Source: Cenarchaeum sp. (GTDB lineage Archaea > Thermoproteota > Nitrososphaeria > Nitrososphaerales > Nitrosopumilaceae). Taken from it: 64,000 bases of DNA. This document shows, piece after piece, positions 1 to 64,000 of this stretch (positions within the stretch are counted from its first letter, which is position 1; every line of letters starts with the position of its first letter). The stretch is taken from the NCBI GenBank assembly GCA_965242695.1, contig CBDESU010000002.1:864001-928000 (forward strand). Direction: 5' to 3'. The translations under genes and the position numbers were made by a program. The notes below the pieces were generated by a model that was not told the origin of the DNA, did not search any database, and saw only the letters and a program-made list of their open reading frames with translations.

Positions 1-977
1 TGATCAGCGCGTCGATGACGGCCGCGTGCGCGGGGCCGCCGTCCTTGACGGGCGAGGCCAACGCCCCCTAGTCAAACCCTGCCGGTATAACCCTTGCGGC
101 GGACAAAGGCCGGCGCGGGGTCGGGGCAATCCGGCTTGCGTTTTCCTCCTGTAGGCGCGCCCCTTCCCGCCGCCCGCCCTCCGCCGGGAACCGGCGGGGG
201 CGGGGCGCCGGACGCCGGGGATCGGCCCAAGAGGCCGGCGGCATACGTTGATAGGCGCCCCCCGCTCCCCCAAGCCGATGGACAGGGAAGAGTACGACCG
301 GCAGGAGGACGAGGAGCCGTTTGATGCGGTGCGCAGGATGGCGGTTCCGCCCCCCGCCGGCGCCGAACTGGACCGCCTGATCCTGGAGACCAAGGTGCAG
401 GCGCTGGCGCGCGTTGCAAAGGAATACGCAAGCAATCTTGGCGGCGGTCATGGCGAGTTCCTGAGAGCCGTAAAGTGCGACGTTCCGGATATGCCGTCTC
501 GTACTGCAAGCATCGGTATGGCGGCAGCGTAAGCTCGCTCCTGAAGTGGCACTCTGCCTGGCCCTCCACGTTGCGGAGCGGGGGGAGTGGCTCGGCAGGG
601 CCATACAGCTCATGCTCGAGAGCGCCGACAGCGCCGGCGACGAGCGCAGGGCGTCGTCGTACCTCGTGATTGCGCACAACCTGAACCGGTGGCACGGCTG
701 CCGGATGGACGATGCGGTAGCCGGCTCCGCCATGTGGCTTGCAAGAGGGCGCAAGGACAGCCGGTTTGCCCACATCTATGCACGCGTTGCAGCATGCGCC
801 GAAAAAAACCCCAAGACGAGGGACGAGCTGCGGGATGCGATGATCCGCCGCGCGGCCCGCTCCGATCTCCCTGACGCGCGGCGTTTTCTCGAGGCGGCAA
901 TTCAGGCGGCCGCGGACAGGGGACCTGCCAGGCTTGCATACATGTACACATGAAAAACCCCGGGGCGGGGGCGGGGC

Positions 978-1096
978 TGTGGACCGACCCCTTCAACCGC
1001 GTGGGCATTGTTCCCTTTTGCATGAATGGGGCGAATCGAGCTGCTGTGTAGCTGGGCATTGTTCCCTGATAGGTGCTTGCAGCCTCCGGTCCAACA
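978..1096. ncRNA. Predicted bridge RNA of the IS110 element (target loop + donor loop)
   Basis: Two hairpins share TGGGCATTGTTCCCT (1002-1016, 1053-1067), flanked by sequences matching the target (CAACCGC/TGCATG) and the donor junction (TGTGTA/ATAGGTG). Closing stem GGACCG/CGGTCC. Transcribed strand not established. Confidence 0.65.
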
Positions 1097-1137
1097 CCGC
1101 CCACCAGGGCATCATCCGCAAGGAGGTGAATTGAAGG

Positions 1138-2241
1138 ATGGTATATATTGGAATCGACATATCAAAGCGTAAGTGTGACGTGTGTACAGTCGACGCAAAG
1201 GGCAAGGTGCTCGAGAGGGGCCAGTACTCCAACACGCCGGAAGGCGCCAAGAAGTTCGCGGCCTCGCTCAAGCGCAAGTATGGACGTCGGCGCCCCGTCG
1301 CCGCGTGCGAGACGACCGCCAACATGTGGCAGGTCTCGTACGCCGCGTTCGAGGATGCTGGCATCGACATAAAGCTTGCCGACACGTACAAGATGGTGCT
1401 CATATCGCGGACCGCGAAGAAGACCGACAAGGTCGACGCCGAAAAGATAGCGCAGGTGCTGCGCATGGGGATGCTCCCCGAGTGCCACGTGCCCGATGCG
1501 GGCACAAGGGCACAGCGCCAGCTCATCCGGCGAAGGGTTTCGCTGGGCCAGGACAGGACACGCGCGACCAACCGGCTGCGCGCGCTCCTCGACATGCACG
1601 GCAGAACGGTCGACGCCTCGCGCCTGTACCTGAAGAAGGCCATGGCGCAGCTGAGCGGCATGATACTCGGCAACGGCGAGGACAGCGTGGACACGGCCGT
1701 GCTGCGGTCGCATGTGAAGCAGATCGCCTCGCTCAACGACGGCATCGAGGATGTGGAGCGAAGGATCGACGTAGAGGCGGCGGCCGACGAGGACGCCGAG
1801 CTGCTCATGAGCATCACTGGATTCGACGCATACTCTGCCATAGCTCTATCGGCGGAGATCGACGACATTTCCCGCTTCGAGACTCCCAAGCAGTTCATCT
1901 CGTGGGCCGGCCTGTGCCCGATAGTTCGGCAGTCCGGCGACGAGGTGCACCACGGCGGGGTCAAGAAGATCGGCAGGAACCGCACCGTAAACTGGCTCCT
2001 CACCGAGGCGGCCAACACCGCGGTGCAGCACGATCCCCGCATGAAGGACGTGTACAAGAAAGCGAGGGCGAGGCATGCCGACAAGCATGCCCCCGCCATA
2101 GTCGTCGTCGCCAACAAGATGGCGACTATCGCGTTCTATGTGCTAGTGAGCCGCAAGCCGTACACGCACAGCAACACGCCGAGGTACGATCGCAAGCTCA
2201 AGAGGTTGCGCAGTCGAGCCAAGAAGAACGACGATGCGTAG
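1138..2241 (+). CDS. IS110 family DEDD recombinase/transposase
   Basis: MVYIGIDISK, ACETT, KTDKVDA and GLCPIVRQSG (catalytic Ser) motifs; SD AGGAGGTGA at 1121. Confidence 0.95.
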   Translation: MVYIGIDISKRKCDVCTVDAKGKVLERGQYSNTPEGAKKFAASLKRKYGRRRPVAACETTANMWQVSYAAFEDAGIDIKLADTYKMVLISRTAKKTDKVDAEKIAQVLRMGMLPECHVPDAGTRAQRQLIRRRVSLGQDRTRATNRLRALLDMHGRTVDASRLYLKKAMAQLSGMILGNGEDSVDTAVLRSHVKQIASLNDGIEDVERRIDVEAAADEDAELLMSITGFDAYSAIALSAEIDDISRFETPKQFISWAGLCPIVRQSGDEVHHGGVKKIGRNRTVNWLLTEAANTAVQHDPRMKDVYKKARARHADKHAPAIVVVANKMATIAFYVLVSRKPYTHSNTPRYDRKLKRLRSRAKKNDDA

Positions 2242-3354
2242 TGGAGGAGGATGTTTGCCGCCGCCGCTAACGCGGCGGCGTGACCCTCCGCGAAGCCGTT
2301 GGAAGCGCAGGGTGGGGGAGCCTGCGTACGCGGGCGCGCTAGACATATAGCAACCCACGCCTGCGGCGCGGCTGGACCGGATGTCTTCTCCCAACTTCGC
2401 CCCGCCCCCGCCCCGGTTTTTTCATAGGTGCGGCTGTGCGAGCGGCGCGCCGACGGCGAGCGGCGCGCGCCGCAGAGGGCGCACGGCTACAACGAGGCGC
2501 TGCGCCACGCCGACGGGCGCGGGGACCGCGAGAGGCTGGCCGGCAAGGTGGTAGAGGCCGCGCGGCTGGCCGAGTTTGCCGATTACGCGGATGCCTGCGA
2601 GGAGCCTGCGCTGGAAATACCGGGCCAAACCGGCCCCGAGCGGGCCAGGGGCCTTGCCGCCGCGCTGTCCTGCATTGTGCTGCCCGCTCGGATGATCCGG
2701 CGGGACGGCGGCGGGGATGCCGCCGGCGCCGGCGGCCGCGCCGAAGTGGCCGGGCGCTGGGCCCATTCTCTGGCCGCGTACGTCTCCGCAGTCGCGCGCG
2801 CCTGCGAGGACGGCGGGCGGATCTCGGCGGACGACCACGTGAGCTGCATAATGTCCTCCGGGCTTGGCATCGGCCGTGCAGAGGAGGCCCTGATCAGGGC
2901 GGGGATTGAGAGGCACTACGACGGGGACTATGCGTCTTCGATCCACATACTGATGCCGCAGGTAGAGTCGACGCTCAGGGCAGTGCTCGGGCAAAAGGGC
3001 GCCGATGCTGCCGGCGGGGACGGGCCGCCTGCTCGGACTGGCGCGCTACGCTCCATGATCGAGGGGGGCGAGGGCATCCTGGGGGGCGACCTTGCCGCGT
3101 TTCTCCATGTGTGGCTTGCGGGTGCGGACTCTGCCAACCTGCGCGACAGGGTCTGCCACTGCCTGTACGGGGACGGCGGGGAGGCAGGGGAGGAATGCGC
3201 GCTGCCGCGCGAACTCAACCACGGCAACTCCCTGGCCCTGATACTTGCCATCGAGCTGCTCTCTGGCGCATGCTCGAAAGACCGTCCCGCCCGACGGGGG
3301 CCGGCGACGCGGTGAGCCGGCGCCCTCGGAGCGCCTGACAAGCGGCGCCCTGCC

Positions 3355-3757
3355 TCAGTCCCTGTCCCGCTTGAGGGTCCTCTTGGCGGCCTTTGAGAAC
3401 TCGGCCAGGATGTCGTCGAGCTCCTTTAGCGACTCGATGGTGCACCCGTCGGCGCGGTCGGCCAGTATCTTCATGTCGATCTCGACCGATCTTATGTGCT
3501 CCGACAGCACGTTCCTTACGTCGTCGGGCCTCCTCAGGTATTTTGCCGCCGGCAGGTACGTCGTGTCGAACCTGTGGCTTATGACGCGTATGTGGCCGTC
3601 CTTTGAGAGGCTGCGTATGGCGCCGGTGACGGCGGCCTTGGTGGGCCGCTTGCCCTGCACGGTGATCTTGCCAAAGGGGTCGCGCCTCGAGCCGCCCTTT
3701 TTCACGCCGCCCTCGCTCTTGATCAGCGCGAACACGGCCTTTTCGAGATCGTTCAAC
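3355..3757 (-). CDS. Hypothetical protein, possible winged-helix (start uncertain)
   Basis: 3' part of ORF 3355..4242 reads as protein (LNDLEKAVFALIKSEGG...AIRSLSKDGHIRV). The 5' part overlaps the gene on the opposite strand. Confidence 0.5.
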
Positions 3758-3921
3758 GCGGGCCGGACGCCGCCGACCCCTATGAACCGTTGCGCCGCCC
3801 CGGCCGCGGCGCGGCGGTCTCCGATGCAAGCACGGCGGGCAGGTCTTATATGCCAAGAAGGGGCCACGCCGGTAATGACAGCGAGTGGCGTCAGAATGCC
3901 CTCGCGGCTTTTTTGCAGGCC

Positions 3922-4755
3922 ATGAACCTCGCGGCATTTGCCCTCGCGGCGACCCTCCCCGCGCTGGTCCTGATCCCGCTCAACTTCGACTCCATCCACG
4001 GGTACTATGCGTACAGCATACCGGTTGCGGGCGCCACCGTAGACATATACAGCATCGTCTACGATACGGTGGACGACGACGGGTACTACATAGAACCGCA
4101 GTACCATTTCAACCGCACGCGTGTGACCGAGCACGTGGGAACCATCATGGGCCTCCCCTTTATGATCGCAAGCGTAGAGCCCGTGGGCAACGGGACGATC
4201 AGGGTGGATTTTGCAGACAAGAACTACACGATATACAGCCACGACGGATCAACGTACAGGGTGGCGCCCCCGTTCTCGCACAGCGAGGTGATCGGGGTCA
4301 ACCAGACCTTTGTCGCGCTGTGCTCAAACTACAGGTCTGAACGGTACAACGACCACAGCTCGACGGGGCTCGTGATCTACCAGTACAGGGGGATCGAAAC
4401 GCACACGATCACAGAGGTGGAGCAGTTCGTGCCCGCCACGGAATACGGCAAGGACGGCGCGACAACCATGCGGCTACGTGGTGACAGCGCGCACGCAGTA
4501 CGCACCATAGAGCTGTCGTCGCCCAAGGAAGTGCAGGTATACAAGTTTTTGTCAATGTCTTCGTACACGGACGGCAAGATGCGATGCGACTATCCGCAGG
4601 TGATCGAGCACACGGTCGACTCGATGCGTGTTGACACTGCCAACCTCAGGGCCGCCCTGCAGGAATGGACAGAGAAGAGATCCGCCTATTTTGGGTGGAA
4701 GGATCCTGCTAGATCCAAGGCCTTTTACGATGTGCTGTACGAGTGGTTCAGGTAA
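3922..4755 (+). CDS. Hypothetical secreted/membrane-anchored protein
   Basis: Hydrophobic N-terminus MNLAAFALAATLPALVLIPL followed by a polar beta-rich body. Confidence 0.7.
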   Translation: MNLAAFALAATLPALVLIPLNFDSIHGYYAYSIPVAGATVDIYSIVYDTVDDDGYYIEPQYHFNRTRVTEHVGTIMGLPFMIASVEPVGNGTIRVDFADKNYTIYSHDGSTYRVAPPFSHSEVIGVNQTFVALCSNYRSERYNDHSSTGLVIYQYRGIETHTITEVEQFVPATEYGKDGATTMRLRGDSAHAVRTIELSSPKEVQVYKFLSMSSYTDGKMRCDYPQVIEHTVDSMRVDTANLRAALQEWTEKRSAYFGWKDPARSKAFYDVLYEWFR

Positions 4756-5626
4756 CGGATGCCGGCGCCCGCGGCGCGGCCGCCCCGCCGCGGCCGCGAG
4801 GTGCAACGGCAGCCAGCGCGAGCACCTCCCACGGAAACGTGATGCGCCCGCTCCTTGCCGTGTAGGGGGCGGTGTTGGACCTGACATCGTCCCAGAACTT
4901 TTTGCGGTCCGCCCTCGGCAGGGCCATCAGCCTCTTGCGCTGCGCGGCCGCGACGTACCTGAGGTGGCCCCTCTTGTAGTCCTCGAACGTGCCGGGGCTG
5001 TGGCGGAACAGCATCGTCTCCTCCCGAACGACCTCGAATCCGGCCCGCTCGGCCTCGGCCCGCAGGGCCCCCATTGTGCCGAACCTGCCCAGGTCGGGCG
5101 CCCCGGGCGGGTCGAACCCGGGAATGCGGCGGCGCGCCGCCTCTAGTATGCTCGTGAAGAACGGCGCGTTGTCGCCGTGTACCGCCACCGCGAGCGTGCC
5201 GCCCTCCCTGAGCATGCGGCGGGCGCTGCGCAGGGCCGCAACCGAGTCGGGAAAGTAGAACAGCGCGTACTGGCATATGGCCGCATCGAATGTACGGGCG
5301 AACCGGACCGTCTCGGCGTCGGCAAGGCAAAAGTGGGCGTTCGGCAGGCCTGCGAAACGGCGCGCGATGCGCAAAGCAGACGCCGACATGTCGAACCCGA
5401 CGACGCTGCCTGTCCGCCCGGCCGCCCTGGCGGCCCTCCGGGTTACGGCGCCGGTCCCGCAGGCCATGTCTAGTACATGGTCGCCCCTCTTGATCCCAGC
5501 CATTTTGACGAGGCGGGCGGTCGCCGCGAACGGGCCCGCGCCCACTCCTGCCCACCTCTTGTGGTAGCGGGGGGCCACCTCGTCCCATGCGGCGGCCGTG
5601 CGCAGCTTGTAGTCCGTGCCGCTCAT
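4748..5626 (-). CDS. Class I SAM-dependent methyltransferase (UbiE-like)
   Basis: VLDMACGTG motif I, VGFDMS, FDAAICQY. Confidence 0.9.
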   Translation of the reverse strand: MSGTDYKLRTAAAWDEVAPRYHKRWAGVGAGPFAATARLVKMAGIKRGDHVLDMACGTGAVTRRAARAAGRTGSVVGFDMSASALRIARRFAGLPNAHFCLADAETVRFARTFDAAICQYALFYFPDSVAALRSARRMLREGGTLAVAVHGDNAPFFTSILEAARRRIPGFDPPGAPDLGRFGTMGALRAEAERAGFEVVREETMLFRHSPGTFEDYKRGHLRYVAAAQRKRLMALPRADRKKFWDDVRSNTAPYTARSGRITFPWEVLALAAVAPRGRGGAAAPRAPASVT

Positions 5627-5673
5627 TGCCTTTGTTACGGCCGCCAAGCGCGGAGCGGCTCCTCCCGCGTGCT

Positions 5674-7089
5674 TTATCCGTGCCGCCCCTTCGCGCTCCC
5701 TTTCCAGCGCCGTTCCCCGCCCGCCTCTTCTAGGCGCGCCTCGATCTCGGCGCGTATGGCCGCCGCAATCTCGGCCTTGGGCACCCATCCCGTCCGCCTT
5801 GGCCTCCTTCCGGCAGCCAGGATCGCCACGCTGCTGCGGCCCGGGTCCCTCGCATGCCTCTTCGTTCCGACCAGGTTGGCGACCATCATGTCGGCGCCAG
5901 CCTTTCGCATCCTGGCAAGCGCCCTCCGCTCCAGCTCTTCCTGCGCGACGCCGGCCTCGGCCTTGAACCCGACGAGGAGCGCGCCGGGCTGAGCTGCCCT
6001 GACGGAGTCGATGATCTTCGGGGCCCTGACGAGGCGTATCGTCAGGCTTTTCGCCGAGCTCTTGATCTTTGAGGCTCGAGGCGACCGGACGGTATAGTCC
6101 GCCGCCGCCGCGGCCATTACCACTATGTCGAATTTCTTTTTGCGCATCTCTCTGCGGACGGCCGCGTCCATCTCTAGCACGGTCGTAACGGGGATTATCC
6201 TTGCGCCGGCAGGCGGCCGCTCCCTTCCGGGGCCGTACACTACGGTGACGTCGCAGCCGGCGGACACGAGCTCGCGCGCGAGCAGCATTCCGGTCGTGCC
6301 GGTGCTTGCGCTCGTGATCGACCGGACGGGGTCGAGCGGCTCGGACGTCGGGCCTGCCGTCAAGAGGGCGCGCCTGCCGCGCAGCGCACCGGATCCGCCG
6401 AGCCGCCCGGCGACAGCGCGCAGCATCTCCTCGGGCTCGGCCGCCCGAGCCTTGCCCTCCTCGAACGCGGGCGCGACGAACTCGACCCCCCTTTTTTCCA
6501 GGAACGCGACGTTTCGGCCTACGGCCGCGTTGCGGTACATCGACTCGTGCATGGCGGGCCCCACCACGATGGGGATGCCGGCGCCGAGCCCGACGGTCAG
6601 TACGGTGGGGACGGGCGCATCGTCGATGCCGTTTGCGAGCTTGCCGATTGTATTGGCCGTGGCGGGGTACGCGACTATCATGTCCGACCCGCCGCGGTCG
6701 GCAAGGCGTATGTGCTCGAGCTCGCCCGTGAGTTTTGTGACGGCGGCCCTGCCGGTGGCCCACCTAAAGTAGTCGGGCCGCACCAGCCTCGTGGCCGCCG
6801 CGCTTGCCACGCATGTGACGTCGGCGCCGTGCCGCATGAGCAGCCTTGCAAGCTCGATGGCCTTGTACGCAGCCACGCTGCCCGCAACGCACAGGACGAT
6901 TTTCCTGCCGGACAGCTCGGTCCCGCGCGACTCCACAATGTCGAGGGACGGGTGGGGATCCTTGCCGCCCCCGCCCGCGCCGCCGCCTGCCCCCGCCCGC
7001 GCCGCCCTCTTTTTTCCGCTCGGGGCGGGGCGCCGGCTAGTCCCGCGGGCCGACCCGCCGCCGTGCCCCCCGGCCTTTGCCACCGCCAT
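5674..7089 (-). CDS. coaBC: Bifunctional phosphopantothenoylcysteine decarboxylase/ligase
   Basis: VAGSVAAYK, PATANTIGK, PAMHESMY, TAGPTSEPLDPVR, VGFKAE. Confidence 0.95.
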   Translation of the reverse strand: MAVAKAGGHGGGSARGTSRRPAPSGKKRAARAGAGGGAGGGGKDPHPSLDIVESRGTELSGRKIVLCVAGSVAAYKAIELARLLMRHGADVTCVASAAATRLVRPDYFRWATGRAAVTKLTGELEHIRLADRGGSDMIVAYPATANTIGKLANGIDDAPVPTVLTVGLGAGIPIVVGPAMHESMYRNAAVGRNVAFLEKRGVEFVAPAFEEGKARAAEPEEMLRAVAGRLGGSGALRGRRALLTAGPTSEPLDPVRSITSASTGTTGMLLARELVSAGCDVTVVYGPGRERPPAGARIIPVTTVLEMDAAVRREMRKKKFDIVVMAAAAADYTVRSPRASKIKSSAKSLTIRLVRAPKIIDSVRAAQPGALLVGFKAEAGVAQEELERRALARMRKAGADMMVANLVGTKRHARDPGRSSVAILAAGRRPRRTGWVPKAEIAAAIRAEIEARLEEAGGERRWKGSAKGRHG

Positions 7090-7098
7090 CCCTCCAGC

Positions 7099-7974
7099 CT
7101 ATTCCCGCGCGAGGGCCGCCCCGCCCCCCTTTGCGGCCACCAGCCTCCCCGCCTCGCCCCCGTCCATACCGAACGAGTGCCCCTCGGCCGGAAACGACCC
7201 GCCCTTTACCTCGGCCGCGTAGGCCGCGACGGCGCCAGAGACGGACGGCGCCAGGTCGGCGTACCTCTTTGCAAACCTCGGGCTGATCCTGTCGTAGATG
7301 CCGAGCAGGTCGTGGACGACGAGGACCTGCCCGTCGCATCCGGCGCCCGAGCCTATCCCTATCGTCGGCACGCCGACCGCGTCCGTGACCGCGCCGGCCG
7401 CCTCGCGGGCGACCATCTCTAGTACGATGGAGAACGCGCCGGCCTCTTCCAGGCTGCGCGCGTCGTCCGCCAGGGATCCGGCCGCCTCGGCCGTGCGCCC
7501 CTGCACCCGGTACCCCCCTGACAGCGAGCTCGTCTGCGGCTGCAGGCCGATGTGGCCCATTGCGGGGATGCCGGCATTTACAATGGCGCGCAGCACGGGG
7601 GCCATGGCCCGCCCGCCCTCGATCTTTACGGCGTCGGCGCCGGCCCTGACGAGCCTGCCGGCGTTGCGGACGGCCGTCTCGGGCCCCGGCTGGTACGACA
7701 TGAACGGCATGTCGGCTACGACAAGGGCGCTCCTCCTTGCGCGCGCCACCGCCGACGTGAACATGCACATCTGTCCCACCGTAATGCCGGTCGTGCCGTC
7801 CTGGCCGAGGACGACCATGGCCGCGCTGTCGCCGACTAGCAGGACGTCGATGCCCTTTTCTCCGTCCTTCTTTTCCGCATCGCACAGCGACGCGAGGGCG
7901 TAGTCGTATGCGGTGACGGCGGCGATCCTCTCCGTACCCTTCATGGCCCGGATGTCGCCGGCGGTCTTGTGCAC
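7099..7974 (-). CDS. panB: 3-methyl-2-oxobutanoate hydroxymethyltransferase
   Basis: TAYDY, LVGDS, ADMPFMSY, VKIEGG, GHIGLQPQ, IGIGSG-DGQVLV; GTG start overlaps the upstream stop. Confidence 0.95.
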   Translation of the reverse strand: MHKTAGDIRAMKGTERIAAVTAYDYALASLCDAEKKDGEKGIDVLLVGDSAAMVVLGQDGTTGITVGQMCMFTSAVARARRSALVVADMPFMSYQPGPETAVRNAGRLVRAGADAVKIEGGRAMAPVLRAIVNAGIPAMGHIGLQPQTSSLSGGYRVQGRTAEAAGSLADDARSLEEAGAFSIVLEMVAREAAGAVTDAVGVPTIGIGSGAGCDGQVLVVHDLLGIYDRISPRFAKRYADLAPSVSGAVAAYAAEVKGGSFPAEGHSFGMDGGEAGRLVAAKGGGAALARE

Positions 7975-8810
7975 TACGGCCGCACCCCCGCATCCCTTTC
8001 GGGCCCGCCCTTGTACTCGCCCCCGAGCACGTCGCGCATGCGCCGCATGCTGCCGGCCAGGCACCGCGCGCCGTCAAACTCGGCGAGCGTCCTGCCGAGG
8101 GCGGCCGCCGGCAGGCGCGACATCCGCCTGCACTCGGCGGCGAGCAGGGGGGCGGCCCTTGTCAGGTTGTCGACTATGGCGATGTCGGCCGCCCGCGCCG
8201 TACGCGAGAGCGGGTTGAGGTCGACGGCTATGACGGTCTTGCCGGCGGCCCGGAGCGCCTCGGTCCTGTCGCCGTCCTCTAGGGCGACCAGGACCGTATC
8301 GGCGCGCCAGATGCCGTCCCTGTCGACGATCCGCCGCGCCGAGTCCAGGCCGTGCAGGCGGACCGCAGCACCGGGGTCGGTCCCGAGCACGCGCGCGGCC
8401 CCCGCGCGCTCGAGCTCGGCTGCCACCCGCGCCCTGCGCTCGAACGCGCCGTAGAACAGGTTGACCTCTAGGGCGGCGCCTGCCGCCCCTGCAAGCTCGA
8501 CGGCCGCGCCGGCGCACAGGGCCGCCGCGTTGCCGTTGACGGACACGACGGGCCTCTTGGCGAGGAGCAGGGCCGCGGCGGCGGCGCTCGACGCCTCGCG
8601 GGCCCACGGCCCCGTCTCCTCGCCGATCAGATAGTCGAACGCCTCGCCCCTGCCGTGGGCCATCAGCCCCTCCTCGGCGACGACGCCGCCGGCGAGCCCG
8701 GCCACGAGCCTCTCGCGGATTACAAGCGACTCGTACCTCGGGTGCGTGCGCGGAATGCGGGCCGCCGGCGGGGCCATCTCGGCGGATGCGCCGCGCGCCT
8801 CGGCGGCCAT
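7974..8810 (-). CDS. Archaeal 4-phosphopantoate--beta-alanine ligase (PPS)
   Basis: HPRYESL, AHGRGEAFDYLIGE, SVNGN, LEDGDR, DLNPLSRT. Confidence 0.93.
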   Translation of the reverse strand: MAAEARGASAEMAPPAARIPRTHPRYESLVIRERLVAGLAGGVVAEEGLMAHGRGEAFDYLIGEETGPWAREASSAAAAALLLAKRPVVSVNGNAAALCAGAAVELAGAAGAALEVNLFYGAFERRARVAAELERAGAARVLGTDPGAAVRLHGLDSARRIVDRDGIWRADTVLVALEDGDRTEALRAAGKTVIAVDLNPLSRTARAADIAIVDNLTRAAPLLAAECRRMSRLPAAALGRTLAEFDGARCLAGSMRRMRDVLGGEYKGGPERDAGVRP

Positions 8811-8811
8811 G

Positions 8812-9750
8812 TCACTCCTCGACCCTGGCCGGCCCGCCTATCCTGGACCCGATTACGATTCCGCCGTACCTGGAAAGTATCCGCGCCGCCTCTTTTTCCT
8901 CCCTCGACCCAGCCGCGGCCAGCGCAAATACGGTCTCGCCGAACAGCGCAACGCCGCACCGCACGCGCGCGGCCCTCAGGCCGGCCGCGGCCCCGGCCAT
9001 CCTGCGCGTGACGACGCCGATGTGCCGCGCAAACTCCATCGACATGTCCTGGAACATCTCCAGGTCGCCGCCCGGGCCGGCGAGCCTCTCGACCATCGTG
9101 CCGCCGAGCCCGTTGATCCGCGGCAGGCGCTCCGCAATGAACCGCCTTGTCGACACGGGCGAAAAGCATCCGATGACGGCCGCCGTGCCGGCGCAGTCCG
9201 GGTCGCCGCCGGCCCGGGCCACCCTGCCGATGCCCGGCGCGCCGGCCCCGACCCTCACCTCGAACCCGCCGTGGTACGCGGCGAGCACGTCGCCGAGCCC
9301 CGTCCTGCACGAGACCTCGGCCCTGTGGGCTATCCGGCCGGCCTCCTCCCTTGGCAGGCCGCAGCCGAGCGCCTCGTTGAGCGCGAGCGCAAGCGACAGG
9401 GCCGCCGCGCTGCTGCACCCGAGGCCGTACCCGACGGGAACGCCGATCTCGTGGCGAATGTCCGCCGAGATGCCCTCGCCCCCGCACGCGGCCCGCTCAA
9501 ACTCTGCCACGACGGCCCTCGACACGTCGGTGTTGCCGGGCGCGTGGCCCGCGGTCGACACGGCCAGGCGGCCGTTCCGCCCCCTGCCGAGCCGCGCGCC
9601 GGACACGCGCGTCCGAACCCCGTGCACGATGCTGAACCCGGCGCCGAGCGAGCCCGTACGGTCGATCTCCTGCCCGCCTCCGGCCTCGGCCTTGAAGAAG
9701 CCGGTCACATGGGCGGGGCAGAACGCAGCGCCGGCCCCCCGTTGCGCCAT
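8812..9750 (-). CDS. Pantoate kinase (GHMP family)
   Basis: FCPAHVTGFF, GSLGAG, PVGYGLGCS, TGLGDV; context with PPS, panB and coaBC. Confidence 0.92.
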   Translation of the reverse strand: MAQRGAGAAFCPAHVTGFFKAEAGGGQEIDRTGSLGAGFSIVHGVRTRVSGARLGRGRNGRLAVSTAGHAPGNTDVSRAVVAEFERAACGGEGISADIRHEIGVPVGYGLGCSSAAALSLALALNEALGCGLPREEAGRIAHRAEVSCRTGLGDVLAAYHGGFEVRVGAGAPGIGRVARAGGDPDCAGTAAVIGCFSPVSTRRFIAERLPRINGLGGTMVERLAGPGGDLEMFQDMSMEFARHIGVVTRRMAGAAAGLRAARVRCGVALFGETVFALAAAGSREEKEAARILSRYGGIVIGSRIGGPARVEE

Positions 9751-9797
9751 CGCCCGTTTAAACGGGCGGTAAGATATAAGAATACGGATTAAACAGC

Positions 9798-9811
9798 TTA
9801 TACCGGTATAA
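9798..9811. promoter_or_regulatory. Perfect 14-bp palindrome TTATACCGGTATAA in the divergent pok/phoU promoter region
   Basis: Self-complementary and abuts the ATG at 9812 in an AT-rich intergenic gap. Confidence 0.5.
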
Positions 9812-10798
9812 ATGGCCAGGTACGTGCGGCGCCTGCAGCGCATCGGCAGCAGCACCATGGTGTCGCTGCCAAAGGCGTGGGTCGATGCGAACGGGCTTGC
9901 CAAGAACGACGAGGTCGAGGTGCAGACGGCGCGCAGCTCGGTGACGGTGGTGCCCGGCGCGGGCAGGCGGCCTGCGAGGGAGATCGACATAACGTACCCG
10001 CTGCCGCCGGACGAGAACGTGGCGGCCGACCTGACCGGCGCGTACCTGCTCGGGTACGACACGATACGCATCAGGGGCGAGGGGCCGATCCCGGCGGGCG
10101 AGCGCGAAAAGATCCGCGCGTCCCTGCGCAGGCTCGCCGGCATGGAGATCGTGGAGGAGGACTCGGCAGAGGTCGCCGTCCAGTTCATGCTCGATGCGGC
10201 CGCGGTGAACCCGCAAAAGATACTCCGGCAGATGGGGCGCATAGTGCAGGGCATGTACGCGGACACGCTCGCCGGGATGGCCGCCGGGGCAAAGCGCAGG
10301 TCTGACCTGCGCGCGATGGCCGACCGCGACGACGAGGTCGACCGGCAGTACTTTCTGCTCGTGAGGCTCATACGCAGCGCCGTGGCGGGGGGGAGGCCGG
10401 TCGGCGCGTTCGACCTAGAGGTGATAGACATACTCGACTACAGGGTGGCCGCAAACCTGCTGGAGGGGGCGGGCGACGCCGTGGTGGAGCTTGCGGCGGC
10501 GGTCCACGCGTCGGCGATCCCGCCGCCGGGGCTCAGGGAGCTGCACTCGGCCGCCTCGGGTCTCGAGGATGCGGGGCGGGGGGCCGTCGAGGCGTTCGTC
10601 GCAAACGACCGCCAGCGCGCCGTCGAGGCGATAGTGCGGCACAGGGAGTTTGCCGAAGGCGTGCGCGGGATAAAGGAGAGCCTGGAGGGCGGATCGGCCG
10701 ACGTGCCGGCCGGATACCTGGATATCGTGTTTGCGCTCGAGCGCGCGGGCCGGGCCTGGGCCGACATTGCCGACCTCGTAAAGCCGGTGTACTCGTAG
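9812..10798 (+). CDS. phoU: AbrB-domain phosphate uptake regulator PhoU
   Basis: RRLQRIGSSTMVSLPKAW AbrB N-terminus; AYLLGYD; DRDDEVDRQYFLLVR; ERxxxxxADIAD. Confidence 0.9.
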   Translation: MARYVRRLQRIGSSTMVSLPKAWVDANGLAKNDEVEVQTARSSVTVVPGAGRRPAREIDITYPLPPDENVAADLTGAYLLGYDTIRIRGEGPIPAGEREKIRASLRRLAGMEIVEEDSAEVAVQFMLDAAAVNPQKILRQMGRIVQGMYADTLAGMAAGAKRRSDLRAMADRDDEVDRQYFLLVRLIRSAVAGGRPVGAFDLEVIDILDYRVAANLLEGAGDAVVELAAAVHASAIPPPGLRELHSAASGLEDAGRGAVEAFVANDRQRAVEAIVRHREFAEGVRGIKESLEGGSADVPAGYLDIVFALERAGRAWADIADLVKPVYS

Positions 10799-11174
10799 CG
10801 GCGGCCGCTGGCGCCGCGGACGCCCCGACATCTGGGCGGCGCTGGCTGGAGTAGGATGCGCAGGCGGTTGGGCCGCGGTTTGAATCCAGACGTTTCGGCA
10901 AGCGCGCGGGCAGGCGCATGGCGCGCGGCGCTTGCGCCCGCAGCAGCTGCTCCTTCTGCCCGCCGGCAATTGCCCTCTGGGTTTTCTAGGGATAATGCAG
11001 CGGGACGTGCCATACTGCCGTTTCAGTTCGCGGTTGACGGCGCCCCTGCCGTCTTGCCGGGCGAGGCCTGGCGCACCGCCTGCAGACTGCCTGTCCCTTC
11101 CAGCACCGTCGGTTCTCGCACTAGGACGCCGTCCACGCTTCCCGCAGGATGCTGCCGTCGTGCGCAGACATGGG

Positions 11175-11419
11175 GTCGCCGGCCCCTCCAATGTCCGCCC
11201 TCGGTGTCTCTCGGCCCTCTCGACCGACTCGACCTTCGTGTACGAGTCGCCGGCCCCTCCAATGTCCGCCCTCGGTGTCTCTCGGCCCTCTCGACCGACT
11301 CGACCTTCGTGTACGAGTCGCCGGCCCCTCCAATGTCCGCCCTCGGTGTCTCTCGGCCCTCTCGACCGACTCGACCTTCGTGTACGAGTCGCCGGCCCCT
11401 CCAATGTCCGCCCTCGGTG
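11175..11419. repeat. Perfect 71-bp tandem repeat, 3 copies + 32-bp partial
   Basis: Units start at 11175, 11246, 11317 and 11388 and are identical. A CGACTCG/CGAGTCG stem spans each unit junction. Confidence 0.97.
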
Positions 11420-11488
11420 ACTCCTAGACCGGCCAAGGTCGGATGGACCAAGGCACGATGAGCTGTGTTGACTGTGAGGATATTTTTA

Positions 11489-11560
11489 CGCCTAGTTGAC
11501 CAACTAAAATACCGCAAAGACAGGGCTGGACTGCGCTATACAGATTGGCCAAGGCGTATA
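11489..11560 (+). promoter_or_regulatory. Conserved upstream element of GHKL gene 1 (homologous to 16532-16603)
   Basis: CGCCTAGTTGACC, then 48 nt later TATACAGATTG.CCAA...GTATA, with the same spacing in both copies. Confidence 0.55.
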
Positions 11561-13302
11561 TACCGGCACGAGGCCAGCCCCGCCCATGCCACGGCTCGCA
11601 TCCGCCCATGCGCCCGGCCGGCCGGCCGCGCCGGCCAAGGCCGGCGGGAAGATTGACATAACGCCGGACAAGTCGCTGATTCGGAAACTGGGGTCCACAG
11701 GGTACCGTACATACGAGGCCCTGTCCGAGCTCATCGACAACTCGATCGATGCCCGTATGCAGGGGCCGATCAACATCCGCATCACGCTAGACTACGCCGG
11801 TCAGTCCATTGCAGTCTCCGACGACGGTGTTGGAATGGGGCTCGGCGAGCTTAGGGACGCAATGACCATAGCCAAGGAGACCGACTATCCGCGCGGCAAG
11901 AAGCTCGGAATGTTTGGCCTGGGCATGAAGACGGCATGCTCGTTTCTGGGCAAGACGTTTGCAATAACCACGTCAAAGCCCGACGCCGATCTAGAGTATG
12001 CAATAGAGTACGACGAGGGCGCATGGGAGAAGAGGGCCTCGGCCGGCTGGAAGAACTTTCCATACTCGACACAGGCGAAGATCGACAAGCGCGCCCATGG
12101 GACAAGCATCGAGATTTCAAAACTCAAGGTCCCGCTCTACCAAGAGCAGACCACCATCTTTAAAAAACGCTTCGGGGAACGATACGCAGAGTACATGCGT
12201 GACAAGCAGGCGGCCATCACAATCAACAGCGTCAGCTGCGCGCCCGTGTCCCCCGTGCTTGAGAAGGGCAGCGCCAAGCACTTCAAGGTGAAGACGTCCG
12301 CGGGCATGTTGCCTGCGCAAATCGGACTGCTGCTCCGCCGATCAGTGGTGGGCAGCTACGGCATAGACCTCTACTACAAGGGCAGGCTGATCAAGGCGCA
12401 CACCAGGTTTGGGATCAGGGATCATCCGGAGGTGGCCAAGGTTGTCGGCAGGATATCGCTCGATCACGTACCTGTAAACTTTTACAAGACAGGCTACATC
12501 ACGGAGTCACGCGAATACAAGGAGGCAGAGGACGCGTTCAGGAGCCATCCCGCAGTAAGGGGCATGATCAAGGGGCAAAGGAGCGGCGCGCCGCGGGCGC
12601 CGGCCGACTCGCAGGCCACATACGACTACATTCTGGGCCGCACGGCCGAGCCCCCGCGCATAGATCCCAGGCTTGGTCGCGACGCGTCGAAAAGGCTCCT
12701 CGACTCCCTGAAGCCGCTCGATTTTGCGACGAGCGGGCTAAGCGTGAGGGTCGGGTATGACGGTGCGGGCGGCGACCTGTACACGGCGACCTTGAAGGGC
12801 AAGCGCCTAGAAGTGACCATAAACACGCGCAGCCCCCTCTTTGCCACGGTCAAGAACCCCCTCTATCTTGTGGCGATGGCCGTGACAGAGGCCAAGGCAA
12901 TGGCGGCCGGCGGAGCCGGCATGATGTCCTTTTTCAAGGAGAGAAACAGGGCCATGTCGTCGCTCATAGGCGGCTGGTCACGCGGCGCCGCTGCCGGCGC
13001 CGGGCGCCCCGCCGCCCCGCCCGATGCGAAAGAGTACCGCCTTGCGTCCGACTTGGAAGACCTGTACTCTTTCCTTAACATGCACTACCCCTTCAAGTTC
13101 ACGTTCAGCGGCCTGTCTACCCTGCTAGACTATACCCACAACGCGCTCGGGTACCCCTTCTACTCACTCTACACGGAAAAGTCCCAGGGGGGATACCTAC
13201 TCGATGCGATTTTCAAGTGCGGGGGCGACTATGCGCCGCTCCTTGATCCCGTCGGCGACGATCTCAAGATGTTCTTCAACCTGGCAAGCTCCAAGCCCAT
13301 AG

Positions 13303-14759
13303 TATTGTTCACGTCATAAAGATTTGACTTATTTTACCCAAACTATTTGACGCGGTCAGGGTCTGCAAACAGTGGGATGTATTTTTTGGGCGACTTCGGT
13401 ACCGGTTGATCGCCGTATTTGCGGATTATATAATTCAACGCTCCTTCTTTACCATGTCGATTTTTTCTTCGCTTTATGTTTCGCCTGTATGCATACGGAC
13501 TTCTCAATAGATATTTCCAAAGGTTGAGGCGAGGGTTTAACATAGTGTTAAGGTATCTTAGTGTCTTCCGCCTCTTTTTTGTAATACTTGAAAAATATTC
13601 ATCATAGAACTCGGCAAGCTTGGTTTGGCGCCAATTTGCCTCCTGTAGACTCAAGTATGACGACCCCGGTGGAAGATAAAATATGATTATCATGTTTTCC
13701 ATCTTGTCAATGAAATCCTTTAGTTTCTTGGACTTGTGCCATCCTGCGTTGTCAGAGATCACCACGATTGGGCCGAATTCTTCGACCGCTTTTTTCAAAA
13801 GCTTGATGACACCATCAGTGTTGGCTGCGTCGTACATAACGTTGCAATGCCGAGCAACGCCATTTTTGTCGGGCTCGGTGGTCAGTCCCAGTGCGACACA
13901 CTTGGAACCCTCTCCAATGTAGGGCACCTTGACGGCCTCGCCCGGGGGCGACCAGTAGATCAGCTTGCCGTTCGCGTCTTGGTATACTATCATCTCGTCC
14001 TCGATCACCACTAGATAACCCTCTTTTTTGAGCGCCAAAATCTGGGGTAGGACCACTTTGCGCCAGTAGTAGACCTCGTGCGGTTCGGGCGATCCAACGT
14101 GTGCCTTCTCTGCCTTCTTTCCGGTCAGGCCTTCCTCGTGCAGTATGCGCAGGGCCTGCCTTTTGGACATTCTTAACTTGCACAGTTTGTACATTTCAGT
14201 GATAAGCTTGCGGGGGGTAATACGACCGCCGTTTTTCTTGATATTTTTGATCGCCTTTTTGACCAGTTTGCGATCATAAACGTGCGGTCGTCCCTGCCCG
14301 CCCTTATCGTACAGCCCGTTGACCCCCTTCAAGGTGAATCTTTTCATGTAATTTCTGACCGAACCTGTGGATACGCTTAGCTCTTCCGCGGTCATTTTGC
14401 AGGCCTTTGTTTTTTTCATTTTTGATTTTTTGATCTTTACGCGAACAGAATTAACAACTAGCATTCTTTTTAGAGCCCTTGGATCTTTCTCCACCTTGAT
14501 TGCTCTTTGGAGATTTCCTAACCTCATTGCCCGCCGACGCTCAGCGGGGTCTATTATATCTAGGCCTGCGTCCAAATGCCTAGAATGAAAAATTGAGTAT
14601 CAGCTTTTTAGTATAAATGATTAAAATCTATGGAATCAATTGATATCAAATCAAGTCCTGGGTGGAGTGTATGCAACCACATCGTCTGCAATCGATCGTT
14701 AATGGTTGATGGTTGGCTTGCTTCACAATTAGTGTCAAAACTTTATGTCCTAAACAATA
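13303..14759 (-). mobile_element. IS630-family insertion sequence (coordinates include both TA copies)
   Basis: 26-bp terminal IRs 13303-13328 and 14734-14759 (22/26 match), TA duplication, AT-rich relative to flanks. Confidence 0.92.
13343..14575 (-). CDS. IS630 family DDE transposase
   Basis: HTH N-terminus, IEDE, SDNAGWHKS, LPPGSSYLSLQEANW. Confidence 0.9.
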   Translation of the reverse strand: MDAGLDIIDPAERRRAMRLGNLQRAIKVEKDPRALKRMLVVNSVRVKIKKSKMKKTKACKMTAEELSVSTGSVRNYMKRFTLKGVNGLYDKGGQGRPHVYDRKLVKKAIKNIKKNGGRITPRKLITEMYKLCKLRMSKRQALRILHEEGLTGKKAEKAHVGSPEPHEVYYWRKVVLPQILALKKEGYLVVIEDEMIVYQDANGKLIYWSPPGEAVKVPYIGEGSKCVALGLTTEPDKNGVARHCNVMYDAANTDGVIKLLKKAVEEFGPIVVISDNAGWHKSKKLKDFIDKMENMIIIFYLPPGSSYLSLQEANWRQTKLAEFYDEYFSSITKKRRKTLRYLNTMLNPRLNLWKYLLRSPYAYRRNIKRRKNRHGKEGALNYIIRKYGDQPVPKSPKKYIPLFADPDRVK

Positions 14760-15004
14760 GTAGTGCGGGAATTCCCGCCAAGCGAGATAGCGGCGCCGCT
14801 GGCCCCGCCCGCACGGGCGTGGATGGACCTGTTCCGAGAGGCATCGCGCTACCGCATGCCCCTTGCCACCGAGGACCTGTCGTCCACGCTGGAGGGGCTG
14901 CGGGACAGGCGCCTGCTGGCCAAGGGCGATCTTCTGCCCGTCCTGAAGCGCCGCGGCAAGCAGGACATGGCAATGTCTATTATCGAGCAGGTGTTTGCGG
15001 CGCA

Positions 15005-16084
15005 ATGAAGCGCGTCTACGGCGGCATTCTAAACGCCGCATTCTTGCAGGGTGCGGCTTCGAGGGCGGGGCTCAGGGACGCATCGCTGCTTGAAGATTTT
15101 GTGATGGACTTTGAGCTGCACAGCATCATCGGCGGCAAGCTTGCCGTATGCCTGCGCGGCGGCATGGCCACCCCCTTCTACATCGATCGGGGGGCGGTGC
15201 GCCTCAGCAAGGACATCGATCTGTTCGTATTCGAGGAGTTGGAGGTTACTAGGGCGAAAGTGCGCGAGCTGGCAGCCGAACAGGCCGCTAGCGGCGTGGT
15301 GATCGAAGAGCAGGCGGCCAGCCCCAAGCTTGCCCACCTGCCGCTGCTACAGTACCGCATAAGGTACGACTCTGTCTCCGGCACCACCCGCGACATAAAG
15401 GCCGACCTTTTCTGCAGCCCCGAGCTGAAGGACATCCCCGTCACGACCCGCAAAAGCGGAGCCGATTTGAGGCACTTTGCGACAAGACACGAGGTGGTTC
15501 TGCTTGACCACCACGCACTGATTGCCGACAAGCTTACCTCTCTGTCAGAAAAGACGGTGGGGTACAGCGCTGCTAGGAGGAGGGAGTTCCACAAGCAGGT
15601 GTACGATATCGCCTCGCTCTTGCGGGCCCTGTCCCGCATTGATCCTCGAAAATTGATCGAAGCGTACAACCTTCTTGCGACCAGAAAGGGCGCGCCTTCG
15701 CCCGAAACGCCCGCGGGGCAATTTTCCCCCGCTGCAATAGTTGAGGATGTTGTGGAGACTATACTCCGGCTGTCCGACCTTGACAACGGTCGTCCTCTGC
15801 AGGGCTTTGCCAAGGGCTACGCCGAATTTCAGATGTACTATCTCGGTGACACGCCGCGTCACCCCTCGACGCAGTACACAGATGCGCTGCTGATAGCGTT
15901 GTTTGCAAAGCGACTGCTGGGAATGCTTAAGAACGAGCTCAGTCCAGAGTCAATGCAGGACCGCCACGACCAGACAGTTCGCATCATATTATCGCTGAAG
16001 GAACCGCATCTGGAAAAGGCGACCGCCAAGATTGTCAAGGACGCTATCAAAGCCAACGATCCGCTGCCCAATCGGTATGCCTGA
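15005..16084 (+). CDS. AbiEii/AbiGii-type nucleotidyltransferase toxin
   Basis: LRGGMA...RLSKDIDL, ADKL, KQVYDI; ATGA overlap with the stop of GHKL copy 1. Confidence 0.85.
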   Translation: MKRVYGGILNAAFLQGAASRAGLRDASLLEDFVMDFELHSIIGGKLAVCLRGGMATPFYIDRGAVRLSKDIDLFVFEELEVTRAKVRELAAEQAASGVVIEEQAASPKLAHLPLLQYRIRYDSVSGTTRDIKADLFCSPELKDIPVTTRKSGADLRHFATRHEVVLLDHHALIADKLTSLSEKTVGYSAARRREFHKQVYDIASLLRALSRIDPRKLIEAYNLLATRKGAPSPETPAGQFSPAAIVEDVVETILRLSDLDNGRPLQGFAKGYAEFQMYYLGDTPRHPSTQYTDALLIALFAKRLLGMLKNELSPESMQDRHDQTVRIILSLKEPHLEKATAKIVKDAIKANDPLPNRYA

Positions 16085-16531
16085 ATGCATCCCTCCGTTG
16101 CCTACCTGACCCACTTGATTAGAACCGAATGACAATATGGCCACAACACGAGCGCCTGCTTTTGCCGCGCACTGCCACATGTCGCCGCGCACTGCCGCCT
16201 GTCGGGGTCTTGCATTGGCGACGTGGACACGCAGCACAGCCGGCGCATTCCGAAACCAACGCCGCAGAACGAGCCAGTAAACGGGACATTTGTTGGACGG
16301 TATGGCAGTGCATGATCGCAGAGTTGCCCGATCGACGACGGGCGGATCAGGCGTGCCATTCTCGAGGCCCCGTGCCATCCGTCCTGCAACTCCCTGCCTG
16401 CGCAGATGCGCGACGGTTCGCGTCCTTGAGCATGCAGCCGGGCGCCTCGACGTCATAGCCGAGCGGTTGCCTGTCCTGCGAGGACTGCAACACGGCAGTC
16501 TGCATGCCACGCGTCCCGACACGGCATCATG

Positions 16532-16603
16532 CGCCTAGTTGACCGACCATGATGCTGCAAAAAATGGACAAAAATGCACTATACAGATTGTCCAAACTGT
16601 ATA
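16532..16603 (+). promoter_or_regulatory. Conserved upstream element of GHKL gene 2 with TATACAG-N10-CTGTATA inverted repeat
   Basis: Matches 11489-11560; perfect 7-bp IR at 16580-16586/16597-16603. Confidence 0.55.
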
Positions 16604-16791
16604 GGGCCGTTCACTGTACCGCCGTGCAGGACAGGCCTAGCACGACTGCGAGCGGCCCCTCCCGGCGGAGTCGTCGCTAGGCCTTGGCCGGGCCGTTGCT
16701 ATAGTGTTTTGTCAACTTGTAAATGCAAAATTTCCTTAAAATTGCACCAATGGTTGATAAACCATATATGCTAGAGCTGGCGCGCCCGGCC

Positions 16792-18825
16792 ATGGGCGGC
16801 AAAGAGAGGGCCGCCCCTGCGCGCACCGCCAGCAGGCGCCCCGCCAAGCCGCCGCCAGGGCCTGCGGTTTCGCAGAAAGCGGGCCGGCCGGCCGCCAGCG
16901 GGCGCCTTGACATTACACCGGACAAGTCGCTGATCAGAAAGCTCGGCTCGACCGGCTACCGCACCTACGATGCGATATCCGAGCTGGTCGACAACTCGAT
17001 TGATGCGCGGGGTGGGCGCAAAGTCGTCGTCAGAGTGTCTATCGACTACGCTGGCGGCTCAATAGGCGTCGAGGACGACGGATTGGGCATGGGCCTTGCC
17101 GAGCTAAAGGATGCCATGACGGTGGCCAAGGAGTCGGCGCACCCGCGAGGCAGGCGCCTCGGCATGTTTGGACTCGGCATGAAGACGGCCTGCTCGTTTC
17201 TGGGACGCTCGTTCTCGGTCGCCACATCAAAGGCCGGCTCCGGCACCGAGTACATCGTCGAGTACGACGAAGACGACTGGGAGGGAAACGAGTCGGTCGG
17301 ATGGCGGAGCTTTCCGTATACGGCGCGCAAAAAATCGGATCCGGCCGCCCACGGCACGCGCGTGCTCATAGGCAAGGTGCGCGTTCCGGTCTACGCAGAG
17401 CAGACCACCGTCTTCAAGAAGCGGCTGGGGGAAAGATACGCCGGGTACGTGCAGCAGGGGCAGGCCGAAATCCGCATCAACAGTGTCGTGTGCGAGCCGG
17501 TGTCGCACAAGCTGGCAGACGGCAGCGTCCGCGAGTTTGAGATCAAGACGTCGGCCGGGCCGATGCCGGCATGGATCGGCATGCTCGAGCGCAGATCGGT
17601 GGTGGGGAGCTACGGAATAGACCTGTACTACAGGAACCGCCTGATCAAGCTGCACTCAAAGTTCGGCATCAGGCGCCACCCCGACATGGCGCGGATCGTC
17701 GGCCGGATCTCGCTCGACCACGTTCCCATAAACTTCCACAAGACGGACTTTATCGTAGAGTCGGCCGAGTATGCCGAGGCCGAGAGGGCGTTCAGGGAGC
17801 ATCCCGCAGTGAAGGAGGCGGCGAAGGCGCAAAGGCAGGGCAGCGGCGTCGAGGATGCCGCTCCCGCCGCCGGGGTGTACGACTACCTGCTTGGCAGGAC
17901 GGACGACCCTGCCCCAATCGCACTGCGGATGGGGCGGGCCGCATCGCAACGGCTGCTCGGCGCCCTGCGCCCCGCTAGGTTCAGGGTGGGCGGCAGGACG
18001 GTGCGCATCGACTATGCGGACTCGGGCGGGGCCCCGTATGCAGTAGAGATGCGCGGCTCCGCAGTCAGGGTCACCGTCAACAGGAAAAGCCGGTTGTTCT
18101 CGGCGGTGGCCAACCCCTTGTACCTTGTCGCCCTTGCCGTGGCGGAGGCCAGGGCGCTGTGCACCGCCGAGGGGGACATGGGAGACTTTCTAGGCGAGAG
18201 GTCGCGAATCTGGACCTGCTCCATGGAGGGATGGATTCCCGCGAAGCAAGAGGCAGTAGCAGGGAGCCGGCGGCAGCGGCGCAGGGCCGCGCTCGACGGG
18301 TACCGCCTTTCCCGCCGACTCGAAGGCCTCGGGTCGTTCCTGGAGAGGCGGTACGAGTTTGTCTTCGAGTTCAGCGGCCTCAGCACCCTAGAAGCGTACA
18401 CGCACAACGTGCTTGGCACCCCAATCTATTCTCTGTACACCGAAAAGGGCCAGGCCAAGTATCTGCGCGACTTGGTGATGGAGCACGACAACGCCATTGT
18501 CCCCGTTGTTGGGCCGAACGGTGACGGTATGGGGACGCTGCTTGATGCGAACCGCGGCCGACCGTTTGTGGCCATACGAGAATACGCCAAGGGGAGCCTC
18601 CGGCGCGGCCTGGCCGCGCCGGCAAAGGCGTGGATGGACCTGCTCAGGGAGGTGCGCTACCACCACATGCCGATGCTGGATGAGGATCTTGCCGCGATCC
18701 TGCTGCGGCTCAGGGAGCGAGGACTAGCGAGTATATCCGAGCTGGAGGCCGTGGCCAGAAGGCGCGGCAAGATCTCCGACCTGCGCGAGTTCGCCGACGA
18801 TGTGTTCGGCCGGGAGCTGGGCTAG
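16792..18825 (+). CDS. MORC-like GHKL ATPase with AbiEi-like C-terminus, copy 2 (intact; start could be 16768)
   Basis: SELVDNSIDA, DDGLGM, GMFGLGMKTA, HGT; C-terminal FSGLSTL...AAPAKAWMDLL...ARRRGK. Confidence 0.88.
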   Translation: MGGKERAAPARTASRRPAKPPPGPAVSQKAGRPAASGRLDITPDKSLIRKLGSTGYRTYDAISELVDNSIDARGGRKVVVRVSIDYAGGSIGVEDDGLGMGLAELKDAMTVAKESAHPRGRRLGMFGLGMKTACSFLGRSFSVATSKAGSGTEYIVEYDEDDWEGNESVGWRSFPYTARKKSDPAAHGTRVLIGKVRVPVYAEQTTVFKKRLGERYAGYVQQGQAEIRINSVVCEPVSHKLADGSVREFEIKTSAGPMPAWIGMLERRSVVGSYGIDLYYRNRLIKLHSKFGIRRHPDMARIVGRISLDHVPINFHKTDFIVESAEYAEAERAFREHPAVKEAAKAQRQGSGVEDAAPAAGVYDYLLGRTDDPAPIALRMGRAASQRLLGALRPARFRVGGRTVRIDYADSGGAPYAVEMRGSAVRVTVNRKSRLFSAVANPLYLVALAVAEARALCTAEGDMGDFLGERSRIWTCSMEGWIPAKQEAVAGSRRQRRRAALDGYRLSRRLEGLGSFLERRYEFVFEFSGLSTLEAYTHNVLGTPIYSLYTEKGQAKYLRDLVMEHDNAIVPVVGPNGDGMGTLLDANRGRPFVAIREYAKGSLRRGLAAPAKAWMDLLREVRYHHMPMLDEDLAAILLRLRERGLASISELEAVARRRGKISDLREFADDVFGRELG

Positions 18826-19340
18826 CCGCGCGGCCGGCCGCCCCTTGCCGCGTACGTCAGCACGGAGCAGATCGTCTTGGAGTCTTTGATCCGGCCCGTC
18901 CTTATCATCGACATCAACCTGTCTAGGCCCATCCGCACGACCGTGATCTTCTCGTCGTCGTCGGGGTTGCTCGGCGCCGGCCTCAGCCCCGTGGCGACGT
19001 AGCAGTGTATGATCTCGGTGTTGTACCCGATCGACGGGTAGAACGAGAGCAGGCGGGACATTCTCGAGGCCCTGTACCCCGTCTCCTCCTGCAGCTCCCT
19101 GATCGCGCACTCGCGCGGCTTCTCGCCCCTCTCGAGCGTGCCGGCGGGCACCTCGAGCGCCTCGCCGTGCGGGTACCTGTCCTGCCTGACGAGGACGACC
19201 CTGCCGTCCCCGTCGAACGGCAGCACGGCCGCCGCGCCCGGGTGCTCGACTATCTCGCGCGTGGCCGCGCGGCCGCCGACCCTGATGTTGTGGACGCTCA
19301 GGCCGACGATCCTGCCCCTGTAGATTCTCTTTGATGCCGT
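18822..19340 (-). CDS. NUDIX hydrolase (ADP-ribose pyrophosphatase-like); start uncertain
   Basis: REIVEHPGAAAV, PAGTLERGEKPRECAIRELQEETGY Nudix box, IKDSKT. Confidence 0.88.
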   Translation of the reverse strand, partial: TASKRIYRGRIVGLSVHNIRVGGRAATREIVEHPGAAAVLPFDGDGRVVLVRQDRYPHGEALEVPAGTLERGEKPRECAIRELQEETGYRASRMSRLLSFYPSIGYNTEIIHCYVATGLRPAPSNPDDDEKITVVRMGLDRLMSMIRTGRIKDSKTICSVLTYAARGGRPRG

Positions 19341-19366
19341 GCCGCGCCGGCCGCCGGCGCGTATAA

Positions 19367-20422
19367 CTAGGTTGCCGCCCTGCCGCGCCTCTTTTTGGCG
19401 GCCCCCCGCCCCCCGCCCTCCCGGCTCTCCCGCCCCCCGCCCTCCTCGGCCGCCCTCATCTCGCGCACGCTGTCTATAATCGATGCGCGCCCTCCAGGGC
19501 CCTCCTGGGTCAGGACTACGCGGATTGCATCGTACATCGAAACCCCCTCCAGCTCGCACGCCGCCTTGACCCTGGCCATCGTGAGGTCCCTCTCCCTCCC
19601 CTTCTCGCTGCGCGCCTTGCTGCGGCCCGTCGGCATCCTGACCCTGCCGAGCCCCTTTGGCGGCCGCCCGTCCCTCCAGCCCGCCCGGCTCAGCTCGGCC
19701 TGCCTGTCGGCCCTCAGGTGCCGCCGCGCATCGCCGAGCATGTAGCGCGGGTCGTGTTCGATCGCCTTTTCCCAGCTCTCGTGGGACTCGTCCTCCCTGC
19801 CCAGCCTGGAGAGCGCCACCGCCCTCTGGCAGTGCGCGAACGCGTACTCTGGGTTGAGGCGCAGCGCCGCATCAAGGCACCGCAGCGCCTCTTCCGGGCG
19901 CCCCGCATTGAGGTGGGCCGTTCCCATGTTCGCATGCCCCCTAAAGTTGGCCGGGTCGATCCTCACGGCCTCGCCGAACTCGGCGATCGCCGCCTCGTAG
20001 TCGCGCAGGCGGGCGTATATGTTGCCCATTGCGTGGTGGGGCCATCCCTCCTTGGGTCCGGACTCGATGGCCCGACCGCACCACACGCGCGCCTCTTCGA
20101 CGCGGTTTAGCGCGAGCAGCGACTCGGCCTTCTTGAGGAGCGCCGTCGTATGGTGGGGGTCAGCCTCGATGGCCCTGTCGTAGTGCGACATGGCCTCTTC
20201 CGTCCTCCCCAGCCCCAGCAGCGCATGCCCCATGGACACGTAGAGCTCGACATGGTCGCCCCCGAGCTCCATCGCCTCGCCAAGGCACTCGACCGCCTCC
20301 TCGTAGCGACCGAGCTCGTACATGTCCAGTCCGATGTCCATGGCCTCCGGCCACGTGCCGCCCCCCGCCCCTGGCGCCCGCGCCCTCTCGCGGCCTTCAG
20401 GCCGCCTGCCGCTCCGGGCCAT
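19367..20422 (-). CDS. TPR-repeat protein, tandem paralog 3
   Basis: Repeated G..EEA...Y..AI..DP units plus a conserved C-terminal module. Confidence 0.88.
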   Translation of the reverse strand: MARSGRRPEGRERARAPGAGGGTWPEAMDIGLDMYELGRYEEAVECLGEAMELGGDHVELYVSMGHALLGLGRTEEAMSHYDRAIEADPHHTTALLKKAESLLALNRVEEARVWCGRAIESGPKEGWPHHAMGNIYARLRDYEAAIAEFGEAVRIDPANFRGHANMGTAHLNAGRPEEALRCLDAALRLNPEYAFAHCQRAVALSRLGREDESHESWEKAIEHDPRYMLGDARRHLRADRQAELSRAGWRDGRPPKGLGRVRMPTGRSKARSEKGRERDLTMARVKAACELEGVSMYDAIRVVLTQEGPGGRASIIDSVREMRAAEEGGGRESREGGGRGAAKKRRGRAAT

Positions 20423-20430
20423 GCCTCCGC

Positions 20431-21483
20431 CTACCCTCCAGCCCCCGCCTGCTTGCGCCTGCGCGCAGGCTCCCGCCGCTCCCGCCGCCCCTTCCCGCCC
20501 GCCCGCCTGTCTTCCGCCTTCATCCTCCGCACCCTTTCGGCGACGGGAACCGCCCCCGCCGGATCCCCGTCTCCCGACGCGATTGCGCGGAGCGCATCGC
20601 CGAGCGAAATGCCCTCCAGCTCGCACGCCGCCCTGAGCCTGGCCAGCATGAGATCTGTCTTCCTCCCCTCCTTGCCGCGCGCCTTTGCCCGGCCCCCTGG
20701 CATCCTGACCTCGCCGAGCCCCTTTGGCGGCTGCCCGCCCCTCCACCCGGCCCGGCTAAGCTCGGCCAGCCTGTCGGGCCTCATGTGCCGCCGCGCATCG
20801 CCGAGCATGTAGCGCGGGTCGCACTCGACGGCCCTCTCCCAGCTCTTCCGGGCCTCGCCCGTCCTGCCGAGCCTGCCGAGCGTCTCGGACTTTTGGCAGT
20901 GCGCGAACGCGTACTTTGGATTTAGGCGCAGCGCCTCGTCAAGGCACAGCAGCGCCTCTTCCGGGCGCCCCGCTGCAGTCAGCGACGATGCCATGTTGGC
21001 GTGCCCCCGAAAGTTGGCCGGATCGATCCTCACCGACTCGGAGAACTCGGCAATGGACGCCTCTATGTCCATGAAGTGGGCGTGGATCATGCCCATTGTA
21101 TGGTGCGACGGGGCATCGCCCGGGTCGGACTCGATGGCCCGACCGCACCACACGCGCGCCTCTTCGACGCGGTTTAGCGCGAGCAGCGACTCGGCCTTCT
21201 TGAGGAGCGCCATCGTATGGCGCGGGTCCGCCTCGATGGCCCTGTCAAAGTGCGCCATGGCCTCTTTTATCCTGCCCGCATTCTGCAGCGACTGCCCCAT
21301 GAACGCGTGGGGGTTGGCGTGGCCCTCGCCGCCGAGCGCCAGCGCCTTTTCAAAGCACTCGGCAGCCTCCTCGCCGCGCCCCTGCTCGTTCAGGCTGTAC
21401 CCGCGCTCCATGGCCTCTTCCCACGCGCCGTCTCCCCCGCGCCCCCTCCCGCGGCCCTCTCGACGACTGCTGCTCCGGGCCAC
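20431..21483 (-). CDS. TPR-repeat protein, tandem paralog 2
   Basis: Same TPR units and C-terminal module as its neighbours. Confidence 0.88.
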   Translation of the reverse strand: MARSSSRREGRGRGRGGDGAWEEAMERGYSLNEQGRGEEAAECFEKALALGGEGHANPHAFMGQSLQNAGRIKEAMAHFDRAIEADPRHTMALLKKAESLLALNRVEEARVWCGRAIESDPGDAPSHHTMGMIHAHFMDIEASIAEFSESVRIDPANFRGHANMASSLTAAGRPEEALLCLDEALRLNPKYAFAHCQKSETLGRLGRTGEARKSWERAVECDPRYMLGDARRHMRPDRLAELSRAGWRGGQPPKGLGEVRMPGGRAKARGKEGRKTDLMLARLRAACELEGISLGDALRAIASGDGDPAGAVPVAERVRRMKAEDRRAGGKGRRERREPARRRKQAGAGG

Positions 21484-21501
21484 GCCTTGTCCCTCCGCCC
21501 C

Positions 21502-22629
21502 TCACGCGGGCGCCCTGCCCCGCCCGCGGCCGGCGCCCTTTCGCCGCCCCGTGCCGCCCCGAAGCAGCTGATCGAGGCGCCCTGCGAGGTCTTCCCCGCG
21601 GCCGGCGCCCTTTCGCCGCCCCGTGTCGCCCCCGCCCTTCCCCGCCGCCCTCCCGGCCCCCGCCTTCCGCGCCCTTTTGGCTGTGGTGGTGGTGGTGACC
21701 CGCCTTGCCTCCACCGTCCTCTCCGACATGATCGCGTCGAATGCATCGGCCGGCGAAATCCCCTCCATCTCGCACGCCGCCATGAACCTGGCCAGCGCAA
21801 GGTCGCTCTCCCTGCCCTTTTCGCTGCGCGCCTTCATCCGCCCGCTCGGCATCCTGATCCTGCCGATCCCCCTTGGCGGCCGCCCGTCCCTCCAGCCCGC
21901 CCGGTTCAGTTCGGCCTGCCTGTCCGCCCTCAAGTGCCTCCCCGCATCGCCGAGCATGTAGCGAGGGTCGTGCTCGACCGCCTTTTCCAGGCTCTTCTGG
22001 GCCTCGCTCTCCCTGCCCAGCATGCCGAGCGCCATGGCCCTCTGGTAGTGCGCGAACGCGTACTCGGGATTGACGCGCAGCGCGGCGTCGAGGCACTCGA
22101 GCGCCTCTTCCGGGCGCCTCGCATTGAGGTGGGACGCTCCAATGTTCGCGCACCCCCTAAAGTTGGTCGGGTCGATCCTCACGGACTCGCCAAACTCTGC
22201 AATCGCCGCCTCAAAGTCGAGCAGGCGGGAGTATATGTTGCCCATTACGTGGTGGGGCGCGGCATCGTCGGGGTCGGACTCGACGGCCCGCCCGCACCAT
22301 ACGCGCGCCTCCTCGACGCGGTTTAGCGCTAGCAGCGCCTCGGCCTTCTTGAAGAGCGCCATCGTATGGCGGGGATCCGCCTCGATGGCCCTGCCAAAGT
22401 GCGCCATGGCCTCTTTCACCCTGCCCATGTCCTGCAGCACGTGCCCCATGAACGCGTGGGGGTCGGCGTGGCCCTCGCCCCCGAGCGCTATCGCCTCGCC
22501 AAAGCACTCGGCCGCCTTCTCGTAGCGCCCGCGCCTCTTCAGGCTGTACCCGCGCTCCATGGCCTCTTCCCACGCGCCGCCGCGCGCCCCGCCGGCCTTT
22601 TCCCGCCGCCGCCTGCTCTTCTCGCCCAT
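21502..22629 (-). CDS. TPR-repeat protein, tandem paralog 1
   Basis: Same TPR units and C-terminal module as its neighbours. Confidence 0.88.
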   Translation of the reverse strand: MGEKSRRRREKAGGARGGAWEEAMERGYSLKRRGRYEKAAECFGEAIALGGEGHADPHAFMGHVLQDMGRVKEAMAHFGRAIEADPRHTMALFKKAEALLALNRVEEARVWCGRAVESDPDDAAPHHVMGNIYSRLLDFEAAIAEFGESVRIDPTNFRGCANIGASHLNARRPEEALECLDAALRVNPEYAFAHYQRAMALGMLGRESEAQKSLEKAVEHDPRYMLGDAGRHLRADRQAELNRAGWRDGRPPRGIGRIRMPSGRMKARSEKGRESDLALARFMAACEMEGISPADAFDAIMSERTVEARRVTTTTTAKRARKAGAGRAAGKGGGDTGRRKGAGRGEDLAGRLDQLLRGGTGRRKGAGRGRGRAPA

Positions 22630-22659
22630 GCCGCCGCCGCCGCCCACCGCCAGCGCGGC

Positions 22660-23583
22660 CTATTTGTGTCTGCGGGCTGTTCGCCGCCCCACTCCCGCCG
22701 CAGTACCGCCCCGGCCGCCCCCTCCGACTATCCTGCGTATCCACTCGTCGGGGAACGTGATCCGCTTGGGTATGAACAGGTCGGTCGACCCGACTCCCCG
22801 GGTCTCCCTCACGGCAGCGGTCAGGTTGTCGAGCTCGAATATGTCCCTGCTGTACATGAACAGGACGATGTGGTTCCTTGCAACGAACGGCGTCTGCAGG
22901 TAGCTCTTGCCGAACCGCCTGTTGAGCCTGCCTAGCATCCGCCCGGCCTCCCCGTCGGTCCACGCGAGGACCACGTGCGGTATGTATCCGTCGATCCTCG
23001 TCGGGTCGTACACGGCAGAGAACCGCACGGCGCCGTTCCCCTGCAGCTTCTTGATCGACCTTGCGACCGTCCTCGTCGACAGGCCGAGGTCGCCGGCTAT
23101 CTCGGCCGCGCCCCTCCTCGGATCCTCGACGAGCCGGCCCACGACGGCCAGGTCGGTGCCGGCCACGCCTCCTCCCTCCCCGCCCCCTGCCCCGCCTGCC
23201 TCGAACATGCTCAGCACCCTCACGTCGCGCATCAGGCCGCGCGCCAGCTCGATCCCCCGCTCCACCTCGTCCCTGGCCACTATCCCGCATACGGTGACGC
23301 CGCCGACGCACGGCACGATCAAGAACGGCTCGCCGACGAGCCGCACCTGCCCGGCTATCTCGTCGTAGTCCCTGCCCGTCACTACGACGTAGAACACGCC
23401 GCGGCCGAGCACGGGCGGCTCGACCTGCAGCGAGAACCGCTCAATGGCGCCGGACGCGATCATCTTTGCGACGCGGGCCCCGACGGCCCCGCCGGACACG
23501 CCGAGGGCCCTGCCCGTCTGGCGGTTCGACTCGCGGCAGTTGTTGAGGAGGCGCCCGAGAATGCGCATGTCTAGGCTGTCCAA
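22660..23583 (-). CDS. AsnC/Lrp-type transcriptional regulator with two HTH domains
   Basis: MDSLDMRILGRLLNNCRES...; second HTH DPRRGAAEIAGDLGLSTRTV. Confidence 0.85.
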   Translation of the reverse strand: MDSLDMRILGRLLNNCRESNRQTGRALGVSGGAVGARVAKMIASGAIERFSLQVEPPVLGRGVFYVVVTGRDYDEIAGQVRLVGEPFLIVPCVGGVTVCGIVARDEVERGIELARGLMRDVRVLSMFEAGGAGGGEGGGVAGTDLAVVGRLVEDPRRGAAEIAGDLGLSTRTVARSIKKLQGNGAVRFSAVYDPTRIDGYIPHVVLAWTDGEAGRMLGRLNRRFGKSYLQTPFVARNHIVLFMYSRDIFELDNLTAAVRETRGVGSTDLFIPKRITFPDEWIRRIVGGGGRGGTAAGVGRRTARRHK

Positions 23584-23761
23584 TGTGCCGTCCTTTGCCC
23601 CCCGTCAGGCCCCGCCCCGTACTCCCTGCTTATAAGAATGACCTGTATGCGGCCTGGCAGGCCGTCCTGCGTCCTGTACGCGCCCCCGCCAGGCGCCAAA
23701 TGTCCATTCTGGCCAGTATACTTGGGCAATCCCTTATATATCGGACGCGCCGCGCGCCCGC

Positions 23762-24949
23762 GTGGACTACCGGCTCAACCTCGCCAAGAGGATGCTCTTC
23801 AACAAGAGGGGCAGCCTGACGGCGGCCGTCCTGGCCGTGACTGTCGGCATACTCGTCATACACGTAAACTTTGTCATATTCCAGGGGCTGTTCGACGCAA
23901 TCGTGCGCGACCTGACCGACTACCAGTTCGGCGACATACAGATTACAGACGAGAACGACTACATCGACAGGTCCGACACGGCCCTGATCAGCTGGCTCGA
24001 GCGCATCCCGTATGTCGAGGCGGCCGCGCCGCGACTGACGTCGTCGGCCGAGATCAACGCGACCCGGTTCGGGCAGCGCCACGAGGAGTCGCGCGTGCCG
24101 GTCGTCGGCGTGGACCCGTTCCGCGACGTGCGCGCCTCGACCATACACGAGACCGTCTCGGACGGGCAGTACGTGTTCTCGCGAAACTCGCTCGTCGTCG
24201 GCAGCAGCATCGCGCGCGACCTCGGAGGGGTGGAGGTCGGTGACAACCTCCGCCTGATGATCGTCGACAGGTGGGGGCAGGAGCAGCTCCGGCGGTTCGC
24301 CGTGACCGGGATAGTCTCGTCGCCGGGCGGGCAGGGGTTCGACTACAGCGTCGTCATGCACATAGAGACGCTGCGCGACATGATGAGCAGGCCCGGCGAC
24401 ACGGGCAGCATAATGGTAAAGATGCGCGACCCGGACAGGTCGGCCGAGGTGCGCGACTACTTTGTCTCGGCGTTCCCCAACGACGACTTTGAGGCGCAGA
24501 CTATAGAGGAGGCGGCCGAGCAGCAGCTCGCCGGGTTCCGCTCTGGCATTGCGATGATCAACATGATCGGCTACTTTGGGATGATGTCGTCGGCGTTTGC
24601 GATCGTCACGATCCAGATGATGCTAGTCAACGGCAAGACGCGCGAGATCGGCATAATGAGGGCGATAGGCGCGCGGCGCCGCGACATACTCGTCATATTC
24701 GTCATGCAGGGGATGATAATCGGGGCGGTCGGGGCCGGGACGGGCACCGCCGTCGGGCTCGCCTACACCTTCTACGCCAAGGAGACGAAGATGTCGTTCT
24801 CGGGCAGCATACCGCTCGAGGTGTCGTACGACTGGGGCAAGATATCGCAGACGGCGCTCATGTCGTTCGGGCTCGCCGTCGCCGCCTCGCTGTACCCGTC
24901 GTACAAGGCGACGCGGATGATGCCCGTGGAGGCGATGCGCAATGCCTAG
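23762..24949 (+). CDS. ABC transporter permease (MacB/FtsX/LolE-like)
   Basis: KTREIGIMRAIGARRRDI; YPSYKATRMMPVEAMR; TATA at ~23734. Confidence 0.92.
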   Translation: MDYRLNLAKRMLFNKRGSLTAAVLAVTVGILVIHVNFVIFQGLFDAIVRDLTDYQFGDIQITDENDYIDRSDTALISWLERIPYVEAAAPRLTSSAEINATRFGQRHEESRVPVVGVDPFRDVRASTIHETVSDGQYVFSRNSLVVGSSIARDLGGVEVGDNLRLMIVDRWGQEQLRRFAVTGIVSSPGGQGFDYSVVMHIETLRDMMSRPGDTGSIMVKMRDPDRSAEVRDYFVSAFPNDDFEAQTIEEAAEQQLAGFRSGIAMINMIGYFGMMSSAFAIVTIQMMLVNGKTREIGIMRAIGARRRDILVIFVMQGMIIGAVGAGTGTAVGLAYTFYAKETKMSFSGSIPLEVSYDWGKISQTALMSFGLAVAASLYPSYKATRMMPVEAMRNA

Positions 24950-25748
24950 ATCAAGCGGGAGCCCCGCCCTGAGCATACGGGGGCTCGGCAAGGTGTACGG
25001 GGAGGGGGCGGCCCGCACGCGCGCCCTGCGCGACGTCTCGCTAGAGGTGGCGAGGGGCGAGTTCGTACTGATCGTGGGCAGCTCGGGGTCGGGCAAGTCG
25101 ACGCTGCTCAACATGATAGGCCTGCTCGACAGGCCGACGACGGGCACGATACTGCTAGACGGGACGGACGCGACGGGCCTGCCCGACGGCGACGTCTCGT
25201 CGCTGCGCAACCGCAAGCTCGGGTTCATATTCCAGTTCTCAAACCTGCTCGCAGACCTGACCGTGCTAGAGAACGTGATGCTCCCCGGCCAGATCGCCGG
25301 CGCCGAGCGCGCCGACAAAGAGTACGCCGAGAGGCTGCTGCGCGCCGTCGGGCTGTCCGGGCAGATGCACAAGCGGGCCAACAAGATATCCGGCGGGCAG
25401 GCGCAGCGGGCGGCCATTGCGCGCGGGCTCGTCAACAGGCCGGCCGTCGTGCTCGCCGACGAGCCGACCGGAAACCTCGACTCGGTGACGGCGGCGACGA
25501 TCGTGCAGCTTATGAAGTCGCTTGCGGCAAATCTCGGGCTTACGTTCATCATCGTAACGCACGACCGGCACCAGTTCGGCGACGTCGACCGCGTCGTCAC
25601 GATAAAGGACGGCCGGGCGTTCGAGGGCGAGCAGGACGGGCACGGCGAGCACGGCGAGCACGGCGAGCAGGATGCCGCGGCCGCGGCGCCGCCCGAGCCT
25701 GTTGCGGCAGCCGACGCGGGCGAAAGAGGGGAGGCGGTGCAGGCTTGA
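24942..25748 (+). CDS. ABC transporter ATP-binding protein (LolD-like)
   Basis: GSSGSGKS, ISGGQAQR, LADEPTGNLD, VTHD. Confidence 0.95.
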   Translation: MPRSSGSPALSIRGLGKVYGEGAARTRALRDVSLEVARGEFVLIVGSSGSGKSTLLNMIGLLDRPTTGTILLDGTDATGLPDGDVSSLRNRKLGFIFQFSNLLADLTVLENVMLPGQIAGAERADKEYAERLLRAVGLSGQMHKRANKISGGQAQRAAIARGLVNRPAVVLADEPTGNLDSVTAATIVQLMKSLAANLGLTFIIVTHDRHQFGDVDRVVTIKDGRAFEGEQDGHGEHGEHGEQDAAAAAPPEPVAAADAGERGEAVQA

Positions 25749-27535
25749 CCGCCCCGTCCCGCAGTTCTGCCCCCGCACTGCTTGCCGTTGCCGCCGCCGC
25801 GGCTGCAGTGGCAGTGGCAGCCGCATCCGCCGCCCCCGCGGCGCACGCGCAGGTCGGCACCGCCGACTCGCCGTTCGAGCGCGAGTACGGCGACGTAAAG
25901 TTCCTCGACGCCTACTTTGGGACCGTCGACGAAAAGCTAGAGGTCTCGGCCGGCGACCTCAACGTGCCGCTCACGGTCGTCTTTGCAAACGTCGGCACGC
26001 AGGACATTACGGGGATACGCGGGCAGCTGTCCGTCCCGCTAGACTTTTCGTCGGCGGCGGGGTCGGGCACGCTCGTCGTGGCCGACAGCGACGCAAACTC
26101 GCTCGCGGGCAGCAACTTTGCACTGACGTTCTTTGTCGACGTGGGGCCCGCCGCCGGCGCCGGCACGTACCCCGCGTCGGCCCGCGTCGACTATTCCCGG
26201 GTGCGCGAGTCGGGCGAGCGCTCGGTCGCGTTCGAGTTTACGTTCCGCGTCACGGGCGACAGCGTAATCAACATGAGGGCGCCGGACCCGTTCGTCGACT
26301 CGCTCCGGACGGACCGCGTCACGGTCGAGATCACCAACGACGGGACGGCGCCGGCGTCCGGCGTCGAGATCGAGCTGCTCAACGACGGCGCGGCCGGATC
26401 AGGCGCGGCCGGAATGGCGGCGCAGGCGGCCCCCGACGACGTCCTCTTCCAGGGCAGCTACTGGGACATCGGCAACCTGGGGCCGGGCGAGTCCAAGCAC
26501 ATCGAGTTCGGCGTGTACGCGCCGGCCTCGCTGCGCGGCGAGACGTTCAGCGCGCCGATGCGCGTGACGTACCTCAACTCGCACGGCGATGCGGCGGCGA
26601 TCTCGCGCGACGTCGACTTTTACGTGCGCGAGGTCATCGACGCGACCGGCGACAGCGTAATCAACGTGAAGGCGCCGGATCCGTTCGTCGACTCGCTGCG
26701 CACAAACTCGGTGGTCGTCGAGATCGCCAACGACGGGACCGAACCCGCATCGGCCGTCGATATCGAGCTGCTCAACGCGCCGGGCGCGGCGGCCGCGTCC
26801 GGCCCGGGGTCGGCGACGAACGTAGAGAATGTCGTCATACAGCGGACGAACTGGGACATTGGTGACCTGGGGCCGGGCGAGACGAGCACGATTGGCTTTG
26901 ACGTGTACGTGCCGGCCTCGCTGCGCGGCGAGACGTTCCGCGCCCCCCTGCAGCTTACCTACATGAACTCGCACGGCGACAGGGCCGAGGTCGTGAGGGT
27001 CGTCGACTTCTTCGTGAAGGGGCTCATCGACGCGTCCGTGTACAACGTCGGGACGATCGAGCTGTCCGGCCGGCAGACCGTAATAGGCGAGATCATCAAC
27101 GAGGGCAACGAGGACGCCCTGTTCGGGTTCGTCACGGTCTCGCCGCGCGCCGGCTCGAACATCGCGGAGACGACGCAGTTCATCGACGAGATCGAGACCG
27201 ACTCGCCGGTGCCGTTCAACGTGCCGGTCGAGTTCGACGGCGAGCCGCGGTACGGCGAGCACGACATTACGGTGACGGTCCGCTACAAGGACTCGCTGAG
27301 GGAAGAGCACTTTGTCGTGCACGACGCGACCGTGACGATAGAGGCGCCCGAGCCCGAGCCCGGGGGGCCCCTCGACTCGGAGGGCGGCCCGCCGACCGAG
27401 GCGATTCTGATCTCCGTTGTGGCGGCCGCGGCCGTTGCCGCGGCCCTGCTGGTTAGGAGGCGGCGCAGGCGCCGGCTGGAGAAGAGGCGCGCGGCCGAGG
27501 CAGAGGCCGACGCCGGCGACATCGGCGGGCTTTGA
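25745..27535 (+). CDS. COG1361-like S-layer domain protein with internal duplication
   Basis: Signal peptide, Ig-like NxG..A / IGDLGPGE repeats, C-terminal TM plus basic tail. Confidence 0.82.
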   Translation: MTAPSRSSAPALLAVAAAAAAVAVAAASAAPAAHAQVGTADSPFEREYGDVKFLDAYFGTVDEKLEVSAGDLNVPLTVVFANVGTQDITGIRGQLSVPLDFSSAAGSGTLVVADSDANSLAGSNFALTFFVDVGPAAGAGTYPASARVDYSRVRESGERSVAFEFTFRVTGDSVINMRAPDPFVDSLRTDRVTVEITNDGTAPASGVEIELLNDGAAGSGAAGMAAQAAPDDVLFQGSYWDIGNLGPGESKHIEFGVYAPASLRGETFSAPMRVTYLNSHGDAAAISRDVDFYVREVIDATGDSVINVKAPDPFVDSLRTNSVVVEIANDGTEPASAVDIELLNAPGAAAASGPGSATNVENVVIQRTNWDIGDLGPGETSTIGFDVYVPASLRGETFRAPLQLTYMNSHGDRAEVVRVVDFFVKGLIDASVYNVGTIELSGRQTVIGEIINEGNEDALFGFVTVSPRAGSNIAETTQFIDEIETDSPVPFNVPVEFDGEPRYGEHDITVTVRYKDSLREEHFVVHDATVTIEAPEPEPGGPLDSEGGPPTEAILISVVAAAAVAAALLVRRRRRRRLEKRRAAEAEADAGDIGGL

Positions 27536-27556
27536 TCTGGCGCGCCGGCGGCCGCC

Positions 27557-28057
27557 TCACGCCATCATCTCTCCGAGCCGCGCGCGTATCTCGCCGATCG
27601 TCCGGTCGTCTAGCCCGTCGCCAAAGGCGTCGACCGCCGCGACGAACCCGCACGTCTGATCGACTAGCCGTTCGCCGGCCCCCTCTCCCAGGTCGTACTC
27701 TCCCCCGCAGTTCTGCGCAGACATCCCGATCTCCTTGGATGCCGCGAGGTCGTCGGCCAGGGCCCCTAGGGAGGCATCGCCAAAGGCCTTTCTGAATGCG
27801 GCTACCGTGCAGTCGTGAATCTCGCACCTTACGCCGACCTGCATGAACAGCGCGTACACGGCGTGGTACTTTGCATAGTAGCTGGCCGAGGCGGCCCATG
27901 TTCCTACGCCGGACCCGGCAAGCGCCTGCAAGGCGGCGATCGACTCGCGAGACTTTTTCCTGTGAGCCTGCCTGAGGCGCTCCGACGCATCGACAAGGCG
28001 GATCCCCCTGCGCTGCCTGGCGCACCACTCTATGTACGATTGATCACCCTTCAGCAT
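27557..28057 (-). CDS. HEPN-domain protein (UPF0332-like), catalytic motif apparently degenerate
   Basis: WAASASYYAKYHAVYALF...EIHDC; downstream of and overlapping the MNT gene. Confidence 0.8.
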   Translation of the reverse strand: MLKGDQSYIEWCARQRRGIRLVDASERLRQAHRKKSRESIAALQALAGSGVGTWAASASYYAKYHAVYALFMQVGVRCEIHDCTVAAFRKAFGDASLGALADDLAASKEIGMSAQNCGGEYDLGEGAGERLVDQTCGFVAAVDAFGDGLDDRTIGEIRARLGEMMA

Positions 28058-28655
28058 ACTTTTTCCACGCTGCCCGGCACAGCCCGTCGGCCCCCTTTAG
28101 CGTTATGTGGTTTGCCAGTATCTCGCCGGCCAGCGGGCTGTCGCGGCGCAGCATCTCGGCAAAGCGCGCCTCGGTCTCGTGCTTTACGTCGAACCTTACG
28201 CCCGTTGTCAGCGAGAGGCGCCGCACGACGCCGGCGTCGGGCCTCTTTCGCCCCAGTACGAGCAGGTCCATGTCGCTCTGCTCGTCGTGCTCTTCCCTCG
28301 CATAGCTGCCGAACAGGACGATGGCCCCGTCCGCGTGCGCATCGAGGTCCTCGAGGGCCCTCTTTGCAAGGTAGTTGCGGCCCATGTACGCGGCGGCCGC
28401 GTGGTACTCGGCCATGGCCAGGTAGTTTCGGGCCACCGGGTTGCGCAGGTTCAGCGAGTACACGAGGTTGCGGCCTGCCCTGGCCACCCTGAGGATGCCG
28501 ATCCCCTCGAGCCGTCCCAGCTGGAGGCGGGCGGCCGTCATGTCGGCTCCGATCCTCCTGCCGGCCTCCCTTACGTGGAGCTGCAGGCGGTAGTCGAGGG
28601 CGTACAGGCGCAGCAGGCGCAGGGTGGTGTGCGTCAGGCGGTATTTGTCCATCAT
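28044..28655 (-). CDS. wHTH-minimal nucleotidyltransferase (MNT antitoxin)
   Basis: LHVREAGRRIG wHTH; IVLFGSYAR...SDMDLLV. Confidence 0.88.
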   Translation of the reverse strand: MMDKYRLTHTTLRLLRLYALDYRLQLHVREAGRRIGADMTAARLQLGRLEGIGILRVARAGRNLVYSLNLRNPVARNYLAMAEYHAAAAYMGRNYLAKRALEDLDAHADGAIVLFGSYAREEHDEQSDMDLLVLGRKRPDAGVVRRLSLTTGVRFDVKHETEARFAEMLRRDSPLAGEILANHITLKGADGLCRAAWKKYAEG

Positions 28656-28813
28656 ATGATGGCCAAATCCGTCAGTAATATAGGTATGGGCGCCCGCCTG
28701 CGGCCTGCTGCGGCAGCTGGCGGCGCCCCTTGCCGAGTCCCGGCCGGGGCGCGGGGCAGGTTCGCCTCCGCACCGGCGGATTGCATATAGGGGGCGCGTT
28801 CCTTTCCGCCCTT

Positions 28814-29560
28814 GTGCAGGCGGCGCAGGGGCAGGGGGAGGCGGGACGGGCCGCGTGGCGGAGCGGCGAAGGCGCCGGCGCTGCCGGGGACGGCAGGGCC
28901 GAGTTCAGGGAGATGTTTATCTCGCTCGTCGATCCGGCCGGCCTGCTCGACATGGAGAAGTGTAGCAGGACGGCCGGCCTCATGGCGGATTCGGCGTCCC
29001 GGTCCGGCTACCGCGCCGGCGCCAGGATGGCGTCCCTCTTAATCGACATCTTTGCGGACATGGCCGATATAGTCAACAGGCCCGTCGAAGACGGCGCACT
29101 GGGTTGCACCCAGAACGGGTTTCGCCACATGATCGGCGTGCTGTACGACACGGCTAGGGCGTACAGGGCAGGCGGGGATGCCGAGCCGGTGGGCGAGCTG
29201 AAGGAGGCAAGGGCGGCCATCGCAAAGCTCAGGATCAAGGCCGACGCGCGCCGCGAGTACGTGAGGGCCGCCGGCCCGCCCGGCGCCGGCCTCTCGGGGC
29301 TCGACAGGTGCTACATGGGCAGGCTCTGCCGGGACGTCGTAAGAAAGGCCCAGGAGGAGGTGCGCGAGCAGGAAAAGGCATGGGGACACGATCCCATATT
29401 CCCACCAGAGCCAAAGCCGATCGAGTCTCCGGACGACGGCCTCAACCTGTCGGGGCTCCAAACGATGCAGCTGATGGAAGGCAACATCCCGGACGGGTAC
29501 GAGCTGGTCAAGGTCGAAGAGCTAGACGAACTGCGGAGGCGCGCCGGCTGTGCATCCTGA
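28814..29560 (+). CDS. Hypothetical protein, paralog A with conserved C-terminal module
   Basis: GTG about 30 nt after a TATA-like CATATA; near-identical to 29741..30496. Confidence 0.75.
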   Translation: MQAAQGQGEAGRAAWRSGEGAGAAGDGRAEFREMFISLVDPAGLLDMEKCSRTAGLMADSASRSGYRAGARMASLLIDIFADMADIVNRPVEDGALGCTQNGFRHMIGVLYDTARAYRAGGDAEPVGELKEARAAIAKLRIKADARREYVRAAGPPGAGLSGLDRCYMGRLCRDVVRKAQEEVREQEKAWGHDPIFPPEPKPIESPDDGLNLSGLQTMQLMEGNIPDGYELVKVEELDELRRRAGCAS

Positions 29561-29740
29561 CGGTGGCGCGGCCGCGGGGCTGCCTGCGCATGGCGACATG
29601 CACCGCAGGGGCAAGGCTCGTGCACGCGATGCGGCATGGGGGGCGAAGGCGCGCGCGGGCGCGCTATGGCGCACGCAAGCCGCAAGCCGCCCGTGAGCGC
29701 AAGCCGGATTGTTTATAGGGTGCGATTTTCCCTCCTTGCT

Positions 29741-30496
29741 GTGCAGGTGACACAAGAGCAGGAGGCCGGCCAGGCCGTGCGGCGGAGCGGACAGGGCAGC
29801 GGAGCTGCCACGGCTACTGTGGTTGACGGCAGGGCCGAGTTCAGGGAGATGTTTATCTCGCTCGTCGATCCGGCCGGCCTGCTCGACATGGACAGGTGCG
29901 GCAGGACGGCCGGCCTCATGGCGGATTCGGCGTCCCGGTCCGGCCACCGGGCGGGCGCCAGGATGGCGTCCCTCCTAGCCGGCATCTTTGCGGACATGGC
30001 CTACATCTCCGACAGGCCGGTCGAGGACGGTGCGCTGGGCCATACCCAAATCGGGTTTCGTCACATGATCGGCGTGCTGTACGACACAGCCGAGGCGTAC
30101 AGGGCCGGCGGGGATGCCGAGCCGGTGGGCGAGCTGAAGGAGGCAAGGGCGGCCATCGCAAAGCTCAGGCTCGAGGCCGATGCGTACCGCGAGTACGTGA
30201 GGGCCGCCGGCCCGCCCGGCGCCGGCCTCTCGGGGCTCGACAGGTGCTACATGGGCAGGCTCTGCCGGGACGTCGTAAGAAAGGCCCAGGAGGAGGTGCG
30301 CGAGCAGGAAAAGGCATGGGGGCACGATCCCATATTCCCGCCGGAGCCAAAGCCGATCGAGTCTCCGGACGACGGCCTCAACCTGTCGGGGCTCCAAACG
30401 ATGCAGCTGATGGAAGGCAACATCCCGGACGGGTACGAGCTGGTCAAGGTCGAAGAGCTAGACGAACTGCGGAGGCGGGCAGGCTGTGCATCCTGA
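29741..30496 (+). CDS. Hypothetical protein, paralog B
   Basis: GTG about 30 nt after TTTATA; duplicate of paralog A. Confidence 0.75.
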   Translation: MQVTQEQEAGQAVRRSGQGSGAATATVVDGRAEFREMFISLVDPAGLLDMDRCGRTAGLMADSASRSGHRAGARMASLLAGIFADMAYISDRPVEDGALGHTQIGFRHMIGVLYDTAEAYRAGGDAEPVGELKEARAAIAKLRLEADAYREYVRAAGPPGAGLSGLDRCYMGRLCRDVVRKAQEEVREQEKAWGHDPIFPPEPKPIESPDDGLNLSGLQTMQLMEGNIPDGYELVKVEELDELRRRAGCAS

Positions 30497-30525
30497 CGGT
30501 GGCGCGGCCGCGGGGCTGCCCGCGC

Positions 30526-30729
30526 CTGGCGACATGCGACACAGGGGAGGTCAAGGCGCACGAGCAGGCAAAGGCATGGGGGCACGATCCCATATTCCCG
30601 CCGGAGCCAAAGCCGATCGAGTCTCCGGACGACGGCCTCAACCTGTCGGGGCTCCAAACGATGCAGCTGATGGAAGGCAACATCCCGGACGGGTACGAGC
30701 TGGTCAAGGTTGAAGATGTTGAAAAATAA
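30526..30729 (+). CDS. Small candidate antitoxin (CTG start) consisting mostly of the shared 48-aa module
   Basis: KAWGHDP...ELVKVE is identical to the tails of paralogs A and B; its stop overlaps the PIN gene start. Confidence 0.5.
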   Translation: MATCDTGEVKAHEQAKAWGHDPIFPPEPKPIESPDDGLNLSGLQTMQLMEGNIPDGYELVKVEDVEK

Positions 30730-31324
30730 CGGTAAAAGGCCCTCCGTCTATCCCGAGAGCAGTGTGGTATTTGCGGCGCTCGTACCTACCGATGCCCACC
30801 ACCGGGATGTGGTCAAGATGATAGACGAGATACAGCGGAGAGGATTCCGCATAATTGTCTCGCCGCTGACCCTCATGGAGACGTTCGCATCGATCCGAAG
30901 AAAGTCCGCAACATCGAACATGTGCAGGCTGGGGAGCGAAGATGAGAGGGCGGGCGTGGAAGCTCACGTGCAGAACACCGTCAAGGATGCGCGTGGACGT
31001 TTGAGCAGGTTGGTCAAACAAGGCATCATAGAAATCGTAGAACCGGAGAATTGGTCGCCCGACCTCTTACTGCTGTACGCCAAGTTGCTCGAGCATGCGG
31101 GATATGTCCTGCCTGTGGACAAGGGCCGCCCCTTTAGGCACCGCGCGGTCGGGTCGTACGACTGGCTGCACTTCGCGCTGGCAAAGTACCTGGGTGCGGT
31201 CGCGATCCTCACGACCGACGTGGCGTTTGCCGACATTGCGGGCAACGACGACGAGTTCGGGCACATCCTGATACAGCTGGCGTCCGAGCCGCTCGTCGGC
31301 CCGCTTGCCGCCGGCGCCGCGTGA
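30716..31324 (+). CDS. PIN-domain (VapC-like) nuclease
   Basis: VYPESSV, VSPLTLME, YDWLHFALA, ILTTDVAF. Confidence 0.85.
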   Translation: MLKNNGKRPSVYPESSVVFAALVPTDAHHRDVVKMIDEIQRRGFRIIVSPLTLMETFASIRRKSATSNMCRLGSEDERAGVEAHVQNTVKDARGRLSRLVKQGIIEIVEPENWSPDLLLLYAKLLEHAGYVLPVDKGRPFRHRAVGSYDWLHFALAKYLGAVAILTTDVAFADIAGNDDEFGHILIQLASEPLVGPLAAGAA

Positions 31325-31554
31325 GCCGGTGCGCAGCAGGGCGGGAATTGCATGCGCGGAGCCGGCGCCTACGAGCAGGCGGCACCGGCAGCGAGGCGCC
31401 CGGCGCAGGCCCCGCCAAGGCTTGGCCGTGCGCAGGCGCGCGCCTGCATGCCCCAGGGGCGGCGGCTGCAGGCGGCCGCCGGGTCGCGCCGGCCGCAGAC
31501 TGCGCAGGCGGGGGCGCGTCAAACGGATATACCGCGCCGCGCCGCGCGGGCGGC

Positions 31555-31935
31555 GTGTCCGGCGGCGAGATCAGGGTGCCCAAGGAGGCCCGCGAGTTCG
31601 TGCCCGTGTGGGCAGAGCCGACGATGCTCGGGGATCCGCGCGGCGCCGCCCGCCAGTACAGGCACGGCAACCTCCACATCCGAGAGTACGCCGACCACTA
31701 CACGGTCCACACCGACAGGGCGGATCCGCGGCGCGACCCCGTCGGGCACCTGATCCGCGATGCGCCCGAGGTCCTTGCGGGCCTGGCCGCCGGCGCGGCC
31801 GCCGGCGCGCTTGCGTACCTCAAGTCGCGCGCCTCCGGGCGCAGCCGGCGCTCGTCCGCCGCGGCCGGCGCGGCCGCGGCCCTCTCCGCCGGCGGCCTTG
31901 CCTACGAGGGCGCAAAGAGGCTCAAGGAGCGCTGA
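31555..31935 (+). CDS. Conserved hypothetical protein with C-terminal hydrophobic segments
   Basis: LGDPRGAARQYRHGNLHIREY...DPRRDPVGHLIRDAPE. Confidence 0.7.
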   Translation: MSGGEIRVPKEAREFVPVWAEPTMLGDPRGAARQYRHGNLHIREYADHYTVHTDRADPRRDPVGHLIRDAPEVLAGLAAGAAAGALAYLKSRASGRSRRSSAAAGAAAALSAGGLAYEGAKRLKER

Positions 31936-32014
31936 TCCGGCGCGGCCGTGTTGAAGCGAGGTGAGGGGCCGCCGCCTGGGCGCAAAGAGGCTCAAGGAGC
32001 GCTGATCCGGCGCG
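31908..32014. repeat. 37-bp direct repeat duplicating a gene 3' end
   Basis: GGGCGCAAAGAGGCTCAAGGAGCGCTGATCCGGCGCG at 31908-31944 and 31978-32014. Confidence 0.9.
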
Positions 32015-32111
32015 CCCGCGGCAGCCGGGCGGCCGGCATTCGCCGGCGGCGCGGTCCGCACGACCATACTGCACGGGAATCGCCGGCATCGGCCGTATCC
32101 CGGTGCCGCGG

Positions 32112-33263
32112 CTACGGGCCGCCGCCGGATTCCCCCTTTGCAAGCGCGTCGAGCGCCTCCTCGAACAGCTCCTGCTCGGCCTCGCCCGTCCCGTCGACGG
32201 CAATCCTCTCGACGCGGGTGAAGGCCCCCTTCCTGCGCCGAAAGTAGTACAGGCCGAGGTCGTCGGGGCCTATGATCCCGTCGTGGACCATGTTCAGCAC
32301 CCCGTTGACGACATAGTCGCTGTGCGTTGCAAGCACCAGGTCCACGCGCCGCGACAGCGCAGCTCGGACCATCCCCTTGGCGAACCTCAGCTGCACGAGC
32401 GGCTCTATCCCAGCCTCCGGCTCCTCGACTGCTAGGGCGCCGCCGGGACGCACGCCGTGCAGGGCGGCCACGACGGGGAGCGCTGAGAGCACGCCGGATC
32501 CCGCCAGGCCTATCTCTGCCTCAAAGCCGGACTGGTCCCTGTACAGCAGGGCCGCGGGGCCGCCAGCGGCGGACACGGCGAGCGATCCGCCGAAAACGCC
32601 CGAGAACGCGGCCCTGGCGTCTTCGCCGAGCCCGCCCGAAAGCGCCCCGATCACGGCGCCGTAGAACTGCCCGAGGTGCTCGGGCATTTGCCCTGCAAGG
32701 CGCAGCTGCGGCGCGCCGCCCGGGGCGCATCCCGGCCCCGTTCCGCCGGCGCCATCCGGGGCGGAATTGAACACGTCTTTTGCCTGCAGAGTCGCCAGCA
32801 GCGACTGGATTGTCCCGGCCCTGCCGGCGGGGACGTACATGCTGCCAGCCGGCGCGCCGCCCGGGGCGGCGGCGCGCGGCGGCGCGGAGAGCGCGGCGCC
32901 GTCATCTGCCGCGCCCCTGTCAAAGTCTAGCCTTATCGGTGCCTCGCAGCCCGCAATCTCGAGCCGGCCGGAAGGCTTTGCATGAGTGACCACGTCGCGC
33001 CGCCTGATGCCTGCGCTCCTGAGGATGGCGTTCGACATGGCCGCGCCCGGCGGCCTGTCCCTGCCGTCGCCGGGTCCGCCGGCGCCGGCGGGATGCTGCC
33101 GCCCGGCGGCCGCCGGGTCGAGCCGGCGCACCCCGTGCATGATCCTGGCCGCGATTGACTTGCCCGAGTTGTTTGGGCCTATGAACACGCTAAGCCGGTG
33201 GCGGCCGATTGCGGCTCGGTCTATCGGCCCGATGTTCTCGAGTCTGATCTCTTCAAACTTTAT
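32112..33263 (-). CDS. ABC/AAA_15-21-like ATPase (defence-associated type); possible ATA start
   Basis: IRLENIGPI, GPNNSGKS, AGSGV signature, VEEPEAGIEP, ATHSDY. Confidence 0.82.
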   Translation of the reverse strand: MKFEEIRLENIGPIDRAAIGRHRLSVFIGPNNSGKSIAARIMHGVRRLDPAAAGRQHPAGAGGPGDGRDRPPGAAMSNAILRSAGIRRRDVVTHAKPSGRLEIAGCEAPIRLDFDRGAADDGAALSAPPRAAAPGGAPAGSMYVPAGRAGTIQSLLATLQAKDVFNSAPDGAGGTGPGCAPGGAPQLRLAGQMPEHLGQFYGAVIGALSGGLGEDARAAFSGVFGGSLAVSAAGGPAALLYRDQSGFEAEIGLAGSGVLSALPVVAALHGVRPGGALAVEEPEAGIEPLVQLRFAKGMVRAALSRRVDLVLATHSDYVVNGVLNMVHDGIIGPDDLGLYYFRRRKGAFTRVERIAVDGTGEAEQELFEEALDALAKGESGGGP

Positions 33264-33665
33264 GCCGCTCGGCGGCGGATGTGCGTTATATTAACTGCTT
33301 ACGGGGCTTGAGGTGCTAGGGGGTGGTTGACCGGACGCCACATGGACGGACGGTCATCTTATACATGGCCGCGGGCGCCTCCCGGACGTTGTGGCACGTT
33401 CAATATGGTCACCTACGGGCTCCGCAGCCGTGAAATTTGCCCACTATCACACCGTACAGGTCGACCATGCAATGCACCGTGTGAAGGCCCACTACAGGAC
33501 AGCCATGTCAGCACAGACAAGACGGATGGATCGCCTGAGACAAGCCGCTGACGGGCAAGCCTGGCTTGTGCTACCGCCGCCCGGCTAGGCGTCAATAGGC
33601 CTAGGCGTGAAGTGGATGGCGCCCTAATACTTTTAACACGACGGTTGCGGCCTCAAAATCAGAGC

Positions 33666-36410
33666 ATGGCGACGCCAGAGGTTGCGGCTAGGCGCAACAT
33701 AGACAAGATGCTTGAACAATCAGGGTGGGTTGTACAGGACTACGAGAACCTAGACTTTGGAACCAATACAGGCGTGGCTGTCAGAGAGTACCCGCTTGGT
33801 AGGGAGGCGTGCGACTACGCCCTCTTTATAGGCCGGCACCCTGTTGGCGTAGTAGAAGCAAAGCCTGAGGGTTGGACGCTACTGGGCGTCACCTCGCAGT
33901 CCGACAAGTACCTGAAAGGACTAAGCGAGAAATTTCCTCAGGCACCACGGAATCCTCCATTCTCTTATGAAACGACCGGGATACAAACCATATTTACAGA
34001 CAGGCGTGATCCCGACTATCGTTCTAGAGATGTCTTCACATTTCATAGGCCAGAGGTTATGGAGCGCTGGCTTATGGAGGAAAAAACCATGCGAGCAAGA
34101 CTCGAAGAAATCCCTCAGTTAGACTATCCAAATTTGTGGGACTGCCAGTCCCGAGCCGTTAAAAACTTGGAAAAATCGTTTTCTGAAAACAGACAGCGTG
34201 CCTTGATCCAGATGGCCACGGGTAGCGGCAAGACGTTCACGGCAGTTACGTTTGCTTACAGACTAATTAAACATGCGGGGGCGAGGAAGATACTATTCTT
34301 AGTAGATCGAAATAATCTGGGACAGCAGGCGTTGAGTGAATTTGCGCGGTATGATACACCAGATGACGGAAGAAAATTTACCGAGCTATACAACGTTCAA
34401 CATTTACAAGGACAAATAATCGACCCAGTTTCTAAGGTTGTAATATCGACTGTTCAGAGAATGTACTCAATTCTAAAGGGCGAAAAAGAATTCGATGAAA
34501 CATCTGAAACATTCTCTCAGTTTGACCAAAACATGAACGATGATCCCGTAGTAGTAGAATACAATCCCCACATTCCCATTGGGGAGTTCGATTTTATTAT
34601 AATCGACGAGTGTCATAGAGGAATATACAACAAGTGGAAGCAAGTGCTAGACTACTTTGATTCGTTTTTAATAGGCCTAACCGCCACGCCGTCAAAAAGT
34701 ACCGTGGGATTTTTTGAGAACAATCAAGTAATGGCTTATACACATGAGCGGGCTGTGGCTGATGGTGTAAACGTCGGGTATCATGTGTATAAAATTCGGA
34801 CGCAAATAACGCGGGATGGAGGTAAAATAGAAGCGGGTGAAGTTGTAGAGAAACGTGACAAACTGACACGAAAACAGTGGCAAGAAAGGCTAGACACCGA
34901 TATGATCTACGAACCTTCTAGGCTAGACAGGGATGTAGTGGCGACGGATCAAATACGACTTGTCATTAAGACTTTCAAAGATCGTCTGCACGAGATATTT
35001 CCTGGTAGGGAGGTGGTTCCAAAGACATTAATATTTGCAAAAGACGATTCTCATGCAGAGGATATCACTAGAATTGCCAGGGAGGTTTTTGGGAAAGGAA
35101 ATGAATTTTGCCAAAAAATAACCTACAAAACAACTGGAGACAAGCCAGAAAACATTATTGCAAGCTTTCGAAACTTTTATCGTCCACGCATCGCGGTTAC
35201 CGTCGACATGATGGCTACAGGAACCGACATTCGACCATTAGAATGCATTATATTCATGAGAGATGTAAAATCCAAAATCTACTTTGATCAGATGAAAGGG
35301 CGAGGAAGTAGGGTGATCCGCGCAGATGATCTGCTAGCAGTGACTCCCGATGCAAAATCAAAAGATCACTATGTGATTGTAGATGCGGTGGGGGTATGTG
35401 AACACTCCTTGTCCGACACGCATTCTTTAAGAAGGAGCAACGCCTCGCTCAAAGAGCTCATGCAAGCAGTGTCAGAAGGGCGCTCTGATGAAGATGCTGT
35501 ATCATCGCTGGCAGACAAGTTGGCAAGGCTTGACCGTTCCTTGGACACAAAAGCAAAAGATGAAATTGAGGCGGCGTCTAGTGGTGTAACTCTGTCCCAA
35601 ATGGCAAACAGGTTACTCGATGGAATAGACCCAGATGTACAAGCCGAGTACGCAAGGAAAAAGTTTATGACATCTTCCCCTACTGATGACCAGCTTGAAC
35701 GAGCCAGTAACGAGATAATAAAGGATGTATGTCGGATGTTCGATGACGCTCATCTCCGCCAAACCATACTAGATGTTAAGGCCCGTCGGGAGATGGTCAT
35801 TGACTCGGATTCCATTGATAATCTGGTTGCGGCTGGATTCGATCGCGAAGCCAATGATATCAGCAACAAAGTCAGGGAAAGCTTTGAAGGGTTTTTGGCT
35901 AAAAACAAGGCTGAACTTGTAGCGTTGCAAATACTGCACTCCCAGCCTTACAGAATCCGAGAGCTAACGTTTAAAGACATTAAGACACTGGCTGCAAAAA
36001 TCGAAGAACCACCCTTCCGAATGGACACTAGGCTGCTCTGGAGTGCTTACAAAAATCTTGAGAAGTCAAAAACAAAAAATAACTCCCATGTCACATTGAC
36101 CGACCTAATTTCTATAGTTCGGTTTGCCATAGGTGAGGAGAAAGTCCTTATTCCGTTTGGTGAGAAAGTAGATCGAAAGTTTTCCAATTGGATGGAAAAT
36201 CAAGGATCAGCTGGTAGAAAGTTTACAAGTGAACAAAAAGACTGGCTTATTATGATGAAAAATCACATAGCCGCGTCAATTGTTGCTACAGTAGAAGACA
36301 TGGATGATGTTCCATTTTCCCAAAAAGGTGGACGCATTAAGCTGCACGATTTGTTTGGCGATGATTATAAACAGATTCTAGAGGAGTTGAACCAGGAGCT
36401 GATTAGTTAA
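33666..36410 (+). CDS. hsdR: Type I restriction enzyme R subunit
   Basis: DY...VEAK nuclease motif, MATGSGKT, DECHR, LTATP, QMKGRG. Confidence 0.95.
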   Translation: MATPEVAARRNIDKMLEQSGWVVQDYENLDFGTNTGVAVREYPLGREACDYALFIGRHPVGVVEAKPEGWTLLGVTSQSDKYLKGLSEKFPQAPRNPPFSYETTGIQTIFTDRRDPDYRSRDVFTFHRPEVMERWLMEEKTMRARLEEIPQLDYPNLWDCQSRAVKNLEKSFSENRQRALIQMATGSGKTFTAVTFAYRLIKHAGARKILFLVDRNNLGQQALSEFARYDTPDDGRKFTELYNVQHLQGQIIDPVSKVVISTVQRMYSILKGEKEFDETSETFSQFDQNMNDDPVVVEYNPHIPIGEFDFIIIDECHRGIYNKWKQVLDYFDSFLIGLTATPSKSTVGFFENNQVMAYTHERAVADGVNVGYHVYKIRTQITRDGGKIEAGEVVEKRDKLTRKQWQERLDTDMIYEPSRLDRDVVATDQIRLVIKTFKDRLHEIFPGREVVPKTLIFAKDDSHAEDITRIAREVFGKGNEFCQKITYKTTGDKPENIIASFRNFYRPRIAVTVDMMATGTDIRPLECIIFMRDVKSKIYFDQMKGRGSRVIRADDLLAVTPDAKSKDHYVIVDAVGVCEHSLSDTHSLRRSNASLKELMQAVSEGRSDEDAVSSLADKLARLDRSLDTKAKDEIEAASSGVTLSQMANRLLDGIDPDVQAEYARKKFMTSSPTDDQLERASNEIIKDVCRMFDDAHLRQTILDVKARREMVIDSDSIDNLVAAGFDREANDISNKVRESFEGFLAKNKAELVALQILHSQPYRIRELTFKDIKTLAAKIEEPPFRMDTRLLWSAYKNLEKSKTKNNSHVTLTDLISIVRFAIGEEKVLIPFGEKVDRKFSNWMENQGSAGRKFTSEQKDWLIMMKNHIAASIVATVEDMDDVPFSQKGGRIKLHDLFGDDYKQILEELNQELIS

Positions 36411-37795
36411 TGAACCAATCTCTTGTTAAAGAAAAACTTCCTGACGGGTGGGTCAAAAGCAGTCTTTTTAGCTGTGTTGAAATTTTAGATCACAAACGCA
36501 TTCCGATAAATGCCAATCAGCGTAAGCAAAGAGCTGGCCCTATACCATACTATGGCGCAACAGGCCAGGTAGGTTGGATAGATGATTATTTATTTAATGA
36601 AGAATTGGTGTTACTAGGGGAAGACGGAGCACCGTTTTTAGACTTTTTTAAAAATAAAGCATATTTAATTTCTGGAAAAAGCTGGGTAAACAACCATGCT
36701 CATGTTTTAAAGGGCATAAGTGGGATCGTCTTGAACAAATACCTGTGCCATTATTTAAATTGGTTTAATTATAAAGAATATGTTACGGGAACAACCAGAC
36801 TAAAACTAAACCAAACCAGTATGAAAAGCATTCCTGTTTTACTGCCACCTTTCTCTGAGCAAAAACAAATCGTCAGCAAACTTGAATCAGTCTTTACACG
36901 GATTGACGTAGTTAAGAACATTTTGGAGACCTCCAAAACATCTGCTCAACATGCGCAACAGTCTGTACTTGCTGTTGCATTTGAAGGTAAATTGGTCTCG
37001 CAAGACCCAAAAGATCCGCCAGCGTCTGCATTAATAAATAAAATAGGTGCGAGCCAACCTACTTATCGCCTCCGTCAATCCAAAACATGTAATGCGCTGT
37101 CACGAAATAACTTCTCAAACGTAAGTGTACAGCTTCCAGATGGTTGGACACACGCAACATTAGAACAGATAGCAATGATAACTCCTGGTCAATCACCACC
37201 GTCTTCAAGCTATAACCAGAAACGCTCTGGCATCCCATTTTTTCAAGGTAAAACTAATTTTGGTGAGCTACACCCGACACCGCAACACTGGTGCACAAAC
37301 CCTAGAAAGATCGCTGTGAAAAATGACATTTTAATTTCAGTCAGAGCACCTGTTGGGCCTACAAATCTAGCCAAGGAAACATGTTGTATTGGAAGAGGTT
37401 TATCTGGAATCAGGGTCACTGATAAAATTCATTTCAAATATATATTGTACCATATACGTGCGATCGAAAAAAGCATTGCGGCGAGTGGAACTGGAACTAC
37501 TTTTAAAGCCATTAGTAACAAACAATTAAAATCTATTGTGCTAAACATTGCACCCTACAATGAACAAAAACGTATTGTTGTTAAACTCGACTCAATTTTT
37601 AAAAGCATAGGCATATTATTGACACATGTTGAATCTACAATAATTTACCTCAATGCACTCAAAAGCAGTACGTTAAAATTGGCTTTTGATGGTCAACTGG
37701 TTTCCCAAGATGTTAACACCAAACCTGCAACAATTTTGTTTAAAAAAATTAATTCGAAAAGCAATTACTTAAAAAGTGTAAATTCTAAGGAGTGA
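36410..37795 (+). CDS. hsdS: Type I R-M specificity subunit (two TRDs)
   Basis: LPDGW x2, PPFSEQKQIV / APYNEQKRIV, AFEGKLVSQDP. Confidence 0.95.
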   Translation: MNQSLVKEKLPDGWVKSSLFSCVEILDHKRIPINANQRKQRAGPIPYYGATGQVGWIDDYLFNEELVLLGEDGAPFLDFFKNKAYLISGKSWVNNHAHVLKGISGIVLNKYLCHYLNWFNYKEYVTGTTRLKLNQTSMKSIPVLLPPFSEQKQIVSKLESVFTRIDVVKNILETSKTSAQHAQQSVLAVAFEGKLVSQDPKDPPASALINKIGASQPTYRLRQSKTCNALSRNNFSNVSVQLPDGWTHATLEQIAMITPGQSPPSSSYNQKRSGIPFFQGKTNFGELHPTPQHWCTNPRKIAVKNDILISVRAPVGPTNLAKETCCIGRGLSGIRVTDKIHFKYILYHIRAIEKSIAASGTGTTFKAISNKQLKSIVLNIAPYNEQKRIVVKLDSIFKSIGILLTHVESTIIYLNALKSSTLKLAFDGQLVSQDVNTKPATILFKKINSKSNYLKSVNSKE

Positions 37796-37800
37796 CAAAA

Positions 37801-39288
37801 ATGTCAAGTGAAGCGCCTGTTATAGTTCAAAAAATATGGAACTTTTGTGATGTATTACGAGATGATGGTGTGTCTTACGGTGATTATGTAGAGCAGTTGA
37901 CATACCTTTTGTTTCTAAAAATGGCGGATGAACAGACCAGGCCTCCATTTAGACAAAAATCATCTATCCCACAAAAGTACTCATGGCCGACATTAATATC
38001 AAAATCGGGTGATGAACTAGAGATACACTATCGACGTATTCTGGAACAACTTTCTCATAAACCGGGGTTGCTTGGCATGATATTTAGAAAATCTCAGAAC
38101 AAAATTCAAGATCCTGCAAAATTAGAACGGTTGATCAAACTAATTGATGGTGATCCAAAAGACAGACAAAGGGTCGTTTGGGTTGGATTGGACATTGATG
38201 TTAAAGGTGAAATTTACGAAGGATTATTAGAAAAGAACGCTGAAGATGTCAAAGGTGGTGCAGGCCAGTACTTTACACCGCGTGCATTGATTAACACGAT
38301 CGTTGATGTAATACAGCCCAAACCCATGGAAACTATAGGTGACCCTGCATGTGGAACGGGTGGCTTTTTTTTGGCAGCCCACAAGTATCTTGTAGAGAAC
38401 TTTAACCTTGATCCAGATCAGAAATTGTTTCTCAAAAATCACACCTTCGTTGGATATGATATTGTCACCGAAGTAGCAAGATTGTGTGCCATGAACATGT
38501 ACTTACACAGTATCGGTTCTACTGAAAGCCAAATTGTTGTAGGTGATTCGCTTATAGGTGATCCGGGCAATCGCTTCGACATAATTATGACCAATCCCCC
38601 ATTTGGAAAAAAATCAAGTAACAAAATTGTCACCAAAGATGGCAAGGTAGAACGCCAGACACTGTCATACCAAAGAAACGATTTCTGGTCAACTACTACT
38701 AACAAGCAGCTAAATTTCCTTCAACATGTGAAGACACTGCTCAAGCCCCGTGGTCGGTGTGCAATAGTTATTCCAGATAATGTTTTGTTTGAAGGCGGTG
38801 CAGGTGAAACCATTAGAAAAAGGCTGTTAGATCATATGGATGTTCATACACTCCTTAGGCTTCCTACTGGTATATTCTATGCGGGTGGTGTTAATGCGAA
38901 TGTTTTGTTTTTTGATAAAAAACCAGCTAGGACTGACAACAAGCCGTGGACCGAGAACTTGTGGATATACGATTTTCGAACGAATCAACATTTTACTTTA
39001 AAACAAAATATGTTAACACGTGATGATTTGGATGATTTTGTTAGATGTTACAATCCACAAAATCGATGGGATCGCAAAGAAACTGATCAATTTAAAGTAT
39101 TTACGTATGACGATATTATTAAACGTGACAAAATAAATCTTGATATACGCTGGCTTGATGAGAAGTCGTCCAAAGACAACGCCGCAACGTTTATATCGCC
39201 TGATTTAATTGTACAAAAAATTTTAAATAACCTAGAGTCTGCATTAGACACAACAAAACATCTTGCTTTAGATCTAAAGGGTGAGTAG
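37801..39288 (+). CDS. hsdM: Type I R-M N6-adenine methyltransferase
   Basis: GAGQYFTPR, DPACGTGG, NPPF. Confidence 0.96.
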   Translation: MSSEAPVIVQKIWNFCDVLRDDGVSYGDYVEQLTYLLFLKMADEQTRPPFRQKSSIPQKYSWPTLISKSGDELEIHYRRILEQLSHKPGLLGMIFRKSQNKIQDPAKLERLIKLIDGDPKDRQRVVWVGLDIDVKGEIYEGLLEKNAEDVKGGAGQYFTPRALINTIVDVIQPKPMETIGDPACGTGGFFLAAHKYLVENFNLDPDQKLFLKNHTFVGYDIVTEVARLCAMNMYLHSIGSTESQIVVGDSLIGDPGNRFDIIMTNPPFGKKSSNKIVTKDGKVERQTLSYQRNDFWSTTTNKQLNFLQHVKTLLKPRGRCAIVIPDNVLFEGGAGETIRKRLLDHMDVHTLLRLPTGIFYAGGVNANVLFFDKKPARTDNKPWTENLWIYDFRTNQHFTLKQNMLTRDDLDDFVRCYNPQNRWDRKETDQFKVFTYDDIIKRDKINLDIRWLDEKSSKDNAATFISPDLIVQKILNNLESALDTTKHLALDLKGE

Positions 39289-39656
39289 CTTGTATATGTT
39301 TTATACGACATGCCGTGAATACTTCCTGGTCTGTATCACTACTATTCAGCTCGGGACCATCATGCAAAATAAATTTACAGTTAATTTTCACTACAGATGT
39401 TCTTATAATTATTTGTTCAAAGATGTTTTGAAATTTAATACCAATATACTACTGGACAATATTAGAATCGTTACTTGTATAACTTTTTTCTTATGCCAGC
39501 AAGCCACTTACACAATATCCTTGTTAAAGAGATATTCTGTATTTTTGATACGTAGAGTAGTGTCGCAACAAAGCCACAGTATGGGATATTCGCCACCGTT
39601 ATCACACGTATGTCATTATCGCCTTGGACGGTGGTTGGGAATGGTGAGTGATTAAC

Positions 39657-41246
39657 ATGTCCCTTGCTAGAACCGTCCGCGTCGCCGTCAAGCTCCTCCC
39701 GTCGCTGCTCGCGCTGCGCCGCGACCGCCGCCAGTGGATACGGCAGGAGGGGCGCAACGTGGAGACCGAGCGCTACCGCCGCAACGCAAGAAGGGCCCTC
39801 GAGACGTTCATCGCGCTCGGCCCCGTGTACATAAAGCTCGGCCAGTGGCTCTCCTCGAGGGCCGACATACTGCCGCAGCCGTACATGGAAGAGCTCGCAA
39901 AGCTCCAGGACGACGTCCCGCCTGCCCCCTTCGAGTCCGTGCGGCCGGTCATAGAGGCCGAGCTGGGCGGGACCATACCCGAAAAGTTCGACAGCATGGA
40001 GCGCGAGGCGTTCTCGGGAGCCTCCCTCGGCCAGGTGTACAGGGCCGAGTCGGGCGGCCGCCGGCTCGTCGTAAAGGTCAAGCGGCCGGGCATCGACGGG
40101 CAGGTCGAGGAGGACCTCGCCGTCCTCAAGAGGGTCCTGCCGCTGGCGATGCGGTTCGTCGACCCCAACCTCCAGTTCTCGGCCCGCGCGATGCTCGCGC
40201 AGTTCGTCGAGACCATACGGGAGGAGATGGACTACACGGTAGAGCTCGAAAACCTCCGCCGCATAAGGGACAACATGCGCCCGTACCCCGACGTGATCGT
40301 GCCCGACGCGTACCCCGAGCTGTCCTCGGGCAGCGTCCTGACCATGGAGTACGTGCCGGGCGTAAAGGTCACCGACATCGCCGAGCTCGACCGCCTTGGC
40401 GTGGACCGCCGCAAGCTCGTCACCGACATACACCGCATATTCTTCACGATGCTGCTCCGGCATGCCGTCTTCCACGCCGACCCGCACCCGGGCAACCTCT
40501 CGGTGGCCCCCGACGGCCGGCTCATCCTGTACGACTACGGCATGGTCGGCAGGCTCGACGGCGAGACGCGGATGCAGCTCGTCCGCCTGTACCTGGCCCT
40601 CGTCGACAAGGACCCGTCTAGGACGGTCGATGCAATGTCGGCCCTGGGGATGCTCACGCCAGACTTCAACCGGACCGTGATAGAGAGGGCCATCGAGCTG
40701 ACCGTGCGGGCCATGCACGGGCGCCGCCCCGAGGAGATGGAGGTGCGCAGCCTCATGGAGATCGCCAACAAGACCATGAGCAGGTTCCCGTTCATACTGC
40801 CAAAGCACCTAGCGCTGTACATGAGGATGGGGTCCATCATCGAGGGCATCTACCGGACGCACGACGTCGACTTCAAGTTCGTCAGGGTGCTGCGCGACAT
40901 ACTCGTCGAGGAGAACCTGCTGCGCGACGCGTACGCCGAGGAGGCAAAGCTCTACCTGGGCCGCATCGCAAAGTCGATCGACGCCGTCGTCGGGCTCGCG
41001 CCGGACCTGCGCAGGATGGTCGACGACGCAAGGTCGGACCGGCTGCGGGGGCGCGGCGGCGGGGGAGGCGGGGGAGGCGGGCCGCTCGCACTCCTGCCGG
41101 GGGCCGTCATGGCGGGATCCGTGTTCGTCGGCTCGTCCATACTGCACGGGACGGGCGCCGTCGGCGGCGATATCGCCGCGGCCGGCATGGCATGCTCGCT
41201 TGCGGCCATGGGTGTTCTGGCGGCGCTCGGGCTGCGGCGCAGGTAG
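39657..41246 (+). CDS. ABC1/UbiB (AarF) family atypical kinase
   Basis: LGPVYIKLGQ, ASLGQVYRA, VKVKRP, FHADPHPGN, DYGM. Confidence 0.93.
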   Translation: MSLARTVRVAVKLLPSLLALRRDRRQWIRQEGRNVETERYRRNARRALETFIALGPVYIKLGQWLSSRADILPQPYMEELAKLQDDVPPAPFESVRPVIEAELGGTIPEKFDSMEREAFSGASLGQVYRAESGGRRLVVKVKRPGIDGQVEEDLAVLKRVLPLAMRFVDPNLQFSARAMLAQFVETIREEMDYTVELENLRRIRDNMRPYPDVIVPDAYPELSSGSVLTMEYVPGVKVTDIAELDRLGVDRRKLVTDIHRIFFTMLLRHAVFHADPHPGNLSVAPDGRLILYDYGMVGRLDGETRMQLVRLYLALVDKDPSRTVDAMSALGMLTPDFNRTVIERAIELTVRAMHGRRPEEMEVRSLMEIANKTMSRFPFILPKHLALYMRMGSIIEGIYRTHDVDFKFVRVLRDILVEENLLRDAYAEEAKLYLGRIAKSIDAVVGLAPDLRRMVDDARSDRLRGRGGGGGGGGGPLALLPGAVMAGSVFVGSSILHGTGAVGGDIAAAGMACSLAAMGVLAALGLRRR

Positions 41247-41286
41247 GCAGGGGGCTGCCCGGCCCGCCGCGTAGCGGCCGCCGCCG

Positions 41287-41649
41287 CTATCCGCGGGGAA
41301 TCTTGACTGTGAGGACGCCGCCGGCGCACGTTGCAGTGCACCGCCCCTCCCCTCCCGCCGGGTACGGGAGCCTCACGGTCTTGTCGAGGCGGCGCGGCCT
41401 CTGCAGGCTGACGGCCCTGCCGGGCTCGGGCCCGTCGCCCTCGCCCTTTTCGGCGCGGATCGTCAGCAGGTCGCCTCGCACGCGCACGCTAATGTCCTCC
41501 ATGCCGAACCCCGGGACGTCGGCAAGGACGGTGAGGCCGGACGGGTCCTCGCGGATGTCGACGGGGGGTAGCACGAACTCGTAGAACTCGATCGTCGTGC
41601 CGCCGGTCCCCTCGCCGTCGGCGCCGCCGCCCGCGGCCTCGCCCAACAT
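41287..41649 (-). CDS. Small heat shock protein Hsp20
   Basis: PPVDIRE, ADVPGF, GVLTVKIP. Confidence 0.88.
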   Translation of the reverse strand: MLGEAAGGGADGEGTGGTTIEFYEFVLPPVDIREDPSGLTVLADVPGFGMEDISVRVRGDLLTIRAEKGEGDGPEPGRAVSLQRPRRLDKTVRLPYPAGGEGRCTATCAGGVLTVKIPRG

Positions 41650-41899
41650 GCGCCGGGACGGCCCCGCCGCTATAAATTCCGGGCGGGGTGGGGACGGGGG
41701 AGGGGGCGCGCGAGCCGGCAGAATGGGACGGGGCCTGGCCGGAGTGCGGAGCGCGGACTTGACAGTTCGTCCCCTCCGCACTGCCGTGCGGCCTCTGCGT
41801 GCGGGGCGGCCGCCGGCGCCGCCCGAGGCCCCCGCCCCGCGCCTGCGGCCGGCCGGGCCGCCCGCAACCAATAATTGAGGGGCCCGCTGACCGGCGCGC

Positions 41900-42583
41900 G
41901 TGCTGGAGGCAGACGAGTACGGCGCGTACCGGAGCGCCCACAAGCGGATAGCCGCGGCCGTCATCGAGCGGTTCGTCAACGCAAAGACGCTCGCCGCCGC
42001 CGCGCACCTCCTCGACATCGAGGTCGAGGACGGGACGGGCCGCATCATGCTCAGGAGCGCGTCCGAGGAGCCGCCCCTGCTCGACTTTGCCATGTGCGAC
42101 GTGCGCACGGACGGGGCCACGGCAGTCGAGAGCTTCGCCAAGGGCGGCGGGGCCGCCGCCGAGGGCGACGCGGCCGAGTACGACGAGGCCCTGCTCAGGG
42201 CGCTCGGGTCGTCCACCACGTCCCTGTACGAGGTCGTCAAGCGCAGCCCCGACGGCGGCACGGCCGAGCTCGCCGACCTGCTCGACGGCGGCCGCATGGT
42301 CGTAACGGACAGGGCCCTGAGCCTGGGCGGGCCGGCCCCGGTGGCCGCCTTTCTGCGCGTCCTGCGCGTCGGCGAGATGAACATGACATCGGGCATGGCC
42401 CTGGCCTTCCCTGGGGCCGCCTCGCCGACGGTCATCTCAAAGTACGAGGCGATCGCAAAGCGCTCCAAGCGCCGCCCCGAGATCGTCCGGTTCGCCTCGT
42501 TCTTTAGGCTGCACCGGCTGTACGGCATGGCCGCCAAGTACGCCCTGCCGCCCCCCTCGCCGCCGGCCGCCGCCGCGCGCTGA
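41900..42583 (+). CDS. Hypothetical protein, tandem paralog 1
   Basis: Shares AAxLLDIxVEDG, SLxxV, TAELxDxL, VTDxxLS and TSGMxLxFP with the next ORF. Confidence 0.75.
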   Translation: MLEADEYGAYRSAHKRIAAAVIERFVNAKTLAAAAHLLDIEVEDGTGRIMLRSASEEPPLLDFAMCDVRTDGATAVESFAKGGGAAAEGDAAEYDEALLRALGSSTTSLYEVVKRSPDGGTAELADLLDGGRMVVTDRALSLGGPAPVAAFLRVLRVGEMNMTSGMALAFPGAASPTVISKYEAIAKRSKRRPEIVRFASFFRLHRLYGMAAKYALPPPSPPAAAAR

Positions 42584-42688
42584 GCCGCGGGCCGGTATGT
42601 TTATTGCCTAGGGCTATGACCGGCCGGCGGTGCAGCTAGGACGTACAAGGCGTACAGGACCGAGCGGGCAAAGATCAACCGCAAGCTC

Positions 42689-43300
42689 ATGCGGGTCTCG
42701 CTCACCCCCGAGACGATCGCCCGCGCCGCCAAGATGCTCGACATCGCCGTCGAGGACGGGCAGCTCCTCGTCGACGAGGTAGAGATGCCGGCCGTCATCG
42801 ACTCGATACTGCACGACCTCAAGACCGGCGACGACAAGTCCATCCTAGAGTCGTACATCGAAAAGGTCGGCGGGGCCAACGAGGTCCAGGACGAGCTCCT
42901 AAGGGCGCTCGCCGAGTCCAAGGCGTCGCTGTTCTCGGTCGGCGAGCGCGACGAGGAGACGGGCACGGCCGAGCTCATAGACATGCTCGCCGACCGGACC
43001 GTCCACGTGACCGATGCCGACCTGAGCTCGTCGTCGCCCCAGCCGCACTCCGAGGCCATCTTCTGCCGCATACTGACGCTGCCCGGCGTGAGCATTACGT
43101 CGGGCATGACGCTGTCGTTCCCAGAGAATGTGGTCGCGCGCGTCATCCGCCGGCACAAGGAGATGATGTCGTGGACGCGCCGCAAGCCGCCGCCTAGCGT
43201 GTCCGCATCGTTCTTTCGGCTGTACCGCACGTTCGGGGCCGGCGCGCAGGCGCGCGGGCCGCGCGCGGGCACGAGGCGCAAGCGGCGGCCGCAGCAGTAG
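42689..43300 (+). CDS. Hypothetical protein, tandem paralog 2 (true start probably ~42630 with a 1-nt frameshift)
   Basis: Homology to paralog 1 extends upstream to TYKAYR. Confidence 0.7.
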   Translation: MRVSLTPETIARAAKMLDIAVEDGQLLVDEVEMPAVIDSILHDLKTGDDKSILESYIEKVGGANEVQDELLRALAESKASLFSVGERDEETGTAELIDMLADRTVHVTDADLSSSSPQPHSEAIFCRILTLPGVSITSGMTLSFPENVVARVIRRHKEMMSWTRRKPPPSVSASFFRLYRTFGAGAQARGPRAGTRRKRRPQQ

Positions 43301-43347
43301 TGCGGCGGGTTGCGCGGGCAAGGCCTGATAGACTTTAATCGGAACCG

Positions 43348-44103
43348 TTGGGCAGGCGCCCGTTGATAATCGCCATCGAGGGGGCCGACCAGGCCGGCAA
43401 GACGACCCAGACGCGGATGCTCGCCGAGGCGCTCGAACTGCGCGGCCTGTCCACCGAGACGTTTGCGTTTCCGGACTATGAAACGCCGGTAGGCAGGCAG
43501 ATCAAGGCGAGCCTCAACTTGGGCGGCGCAACGGGGCCTGGCCAGCCACCGTCACAGCTGCTACACATCTTGCTTGCTGCCAATCGTTGGGAGGCACTGC
43601 CGCGCATTCGTACCGCGTTGGACACCAAGGATGTAGTCTTGATGAACCGGTACTACCACTCAAATCTGGCATACGGCGTGGCCCGCGGCTTAGAGCGAAG
43701 ATGGCTCAAGAACCTTGACGATGGCCTCCCCGAGTCCGACCTCGTGATCGTACTAGACATAGATGCCGCCGAGTCGTTCAAGCGTAAGTCTTCGGGTAGG
43801 GATCGCTTTGAGAGGGACAAAGACCTACTCAAGAAGGTTCGCTTTAGGTACTATGATGAGGCACGCTTGCACAACAAACACTGGAAAGTCATCAACGCGA
43901 TTGGAACGCGCCAGGATGTCCACGCCCGCGTACTCACCACAACTGCACCTGTCGTGAACCTACTGTGCGGCGTTAAAATCAAGTCGGTGGTGCCGGCCCC
44001 TGTCACGCTTACCCCACTCCACACCGCGTTGCATAGCCAAGCTGCTGACGCCTACAGGATGAATGCACGTAGGCGTCACACGGTAGCCCCCAGCAAAACT
44101 TGA
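43348..44103 (+). CDS. tmk: Thymidylate kinase
   Basis: [33 protein letters not shown]. Confidence 0.92.
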
Positions 44104-44131
44104 AATTTACCCGTGCGGCGGGCGCGCCCGT

Positions 44132-44836
44132 ATGGCGACCCCCCGCAAGCGCATCGTCGTAAAGCTGTCCGGCAAGGTCTTCGGCATGGAGAATGCGGGC
44201 CTGCTCCGCGACCACGCCGCGTTCCTTGCCCGGATAAGCCGCGTGTGCCAGCCCGTCATTGTGGCAGGCGGCGGCAAGATAGCCCGCCACTACATAGGCC
44301 AGGCGCGCTCGTCGGGGGCCGACGAGTCGACGCTCGACGAGCTCGGCATCGACGTGTCCAGGCTCAACGCAAAGCTGCTCATATCGGCGCTCGGGGCCCG
44401 GGCGTACCCGCACCCGCCGACGACCCTGCAGGAGGCCCGGCTGGCGGCCGACAGCGGCCTCGTCGTCGTCGCAGGCGGGCTGCAGCCCGGGCAGAGCACC
44501 AACGGCACGGCGGCCCTCATAGCCGAAAAGGTGCATGCGGCGATGTTCCTCAACGCGACCGACGTAGAGGGCGTCTACGACAAGGACCCAAACGTCCATG
44601 CGGACGCAAAGCTGTTCCGGCGGATGGAGATCAGGGAGCTGCGGCGGCTGCTCGTCGACGAGACCATTGCGGCCGGCGGGTACGACCTCATGGACATACT
44701 GTCGCTCAAGATAATAGAGCGCTCGCGCATACGCACCCGCATAATGAAGGCAGACGTCAAGGCGCTCGACAGGGCCATACGCGGCCGCAGGCCGCTGCCC
44801 GGGACGGAGGTCGTGCTGCCGAGCGCGTCATCCTAG
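44132..44836 (+). CDS. pyrH: Archaeal UMP kinase
   Basis: [32 protein letters not shown]. Confidence 0.95.
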
Positions 44837-45216
44837 CCCTTGCTCTCTGCCGCCTTGCCGCCGTTATTGCCGCTAGGCTTCACGACGGGGTACGTGTCGT
44901 TCCAGATCATTACGCTGTCGCCGGCAAACTCTGGCACGCCCGAGCCGAGGACCTTTGCGAGGACCGTATCCGCCTCGCCCGGCTCCATCGGCTTGGTCTG
45001 CGCCTTCGTGTACCCGTCGCCGTCGACTAGTATGACAATGTGGCCGTCGGGCGCCTTGATGGCTGCTGCATAGTCCTCTTCGCCGACGGGTGCGAACTTG
45101 CCGCCGACCTTCTTGGTCGTCAGCGTGAGCATCGCGAACCCCGCCAGTTTGAACAGGCGCATCTGCGACTCGGACGCGCGCTTCTTTCCTGCCTGGACGG
45201 CCTCAAAGTACTGCAC
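44833..45216 (-). CDS. Conserved hypothetical protein
   Basis: Protein-like sequence ([21 protein letters not shown]); GTG about 28 nt after TTATA. Confidence 0.7.
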
Positions 45217-45610
45217 AGGGGCGCGGCGAGGGGGCGCGCCTATAAGTCGTGCGCGGGAGTAGCGGCCGTTGCAAAGCTGGCGGGTGGTTGTTGCGTAGCC
45301 TCCCGCCGACAAGATGTGCCGCGCTCCGCCTCACTGCGGCCAATCCATCGCTGGCCGTCCAATCCGACCACCCCTTCACCCCGCCGAGACCTGGCTTGTT
45401 GCCATCCGTGCCGACCGGCTGCATATGCACAACCTGCGGCGCGGGCTTGGCATGAAGCGCATTCGAGACGCCCTAGTGCTCCGTCTTCTCTCCGCTAAAC
45501 GCGCGCAAACCATATATGCACACATGCGCCTAGCCGCCCCGTGAACCACGGAGCACACTCGCGCTCACGGCTGGCGTCGGGCCTGCACTAGGCACCAAGT
45601 GTGAAATAGG

Positions 45611-45862
45611 ATGGCGACATCGGCAAAGGTAGGAGCAGACGACATCGCAAGTCGTGCGGCTGCAGAAGATGCCGCAGAGTCCGCAAAGACGGACGACGCT
45701 AGCATCCACGCGCAGGAAGGGGAAGCGGATGAACCCGAAGGCGACCGCGTGAGCGAGGAAGTTGAGCAGCTGCTCATGGATATAAAGACGGGCAAAGTAA
45801 AAACCATGGTATACACGTTGGACGAGCACATGCGCCTCCTTGATGAGATTCGAGGCAGCTAG
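45611..45862 (+). CDS. Small acidic protein, antitoxin-like
   Basis: Acidic 83-aa ORF ending DIKTGKVKTMVYTLDEHM. Confidence 0.55.
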   Translation: MATSAKVGADDIASRAAAEDAAESAKTDDASIHAQEGEADEPEGDRVSEEVEQLLMDIKTGKVKTMVYTLDEHMRLLDEIRGS

Positions 45863-45971
45863 GCTTCACTGTGGGCCATTTTCGCGTATAACGTTGGGCG
45901 AAAAGCCGTGTGCAGTCTAGCCCAAGCGGAGGCCGGATGCGCTAGAGTGCTGTATGCGCTTGGTCGTCCTG

Positions 45972-46732
45972 TCAATCCTGTAGGGTCGGGAGGTAGCAGG
46001 CAGACGCGGGGCCGCGCGGTTGGGATTTGCCACGGCTGCGCGGCGCGGATCTTTTGTCGGGTGAATAACAAACCGCTTGGCCCTTGGACTTGTGCCTCTT
46101 GCCCTGCGGGGCGGCGCGCTCCGTCCGTGCCCGCCCCTTGCGCTGCGTCGCCGCCCGCCTAGCCGGCTTCCCCGCCTTCCCCCGCATGCCTATCTCCGCT
46201 CCCTTCAGCTGCGACAGGTCGGCCACCGCCCCGTACTCGATGAACACGTCGAAAAAGCGCCCAGACGGCGCCCCCCGTACACCATGGCGCACGACATCGG
46301 CGCGCCCTTTCCGCCCTCCTTGCCGTTGACCAGAAACTTTAGGCGCGTGTCGTACAAAAAGCACACGGCGGCCGCCCTGCCAAAGACGCTCGTCTTCCAG
46401 TGAGATGTGTTGGTGGCGACGGGAACTAGCGCGATCACCTCTGCGCCGTGGTCATCGTGCGCCGCCGCGCACTTGGCCAGCCAGTCTGATATCCGGCCGC
46501 CGTACCTGCCATTCATTCCGTACGGCGGGTTGACGTAGATTGTAGAATAGTCCCACGTCTCGCCCAGCCCGTCCCTAGGGGGCATGTACTCTACTGCCGC
46601 ATCGACTAGCGAATGCCTGTTCGAGCACGGGTCCAGCTCTATTCTCCCGAGCACGTCCCGGACCGCGTCCACGTAGAACCGGGGAGTCCCCCAGTCCTGG
46701 GAGCTGCCGCGGACGCGCCGCCCCGCCGTCAT
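45972..46732 (-). pseudogene. Phage Dam-like DNA N6-adenine methyltransferase with a frameshift at ~46275
   Basis: WGTP, LDPCS, VNPPYG, LVPVATNTSHW, GAPMSCAMVY. The C-terminus (RFFDVFIEYGAV) continues in another frame after a G6 run. Confidence 0.78.
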
Positions 46733-46906
46733 GACGCATGCGCCTCCGTCCGTGCGCACGGCGCGTCCGCGGCTACGGGCGCCGGTCGTGCCGCCATCGG
46801 ACGCCAACACCGTGCCCGGCTTATAATCATGTCCTCTGCCGTGGCGCAGGCGCCAGGCTGACGCCCGCGTCCCTAGATTTATAGGGAGTATTTGCGCCCT
46901 CCCCCC

Positions 46907-47212
46907 ATGAACGATGCGCCCGAGCCGATCAACGTCACCGTCTTGATCGATGGCAAACCGGAGGAGAGGAGCCTAGACGGCCGATCGACGGTGGCGCAGA
47001 TCGTCGGCGAGCTCTTGCCCGAGTTTGAAAAGGCCCGTGCAGGCGACTATGCGCTGTATCCAGAGGACGGGCCCCCGCTTGATCACGCCTCGCGACTCGA
47101 AGGAAACGACATACCCGATGGGTCTGTTCTTGTCCTAACCAAGACGGACGGGGGCGGCGGCGCCTGCGGGCGGGACGATTGTCGATCCCGCGAAGTCTTG
47201 GTTCGGGCCTGA
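46907..47212 (+). CDS. Ubiquitin-like beta-grasp protein (DUF2604/YukD-like) with GGGG and a short tail
   Basis: INVTVLIDG...STVAQIV...DGPPLD...IPDGSVLVLT...GGGG; TTTATA at ~46878. Confidence 0.65.
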   Translation: MNDAPEPINVTVLIDGKPEERSLDGRSTVAQIVGELLPEFEKARAGDYALYPEDGPPLDHASRLEGNDIPDGSVLVLTKTDGGGGACGRDDCRSREVLVRA

Positions 47213-47597
47213 GCATGGCGGCGGCCGCATTCTGCAAGCCAGCATGTACGCGCCAGGGTGAAAATCCGGGCGGCGGCCGAGCTGGACTTCCCGAACCCGC
47301 CGTGGTCCCGAGGCAAAGTGTGGCGGCGGCAGTTGAGATGCTGTTGCTATGCGCAGGCGCCGGCAACCATCGCAGTCGACTCCCAAGAGAATTCGCCATG
47401 CGGTGCCCGCGTGGCCTCTTCATCCTCTTCCGCAAGCGGCGCAGCGGAACGCGCATCCGGAGAACCACCCGTCGGTGCGCCCTCGGAACCGCGCATGTGG
47501 CTGATGTGGGGGCTTGGCACTTGACGCCATCCTGCGCCCCGATGTGCCCCAGCACCGCTCCCAACACTTAAGAGCCGACCGCCCCCCGCCCCGCGCC

Positions 47598-48170
47598 GTG
47601 AACCCAAAGGTGTTCGTAGTAGCCGCCGTGGCGGCCCTCGTAGCCGCCCTCGGCGTGATCGCGGTCGCCGGCCAGACCGTCATCGACGACGTCTCGGGCG
47701 GCCCCGGCGGGTTCCTCCAGGCCCCCGGCGAGGCCCCCGTCCCCATAGAGGAGGTCCAGGTGAGGCTCGTCGGCATCACGGTCGACGAGGTCCACGAGCG
47801 CGCCGCGACCCTCACCGTCCGGCTAGAGGTGACAAACCCCAACGAAAAGTCGGTAATCCTCCAGTACCTAAAGTACGAGCTGTTCGAGGGCGGCTCGCGC
47901 GTGCACGTCGGCGAGATCGGCGACCGGCCGAGCGCGTTCGTCACAGAGTCCAACTACTTTACGCTGCTCTCGGGCCAGCCGACCGTCCTGACCGATACGG
48001 TCACGCTCCGCAACACGGGCAGCACGCCCGACCTGTGGCGGGCCCTGTCCGACGGCACGGCCGCATGGCGCATATCCGGCGAGGCGTTCTTCAACATCAG
48101 CTCGATGACGCGCGGCGGCGAGAATACCGTACTGTTCGACCTAGAGCAGGCTCCAGGTGCGCAGCCCTAG
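47598..48170 (+). CDS. Membrane-anchored LEA_2/WHy-like protein
   Basis: N-terminal TM; LEVTNPN...LKYEL. Confidence 0.75.
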   Translation: MNPKVFVVAAVAALVAALGVIAVAGQTVIDDVSGGPGGFLQAPGEAPVPIEEVQVRLVGITVDEVHERAATLTVRLEVTNPNEKSVILQYLKYELFEGGSRVHVGEIGDRPSAFVTESNYFTLLSGQPTVLTDTVTLRNTGSTPDLWRALSDGTAAWRISGEAFFNISSMTRGGENTVLFDLEQAPGAQP

Positions 48171-48194
48171 CAGCATAAACCCGCACAGTCGCGA

Positions 48195-48235
48195 TAGTAT
48201 CATAAAATCGCTAAAAATTTGCCAAAGTTATATAT
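48195..48235 (+). promoter_or_regulatory. Promoter with TAGTATCATAAAATCGCTA motif and TATA box
   Basis: 18/19 match to the amt promoter motif; TTATATAT at 48228. Confidence 0.6.
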
Positions 48236-48258
48236 GCCCACCCCAGGCCCGCACCCGC

Positions 48259-48369
48259 ATGGCAGAAGCATCAATGGGCGCGTTCGGCGCGGCGCTCGGC
48301 GTCTCGATCGCACTTGCTGTAGTCACATTCGCTCTCCGTGGCAAGGGCCACCCCGAGCCGATCGACTAG
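48259..48369 (+). CDS. 36-aa single-TM small protein
   Basis: MAEASMGAFGAALGVSIALAVVTFALRGKGHPEPID; ATG 31 nt after the TATA box. Confidence 0.7.
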   Translation: MAEASMGAFGAALGVSIALAVVTFALRGKGHPEPID

Positions 48370-48567
48370 GCGGGCAGGCAGCCCCGTAGCGAGGACGCTG
48401 CGGGGGCGCAATGCCTCTTGTCGACTTTTTCACTCGCACGGTGGGGAGGCTGTTGCCGCCCTGGGACGCCCCCTGGCCGGCGGTCTCCGACGCGGCAACA
48501 GCTCGCCCTCTGCACTCTGATGGCTTGTCCGCGCGCCGCCGCCGGGCCCCGCCCCGCCAGCCAGGCC

Positions 48568-49217
48568 CTACGACCTTTTGAGCCCGACCAGCTCTGCTAT
48601 CGAGACCGACCTGCCGATCTTTTCGCGGATAAAGCAGCGCTGGAGTACTGGCAGTTCGAGCAGTCGGACGACGGCTCGATGATCGGCGTGCGGCCCTCCT
48701 CGAGCAGGTCGGCGAGGACCTTTACCCGGCGGACCGTCTCCTCGAACATCTTTGCGTTGCGCGTGAGCGAGAACGACGCCTCGCGGCGGTCGCCCGTGAT
48801 GTAGATTATGATGCCGTCGGGCTTGCCTAGCATCCACAGGCACGCGTTGAGGTACATCAGGTCGCCGGCGTGCGGGTTGTCTGGCTGCTCGGCGGCCGAC
48901 CTGTACAGTATGACGGCATCGTCGACGACCATGTCTGCCTTGCCCCTGACTGTTATCCCGCCGCCGACGTCGTACTCGGCCGGCTCTGCGCCGTACCCGA
49001 GCTTGCCGAGCAGCCCGCTGAGCAGGTCGCTGAAGCCGCGCCTCTCGACGGGCATCGGGTCCTTGCGGTCGTAGTAGGACCGGCGCAGGCAGCCGGACGC
49101 CTCGTGCAGGTGGATCGTCTTGCCGTCGGACGCGTCGACGCGCGCCTCTAGCTCCCTGCCGATCGAGTCGATCGAGTTCTGGACCAGCGCGCGGTAGTCC
49201 CTGTCGCCCATCGTCAT
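48568..49217 (-). CDS. Solo Cas4-like PD-(D/E)XK Fe-S protein, frameshift at ~48644
   Basis: N-terminal Cys (GCLRRSYY), RGKAD, C-terminal CSNCQY; the fourth Cys (QRCF) is in the next frame. Confidence 0.75.
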
Positions 49218-49224
49218 GCCCCGG

Positions 49225-49677
49225 TCAGCCCCCCTTGCCGGCGCCCGGCCCGCCTCGTATAAGAAGCTGCGCTATGCGCGGCGAGAACGCCAGTATGGCA
49301 AAGTGCGCGCCGAACCCGACGACGGCGCCGGCCAGCACGCTGCCCGTGTAGTGGTGCAGCGCCAGGAATATCGCGATTGGAGGGGCCGCAAAGATCACGG
49401 CCATGACGGTGCTCTTGGCGATGATGCCGCCTATGTCGAGCTCAAAGGCGCTCGGCCGGCGCCCGATGCCGCCCGTTCCCGCCGCCCCGGGGACCGGTGC
49501 AGGGGGGGCCGCCGGCGCCGGCGCCGGCGCTCCCGTGCCCGCCCCCACCCGGCCGCCGCCCTCCTTCGCACCTCCGCCCTCCCGGACTTCCTTCCTGCCG
49601 GGCGCATCCCCGGATTCCCCCACGGGCGGCGGGGAGGGCGAGGCAGGGGACGGCGGCCGCGGCGCATCTTCCCGCAA
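49225..49677 (-). CDS. Hypothetical membrane protein (start uncertain)
   Basis: Two C-terminal TM segments after a low-complexity N-terminus. Confidence 0.6.
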   Translation of the reverse strand: MREDAPRPPSPASPSPPPVGESGDAPGRKEVREGGGAKEGGGRVGAGTGAPAPAPAAPPAPVPGAAGTGGIGRRPSAFELDIGGIIAKSTVMAVIFAAPPIAIFLALHHYTGSVLAGAVVGFGAHFAILAFSPRIAQLLIRGGPGAGKGG

Positions 49678-49687
49678 GGCAGAACAG

Positions 49688-50749
49688 CTACTCTTCAAGG
49701 ACGAGCTTTGGCACCGCCTCCTGGGGAGGTATGCCCTGCTCGACGGCAAACGCGACGGACGCCAGGTTTCTGACCTCGAACGCCGTAAGTATGGTAATCC
49801 CGACGCTCGTGGCCGGGCTGAACATGCGCGTAAACGACGCCCTTGCCCTCGCGTACACGGCCATCTCGAAGGCGCGCTCAAACGCCGAGACCGCATCCAT
49901 CTCGGACTCGGCCTGCACCGACGCCATCTCGCGGTACGGCGAGGACGACGCGCCGGCGAGCTCGCCGAGCGCATCGCGCACCGTCGCCGCCGACAGCATA
50001 GAGTCGAGCAGCTCCCTCGGGGCGCCGGCCGTCGGGGCCACCACTAGGTCGTTTATGGCCTGCTCGTCGAGGCCCCAGAACTTGCCGCGCAGCACGCTCA
50101 TCAGGTTGTAAAAGTCGATCGTCATGCCGACCAGCTTTGCCATGTCCCGCTCGCCGGACGTGCGCAGGCCCGAGCTTAGCTGCTCGACCCACACCTTGTC
50201 AAAGTACGTGTCAAAGACCTGCAGGTTGCCGCGCTCGGCGTAGAGGGCGGCGGCCTTTGCCACCTCGGCGCCGTACGCGGTGGATGCCAGGCCCGAGACG
50301 GCCTCCTCGAGGTCCTTTGAGACGAGGGCCTTTAGGACCGTATCGCGCTGCTTTAGGAGCTCTTCGGCGCGCAGGTTGAGCAGCGGCTCGATCTCGTCCT
50401 GCGGCTTGCCGAGGACCTTGCTCTTGAGTATGAGCTTTAGGTTCCATATGGGGAACTTCATGTAGTAGGCGCGCAGCACCTTTGAGCCGCCCGCGGCCTT
50501 TGATATCGAGTGGTGAACCTCTGCCAGGCGCCCCCTCAGGGCCGCCTCGATGCCCTGTGCGGTGTACGGCTTGGGGACGTCGGCCAGGGCGGCCGCGTAG
50601 GCGGCGCTCGCGCTGCGCAGGCGCGTGACCATCTCGTCCAGGTCCCTCGCCTCGGCGAACGACTGGAAGTCCTGCCGGGTCAGCAGCTGCCCGCGCTTGC
50701 TGTACGACTTTACGGCGGCAAAGACCTTTTGCGAGCCAGACCCTCCCAT
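49688..50749 (-). CDS. atpC: A/V-type ATP synthase subunit C (AC39)
   Basis: KRGQLL, WNLKLILKSK, IDFYNLMSVLRGK, EVRNL. Confidence 0.9.
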   Translation of the reverse strand: MGGSGSQKVFAAVKSYSKRGQLLTRQDFQSFAEARDLDEMVTRLRSASAAYAAALADVPKPYTAQGIEAALRGRLAEVHHSISKAAGGSKVLRAYYMKFPIWNLKLILKSKVLGKPQDEIEPLLNLRAEELLKQRDTVLKALVSKDLEEAVSGLASTAYGAEVAKAAALYAERGNLQVFDTYFDKVWVEQLSSGLRTSGERDMAKLVGMTIDFYNLMSVLRGKFWGLDEQAINDLVVAPTAGAPRELLDSMLSAATVRDALGELAGASSSPYREMASVQAESEMDAVSAFERAFEMAVYARARASFTRMFSPATSVGITILTAFEVRNLASVAFAVEQGIPPQEAVPKLVLEE

Positions 50750-50975
50750 CGGCCGGCCCGAATGCGCGGCCGTTTTTAATGTTGTTCGGGCCTGCGGCGC
50801 CTGAGGGGGCGGCGGCCGCCCGTTGGTGGAGTGCTGGCGGCAGGATGGGGGCGCCAGCGGCAGGCGACGCCCGCGGCCGTTGCGGGCCTGCACTCGACCC
50901 TGCCGCCCGCCCGGCCACCCTGCCGCCCGGCCGCGGCGCGCAATGCGCTTAAGGAGCGGCGCGCCGGCAGGCGGC

Positions 50976-51641
50976 ATGGGCCGCGAGCGCACCGCCGCAG
51001 GGCCGCCTGCCGACGCGTACGGGACGGCCCTGCTAGACATGATCGACGGCATTACCCGCCACAGGCCAGAGTCCTACTCTAGGGCGGCCGCGGCCTTGGA
51101 GCGCCTGGTGGATGCCGGCTCGCTGCCGGACGACATGGTGTTTTACGCCCTGCTGCACTCGGCCCTGTGCTACGACATATCCGGCCGCCCGGACAGGGCG
51201 GGGCCTATGTACGAAAGGGCGGGACAGAGCTACGGGGACGAGTTCGACTACATCCTTCATTCAAGGCGGCACGCCAGGGGCATAGCGGAGGGGCTGGCCG
51301 CACTGGGGAGGGACGGGGACGTGTCGGGCCTGTCCCGGGCGCTTGACGGCACCATTGACTTGATCAAGCGCAGGGAGAAAGAGGCGGGAGGCCCCCTGCG
51401 GCACGACGCCCCCGACGACTACAACGTGTTCATGTCGTCGATCATACTCGTCGACGACTTTTTCAAGGCCGCATCCGACCCCGACTGCGCCGCGAAGGCG
51501 GCCAAGATTGCACGCGATGCCGACGTGAATGCCGCCGAGCTTCCAGGATTCAACGCCAGCCCCCTTGTTCACTTTACGGCAACCCTGTACACGCGCCTGA
51601 TCAGGGCATACGGCGAGCGTTCCGCGGCCCCGCCGGGCTGA
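50976..51641 (+). CDS. Hypothetical helical protein
   Basis: Protein-like ORF; ATG about 27 nt after TTAA. Confidence 0.6.
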   Translation: MGRERTAAGPPADAYGTALLDMIDGITRHRPESYSRAAAALERLVDAGSLPDDMVFYALLHSALCYDISGRPDRAGPMYERAGQSYGDEFDYILHSRRHARGIAEGLAALGRDGDVSGLSRALDGTIDLIKRREKEAGGPLRHDAPDDYNVFMSSIILVDDFFKAASDPDCAAKAAKIARDADVNAAELPGFNASPLVHFTATLYTRLIRAYGERSAAPPG

Positions 51642-51923
51642 GTTAGAGTCAAGGGAGTTCCCAGCCCGTTGCGTGGGGTGTGGCCATTGCAGCGGCAGCC
51701 GCAGGGCGCAGCCGCAGAGGGCGGCCTGCCCAGCGCCGGCCGCGGCCGGGGCGGGAATGCGCGCATGTCATGTGAAAATCGACGGAATGCGGCCACGCTG
51801 AGGGCGGCCCAAAAAAAGCGCGGGTTGATCCGAGCCGCCTCGAACAGCGCCGCCCGCCCATGGCCTACATCTCGAATGCGGCATCGCGAGGCCCCTAGCT
51901 GCGGCAAGGCCGCACGGTGCACT

Positions 51924-53333
51924 TCACGCGCCAGAATCGTCCTGCGCGCCGCGCCCCTGCCGGCGCGGGCCGAACGCGTCGTCTACCGCGCCCTCCATCT
52001 TGTGCGGGTAGAACAGCCTGACGTGGCCTTGGCCGCCGCTCCCGCCTCCCCCCGGGACGAGCGCGCCGACGACGGCCGAGACCGACGATATCTCGGCCAG
52101 GCCCTCCTGCCCGTCCCCCTCGCCCCCGTAGCCTGCCTCGGGGCGCACCAGTATGTCCCCGTTCCCTCCGCCGAGCCCCCCAGAGCCCGACGGCTCGTAC
52201 CTCGTGTACGCCGGCTTTGACTCGTCGTCTATGATGAGATAGTACTCGGCCGGCAGGCCGGCGGCATCAAAGATCGCGCGCAGCCTGCCCATGCGCGCCG
52301 GATCGGCCCCTGCATCGTCGAGCCCCGCTCGCGCGACGTACCTGTGGGCGAGCCTCTTTCGGCCCGTTATGCGCGATGCCAGGTCGGAGAGGATGGCATC
52401 GTCCGACCTGGCCCACCTGCCGACCAGGGCCGCTGCCGTGCCGTCGTCGGCCGCTAGCATCTCTCCGGGGCCGGGCGGGCTGCCGCTGGCGGGATCCCCA
52501 AGCGCGTCAAGGCCGGTCTCGGACGCGCCGAGCTCGGCGGCCCTTGCAAACGTCCTCTCCAGCACGCACTCCATCTGCCGGACGGTGTGGTGGTAGTAGA
52601 CGTTCTTGTACATGAGGTACCTGCCGACGATGTACCCCTCGACGGCGCCGATCCCCCTTCCGGCTACGACTATCTCGCCGCGGGGCTCGTCGATCTCTAA
52701 CGTGCTCGCTATGCGCAGCAGGTCGATCTTGCCGTAGTTGACGCCCGTAAAGTACGAATCACGCATGAGGTAGTCGAGGCGGTCGGCGTCAAGCTGGCTC
52801 GAGATCAGGCGCCGCACCAGGCCGTGCGCCCCCCCGCCGTTCCCGCCCTCCGCCCCGCCCAGGACGGCGCGCACGTCGCTCGAGCCGACCCCGTGCGCGT
52901 CGAGCAGGTCGCCGATCTCGGTTTCGGCGACTATCCTGCGAGCCATCTCCTCGTGGTCGAACCCTACCGGCCGCATGATCGACTCGAACGCGTGCGAGAA
53001 CGGGCCGTGGCCAATGTCGTGGAGCAGGGCCGCGGCCGCGCCGAGCTCCCTCATCTCCCCGACCTCGTCGCGCATGTACGCCCCGCCCCCGTTCCCCATG
53101 ATCGAGTCGTACAGCGCAAGGAACGTCCTCATCGCGCCGAGGCTGTGCGCAAACCTCGTGTGGGTCGCGCTCGGGTACACGAGGTGCGCCAGGCCCAGCT
53201 GGCCGACCCGCCGGAGCCGCTGGAAGTGCGCCGTCTCTACGATCTCGCCGACGACGGGGTATTCGCGTATGTCGATAAAGCCGTGGATGGGGTCCATGAC
53301 GAGCTTTGCGGCCCGGTTCTTGCCCCCCGCCAT
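51924..53333 (-). CDS. HD-domain phosphohydrolase (SAMHD1/dNTPase-like)
   Basis: DPIHG, FQRLRRVGQLG, HTRFAHSLG, LLHDIGHGPFSH, LDADRLDY. Confidence 0.93.
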   Translation of the reverse strand: MAGGKNRAAKLVMDPIHGFIDIREYPVVGEIVETAHFQRLRRVGQLGLAHLVYPSATHTRFAHSLGAMRTFLALYDSIMGNGGGAYMRDEVGEMRELGAAAALLHDIGHGPFSHAFESIMRPVGFDHEEMARRIVAETEIGDLLDAHGVGSSDVRAVLGGAEGGNGGGAHGLVRRLISSQLDADRLDYLMRDSYFTGVNYGKIDLLRIASTLEIDEPRGEIVVAGRGIGAVEGYIVGRYLMYKNVYYHHTVRQMECVLERTFARAAELGASETGLDALGDPASGSPPGPGEMLAADDGTAAALVGRWARSDDAILSDLASRITGRKRLAHRYVARAGLDDAGADPARMGRLRAIFDAAGLPAEYYLIIDDESKPAYTRYEPSGSGGLGGGNGDILVRPEAGYGGEGDGQEGLAEISSVSAVVGALVPGGGGSGGQGHVRLFYPHKMEGAVDDAFGPRRQGRGAQDDSGA

Positions 53334-53532
53334 GCGCCCCCCGTGCGTTGCGCGGCTTTAACGCTTGGGGGGGGGGGCGGCCGGCCGCGGCCGGCCTTGC
53401 GGCGCCCGCGCCTCCGGCGGCGGCCATGGCGGGTTGCGTGGCGGATGCCAGCATGCCTCGTCCCATACACCCGCGTCTTTTGCATCAATCGAGATTGTTG
53501 CCGACAACACGGTGGCATCCTGCGACGAAGTG

Positions 53533-53772
53533 TCAGTCGTCAGGAACCCCGTAGCAGAACGCCAGCTCTGAGGGATCCGCATAGATGTAGTCCATGAACG
53601 GGATGCCCTTGCCCGCTTTGTAGCCTTCCTCGTGGACGCGCCTTGGATCCTTGCCGTGCGCGACGATCTCTTGGCTGGCCACGGCCACCCACTCGCCACG
53701 GTACCGCCACATCTCCTTGGGGTCTAGCGACCTGAGGAACTCGCAATCCTTGTCTACATCGCTGTCTTTCAT
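53533..53772 (-). CDS. DUF5678-like small protein, copy 2
   Basis: YRGEWVAVASQEIVAHGKD. Confidence 0.8.
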   Translation of the reverse strand: MKDSDVDKDCEFLRSLDPKEMWRYRGEWVAVASQEIVAHGKDPRRVHEEGYKAGKGIPFMDYIYADPSELAFCYGVPDD

Positions 53773-53906
53773 GGGGCGGCGAGCGAAGGGGTATTATTTA
53801 AGTCATTCAGCGGGCCGGATCCGTGCCGCATGGCCGTGCATGTCCCTAGTCGATAATGAACCAAACCGTTGCGCACGGCATGCATATCGCGCCGTGCTTT
53901 GCGGCG

Positions 53907-54470
53907 CTAAATGCGGGACGAGCCGCAGAGTGCGGTAGTCGGCCGTAGCGCGGGCCATCGGATTGCGGACGCCGTCGGGTTGTCGTCAATCCTGCAAAGC
54001 CATGTGACCTTTCCGACCTCGTCAAAGCACGCCCTATACTTGTTGAAAAAGCCGTCCCTGCCCAGCAGGAACGGCACGTGCGAGGTCGGATCGCGCGACG
54101 CTTCCGTGTCGGGAACCAGCGCCTTGACAACGCCGATGTCTGACCACTTGCCCAATTTTGCTGCTACGCCGATCTTTGTGCGGTAGGCCTCGAACGTGCC
54201 AGATGCGGAGAACACCGGCTGCTTGGATTCCTCGTCTAGCACAATGCCCAGCTGCTCGGCTGCCCACATCGGCGCTGCCGACATGTATGCACCGGTGTCC
54301 ATCATGCCTCTGGCCCGCACCACCACCCTACTGCCGGCCGCCGCACCGGGGTTCCTCACGTTGATTGGGATTGTCGGTGCCAGTGCAGTGGGGGGTCTTG
54401 CGTCACTCGTTTTGGAACGCGCACCCATGTAGTCGACGCGGATCCACCCATCCGACGAAGAGTCAGTCAT
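53907..54470 (-). CDS. Retropepsin-like aspartyl protease
   Basis: MDTGA catalytic motif; PFLLGRDGFF. Confidence 0.82.
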   Translation of the reverse strand: MTDSSSDGWIRVDYMGARSKTSDARPPTALAPTIPINVRNPGAAAGSRVVVRARGMMDTGAYMSAAPMWAAEQLGIVLDEESKQPVFSASGTFEAYRTKIGVAAKLGKWSDIGVVKALVPDTEASRDPTSHVPFLLGRDGFFNKYRACFDEVGKVTWLCRIDDNPTASAIRWPALRPTTALCGSSRI

Positions 54471-54702
54471 CGGGAACCCCGTAGCAGAACGGCAGCTCTG
54501 AGGGATCCGCATAGATGTAGTCCATGAACGGGATGCCCTTGCCCGCTTTGTAGCCTTCCTCGTGGACGCGCCTTGGATCCTTGCCGTGCGCGACGATCTC
54601 TTGGCTGGCCACGGCCACCCACTCGCCGCTGTACCGCTCGATCTCCTTCTGGCTCAATGACATGAGGAACTCGTAATCCTTGTCTACATCGCTGTCTTTC
54701 AT
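54463..54702 (-). CDS. DUF5678-like small protein, copy 1
   Basis: YSGEWVAVASQEIVAHGKD; overlaps the protease start. Confidence 0.8.
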   Translation of the reverse strand: MKDSDVDKDYEFLMSLSQKEIERYSGEWVAVASQEIVAHGKDPRRVHEEGYKAGKGIPFMDYIYADPSELPFCYGVPDD

Positions 54703-55136
54703 GGGACGACGAGCGAAGGGATATTATTTAAGTCATTTAGCGGGCCGTAGTCGTCAAGGCGCTCATTTGGGCCTATAGGGCACACGTAGCCCCGATCCGA
54801 GCACAACGTGCCGGGAACTAGGCGCCGACGCAGCAAGAATTCCTGCTCCGCCGCAGCCCCGGCCGCCGCGGGATGCCCCCGCGCCGCGCTCTGCCGCATC
54901 CTACTGCGTCAACAGGGCGCGCTGGAGCACGAGCCGCCGCCGTGGACACTGAACAATGTATGGGCAGCGTCTTATACTATCAGCCGCCTTTCCGCTTCAA
55001 GGCATGATCCCCGTAGCGGCATCAACACAGGCGCTCGCACCGCCGTCTGCGGCATGCGGGCCCGCCGGCAGCGGCGCGGCTAGCAGAGGCGCCCGCCACC
55101 GCGCGCAGGGCGGCATTGAGCGGCAGGTGGCCTGAG

Positions 55137-55956
55137 GTGAACGACCTCTTCCAACTTTTCGCTTTTCTTGTCGTCGCGCTGGTGCCCGGCACTGCAGAGT
55201 CGGAGCCGAGCACGGAAGGGGTGTTCTTCAAGGTGCCCATAGTGGCTGACAACATCACGGGGGTTGAGTTCGGATCTGGCTATACCGTAACCGGTCCATG
55301 TAGAGCCCAGCGAAGAGTACCAGTCGGTCAGCGTGCACATACCGCAGGGCCTTCCGGAGTCAAGCCACTCCGCGTCGGGCCACTTCCTGCGCGGCCACCC
55401 TGATCTCTGGCACCGCCACGACCCTGACATCTTGTACGGCCACGCCTGGGATGCGATGTCCTATACGGCCGAAACCGCGGGCGCGGGCAGGGCGGACGGC
55501 GAGCGGCCGGGGCGGACCCACCGGCCGACGTACCACGACCTGTACACCATTTACGCGTTCGAGAAATGCCACACGGTCAACACCGCCGTGGCGGTTGTCA
55601 ACGCCACGAGCGTTTTGTACGAGTACCTTGTTTTTGGGGGCCCCCGCATCTCGGGGCCCCCACTCCCGCCGCTCGTTGCGCCCCCGATCCCAGGCGGCTG
55701 CGACGATGCGGTGCTCCTCCGCCCGCCCTTTGACCCCCCGCTGCGGCAGGTGCGCGGCGAAGGCATACTGGCTGGGACGGTCGCCTGCAACGACGGCTTG
55801 GTGCGGCACATCCGGGATGGCGGGGATCCCCTCTGCCTCCGGCCGGATACGCTCGAGCGGCTCTTGGAGTCGGGGGTCCTCGTGCTGCCGCCCGAGCCGC
55901 CCGAGCCGCCCCCTCCCCCGCCGCGTGGCCACCGCGAGCTGCCGCATCGGCCCTGA
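55137..55956 (+). pseudogene. Secreted protein with a thaumarchaeal-type C-terminal Cys domain, frameshift at ~55293
   Basis: Signal peptide in one frame; VHVEPSEEYQSVSVHIP...PPLRQ...VACNDGLV...PLCLRPDTLERL in another. Confidence 0.6.
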
Positions 55957-56310
55957 TGGCGGCCTCGTCCGCGTATGTCCGGGCTGTTCGCCATGCATGC
56001 GCCGCCAAATGAAACAAGATCAAGCACCGCATGTGCGGGCCGCGGAAGGGCCGCAAGAGTTCCGCCGCATGGAACATTCAGAATATGCAACGCCGGCCTG
56101 GTGGATTGCGGCGGGGGCGCAGGGGGCGGGGCGAAGGGCGGGTGGGCATGAGATGCACCGCCGCTGGCCGCCGGCCCGCACCTGGTGGAAACACGCACAC
56201 GCGATCTGTCCTCCCACATGCACACTGCCTGGTCGGCGCGGCACTCCCGAAGTCGGCCCGTGGAACACCAGGCGTCGCCTTAACCAACGCTCCTGCGGCG
56301 AGCGCGCCTG

Positions 56311-57219
56311 CTACGCAATCCCTCGCAGAAACTCCATGACCGCCTCCCTGTCTCGCTCGGGCAGGCCGGCAAGGCCGTCTACAAACCCGACCGTGATCCG
56401 CGCAAGGCCTCCCTCCGGACGCCCCTCCTCCCCCTCCCCTCCTCTCGATATGCCGCCTCCCGCCCCCTCGGGCAGCAGCGACTCGGCCCGCCCCTCCGAG
56501 TACGCCCTGGCTTGGTCGCCGAGCAGCGTGTCCACAAACTCGGGCGAGAACCGGGCTATCGCGGCGACCGCCCCGAGCGCCCTCTTCTCGGCCCCGCTCT
56601 CCGAGTCCCCGACAAGGCCGCCGATCAGGGCCTCCCTGTCGGGCACCTCGGCAAGCGACAGGCACGCGAGCCTCCCGAGCCTCGTAAGCCGGTAGTAGGG
56701 TATGCCGGCCGCCTGCACCGCCCGTGGGCCCCTCTTGTACGGCAAGCGCCCCTCCTCCTCGATCAGCCCCTGCGGGACGAGCGACCCCTCTATGTCGTTG
56801 AACACGCCCGAGTACATGTTCTTCCACTGCGCCCCTCCCCCTCCCGACACGGCCTTTGCAATGGCGGGGCGGGTCCTGTCGGCCGGCCTCGGGTGCGACG
56901 CGAGCGAGGCCAGTATGGCCCGCTGCCTCCTCGCCTCGCCGGTGGGCCGGCTCTGCTTGGTCTTCATGATGCCGAGCCTGTGGGCGGCCTGCGGCAGGGC
57001 CTTGCCCTCGGTTTCCGCCGCCCCTCCGCCCGCCCCCTCTCGGTCGGGGGCGCCCCGCCCGCCGCCCCTCCGCCGCCCCCCTTCAGGCGCGCCGCCCCCG
57101 CCCGCGCCCCGCCCGCCGCCCGCAGGCGCCCCTCCGCCGCCCGCAGGCGCCCCTCCAGCCCCAGCTCCGCCCTCTACAGGCGCCTCCACAGGCGTACCGT
57201 ACCCCCCACTACCCATCAT
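56311..57219 (-). CDS. Conserved wHTH-like protein divergent from amt (start uncertain)
   Basis: RTRPAIAKAV...LIEEEG...PYYRLTRLG. Confidence 0.7.
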   Translation of the reverse strand: MMGSGGYGTPVEAPVEGGAGAGGAPAGGGGAPAGGGRGAGGGGAPEGGRRRGGGRGAPDREGAGGGAAETEGKALPQAAHRLGIMKTKQSRPTGEARRQRAILASLASHPRPADRTRPAIAKAVSGGGGAQWKNMYSGVFNDIEGSLVPQGLIEEEGRLPYKRGPRAVQAAGIPYYRLTRLGRLACLSLAEVPDREALIGGLVGDSESGAEKRALGAVAAIARFSPEFVDTLLGDQARAYSEGRAESLLPEGAGGGISRGGEGEEGRPEGGLARITVGFVDGLAGLPERDREAVMEFLRGIA

Positions 57220-57237
57220 TCATCCCCTGCCATGTGC

Positions 57238-57280
57238 TAGTATCATAAAATCCCTATTTAAAATCTTAATCCTTATATAA
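57238..57280 (+). promoter_or_regulatory. amt promoter with TAGTATCATAAAATCCCTA motif and TATA box
   Basis: TTATATAA at 57273, 30 nt before the ATG. Confidence 0.65.
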
Positions 57281-57302
57281 TTTCCAACGTCGCTTCGCCG
57301 CA

Positions 57303-58868
57303 ATGAGGTCTACAAACCACAAGTATGCTTTACTGCTTGTGGCTGCTGTGGCGGTAACCGCAACCGGCGCAATGTCGATGGCCTATGCCCAGTCCGTAGA
57401 GGACGGCATGGACGGCTACGTAAAGGGGACGTCTGGTATCTACACCGGCAACCCCAACGAGTGCTGGGTCGACAACGGCGATGGTACCTTCACGGCATGC
57501 TACATAGACACGGGCGACACTGCGTTCATGCTGGTCGCCTCTTCGATGGTTCTGTTCATGACGCCAGGCGTGGCGTTCTTCTACGGCGGCCTTGCCCGCT
57601 CCAAGAACGCGGTCAACGTCATCGGCATGACGTTCATCATCATGGGGCTGATGGCGTGGCAGTGGGTCGCGTGGGGCTATTCGCTCTCGTTCGGCCCGAT
57701 CGACAACGATGCCAACATGTTCATGGGCAACCTGGACTATGTCGGGTTCAACCAGGTCTCGCACTACGCGCCGCTCGGCGCCCCGACGGCCTGCGACGGC
57801 GACATTTGGTCCAACGCTTACCAGATGCAGCAGATGAAGTCCGAGGAGGCCTGCGGCGACTCTTGGCCTAGCACGGTCCCGCACGCGCTGTTCGCGGCGT
57901 TCCAGGGCACATTCGCGATCATCACGCCGGCGCTCATTGTCGGCGGCCTGATCGACCGGATGAAGTTCAGCGCCCTGATCATCTTCGCGCTGCTCTGGGG
58001 AACGTTCGTCTACGATCCGATCGCCCACTGGGTATGGGGCGGCGGCTACATCGGAGGCGGAGCAATCGACCTGGATCCCGAGCTGTCACCGTCTTACGCG
58101 CTTGACTTTGCAGGCGGCACCGTAGTGCACATCTCGTCGGGCTTTTCGGCCCTGGCAGCGGCCCTGATACTGGGTCGCCGCCTCGGTTACGGCAAGGTCC
58201 CGATGGAGCCTCACAACGTCCCGATGGTGGTCCTCGGCGCGTCGATCCTATGGTTCGGCTGGTTCGGGTTCAACGCGGGCAGCGAGGTGATGGTCGACGG
58301 AATCACGGTGAGCGCCTGGGTTGTCACAAACCTGGCGACCGGCGTGGCTGCCGTGACGTGGCTGCTCATGAGTTGGGCGCACACCGGCAAGCCTAGCATC
58401 GTCGGCGCCGCAACGGGCGCGGTGGCAGGACTGGTCGCGATCACGCCGGCTTCCGGCTGGGTCGGGCCCATGGCGGCGATCATTATCGGAATCGCCGCCG
58501 GGACGATCTGCTACGGCTGCGTCTCGTTCAAGAACGCGCGCAAGTGGGACGACGCCCTCGACGTATGGGGCGTGCACGGCATGGGCGGCCTTACGGGCGC
58601 CATACTGACCGGCACGCTTGCCAGCCCGCACATCTGGGATACCGGCGACGGTATCGGAGCATGGACGGGAACGCCAGAGGGGTTCGAGCAGCAGGGCATC
58701 AGCATCATCGGCGCGGTCGTGTCAATCGCGTACGCGTTCGGTGTGACGGTCGTCATCCTGAAGATCATGGATGTCGTCTGGCCCGGCGGAATCCGCGTCA
58801 CCCCCAAGGAAGAGGAGATCGGACTCGATCTCGCTCAGCACGGGGAACGTGCGTACGTCAACGAGTAG
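57303..58868 (+). CDS. amt: Ammonium transporter (AOA-type with extended N-terminus)
   Basis: MTPGVAFFYGG, DFAGGTVVHISSG, WFGWFGFNAGS, GLVAITP, DDALDVWGVHG. Confidence 0.97.
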   Translation: MRSTNHKYALLLVAAVAVTATGAMSMAYAQSVEDGMDGYVKGTSGIYTGNPNECWVDNGDGTFTACYIDTGDTAFMLVASSMVLFMTPGVAFFYGGLARSKNAVNVIGMTFIIMGLMAWQWVAWGYSLSFGPIDNDANMFMGNLDYVGFNQVSHYAPLGAPTACDGDIWSNAYQMQQMKSEEACGDSWPSTVPHALFAAFQGTFAIITPALIVGGLIDRMKFSALIIFALLWGTFVYDPIAHWVWGGGYIGGGAIDLDPELSPSYALDFAGGTVVHISSGFSALAAALILGRRLGYGKVPMEPHNVPMVVLGASILWFGWFGFNAGSEVMVDGITVSAWVVTNLATGVAAVTWLLMSWAHTGKPSIVGAATGAVAGLVAITPASGWVGPMAAIIIGIAAGTICYGCVSFKNARKWDDALDVWGVHGMGGLTGAILTGTLASPHIWDTGDGIGAWTGTPEGFEQQGISIIGAVVSIAYAFGVTVVILKIMDVVWPGGIRVTPKEEEIGLDLAQHGERAYVNE

Positions 58869-58873
58869 GAAAG

Positions 58874-58892
58874 CTTTTTTCCACTCTTTTTT
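58874..58892 (+). terminator. Archaeal oligo-T terminator after amt
   Basis: CTTTTTTCCACTCTTTTTT directly after the stop. Confidence 0.55.
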
Positions 58893-59014
58893 GCCCCGCG
58901 GCGGCCGGCCGCTGCCGCCCGTCCGCCCCCCCCCCGCGCGGCCGCCAAGGATTATCAAGCCGCCGGGCGCCCCACTGCGCGTTGGGCGATGCGGGGGCCG
59001 CGCCGGGCGCGGGC

Positions 59015-59851
59015 ATGGGCGGGGGCGGCGGGCAGAGTGGCGGGCCGCCCGGGCCTCGCAGCCTGCTGGTGCGGGCCGATGACGTCCGAGGCATGATCGG
59101 CGATCCTGACACGCTGCTCGTCGACACGCGCCCGCACGCCGAGTACGCAAGGGGCCACATACCGGGCGCCGTCAACCTCGACCTGTTCGCATTCCACTGG
59201 GCCGACACGTCCGCCTCCGGCCTGGAGGCGTTCACCCGGCAGTCGGCCCGCCTCATGTCGTTCTGCGGCGCCGGCGGGGCCTCGCGCACCGTATTCTACG
59301 ACAGCACGTCGGGCATGACGGCGGCGCGGGGCGTGTGGATGATGGAGTACTTGGGGCGCGGGGACGGGGCGCGGATGCTCGACGGCGGCTTTTCCGGGTG
59401 GACAGGTGGCGCCGGCGCCCTGCCGGTCGAGACCAGCCCGAACGCGTTCCGGCCGCACCCGTTCGAGCCGCGGCCCGACGCCGGAGTCGTCGCCGGCTAC
59501 GAGTACGTCCGGGACAACCTTGGCAGGCTGGCCGTGGTGGACGCCCGAACGCCGGCCGAGTACTCGGGCGAGGCGGTCAGGGCCGCCCGGGCGGGCCACA
59601 TACCGGGCGCCGTCAACATTAACTGGGCGGGAAACCTTGGCGCCGACGGGACGTTCAAGGATGCGGGCGGGCTTGCGCGGCTCTACGGCGGGCTGCCCGG
59701 CGGGCGCGAGGTCGTGGCGTACTGCCAGGGCGCGTACCGCGCGGCCAGCACGTTCGTCGCGCTGCGGCTGCTCGGCCGCAGGGACGTCCGCGTGTACCTC
59801 GGCTCGTGGGGCGAGTGGGGGAACATGCCCGAGCTGCCAGCCGAGCGGTAG
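59015..59851 (+). CDS. Tandem rhodanese sulfurtransferase
   Basis: GHIPGAV x2, LDGGF, YCQGAYRA, YLGSWGEW. Confidence 0.92.
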   Translation: MGGGGGQSGGPPGPRSLLVRADDVRGMIGDPDTLLVDTRPHAEYARGHIPGAVNLDLFAFHWADTSASGLEAFTRQSARLMSFCGAGGASRTVFYDSTSGMTAARGVWMMEYLGRGDGARMLDGGFSGWTGGAGALPVETSPNAFRPHPFEPRPDAGVVAGYEYVRDNLGRLAVVDARTPAEYSGEAVRAARAGHIPGAVNINWAGNLGADGTFKDAGGLARLYGGLPGGREVVAYCQGAYRAASTFVALRLLGRRDVRVYLGSWGEWGNMPELPAER

Positions 59852-59878
59852 GATGCGCCGCCGATGCTGATGCGGCCC

Positions 59879-60517
59879 CTACCCGGTGTACCCGCACATG
59901 CCCATCCGCGGCGAGTTGACGACCGGCAGGTACTCGTCCTCTCCCCCGCGCTTTTTGGCGCAGGCGTCGCAAAGCAGGGCGGGGTCCTTGTCGTCGTCCA
60001 TGCACTCGGTGCATATCTCCGTTGCAATGCCCTTGCCGCCGCACTTGCCGCAGTCGAACTTTATCGCGTCGTTTCTTGCGGCCAGCTCGGCGGGCCTCTT
60101 CATCCCCGCGCCCGAGCACATGCCGACAAGGCTTACTCCGAGCATGGTCGACGTGCCAAAGTCGTACGTGTACTCTAGGTTGTGGCTGGCGCCCAGGACC
60201 TTGACCGCGTTCGCGCCCATCGTCTTGTCCCTCGGATCGCCATAGTCGCTCTTCATGGACAGGTACGAGACGTCCCCGTCGCTGAACGAGCTGAGGTGGC
60301 CGCAGCACTCGACCCACGTGCTCCTGAGCAGGTCGTCAAGGTCGCTCAGCTTTGCCTTTCCAGAGACCCTTGCGTACAGCCAGTAGGGCCCCCCGCCGAC
60401 GACCATTACCAGGCATGCGCCGCCCCTGCCGCCCTTTTCAAAGTGCCCTGCAAGGTGGGCCTTCATCCTTTGCGCCGACACCTTTTCGTCGCAGACCATG
60501 CACGTCCCGCTTGCCAC
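59879..60517 (-). CDS. pRiA4b ORF3/TnpR-like Cys-rich protein, paralog 2
   Basis: LSDLDDLLRSTWVECCGHLSSF, YTYDFG, CxxC pairs, NSPRMGMCGY. Confidence 0.78.
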   Translation of the reverse strand: MASGTCMVCDEKVSAQRMKAHLAGHFEKGGRGGACLVMVVGGGPYWLYARVSGKAKLSDLDDLLRSTWVECCGHLSSFSDGDVSYLSMKSDYGDPRDKTMGANAVKVLGASHNLEYTYDFGTSTMLGVSLVGMCSGAGMKRPAELAARNDAIKFDCGKCGGKGIATEICTECMDDDKDPALLCDACAKKRGGEDEYLPVVNSPRMGMCGYTG

Positions 60518-60701
60518 GCCCGCGCGCTCCGGGGCCCGTATTTAAGCGCCGCGCCCTAGTGCGCCGGCGCCCCGCCGCCGCCCGCGGCGGCCGCCGCGGC
60601 CCCTGCGACGCTCGCCCCGTACGCGGCAAAGCCGAGCATTACGAGGGCCGGGATGAGCGTGATCGCCGCCTCTCTGGACACGCCGCGCCGCCCCGTAGCC
60701 G

Positions 60702-61556
60702 CTATATGAATCTGTTGGGGTACATGGTCTCGTACCGCTTGCCCCACGCATGCGACGGCGGCCACGGCGTCGTGTCCCTGCGGTCCGACCTGCCGTACAT
60801 GCACCTGCCCATCCTCGGCGAGTTGCGCGCCGGCAGGAAGCGCAGGTCGCCGTCGTGCCGGTGCCCCCTAGCGCAGGCATCGCACATGAGCCTGTCCTCG
60901 CCGAGCGAGCTGCACTCTATGCATATCCTCCTGCCGCCCCGCCGCCGCCCGCACTCGTCGCAGTCGTGCTCGATCTTTTCGTTCCTCATGGCCACCTCGA
61001 CGGGCCTCTCCATGCCCGCCGCCGAGCACGCGTCCACCACGCGCACGTCGAGGTACGTCGTCCTGTGCGGCATGAGGTCGTACGTGTAGTCGCCGACCGA
61101 GCCCGACCCGAGCACCTCCTCGACCGTGTGGTCCTCCATCCTCAGGTACATGTCGCCCGGTTCGTGCTCGCCGAGCACGACGCCGCCGTTGAAGTCGATG
61201 CCGTCGACGACCATCATGCTGACGTGGTCAAAGTGGCAGTCGAGCCACGAGCGCCGCAGGCGGCCGTCGATGTCCGACAGGAACGCGCCGCGCGCGGCCC
61301 TTGCGATCATCCAGTAGTCGTGCCGCTCCCTGCTGTCGATCCGCAGCACGTACGCCCCGCTGTCGCCCCCGCCCCAGTGGGCGGCCGCGTGGTCCGGCGC
61401 GTCTGCGTACGCGACGAGCTCGCCGCACGCGCGGCACTTTCCGCGCGTCAGGGGATCCTCGAGGCGCGGCTTTATGCGCGCCTCTGCGCGGTCGAGCGCC
61501 TCCGTTCCGGACAGGGGATCGTCGTGCGAGAGCCAGCCCGGGATGCCAGACGCCAC
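60702..61556 (-). CDS. pRiA4b ORF3/TnpR-like Cys-rich protein, paralog 1
   Basis: LSDIDGRLRRSWLDCHFDH, YTYDL, CxxC pairs, NSPRMGRCMY. Confidence 0.75.
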   Translation of the reverse strand: MASGIPGWLSHDDPLSGTEALDRAEARIKPRLEDPLTRGKCRACGELVAYADAPDHAAAHWGGGDSGAYVLRIDSRERHDYWMIARAARGAFLSDIDGRLRRSWLDCHFDHVSMMVVDGIDFNGGVVLGEHEPGDMYLRMEDHTVEEVLGSGSVGDYTYDLMPHRTTYLDVRVVDACSAAGMERPVEVAMRNEKIEHDCDECGRRRGGRRICIECSSLGEDRLMCDACARGHRHDGDLRFLPARNSPRMGRCMYGRSDRRDTTPWPPSHAWGKRYETMYPNRFI

Positions 61557-61574
61557 GCATCCCTCCCCTCCGCG

Positions 61575-63725
61575 CTAGGAGGACGGCGATGCCGGCTCCG
61601 CCCTTCCGCCCCTCTTCCACTCGAGCGTGTTGTACACCGTCTCGGGCACGAGCTGCCTGAACGGCCGCGAGCCGCCGTCGTACCATTTTGTAAAGAACTC
61701 GTAGAGGTGCAGCCTGAGCGACTGTATGTACACGATGAGCCCCTCGATCATCATTATGCCGATCTGCCCGCCGACGATCAGGACGACGGCGCCGGGCGAG
61801 TCGAGCCCCCCCATCGACTTGAACGCGTTGTTGACGGTGAGCAGCAGCGCCGCGTGCACGAGCAGCATGATGCCGATCCGGGCGTAGCTGATGGTGTGCG
61901 CCAGGCACTCTATGGTCTTGCCGAGGAGCACCTCCATGATGACGCTCACCGCGTCGCCGCCCTCCTCTGGGTGCCTCTTGTTGTGCTTTATGCCGCCGAT
62001 GATCATGAGGACCATGGACGCTATGACGATGATGATCGAGACGCGCACGACGATCCAGGTGACGGCCCACTCGCCGAGTATGATCGTAACCCACGGTACG
62101 GGCTCGGCGTGGGCCCTAGAGTACATGTTCATGACGTCGTACCCCGAGCCGATCGCGCCCATCATGACGCCGAACACGCCGAGCCACATGAACAGGTTCG
62201 GTATGCCCTCGAATATGACGCCGTCCCTGTTGCCCGTGCGCCTGTACCTGTGGATGCGCAGCGCGAACGCCCACGCCAGGTGTATGACGCCGATGAATAT
62301 AGAGACCTTTAGTATGAGTATGACCTGCTCGAACGTCAGCTCGGCGACCGTGATGGCGCCGACCAGCCACGATACCGAGTGGAGGGGGCCGCCCTCGTGC
62401 AGCAGCGCCCCGAACGGCGCAAAGTACTCTAGGTGGAACCCGAACACCTCGCCCTGGAATATGCCGGCTATGGCCGCGGCCGCGCCCGACATCGCAAGCA
62501 GCATGCCCCAGCGGGATATGCTGCCCTGCCCCTTGAACTTGAAGAGCAGCCCGAGGCCCATCAGGGCCAGGCCGTGCCCGAGGTCGGCGAACATTATGCC
62601 GTAGAATATGGGCCACATGAGGGCGATCATCCAGGTCGGGTCGAACTCGCCCCTCTTCGGTGTCCCCTGGCTGTCCGTTATGACCTCGTACGTGCGGACC
62701 CACCGCGGGTTGTCCATGCGGACCGGCAGCCTTGCAAGCTCGTCGGGGTCTGTAATCTCCTCGGTTATCGACGTCCACTGCCCAGTGACCTTCCTGAACT
62801 TTTCCTCCATCTTCTTCGGTATGTACCCCTGTATGACGGCAAAGCGCCTCGTGCCGCCGGGCTTGCGCAGCGTCTCTAGGACGTCCTTTGCCACGGCGGC
62901 GGCCTCGTGGAGTGCGAGCACGCCGCCGCGCACCTCCTTTTTGACCGCGGCCATCTCCTTTGCCGTTTTCTTGATCTCGGCCTCCGCCTCCTTTGCGGCG
63001 GATGCGGCGGCCGCATGCGCCTCGCTCGGCACCTGGCTGAACGAGGGGGGTATGGACAGCGGGGCCGCGTTGAGGCCCCTCATCACCTTTAGTATGCGGT
63101 CGGCATCGCCGGCGGCGCCGGCGACGAACAGGGCCGACCTTGCCTTGGACTCTAGCGCGTGCGGGTACAGCGCGGCCGAGCCGGCAAGGGCCCTCTCGGC
63201 CTCTGGCACCGAGGCAGTGTCAATGACGAACAGCTCGGTAAAGAAGCGCCTGCCGCCTTCGCCCCCGCCAGAGCCGCCGAGCCGCCCGAGGTCGACGCTC
63301 AGCTTGCTCGCCGCCTGCAGGGCGTCCCTGAGCGACGAGTTCTCCTCGAGGCGCCTCTTGGCGGAGGCCTCCTGCTCTAGCAGGGCCGATGCGCGGGCCG
63401 TCGCCTCCGGCGCCCTTGCCTCCAGGTCGGCGATCATGCCGCCGATCTCGTCGAGCTCGTACGAGCGCTTCTTGAAGACGGTCCCCTTGAAGAGTATCTC
63501 GAGTATGCCGACCCTCGGCGGTATGCCGAGGCCCCTGACGACCTCGTCGAGGGACTGGTGGACCTTTTGCGCCCTGAGCAGGAGGTCGTCGATCTCGGGC
63601 GTGACGGTCTCGTTGTCGGCGTCGACCTTGTGGAACCACTCGAACTCGGCCAGCCGCGAGGCGGCCTTTGGGGACTCGGACCGCGGGAGAATCACCGATC
63701 CGAGCACCAACTCGGAGACTGCCAA
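61575..63725 (-). CDS. atpI: A/V-type ATP synthase subunit I
   Basis: EFDPT, FYGIMFADLGHG, HTISYARI, IQSLRLHLYEFFTKWY. Confidence 0.95.
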   Translation of the reverse strand: MAVSELVLGSVILPRSESPKAASRLAEFEWFHKVDADNETVTPEIDDLLLRAQKVHQSLDEVVRGLGIPPRVGILEILFKGTVFKKRSYELDEIGGMIADLEARAPEATARASALLEQEASAKRRLEENSSLRDALQAASKLSVDLGRLGGSGGGEGGRRFFTELFVIDTASVPEAERALAGSAALYPHALESKARSALFVAGAAGDADRILKVMRGLNAAPLSIPPSFSQVPSEAHAAAASAAKEAEAEIKKTAKEMAAVKKEVRGGVLALHEAAAVAKDVLETLRKPGGTRRFAVIQGYIPKKMEEKFRKVTGQWTSITEEITDPDELARLPVRMDNPRWVRTYEVITDSQGTPKRGEFDPTWMIALMWPIFYGIMFADLGHGLALMGLGLLFKFKGQGSISRWGMLLAMSGAAAAIAGIFQGEVFGFHLEYFAPFGALLHEGGPLHSVSWLVGAITVAELTFEQVILILKVSIFIGVIHLAWAFALRIHRYRRTGNRDGVIFEGIPNLFMWLGVFGVMMGAIGSGYDVMNMYSRAHAEPVPWVTIILGEWAVTWIVVRVSIIIVIASMVLMIIGGIKHNKRHPEEGGDAVSVIMEVLLGKTIECLAHTISYARIGIMLLVHAALLLTVNNAFKSMGGLDSPGAVVLIVGGQIGIMMIEGLIVYIQSLRLHLYEFFTKWYDGGSRPFRQLVPETVYNTLEWKRGGRAEPASPSS

Positions 63726-64000
63726 CGGCGCGGGCCGGCGCGCGTCGTGTTTAAAGCCTTTCCGGGCTGTGGACGGGGATGGTGCGCGGCCCCCATGCGG
63801 CCCGGCGCGCCTTCTGCGGCCCCCGCCGGCCCCCCAGCCCCCGCCTTTGGCCCCCGCCTCGGCCCATCCTGGCCGGATCGCGCTGCCTGCGCCCTGCGGC
63901 CGGCCTTCGGCTCGCCGGCCCTAGCCGGCCGTCAGCGGGGGAGCATGGCCGCAGGCTGTCTTGGACGCAGGGGCCGCGGGCGCCGCATCCCCGACGGGTG

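Follow-up and report, generated by a model that had tools for sequence, protein, structure and literature searches.

The element and its insertion site

The window, by which we mean the whole 64,000-nt stretch of DNA that was analysed, contains an IS110-family element that interrupts a host ORF. The element, its ends, its target site and its protein-coding gene are laid out as follows:

945..2430, + strand: whole IS110-family element, 1,486 bp counting the right-hand copy of the TG core; right donor guide (RDG) 6/6, left donor guide (LDG) 7/8, inverted repeat 9/10
937..944, + strand: left target flank and TG core (CATACA-TG), at the end of the split host ORF 546-953
945..950, + strand: right donor TACACA, the first 6 nt of the left end and partner of the 5′ guide of loop 2
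954..977, + strand: left sub-terminal inverted repeat, A-rich and then G+C-rich, 24 nt, 92% complementary to 2399-2422
1121..1129, + strand: Shine-Dalgarno-like AGGAGGTGA, kept in nearly all relatives
1138..2241, + strand: recombinase gene, 367 aa, with a DEDD RuvC-like domain and Transposase_20 (PF01548, 4.8e-27; PF02371, 1.9e-23)
2399..2422, + strand: right sub-terminal inverted repeat, pairing with 954-977
2423..2430, + strand: left donor and core (CATAGG-TG), the right end of the element
2431..2436, + strand: right target flank CGGCTG, where the host ORF resumes, running to 3315

The left junction reads GCATACA-TG followed by TACACA, with TG at 943-944 and the element starting at 945, and the right junction reads CATAGG-TG followed by CGGCTG, with TG at 2429-2430. 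The sub-terminal repeats are set 6 nt and 4 nt plus the core inside the two ends. The host ORF is split in frame and its frame picks up again at 2431 (L A Y M / R L C E). Deleting 945-2430 restores that frame, leaving no target duplication, and the TG core is present at both junctions. A Pfam search of both halves of the split ORF matched no family. The preliminary description had assigned the element to an archaeal host, and this is borne out by an archaeal AmoA in the host genome (393.7 bits; 0 matches in 14 control genomes).

The recombinase belongs firmly to the IS110 family. Its two Pfam domains score 95.1 and 83.1 bits, both over the cut-off, whilst the NCBIfam model NF033542 (IS110 family RNA-guided transposase) matches at 236.8 bits against a cut-off of 140, and ISCro4 (2.5e-16) and IS621 (1.1e-11) are found among PDB sequences. 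Across 27 family proteins, residues D7, E58, D97, D100 and S266 are near-invariant, and they align with ISCro4. The first four we take to be the catalytic D-E-D-D and S266 to be the Ser of the SG motif. A Ser within an SG motif is the C-terminal catalytic residue according to Siddiquee 2024 (PMC11187229). A recombinase of this kind is present in 70 of 401 genomes of the host's class.

Fold, conservation and strand of the RNA gene

Directly after the left repeat, on the + strand, lies the region that the preliminary description had read as a bridge RNA with a target loop (loop 1) and a donor loop (loop 2). Its parts are:

978..1096, + strand: very probable bridge (seek) RNA gene, with an outer stem P1 around a target-binding and a donor-binding module; covariation, model R1
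981..986, + strand: P1 5′ strand GGACCG, pairing with CGGTCC at 1087-1092
988..992, + strand: P2 5′ strand CCCCT, pairing with 1026 and 1028-1031, T1027 bulged
994..1001, + strand: right target guide (RTG, 5′ side of loop 1) CAACCGCG, complementing the top strand of the core and right flank (TGCGGCTG)
1002..1016, + strand: inner hairpin P3 of loop 1, first twin 15-mer, a direct repeat; helix 3 covariation
1016..1024, + strand: left target guide (LTG, 3′ side of loop 1) TTTTGCATG, of the same sense as the left flank and core
1040..1044, + strand: P4 5′ strand GCTGC, pairing with GCAGC at 1079-1083
1045..1050, + strand: RDG (5′ side of loop 2) TGTGTA, exact reverse complement of 945-950 (6/6)
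1053..1067, + strand: inner hairpin P5 of loop 2, second twin 15-mer, a direct repeat; helix 5
1069..1075, + strand: LDG (3′ side of loop 2) ATAGGTG, identical to the element's final 7 nt with the core included

All coordinates and strings given previously could be located in the sequence, namely the stem strings of loop 1 (CCCCTTC at 988-994 and GAATGGGG at 1024-1031), the guide strings CAACCGC (994-1000), TGCATG (1019-1024), TGTGTA (1045-1050) and ATAGGTG (1069-1075), the twin 15-mer TGGGCATTGTTCCCT at 1002-1016 and 1053-1067, and both junctions. The claim of identical loop scaffolds likewise holds, as the two 15-mers are 100% identical, and the two inner hairpins are at least 85% identical in 16 of 41 distinct elements. 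As folded here, P1 would enclose two alike modules, each with a small inner hairpin set off from its stem by an internal loop. Upstream, at a nearly fixed spacing of ~24 nt before P1, the left sub-terminal repeat has an A/T-rich box (TGAAAA, TGTAAA, TGATAA or GTATAT).

The fold is established by covariation. Across 16 related sequences 93.5% of cells are paired, whilst shuffles give 82.4% and sliding the partners gives 50.1% or less, and both sides change in 18 of 28 pairs; none of 500 shuffles reached any of the five measures. Helix by helix, both sides change in 8/9 pairs of P1 and in 4/4 pairs of P3, 100% of cells are paired in P2, and P4 is invariant and so neither supports nor opposes the fold. 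The minimum free energy of the single sequence is no better than that of shuffles (z of -0.47 on the + strand and -0.33 on the - strand), and support for the fold therefore comes from covariation and not from thermodynamics.

A covariance model built on this fold, R1, matches the window at 976-1097 with 109 bits and gives 65 matches in 69 loci and 4 in the element's own genome. Of 29 archaeal homologue loci, 26 have an R1 match upstream of the recombinase gene; of the three misses, two have no upstream sequence and the third is L064. With the E limit relaxed to 10, searches of Rfam still returned no family over 978-1096. Among 32 distant bacterial loci (22-32% identity) R1 gave no convincing hit (best E 0.76), and the 189-nt non-coding right end of the element yielded no RNA with the same model.

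We considered whether the functional RNA might be made from the minus strand, with the reverse complements of the guides pairing with the opposite DNA strands. Reverse complementation preserves both the stems and the guide matches, the minus-strand fold is nearly as stable (-41 vs -44 kcal/mol), and wobble-type mismatches in the guide-DNA pairs (44 vs 33) do not separate the strands. However, the helices on the + strand tolerate G:U far more than A:C, with 69 G:U/U:G cells against 18 A:C/C:A once one doubtful pair is set aside, and the orientation of the RNA to the recombinase gene is constant in 25/25 full loci. A minus-strand RNA would also have a guide-DNA polarity opposite to that described for IS621 (Durrant 2024, PMC11208160), whereas guides on the + strand pair as described for both published types, IS621 and IS1111-type. 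We regard a minus-strand RNA as very improbable.

Covariation is unable to separate RNA from single-stranded DNA, and a search for public RNA runs containing this sequence listed none. The two-loop element could in principle be a folded ssDNA or a protein-binding site at the left end, whose guides would pair DNA to DNA as in IS200/IS605. Here it is the protein that argues otherwise, since it is an equivalog-level match to the RNA-guided transposases of the IS110 family, related to IS621 and ISCro4, and a Pfam search of it found no HUH/Y1 transposase domain. RNA guidance of IS621 and ISCro4 has been shown experimentally (Durrant 2024, PMC11208160; Siddiquee 2024, PMC11187229). An ssDNA or protein-binding role is, in our estimation, slightly more remote still than a minus-strand transcript, and we retain a + strand RNA.

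Guides, their DNA partners and natural retargeting

In the window copy, the reverse complement of the RDG agrees with the left end at 6/6 and the LDG with the right end plus core at 7/8, whilst the reverse complement of the RTG agrees with the right flank at 5/6 and the LTG with the left flank plus core at 5/8 (TGCATG vs TACATG). Being of the same sense as the left flank and core, the LTG would pair with the bottom strand. By hand arithmetic, an exact 6-mer and an exact 7-mer would both fall within 119 nt by chance with p < 2e-4. Covariation at the level of the family is the stronger answer to chance.

The preliminary description had called for loop 1 to be compared with insertion sites in relatives, and for this comparison the only features used to position element ends were the donor guides, the inverted repeat and the TG core. 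TG was found at both donor-placed ends in 44 of 59 relatives, and these 44 insertions were accepted. The remaining 15 (L084, L089, L090, L092-L095, L081, L086, L050, L087, L085, L048, L063 and L069) were left out because their donor features gave no clean TG-flanked ends; some of them fit their own guides by eye (e.g. L092-L094, RTG 6/6). Placing the left end by the LTG alone was also tried and was rejected, as it misplaced the window copy and several others. Across the 44 insertions the LTG matches the left flank at 4.68/6 for cognate against 1.78/6 for non-cognate pairs, and the RTG matches the right flank at 4.14/6 against 1.69/6, each value being reached by 0 of 10,000 permutations. The result is unchanged when one event is counted per guide class (29 classes). 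Right-side matches are weak (RTG 0-2 of 6) in 5 of the 44. The RDG and LDG values from this test are biased, as both guides contributed to the placement of the ends.

Donor guides and element ends vary together among relatives. Right ends TAGG, TAGA, TGAG, TGGA and ACAG pair off, in that order, with LDGs AUAGGUG, AUAGAUG, AUGAGUG, AUGGAUG and ACAGAUG, and left ends AACACA, AAAGC, AAGGC, GAAGC, ACTTTA and ACCTTA with RDGs UGUGU, GCUUU, GCCUU, GCUUC, UAAAG and UAAGG. On the target side, near-identical elements within one genome carry different loop-1 guides, each lying in matching sites. A 1,683-bp element in genomes G117 and G335 exists in two versions, one with guides UCAAUUGUG / rc TGCAACAA in sites like ..AATTGTG/../CAACAAAG and the other with guides UUCCUACUG / rc TGGAAGGT in sites like ..CTACTG/../GAAGGTGC. 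Comparable retargeted pairs occur in G152, G036 and G304. All four guides therefore correspond to their DNA partners across relatives, and retargeting occurs naturally.

Structural covariation, together with guide-DNA covariation in the 44 insertions, sustains the earlier assignment of loop 1 to the target and loop 2 to the donor, and we are highly confident that the + strand of 978-1096 carries the gene for the bridge (seek) RNA of a 1,486-bp IS110-family element in an ammonia-oxidising archaeon.

The family could be guided in this way and the window copy still be an inactive relic. It is the sole full copy in its genome, which elsewhere holds one decayed deletion derivative and two solo right ends, and its flanks match its own target guides imperfectly (LTG 5/8, RTG 5/6). 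Against this, the 367-aa ORF is intact with all near-invariant catalytic residues present, the donor guides fit the ends at 6/6 and 7/7, and the RNA fold is intact. Moreover, contigs from other public runs contain the same element with differing sequence past both ends (loose ends at 934/941 and 2429/2433). When the contigs of 4 runs were aligned to the window, neither an empty-site joint nor a circle joint was seen, and four 14-nt motifs taken from the loose ends of contigs had 0 matches in the element's own genome. The predicted ideal target, TGCATGCGGTTG, occurs once in that genome. We consider a relic unlikely. Separately, one contig has an unrelated 134-nt skip at 2575-2710.

Proposed mechanism and relation to known systems

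By homology to IS621, ISEc11 and ISEc21, the element would produce this RNA, bind it with its protein, form a circle and carry out the same chemistry. The DEDD/Ser recombinase, encoded 42 nt downstream of the RNA gene, would bind the bridge RNA and join donor with target. The donor guides of loop 2, read together, would spell the RE-TG-LE junction of the excised circle, predicted as ...TTTTTTCATAGG-TG-TACACATGAAAAA... (CATAGG-TG-TACACA), and strand exchange would take place at the shared TG, giving no target duplication.

Beyond this, we tentatively hypothesise a third IS110 class whose two modules share one RNA surface read by the recombinase and whose left-repeat box acts as a TATA box, a composite that we hold to be possible and on balance doubtful. 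Such a class could be defined by IS1111-type guide order and long sub-terminal repeats combined with a left-end RNA of near-duplicate modules. The inner hairpins of both modules evolve in concert, which suggests that the two recombinase dimers recognise one common RNA surface in the target and donor modules. More speculatively, the A/T-rich box in the left repeat could also serve as an archaeal TATA box; the integrated element would then be transcribed too, and the RNA would not come only from a circle-junction promoter. If a third class were real, the symmetric scaffold of ~115 nt would represent a compact, naturally retargeted design.

In the literature searched, every demonstrated bridge or seek RNA belongs to a bacterial element. 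The present family is archaeal and well populated, all four of its guides can be read directly, and retargeting is visible within single genomes. Elements of this clade may perhaps already have been placed by Supplementary Table 5 of Durrant or Supplementary Fig. 2 of Siddiquee. The concept itself is unchanged, and a specialist would expect such RNAs in archaeal IS110 elements. The data bear on the link between IS110 recombinases and archaeal Nop5 proposed by Vaysset 2024, and help to account for gene disruption in sponge-associated ammonia oxidisers. A short scaffold with near-identical modules may also be of interest for bridge recombinase engineering.

The element mixes the traits used to split IS110 from IS1111 types, namely RNA position, repeat length and guide order. 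It resembles IS621, whose bridge RNA represents the IS110 group (Durrant 2024, PMC11208160; Hiraizumi 2024, PMC11208158), in having the RNA in the left end, upstream of the recombinase and on the same strand, with two internal loops, target first and donor second, and a dinucleotide core. The DNA strands bound by the guides are those that Durrant 2024 describes for IS621, and guide lengths are close (7-9 and 5-8 nt here, against 8-9 and 4-7 nt in IS621). However, the order of guides inside each loop is swapped. In IS621 the guide on the 5′ side of a loop is 8-9 nt long and complements the bottom strand, and the one on the 3′ side is 4-7 nt long and complements the top strand (PMC11208160), whereas here the top-strand guide is 5′. 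Sub-terminal repeats are 24 nt here and absent or 2-3 bp in the IS621-like IS110 group. Bridge RNAs are given as 150-250 nt long, and the RNA here has ~115 nt; the scaffolds of its two modules are almost identical, and its host is an archaeon. Alignment of the IS621 protein with the recombinase is significant over the N-terminal domain only.

The top-strand complement also lies 5′ of the bottom-strand complement in the IS1111-type seekRNAs of ISEc11, ISKpn4 and ISPa11, elements for which long sub-terminal inverted repeats and natural reprogramming among relatives are likewise described (PMC11187229). Likeness to IS1111 was judged on repeats, guide order and RNA position; in a plasmid tblastn search, none of the best 100 of 841 records was named IS4321, IS5075 or another IS1111-group element. 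The 24-nt repeats exceed the 7-17 bp quoted for the IS1111 group (Durrant 2024, PMC11208160). Moreover, the guide RNA of IS1111-type elements lies downstream of the recombinase, unlike the upstream RNA of the window and of the 26/29 homologue loci. Three more of the features called unusual in the preliminary description need correction. The right guide does precede the left, but this is the documented IS1111-type seekRNA order (Siddiquee 2024, PMC11187229); the host is archaeal, but 662 archaeal IS110 recombinases were counted by Vaysset 2024; and the RNA is upstream in an element with IS1111-type repeats, but rare exceptions of this kind are already recorded. These include ISMtsp17, an IS1111 relative with an upstream non-coding region, whilst ISHvo10 and ISAcp5 are exceptions with long non-coding regions on either side (PMC11187229). 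Our comparison with these three is by description: the text available to us states where the non-coding region lies and gives neither an RNA structure nor guides.

A further comparison is offered by ISHvo9 of Haloferax volcanii pHV4 (annotated as IS110-like element ISHvo9 family transposase), which is among the best protein matches listed from the plasmid collection (31.9% identity over 93%). It has an upstream non-coding region of ~230 nt and a sub-terminal repeat of 11-12 nt. Its right end reads CCATAGG-TG, and a matching CATAGGTG is present in the upstream region (one copy, read by eye). Folding gives that region an outer stem and two modules (z -4.63); R1 does not match it (best E 0.25), and its second module, unlike that of the window RNA, has a far longer inner hairpin. 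The less usual traits of the window element are its upstream RNA alongside long sub-terminal repeats, and its twin loop scaffolds.

The element, its host and its RNA locus

The strings and coordinates by which the preliminary description delimited a bridge RNA upstream of a recombinase gene are all present in the sequence, and the features are arranged as follows.

945-2430 (plus): IS110-family insertion sequence, 1,486 bp, with a TG at each junction (943-944, 2429-2430)
954-977 and 2399-2422: sub-terminal inverted repeats of 24 nt, 92% complementary
978-1096: candidate bridge RNA gene
981-986 and 1087-1092: outer stem P1, GGACCG/CGGTCC, within 978-1096
Inside the outer stem: module 1 stem, CCCCT(TC)...GAATGGGG
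Inside the outer stem: module 2 stem, GCTGC...GCAGC
1138-2241: recombinase gene, 367 aa

A host ORF is split by the element, and taking out the element and one TG restores the ORF's reading frame; neither half of this ORF matched a Pfam family. Each module has its own internal loop, and one 15-nt inner hairpin segment, TGGGCATTGTTCCCT, is present in both (1002-1016 and 1053-1067, 100% identity). Loop 2 agrees with the element ends as first proposed, TGTGTA being the exact reverse complement of the first 6 bases and ATAGGTG the last 7 bases. The proposed match of loop 1 to the flanks also stands, with at least one mismatch on each side (CAACCGC(G) to the right flank, 5/6; TTTTGCATG to the left flank, 5/8). 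A single-sequence fold of 978-1096 was no more stable than shuffles on either strand and therefore thermodynamics alone is uninformative here.

In the genome (3.89 Mb, 2 contigs, 67% G+C) the archaeal SSU rRNA model finds a full-length match (1450.5 bits), a result that is not discriminating by itself as the same model matches all 14 control genomes, bacteria included. It also encodes an archaeal AmoA (393.7 bits), matched in none of the 14 controls. The host is an ammonia-oxidising archaeon; sponge metagenomes are among the public runs containing the element. The recombinase has both IS110-family domains, scores 236.8 bits against the NCBIfam equivalog 'IS110 family RNA-guided transposase' and is a distant relative of the structurally solved ISCro4 and IS621 recombinases. 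Residues D7, E58, D97, D100 and S266 are near-invariant among 27 relatives.

Two further features of the non-coding ends were observed. A 17-nt inverted repeat (1085-1101 and 2365-2381, 82% complementary) joins the 3′ strand of P1 to a non-coding right-end segment, which itself resembles the 5′ strand of P1 (GGCTGGACCGGA); the repeat could allow a long transcript to pair in a second way, or could record how the RNA moved between the ends. Moreover, the left sub-terminal repeat opens with an A/T-rich box (951-960 in the window; TGAAAAAC, TGTAAA, TGATAA and AGTATAT among family left ends). The left end of most family elements spans 29-33 nt before the start of the RNA model, thus placing this box about 24 nt upstream of P1. 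Such a spacing resembles that between an archaeal TATA box and the transcription start, and a TATA-like role, based on spacing, is an idea only.

A covarying fold in a populous family

Of 401 genomes sampled within the host's class, 70 contain recombinase relatives (E <= 1e-20), a count that includes one unpublished genome (G283) left out of all else. Across 29 fetched homologue loci the upstream regions keep one scaffold with variable loop segments. In an alignment of 16 of these regions, 93.5% of cells were paired in the proposed structure, against 82.4% for shuffles and at most 50.1% for slid partners. Both-sided changes occurred in 18 of 28 pairs, and none of 500 shuffles reached any measure; P4, the stem of loop 2, is invariant in this alignment and hence uninformative.

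The covariance model of the bridge RNA (R1) gave matches at 26 of these 29 loci; contig ends cut two of the remaining three, and L064 gave no match. With further copies fetched, it matched 65 places in 69 loci, and the recombinase copies of the five loci that it missed are partial or more distantly related. The host genome itself yields four matches, one in the window, two in copies of a sister element (recombinase 41-42% identical) and one in a deletion derivative. Across the phylum it matched 6 of 151 sampled genomes (4 of 19 in the host's own family), and no match was found in 32 distant bacterial loci (best E 0.76). The identical loop scaffolds claimed for the window copy are borne out by its 15-mers and recur as near-duplicate modules: 16 of 41 distinct elements have two inner hairpins that are 85% or more identical to each other, and the hairpin stems differ between lineages (GGGC, GUGC, GCAC, CGGC). 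Calculated from the lengths of elements and genes, the non-coding right end varies from ~120 nt (1,402-bp elements) through 189 nt (window) to ~425 nt (a 1,683-bp element of genomes G117 and G335).

Several rearranged or partial copies were also seen in the own genome, outside the window. The deletion derivative (contig C1, 1013277-1013464, minus; L002, L003, L075) is a ~190-bp version of the window element, 79-89% identical and without a recombinase gene, that keeps the left end, loop 1 and the first (5′) half of loop 2 and then passes straight into the final ~72 nt of the right end. Its ends read GGATCC-TG-TACGTA ... CACAGG-TG-CCGGCGG; its loop-2 5′ guide (TGCGTC) and its own left end have changed in step, its loop-1 guides fit its own flanks poorly, and R1 scores it at 31.8 bits. 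Two solo right ends (C2:1226218-1226267, minus, 50 nt, 90% identity; C2:296828-296856, plus, 29 nt, 100%) terminate in ...TTTTTTCATAGGTG; the BLAST table lists neither a left end nor a gene close by, and the two may be remnants or partial-recombination products. The sister element has a full copy (C1:708212-709692, plus) and a second (C1:1346139-1347267, minus) truncated ~1,127 bp in from the left end. The loop-1 3′ guide of this element, TCATGCTTG, agrees with the left flank of both copies (8/8); one right flank is available, and in register the 5′ guide agrees poorly with it. No R1 match lies near a fourth, more divergent IS110-family recombinase gene (C1:683252-684208, minus; 28% identity).

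Guides and the DNA they face

To keep the guide test unbiased, element ends were placed only from the donor guides, the inverted repeat and a TG on either side; of 59 elements, 44 qualified for the test and 15 were dropped from it. Target guides were then compared with the 6 flank bases adjoining the core. The loop-1 3′ (left) guide matched the left flank at 4.68/6 (non-cognate pairs, 1.78/6), and the reverse complement of the 5′ (right) guide matched the right flank at 4.14/6 (non-cognate, 1.69/6). None of 10,000 permutations reached the observed sum for either flank, so the covariation of loop 1 with insertion sites that the preliminary description had put forward as a check was found on both sides. 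Related copies are not independent events, and this kinship was addressed by taking one event per guide class (29 classes), which left the result unchanged. The right guide matched poorly (0-2/6) in 5 of the 44 events.

Because the donor guides helped to place the ends, their own figures (4.98/6 and 5.07/6) are biased; despite this, donor covariation is plain from the sequences themselves. Right ends TAGG, TAGA, TGAG, TGGA and ACAG occur together with AUAGGUG, AUAGAUG, AUGAGUG, AUGGAUG and ACAGAUG respectively, and left ends AACACA, AAAGC, AAGGC, GAAGC, ACTTTA and ACCTTA with UGUGU, GCUUU, GCCUU, GCUUC, UAAAG and UAAGG.

Natural retargetings are the most telling cases of loops tracking DNA. 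One version of the 1,683-bp element of G117 and G335 has loop-1 guides UCAAUUGUG / rc TGCAACAA and sites ..AATTGTG / CAAC.., including one copy at ..GGAATTGTG / CAACAAAG. The other has guides UUCCUACUG / rc TGGAAGGT and sites ..CTACTG / GAAGGTGC or GAAGTACC, and a like pattern was seen in genomes G304, G152 and G036. The analysis shows both the fold and the correspondence of each of the four guides with its DNA.

The site of the window copy is an imperfect fit to that copy's own target guides. In two other runs, contigs contain this element but differ from the window in sequence beyond 934/941 and 2429/2433, which suggests other insertion sites, contigs being weak evidence; these flanks were not found in the own genome. 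Within 978-1096, the variant in run X10 differs at 997, 1019 and 1074 (the last also in one contig of run X3), that is in the right target, left target and left donor guides and at no stem position, a hint drawn from the best-supported differences listed (46 others are not in the list).

Unusual junctions were observed elsewhere. At L098 (G117:C1:242277-244729) ...ACAGATG, the right end of one element, is followed immediately by AAAGCCTGTAAATCC..., the left end of another, different element with its own R1 match, the TG being common to both tandem insertion sequences. In two copies in G012 (L089, L090) the 8 nt with which the left end normally starts (AACACATG) are missing; at their left junction, ..GATTCATTTG / GAAAAACATCC, the loop-1 3′ guide (TTCATTTG) matches the flank 8/8. 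Their upstream flanks are alike, so that the element may be part of a longer duplicated stretch.

Strand, mechanism and known systems

The RNA keeps one orientation relative to the recombinase gene in 25 of 25 full loci, which shows a conserved arrangement, not transcription. Read on the plus strand, the helices contain 69 G:U/U:G cells against 18 A:C/C:A with one doubtful outer P4 pair left out, or 36 with it included; guide-DNA mismatches (44 vs 33) do not separate the strands. In IS621, guide-DNA polarity is that of the plus-strand reading, and a minus-strand RNA would invert it (Durrant 2024, PMC11208160). The RNA is very likely encoded on the plus strand.

By homology with IS621 (Durrant 2024, PMC11208160) and with ISEc11 and ISEc21 (Siddiquee 2024, PMC11187229), the element would excise as a circle joining ...CATAGG-TG-TACACA.... 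Probably processed from the 5′ portion of the recombinase transcript, the RNA would bind the recombinase; a ribosome-binding site, AGGAGGTGA, lies ~30 nt after P1. Loop 2 would read the circle junction and loop 1 the target, with strand exchange at the TG core. We infer expression, recombinase binding, circle and chemistry by homology.

Guide order within the loops is opposite to that of IS621. The right-guide-first order had been thought unusual; however, it is already reported for IS1111-type seekRNAs, whereas the IS110-type ISEc21 has the IS621-like order (Siddiquee 2024, PMC11187229, relevant passages). IS1111 elements are defined by long sub-terminal repeats, and both reports place the IS1111-type RNA downstream of the gene (Durrant 2024, PMC11208160; Siddiquee 2024, PMC11187229); here it lies upstream. 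Exceptions are named, ISMtsp17 with an upstream non-coding region and ISHvo10 and ISAcp5 with one on both sides, in a passage that describes no RNA for them (Siddiquee 2024, PMC11187229). ISHvo9 of Haloferax volcanii, among the best named matches listed (31.9% protein identity), has an upstream region that folds as two modules (z -4.63) and contains CATAGGTG, matching its own right end (read by eye in one copy); R1 did not detect it.

Archaeal IS110 recombinases are numerous, 662 having been counted in the relevant part of one survey (Vaysset 2024). A 2026 preprint (10.64898/2026.10.21.760802) describes 32,190 bridge RNAs by 86 covariance models, with frequent deviation from IS621; its relevant passages mention neither guide order, archaeal clades nor the present arrangement. 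Our literature search covered papers, whose supplements may hold such a case, and found none that describes a bridge or seek RNA of an archaeal element, or this combination of traits. The concept is already known and the finding fits it, and therefore we regard the present RNA as a variant of the bridge-RNA concept. The element is an IS110 family member in the broad sense, with 2 of 3 tested IS1111-group features and 1 of 3 IS110-group features, these being features of the element and not of a protein clade. It is worth keeping as a clean, populous archaeal family with near-duplicate modules and a series of natural retargetings, in which an IS110-type RNA position is mixed with IS1111-type guide order and repeats.

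Follow-up and report, generated by a model that had tools for sequence, protein, structure and literature searches.

Few toxin-antitoxin and abortive-infection modules are as widespread as AbiE and MenAT, and how they sense infection is an open question. Prokaryotic MORC ATPases are regarded as ancestral to the MORCs of eukaryotic genome defence. A prediction of 2008 reportedly made them accessories of restriction, and we know of no biochemical characterisation of any of them. A locus in Cenarchaeum sp. raises the question of whether the two have been combined, namely whether a MORC-like ATPase can take the place of the DNA-binding domain of an AbiE-type antitoxin. The locus lies in a stretch of 64,000 nucleotides (GCA_965242695.1 CBDESU010000002.1:864001-928000), which we call the window and whose numbering we use throughout. 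A preliminary description of this DNA had proposed a candidate new system composed of two GHKL ATPases with an AbiEi-like tail, one of them coupled to an AbiEii nucleotidyltransferase.

Organization of the locus

The two ATPase genes are on the same strand and are clear paralogs (54% identity across 575 residues, E = 0), as the preliminary description had stated, but its picture of two colinear proteins of ~655-680 aa does not hold for copy 1 in the window, which is split by an IS630-type element. The N-terminal piece of copy 1 (11586..13304, + strand, 573 codons) carries a GHKL ATPase domain (~11709-12104), an S5-like domain (~12270-12503), a middle domain and, from ~13035, the first ~90 residues of a DUF6577/AbiEi-CTD-like tail. 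The second half of that tail is encoded by the C-terminal piece (14760..15008, + strand, 82 codons plus stop), together with conserved R-E-(Y/F) and P-A-x-A-W-x-D-L motifs. Copy 2 (16723..18825, + strand) is an intact open frame of 700 codons; in the database it is annotated as P0001, with a start at 16750 and a length of 691 aa. Pfam matches and invariant residues place its GHKL domain at ~16966-17358 and its S5-like domain at ~17536-17778, and a structure model of 17902-18822 places a zincin-like middle domain without HExxH at ~17905-18240 and, with the help of fold matches, a DUF6577/AbiEi-CTD-like tail at ~18310-18807. The tail ends of the two copies have diverged, with 39% identity over the last 81 residues, and both contain the LAxPAxAWMDL motif that had been noted as their common ending. 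No transferase gene is found downstream of copy 2, which is abutted instead by a NUDIX gene on the opposite strand. Close full-length orthologs of copy 2, with 74-87% identity, are present in other samples.

Related elements precede both genes. Upstream of copy 1 (11536..11565, + strand) is CTATACAGATTGGCCAA, followed by a TATA-like GTATATA ~25 nt before the ATG, and we consider this a putative promoter/operator. Copy 2 is preceded by a perfect 8-bp inverted repeat, CTATACAG-N10-CTGTATAG (16579..16604, + strand), a possible operator. The two elements are paralogous, the inverted repeat overlaps the TATA-like box, and a 17-nt motif within them occurs only 5' of copies 1 and 2 in the 3.89-Mb genome.

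A MORC-like ATPase with an AbiEi-like tail

Both copies match Pfam HATPase_c_3 (71.9 and 63.5 bits, cut-off 25), and the Bergerat-fold residues E78, N82, D109, G113, G138, G202 and T203 (P0001 numbering) are invariant among 20 sequences, bearing out the GHKL assignment made earlier. Morc6_S5 matches in both copies are weak (19.7 and 23.5 bits) and under the cut-off of 26.2; relatives exceed this cut-off, namely P0045 (26.3), L045 (28.1), L049 (34.3), L053 (37.0) and L077 (41.0). When the family profile was compared with PDB sequences, MORC4 (5.6e-16), MORC3 (4.5e-12) and MORC2 (3.7e-9) led the matches, and other GHKL families were weaker (PMS1 5e-6, Topo VI-B 6e-6, MutL 2e-4). By these sequence comparisons, we read the N-terminal half as a MORC-like ATPase with a GHKL and a probable S5 domain, and among GHKL families it is closest to MORC. 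Restriction genes adjoin relatives of this N-terminal module (L046), and in L043 a DNA methylase gene comes directly after the pair.

The identity of the C-terminal tail is less direct. In more distant relatives, the last ~170 residues match Pfam DUF6577 (PF20217) over profile positions ~28-200 of 204, and scores reach the cut-off of 27.8 in P0045 (30.8), P0073 (28.9), P0105 (28.8), L043 (35.1) and P0158 (41.1), with P0049 narrowly under it at 27.3 bits. Among the window proteins, neither copy 2 nor the N-terminal piece of copy 1 matched DUF6577 at E <= 0.1, nor did P0001 at E <= 1, and no AbiEi model of Pfam, PADLOC or NCBIfam matched them; the link from the tail to AbiEi rests on profile and fold comparisons. 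The same three collections gave no HTH at the N-terminus of the fusion protein.

On the profile side, hhalign of the family profile against seven stand-alone DUF6577 proteins gave a probability of 98.7% (E 4e-16, 162 columns), and a search with the family profile matched stand-alone members at 1e-7 to 3e-20. These stand-alone proteins are 220-310 aa long, and five of the seven have an N-terminal HTH, four of which are matched by AbiEi_4; the HTH types seen in stand-alone DUF6577 proteins are AbiEi_4, DeoR, TrmB and IclR. A type I S-subunit-like region is another N-terminal partner of DUF6577 (P0249). Downstream of four of the seven lies a gene that Pfam assigns to AbiEii, and downstream of a fifth lies one that matches our transferase profile; profile matches beside stand-alone DUF6577 genes were 4e-20 to 4e-42 at L093 and L102 and 5e-16 to 3e-14 at the others. 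In a tree of the tail domain, 58 of the 62 long proteins fall in one clade of 70 rows (SH-aLRT 93).

On the structural side, the tail was predicted with a pLDDT of 90, and the top match of the model among 48,161 chains was the C-terminal domain of Streptococcus agalactiae AbiEi (6y8q residues 56-195), the kind of similarity that the preliminary description had anticipated. The score (Z 8.3, rmsd 3.3, 125 residues) is in a range that is common for the best matches of unrelated models. Rv2827c (1zel) followed at Z 6.0, nucleotidyltransferase folds are also akin to the tail at Z ~6, and Foldseek gave a weak match to AbiEi (E 0.13, prob 0.80). Taken with the profile comparisons, the tail is predicted to be homologous to DUF6577 and to correspond to the part of AbiEi that neutralises the toxin, its C-terminal domain. 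According to one study of AbiE, this domain suffices for antitoxicity and the wHTH is required for repression only (PMC3985639).

The nucleotidyltransferase

The gene that follows copy 1 (15005..16084, + strand) is intact and encodes an AbiEii/MenT-type (DUF1814) nucleotidyltransferase of 359 aa, as proposed, with a Pfam AbiEii score of 46.6 bits (cut-off 22.5) and matches to the PADLOC AbiEii models. Its start overlaps the stop of copy 1 as ATGA (15005-15008), as the preliminary description had noted, but only the last 82 codons of that gene (14760-15005) are still coupled to it. Across 32 sequences, G52 and G53, R66-x-S68-x-D70-x-D72, K176, K197 and D201 are invariant. The motifs GG, R-x-S-x-D-x-D, D-K and K-x-x-Y-D do not vary among 32-33 sequences, and the window gene has them too. 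PDB sequences searched with the transferase profile gave nothing at E <= 0.1. The structure model (pLDDT 86.8) had MenT3/TglT as its best Foldseek match (E 1.8e-6, prob 1.00), followed by MenT4 and MenT1. A serine is conserved two residues ahead of the first catalytic aspartate, which we take to be the position of the S78 phospho-acceptor of MenT3. In MenT3/TglT, S78 is reported to be phosphorylated and D82 to be catalytic (PMC7205606), and in AbiE the antitoxin AbiEi is reported to bind AbiEii and induce its auto-phosphorylation (bioRxiv 10.64898/2026.01.19.700257).

A recent insertion in copy 1

The element that interrupts copy 1 after codon 573 is 1453 bp long (13305..14757, - strand) and encodes a DDE_3 transposase of 410 aa (13343-14575, - strand; Pfam DDE_3 48.4 bits, cut-off 28.6) in which Pfam also identifies HTH domains. 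Its ends are imperfect terminal inverted repeats, and both flanks carry a TA target duplication (13303-4 and 14758-9), as is typical of IS630. The genome holds four copies of the element, 100% identical, and we describe it as active here. Because it interrupts the gene, the uninterrupted open frame of copy 1 stops at 13319 after 577 aa, and the length of ~655 aa given in the preliminary description applies once the element is removed. This form exists: P0025 is an intact allele of 655 aa in which the junction is in frame. The N-terminal piece of copy 1 is 100% identical to residues 1-572 of P0025, and the C-terminal piece matches residues 575-655 at 80 of 81 positions, the sole mismatch being the first codon of the fragment, a GTG that the tool read as M and that is V in P0025. 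Contigs from two of four sequencing runs (X5 and X7) carry the IS-free allele, skipping exactly from 13302 to 14758; none of the runs listed for this DNA is recorded as RNA. The insertion is thus recent and polymorphic.

The insertion point is within the tail, so the putative antitoxin domain of copy 1 is destroyed. That this happened recently while the transferase gene is still intact is an observation against a toxin-antitoxin reading of the locus: if the transferase were constitutively toxic and dependent on its antitoxin, the host could hardly be expected to tolerate the insertion without cross-protection by copy 2. Copy 2, whose antitoxin-like gene is intact and has no transferase partner, may cover for the broken copy 1.

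Linkage of the two genes

The preliminary description had left it to comparison with other genomes whether GHKL genes are linked to AbiEii genes elsewhere, and they are. Of 44 related (long-match) loci, mostly from Nitrosopumilaceae, 35 have a transferase homolog immediately 3' of the fusion gene and in the same orientation, as against none of 36 loci in which the GHKL protein ends in a different C-terminus. In 26 of 32 loci, the first possible start of the transferase is -11 to +24 nt from the stop of the gene before it. The genome studied here has five paralogs of the fusion gene, three of them paired with a transferase. The transferase is missing from six or seven of the 44 related loci, from copy 2 and from one further copy at another site of this genome, and transferase genes that are broken or contain stops were found in the relatives L006, L011 and L013 and in the paralog L088 of this genome. 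The orphans show that the ATPase-tail protein is kept even where there is no transferase. This counts against a toxin-antitoxin reading, as there is no need for a pure antitoxin to persist alone. Judged from the gene sequences, the reading of the locus as a MORC fusion paired with AbiEii holds for both homology and gene linkage.

Comparison with known systems

The closest known systems are AbiE (AbiEi/AbiEii, of Lactococcus lactis and S. agalactiae) and MenAT, toxin-antitoxin and abortive-infection systems of type IV and proposed type VII. As in these, an upstream gene on the antitoxin side overlaps a DUF1814 nucleotidyltransferase gene, and the transferase has motifs I-IV plus the serine ahead of the first catalytic aspartate; as in AbiE, the antitoxin-side protein is predicted to end in the fold of the AbiEi C-terminal domain. 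Unlike in AbiE and MenAT, there is no N-terminal wHTH, and ~480 residues of GHKL ATPase, S5-like and zincin-like domain stand in its place. The window family also differs in being often orphan and in having archaeal hosts (Nitrosopumilaceae). With the stand-alone wHTH-DUF6577 proteins it shares a homologous tail and neighbouring transferases of the same subfamily, but it has the MORC module where those have an N-terminal HTH. A literature search on "DUF6577" found no paper.

Prokaryotic MORC and paraMORC ATPases have been described mainly from restriction-modification operons (Iyer, Abhiman and Aravind 2008, PMC2292703), and the window family resembles the proteins described there in its module of GHKL and S5-like domains and in a sporadic, laterally mobile-looking distribution. 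The partners described in that paper are helicases, nucleases, methylases and TIR domains, whereas here the partner is an AbiEii transferase and the C-terminal extension is a predicted antitoxin-type domain; the words nucleotidyltransferase and toxin do not appear in its main text. Membership in MzaB was considered and rejected, as the NCBIfam scores are 48.8 and 52 bits against a cut-off of 850 and cover profile positions 2-126 of 480. In PADLOC, the N-terminal GHKL similarity to MzaB is weak (34-47 bits), and a Pfam scan of neighbouring genes brought up none of the other Mza genes. The architecture of MORC-DUF6577 plus AbiEii is represented by no model of Pfam, NCBIfam or PADLOC, and our literature searches on the pairing turned up neither a description of it nor an experiment on any member, in agreement with the earlier impression that it matches no named system. 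The MORC-AbiEi-CTD fusion paired with AbiEii is apparently an undescribed variant of a known toxin-antitoxin module.

Possible function and alternative explanations

We consider it reasonably probable that the module is a toxin-antitoxin (abortive-infection) pair of the AbiE/MenAT type in which a MORC ATPase stands in place of the antitoxin wHTH. We infer that the transferase would be toxic and the tail neutralising: the tail would bind the transferase and hold it inactive, probably by inducing auto-phosphorylation on the conserved serine, as in AbiEi/AbiEii and MenA3/MenT3. ATP-driven dimerisation or DNA clamping by the GHKL-S5 part could then alter or withdraw this neutralisation. In this way foreign DNA, or DNA in some particular state, would free the transferase to shut down translation. 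Casting the ATPase as a DNA-clamping sensor for the toxin, as the preliminary description did, is pure conjecture. In its specific form, in which MORC would be an ATP-driven clamp whose closure on invading or abnormal DNA ends the neutralisation of a tRNA-targeting nucleotidyltransferase and aborts infection, we regard the idea as tentative and rather doubtful.

The pair might instead be a toxin-antitoxin module in which the MORC part simply substitutes for the wHTH as a repressor of its own promoter, by autoregulation or local compaction and not as a sensor, with the toxin freed by antitoxin turnover as classical models have it. This would fit the restriction of the AbiEi N-terminal domain to autoregulation (PMC3985639). 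The inverted-repeat/TATA-like element shared by copies 1 and 2 and unique in the genome also agrees with it, as does the nature of the other N-terminal partners of DUF6577, which are DNA-binding modules (HTHs, and the S-subunit-like region of P0249). An ATPase of ~480 residues with invariant catalytic residues would, however, be a costly replacement for a 60-residue wHTH, and we know of no GHKL-S5 protein that acts as a sequence-specific repressor, which counts against this unlikely explanation. Equally, the two proteins could form a two-part effector, in which the MORC clamp recognises nucleic acid and the tail, as an activator and not an inhibitor, recruits or activates the nucleotidyltransferase there, giving a defence that is restriction-like or modifies RNA or DNA ends. 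The occurrence of prokaryotic MORC/paraMORC mainly in restriction-modification operons (PMC2292703), the restriction genes at L046 and the methylase at L043, the likeness of the tail to nucleotidyltransferase folds, and the survival here of an intact transferase beside its destroyed cognate tail all speak for such an effector. We nevertheless find it improbable, as the closest sequence relatives of the tail are the C-domains of wHTH proteins encoded ahead of AbiEii genes, the transferase is nearest to MenT toxins and keeps the R-x-S-x-D-x-D serine, and an obligate two-part enzyme is at odds with orphan ATPase-tail genes.

The locus in this particular genome could also be a decaying remnant, with copy 1 dead, copy 2 an orphan and the transferase silent or being lost. 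The insertion does fall in the tail domain, and orphans are frequent and transferase genes broken at L006, L011, L013 and L088, but the insertion is recent and polymorphic, as the four identical elements and the IS-free allele in two of the four runs attest. In addition, every invariant residue is kept in the transferase as well as in copy 2, for which close full-length orthologs in other samples were noted above, and we think decay very unlikely. The coexistence of a polymorphic knockout of copy 1 and a surviving paralog offers a natural setting in which to see whether paralogous antitoxins can cross-protect.

If the toxin-antitoxin reading with a MORC sensor is true, it would be the first mechanism assigned to any prokaryotic MORC, and the DUF6577/AbiEi C-domain would be a portable "toxin leash" carried on wHTH, MORC and type I S-subunit-like modules. 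The fusion antitoxin would also be a natural construct that holds sensing, ATP use and toxin control on one chain, where they are mutationally separable.

Distribution in ammonia-oxidising archaea

The module is concentrated in ammonia-oxidising archaea, of whose defence systems, to our knowledge, little is known. Of 121 genomes of Nitrosopumilaceae, 19 carry it, often in several copies, and it is present in 8 of 27 genera, a sporadic distribution that looks laterally mobile and defence-like. The second paralog cluster of this genome flanks an MmeI-type restriction-modification enzyme, and many of the host archaea are labelled as sponge-derived in record titles and run labels.

Gene content of the locus

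The window encodes an AbiE/MenAT-type gene pair that departs from the known family at the wHTH of the antitoxin. Between positions 11586 and 18825 we found four genes: two paralogous fusion genes for a MORC-like GHKL-S5 ATPase with a C-terminal DUF6577/AbiEi-like tail (copies 1 and 2), a DUF1814 nucleotidyltransferase gene of the AbiEii/MenT type (15005-16084; hereafter the transferase), and the transposase gene of an insertion sequence. The preliminary description had named the first three, which are real, but it overlooked the transposase and read copy 1 as continuous through a 1453-bp insertion. The 5' piece of copy 1 starts at 11586 and has an open frame of 577 codons that ends at 13319; from 14760 a further 82 codons of the copy-1 frame lead to a stop codon (15006-15008), which overlaps the transferase ATG as ATGA, in agreement with the translational coupling proposed earlier. 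The insertion is an IS630-type element of low GC content (13305-14757, 1453 bp; well under the 65-70% typical of most of the window), with imperfect terminal inverted repeats and a transposase gene on the minus strand (13343-14575, 410 aa; Pfam DDE_3 at 48.4 bits plus HTH domains). An intact allele of copy 1 was recovered in the homolog search as P0025 (655 aa), which is 100% identical to copy 1 residues 1-572 and to the 81 residues past the element, save for the fragment's first codon, a GTG rendered as M by the tool. Because the junction of P0025 (K-P-I-V-V-V-R-E-F) is intact, the borders of the element and its TA target duplication (13303-4 and 14758-9) could be fixed.

The IS630-type element is present in four copies of 100% identity in the 3.89-Mb genome, and it has therefore been active recently. 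In Logan contigs from two of four public sequencing runs (X5 and X7, from two studies), position 13302 is joined directly to 14758 and the sequence continues through the transferase, while contigs from X1 and X4 break at the ends of the element. Given the four identical copies and these element-free contigs, the insertion in copy 1 is recent and polymorphic. The depth of the element in the X1, X4, and X7 contigs is about 3-4 times that of its flanks. None of the 12 listed sequencing-run entries with this stretch is recorded as RNA.

Copy 2 is intact (16723-18825; the database gene call, P0001, begins at 16750) and shares 54% identity with copy 1 over 575 residues and 39% over the last 81. It has no transferase downstream and is abutted by a NUDIX gene on the opposite strand. 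Both copies are preceded by a common upstream element (11536-11552 and 16579-16604) that occurs nowhere else in the genome, and the version before copy 2 is a perfect inverted repeat, with 8-bp arms 10 nt apart, beside a TATA-like box. This element is a possible operator, though the fusion proteins have no HTH.

ATPase head and nucleotidyltransferase

The heads of copies 1 and 2 match Pfam HATPase_c_3 at 71.9 and 63.5 bits, respectively. Morc6_S5 is weak in both (19.7 and 23.5 bits, under the cut-off of 26.2), and its cut-off is exceeded in relatives. When solved sequences were searched with a profile of 71 family members, the best matches were MORC4, MORC3, and MORC2 (E 5.6e-16 to 3.7e-9), with PMS1, Topo VI-B, and MutL ranking behind them, and the ATP-binding residues are invariant in an alignment of 20 sequences. 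The GHKL-S5 head also occurs with other C-termini (L046, L047, and L053). It is joined to sigma-70 region 4 and a DnaA-type HTH in CPR bacteria, where the gene at L046 adjoins Eco47II and C5-methylase genes, and carries a PEP-utilising mobile domain in Clostridia MAGs.

The transferase (359 aa) matches Pfam AbiEii at 46.6 bits (cut-off 22.5) as well as six PADLOC AbiEii models. Positions that never vary among 32-33 homologs are G-G, R-x-S-x-D-x-D, the K of D-K, another Gly, and K-x-x-Y-D, and the window protein has every one of them (G52, G53, R66, S68, D70, D72, K176, K197, and D201). A search of PDB sequences with the transferase profile gave no match at E <= 0.1. The predicted structure (pLDDT 86.8, pTM 0.87) is closest in fold to MenT3/TglT (E 1.8e-6, probability 1.00), followed by MenT4, JHP933, and MenT1. 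The conserved Ser precedes the second Asp by four residues, which is the spacing of S78 to D82 in TglT/MenT3, where the intervening residue 80 is presumably also Asp. In TglT/MenT3, S78 has been reported as a regulatory phospho-acceptor and D82 as catalytic (PMC7205606).

An AbiEi-like tail behind a possibly zincin-like domain

We modelled the C-terminal 307 residues of copy 2 from a 71-row alignment (pLDDT 90.2) and obtained two domains with a linker of low confidence between them. The middle domain (model residues 2-113) resembles zincin-like proteases, with Spartan (6mdx) at Z 7.3 and Wss1, YbeY, ArdC, CapP, and PprI at Z 3.7-5.6; HExxH is absent from its sequence. We tentatively regard the modelled domain as zincin-like, at a Z score within the aligner's "common" range. 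For the last domain (model residues 137-302), a Foldseek search of the C-terminal model against the PDB returned nothing at E <= 0.001, and AbiEi (6y8q) surfaced with a probability of 0.80. With an exhaustive aligner, the top match of the tail among 48,161 representative chains was Streptococcus agalactiae AbiEi (Z 8.3, rmsd 3.3 Å over 125 residues), the aligned chain residues 56-195 being the AbiEi C-terminal domain. Weaker fold matches were Rv2827c (1zel; Z 6.0) and several nucleotidyltransferase folds at Z of about 6.

Values of Z 7-8 are common among the best matches of this aligner, and independent sequence evidence therefore matters for the tail. Such evidence came from Pfam DUF6577, whose profile positions ~28-200 (of 204) are matched by distant family members (P0045, P0073, P0105, and L043) with scores of 28.8-35.1 bits. 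A search with this profile across 301 genomes of the phylum found matches at E <= 0.001 in nine genomes, and seven stand-alone DUF6577 open frames of 193-306 aa were identified. An N-terminal HTH precedes DUF6577 in five of the seven (Pfam AbiEi_4 in four), and a Pfam AbiEii gene directly follows four, with a match to our transferase profile after a fifth. Comparison of the fusion family with the stand-alone proteins by hhalign gave 98.7% probability (E 4e-16, 162 columns) and paired R-E-Y and P-E-K-A-W-x-D-L of the fusion with E-R and P-E-R-x-W-x-D-L. The earlier proposal of an AbiEi-like tail is thus borne out, both by the top fold match to 6y8q and by the alignment to wHTH-DUF6577 proteins.

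Conservation of the gene pair

A word-indexed search retrieved 160 relatives at E <= 0.001, the best 120 of which are 617-715 aa long save for three of 452-530 aa. Scanning one genome per species gave 80 loci, with the long form in 44 (L001-L044); these are labelled almost entirely Nitrosopumilaceae, Nitrosopumilus, Cenarchaeum, or Nitrososphaerota, with one from Dehalococcoidia. With a profile built from the window transferase, 35 of the 44 long-form loci show a match immediately after the fusion gene and in the same orientation, versus no match at the 36 loci (L045-L080) where the GHKL-S5 protein ends in a different C-terminus; the linkage of GHKL and AbiEii genes therefore recurs elsewhere, as the preliminary description would require. 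A few of the matches are transferase fragments (L006, L011, and L013). Among the nine misses, two loci are cut by a contig end (L007 and L010), one has a truncated ATPase gene (L009), and six have flanking DNA that contains no transferase (L001, L016, L036, L037, L038, and L040). Of 32 loci examined, 26 have the earliest possible transferase start at -11 to +24 nt from the upstream stop.

The host genome carries five paralogs of the fusion gene, three of which are followed by an AbiEii match: copy 1, an intact pair with an ATGA overlap at C2:804658-807724 (L090), and L088 (G000:C1:1464176-1469083), where the transferase at 3437-4579 is split by an in-frame TGA (188 + 183 aa) and is a pseudogene unless the TGA is read through. 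Copy 2 and the paralog at C2:811283 are orphans. Of 121 genomes sampled in the taxonomic family, 19 have the fusion gene, often in several copies, and they represent 8 of 27 genera. In this set we counted 18 loci with a transferase, five full-length ones that have none, and five that are cut; these genomes overlap those of the one-per-species scan, and the two tallies are not independent. A scan of JGI metagenomes with P0001 gave 599 pattern matches, none of which was confirmed. On a contig of an uncultured archaeon (L043, 4983-8943), ATPase-tail, AbiEii, and N6/N4 DNA methylase genes overlap in a row, suggesting a possible connection with DNA modification.

The fusion among DUF6577 proteins

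A search of 1.84 billion representatives with a profile of the tail only (36 sequences, 175 positions) gave 902 matches at E <= 0.001, 274 at E <= 1e-10, and 44 at E <= 1e-30. Among the best 150 of the 902 matches, 28 are at least 600 aa long with the domain at the C-terminus, and most of the others are 220-311 aa long with the domain after about 60 residues. Pfam scans of 46 of these 150 identified the short proteins as DUF6577 with or without an HTH (AbiEi_4, DeoR, TrmB, HTH_11, or IclR). GHKL fusions in the scan were P0178, P0158, and P0138; two other long proteins have DUF6577 at the end, P0249 (698 aa), which weakly matches a type I S-subunit, and P0256 (609 aa), whose 400-residue head has no Pfam identity.

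We inferred a quick maximum-likelihood tree from 177 tail domains, taking every third of P0001-P0120 and dropping matches of fewer than 120 profile positions. A single clade of 70 rows (SH-aLRT 93, under the starred level) contains 58 of the 62 long proteins. Eight short rows also fall in it, and these are probably gene fragments, as the seven that were scanned had neither an HTH nor a DUF6577 Pfam match. P0249 and P0256 are placed among the stand-alone proteins, and in this unrooted tree their fusions come out as independent of the MORC fusion. Replacement of the wHTH by a MORC ATPase, as suggested in the preliminary description, would be the parsimonious reading of the direction of change, the tree being unrooted.

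Relation to known systems and possible function

In toxin, order of genes, and C-domain of the antitoxin, the window pair matches AbiE/MenAT; the fusion protein differs in having no wHTH. PADLOC recognises the transferase and gives the fusion protein only a weak N-terminal similarity to MzaB, and no NCBIfam model scored near a cut-off; membership in Mza was therefore rejected. Full-text literature searches returned no paper on DUF6577, on GHKL with DUF1814, or on AbiEi with GHKL, no relevant paper on MORC with AbiEii as judged by titles and abstracts, and only unrelated genome reports for AbiEii with HATPase. The words nucleotidyltransferase and toxin are absent from the main text of a 2008 survey of prokaryotic MORC proteins, whose supplement, a list of all neighbourhoods, could be relevant to this point. 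The view that the MORC/GHKL-AbiE pairing matches no named system thus stands for PADLOC, NCBIfam, and these literature searches.

In AbiE, the C-terminal domain of AbiEi alone has been reported to neutralise AbiEii, with the wHTH serving only for autoregulation (PMC3985639). According to a 2026 preprint, AbiEi binds AbiEii, places a conserved loop in its active site, and induces an auto-phosphorylation that abolishes activity, and the same mechanism is proposed there for MenA3/MenT3 (10.64898/2026.01.19.700257). By homology, the DUF6577 tail would most likely act on its transferase as AbiEi does on AbiEii. GHKL-S5 modules of MORC, MutL, and Topo VI-B dimerise upon ATP binding and clamp DNA, and in the fusion this module may couple neutralisation to DNA.

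Three facts sit uneasily with a simple addiction module: ATPase-tail genes that have no transferase are frequent, the window transferase is intact although its cognate copy-1 tail has been destroyed, and the tail end of copy 2 is only 39% identical to that of copy 1. For these reasons we keep two other readings alive beside neutralisation by the tail, namely that the ATPase is a mere regulator and that the tail recruits or activates the transferase rather than inhibiting it. A complex prediction for the L090 transferase with residues 462-639 of its ATPase-tail protein (alignments supplied) gave no answer, with a score of 0.00 in two runs, and speaks neither for nor against binding.

Genomic surroundings

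Neighbouring genes, including an archaeal-type phosphopantothenate synthetase and a MazE-PhoU fusion, identify the host as archaeal. The latter gene (9812-10798, 328 aa) joins a MazE-like antitoxin domain to a PhoU domain and immediately precedes the locus. A 71-nt tandem repeat (11175-11423; 3.5 copies, 99% matches) lies about 160 nt before copy 1. We considered a regulatory or CRISPR-like role for it; the array is unique to this place in the genome, with one 35-nt partial match on the other contig. A tRNA-linked island was rejected, as there is no tRNA gene within the window.

A type I restriction-modification island (33612-39655) lies 15 kb from the locus at ~38-44% GC, compared with ~67% for the genome, and encodes HsdR (932 aa), HsdS (461 aa), HsdM (498 aa), and a 124-aa frame that has no Pfam match. 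Just upstream of it are genes for a PIN-domain protein and an AAA_21/AAA_15 ATPase (30710-31324 and 32112-33188, minus), which may be further defence or toxin-antitoxin genes. A second paralog cluster in the same genome, L133 (G000:C2:803000-815000), flanks an MmeI-type restriction-modification enzyme. It begins with an intact ATPase-tail gene whose transferase partner overlaps it by ATGA, continues with the 1055-aa MmeI/Eco57I-type enzyme on the other strand, and ends with an orphan ATPase-tail gene and, overlapping it, a 188-aa frame that has no Pfam match.
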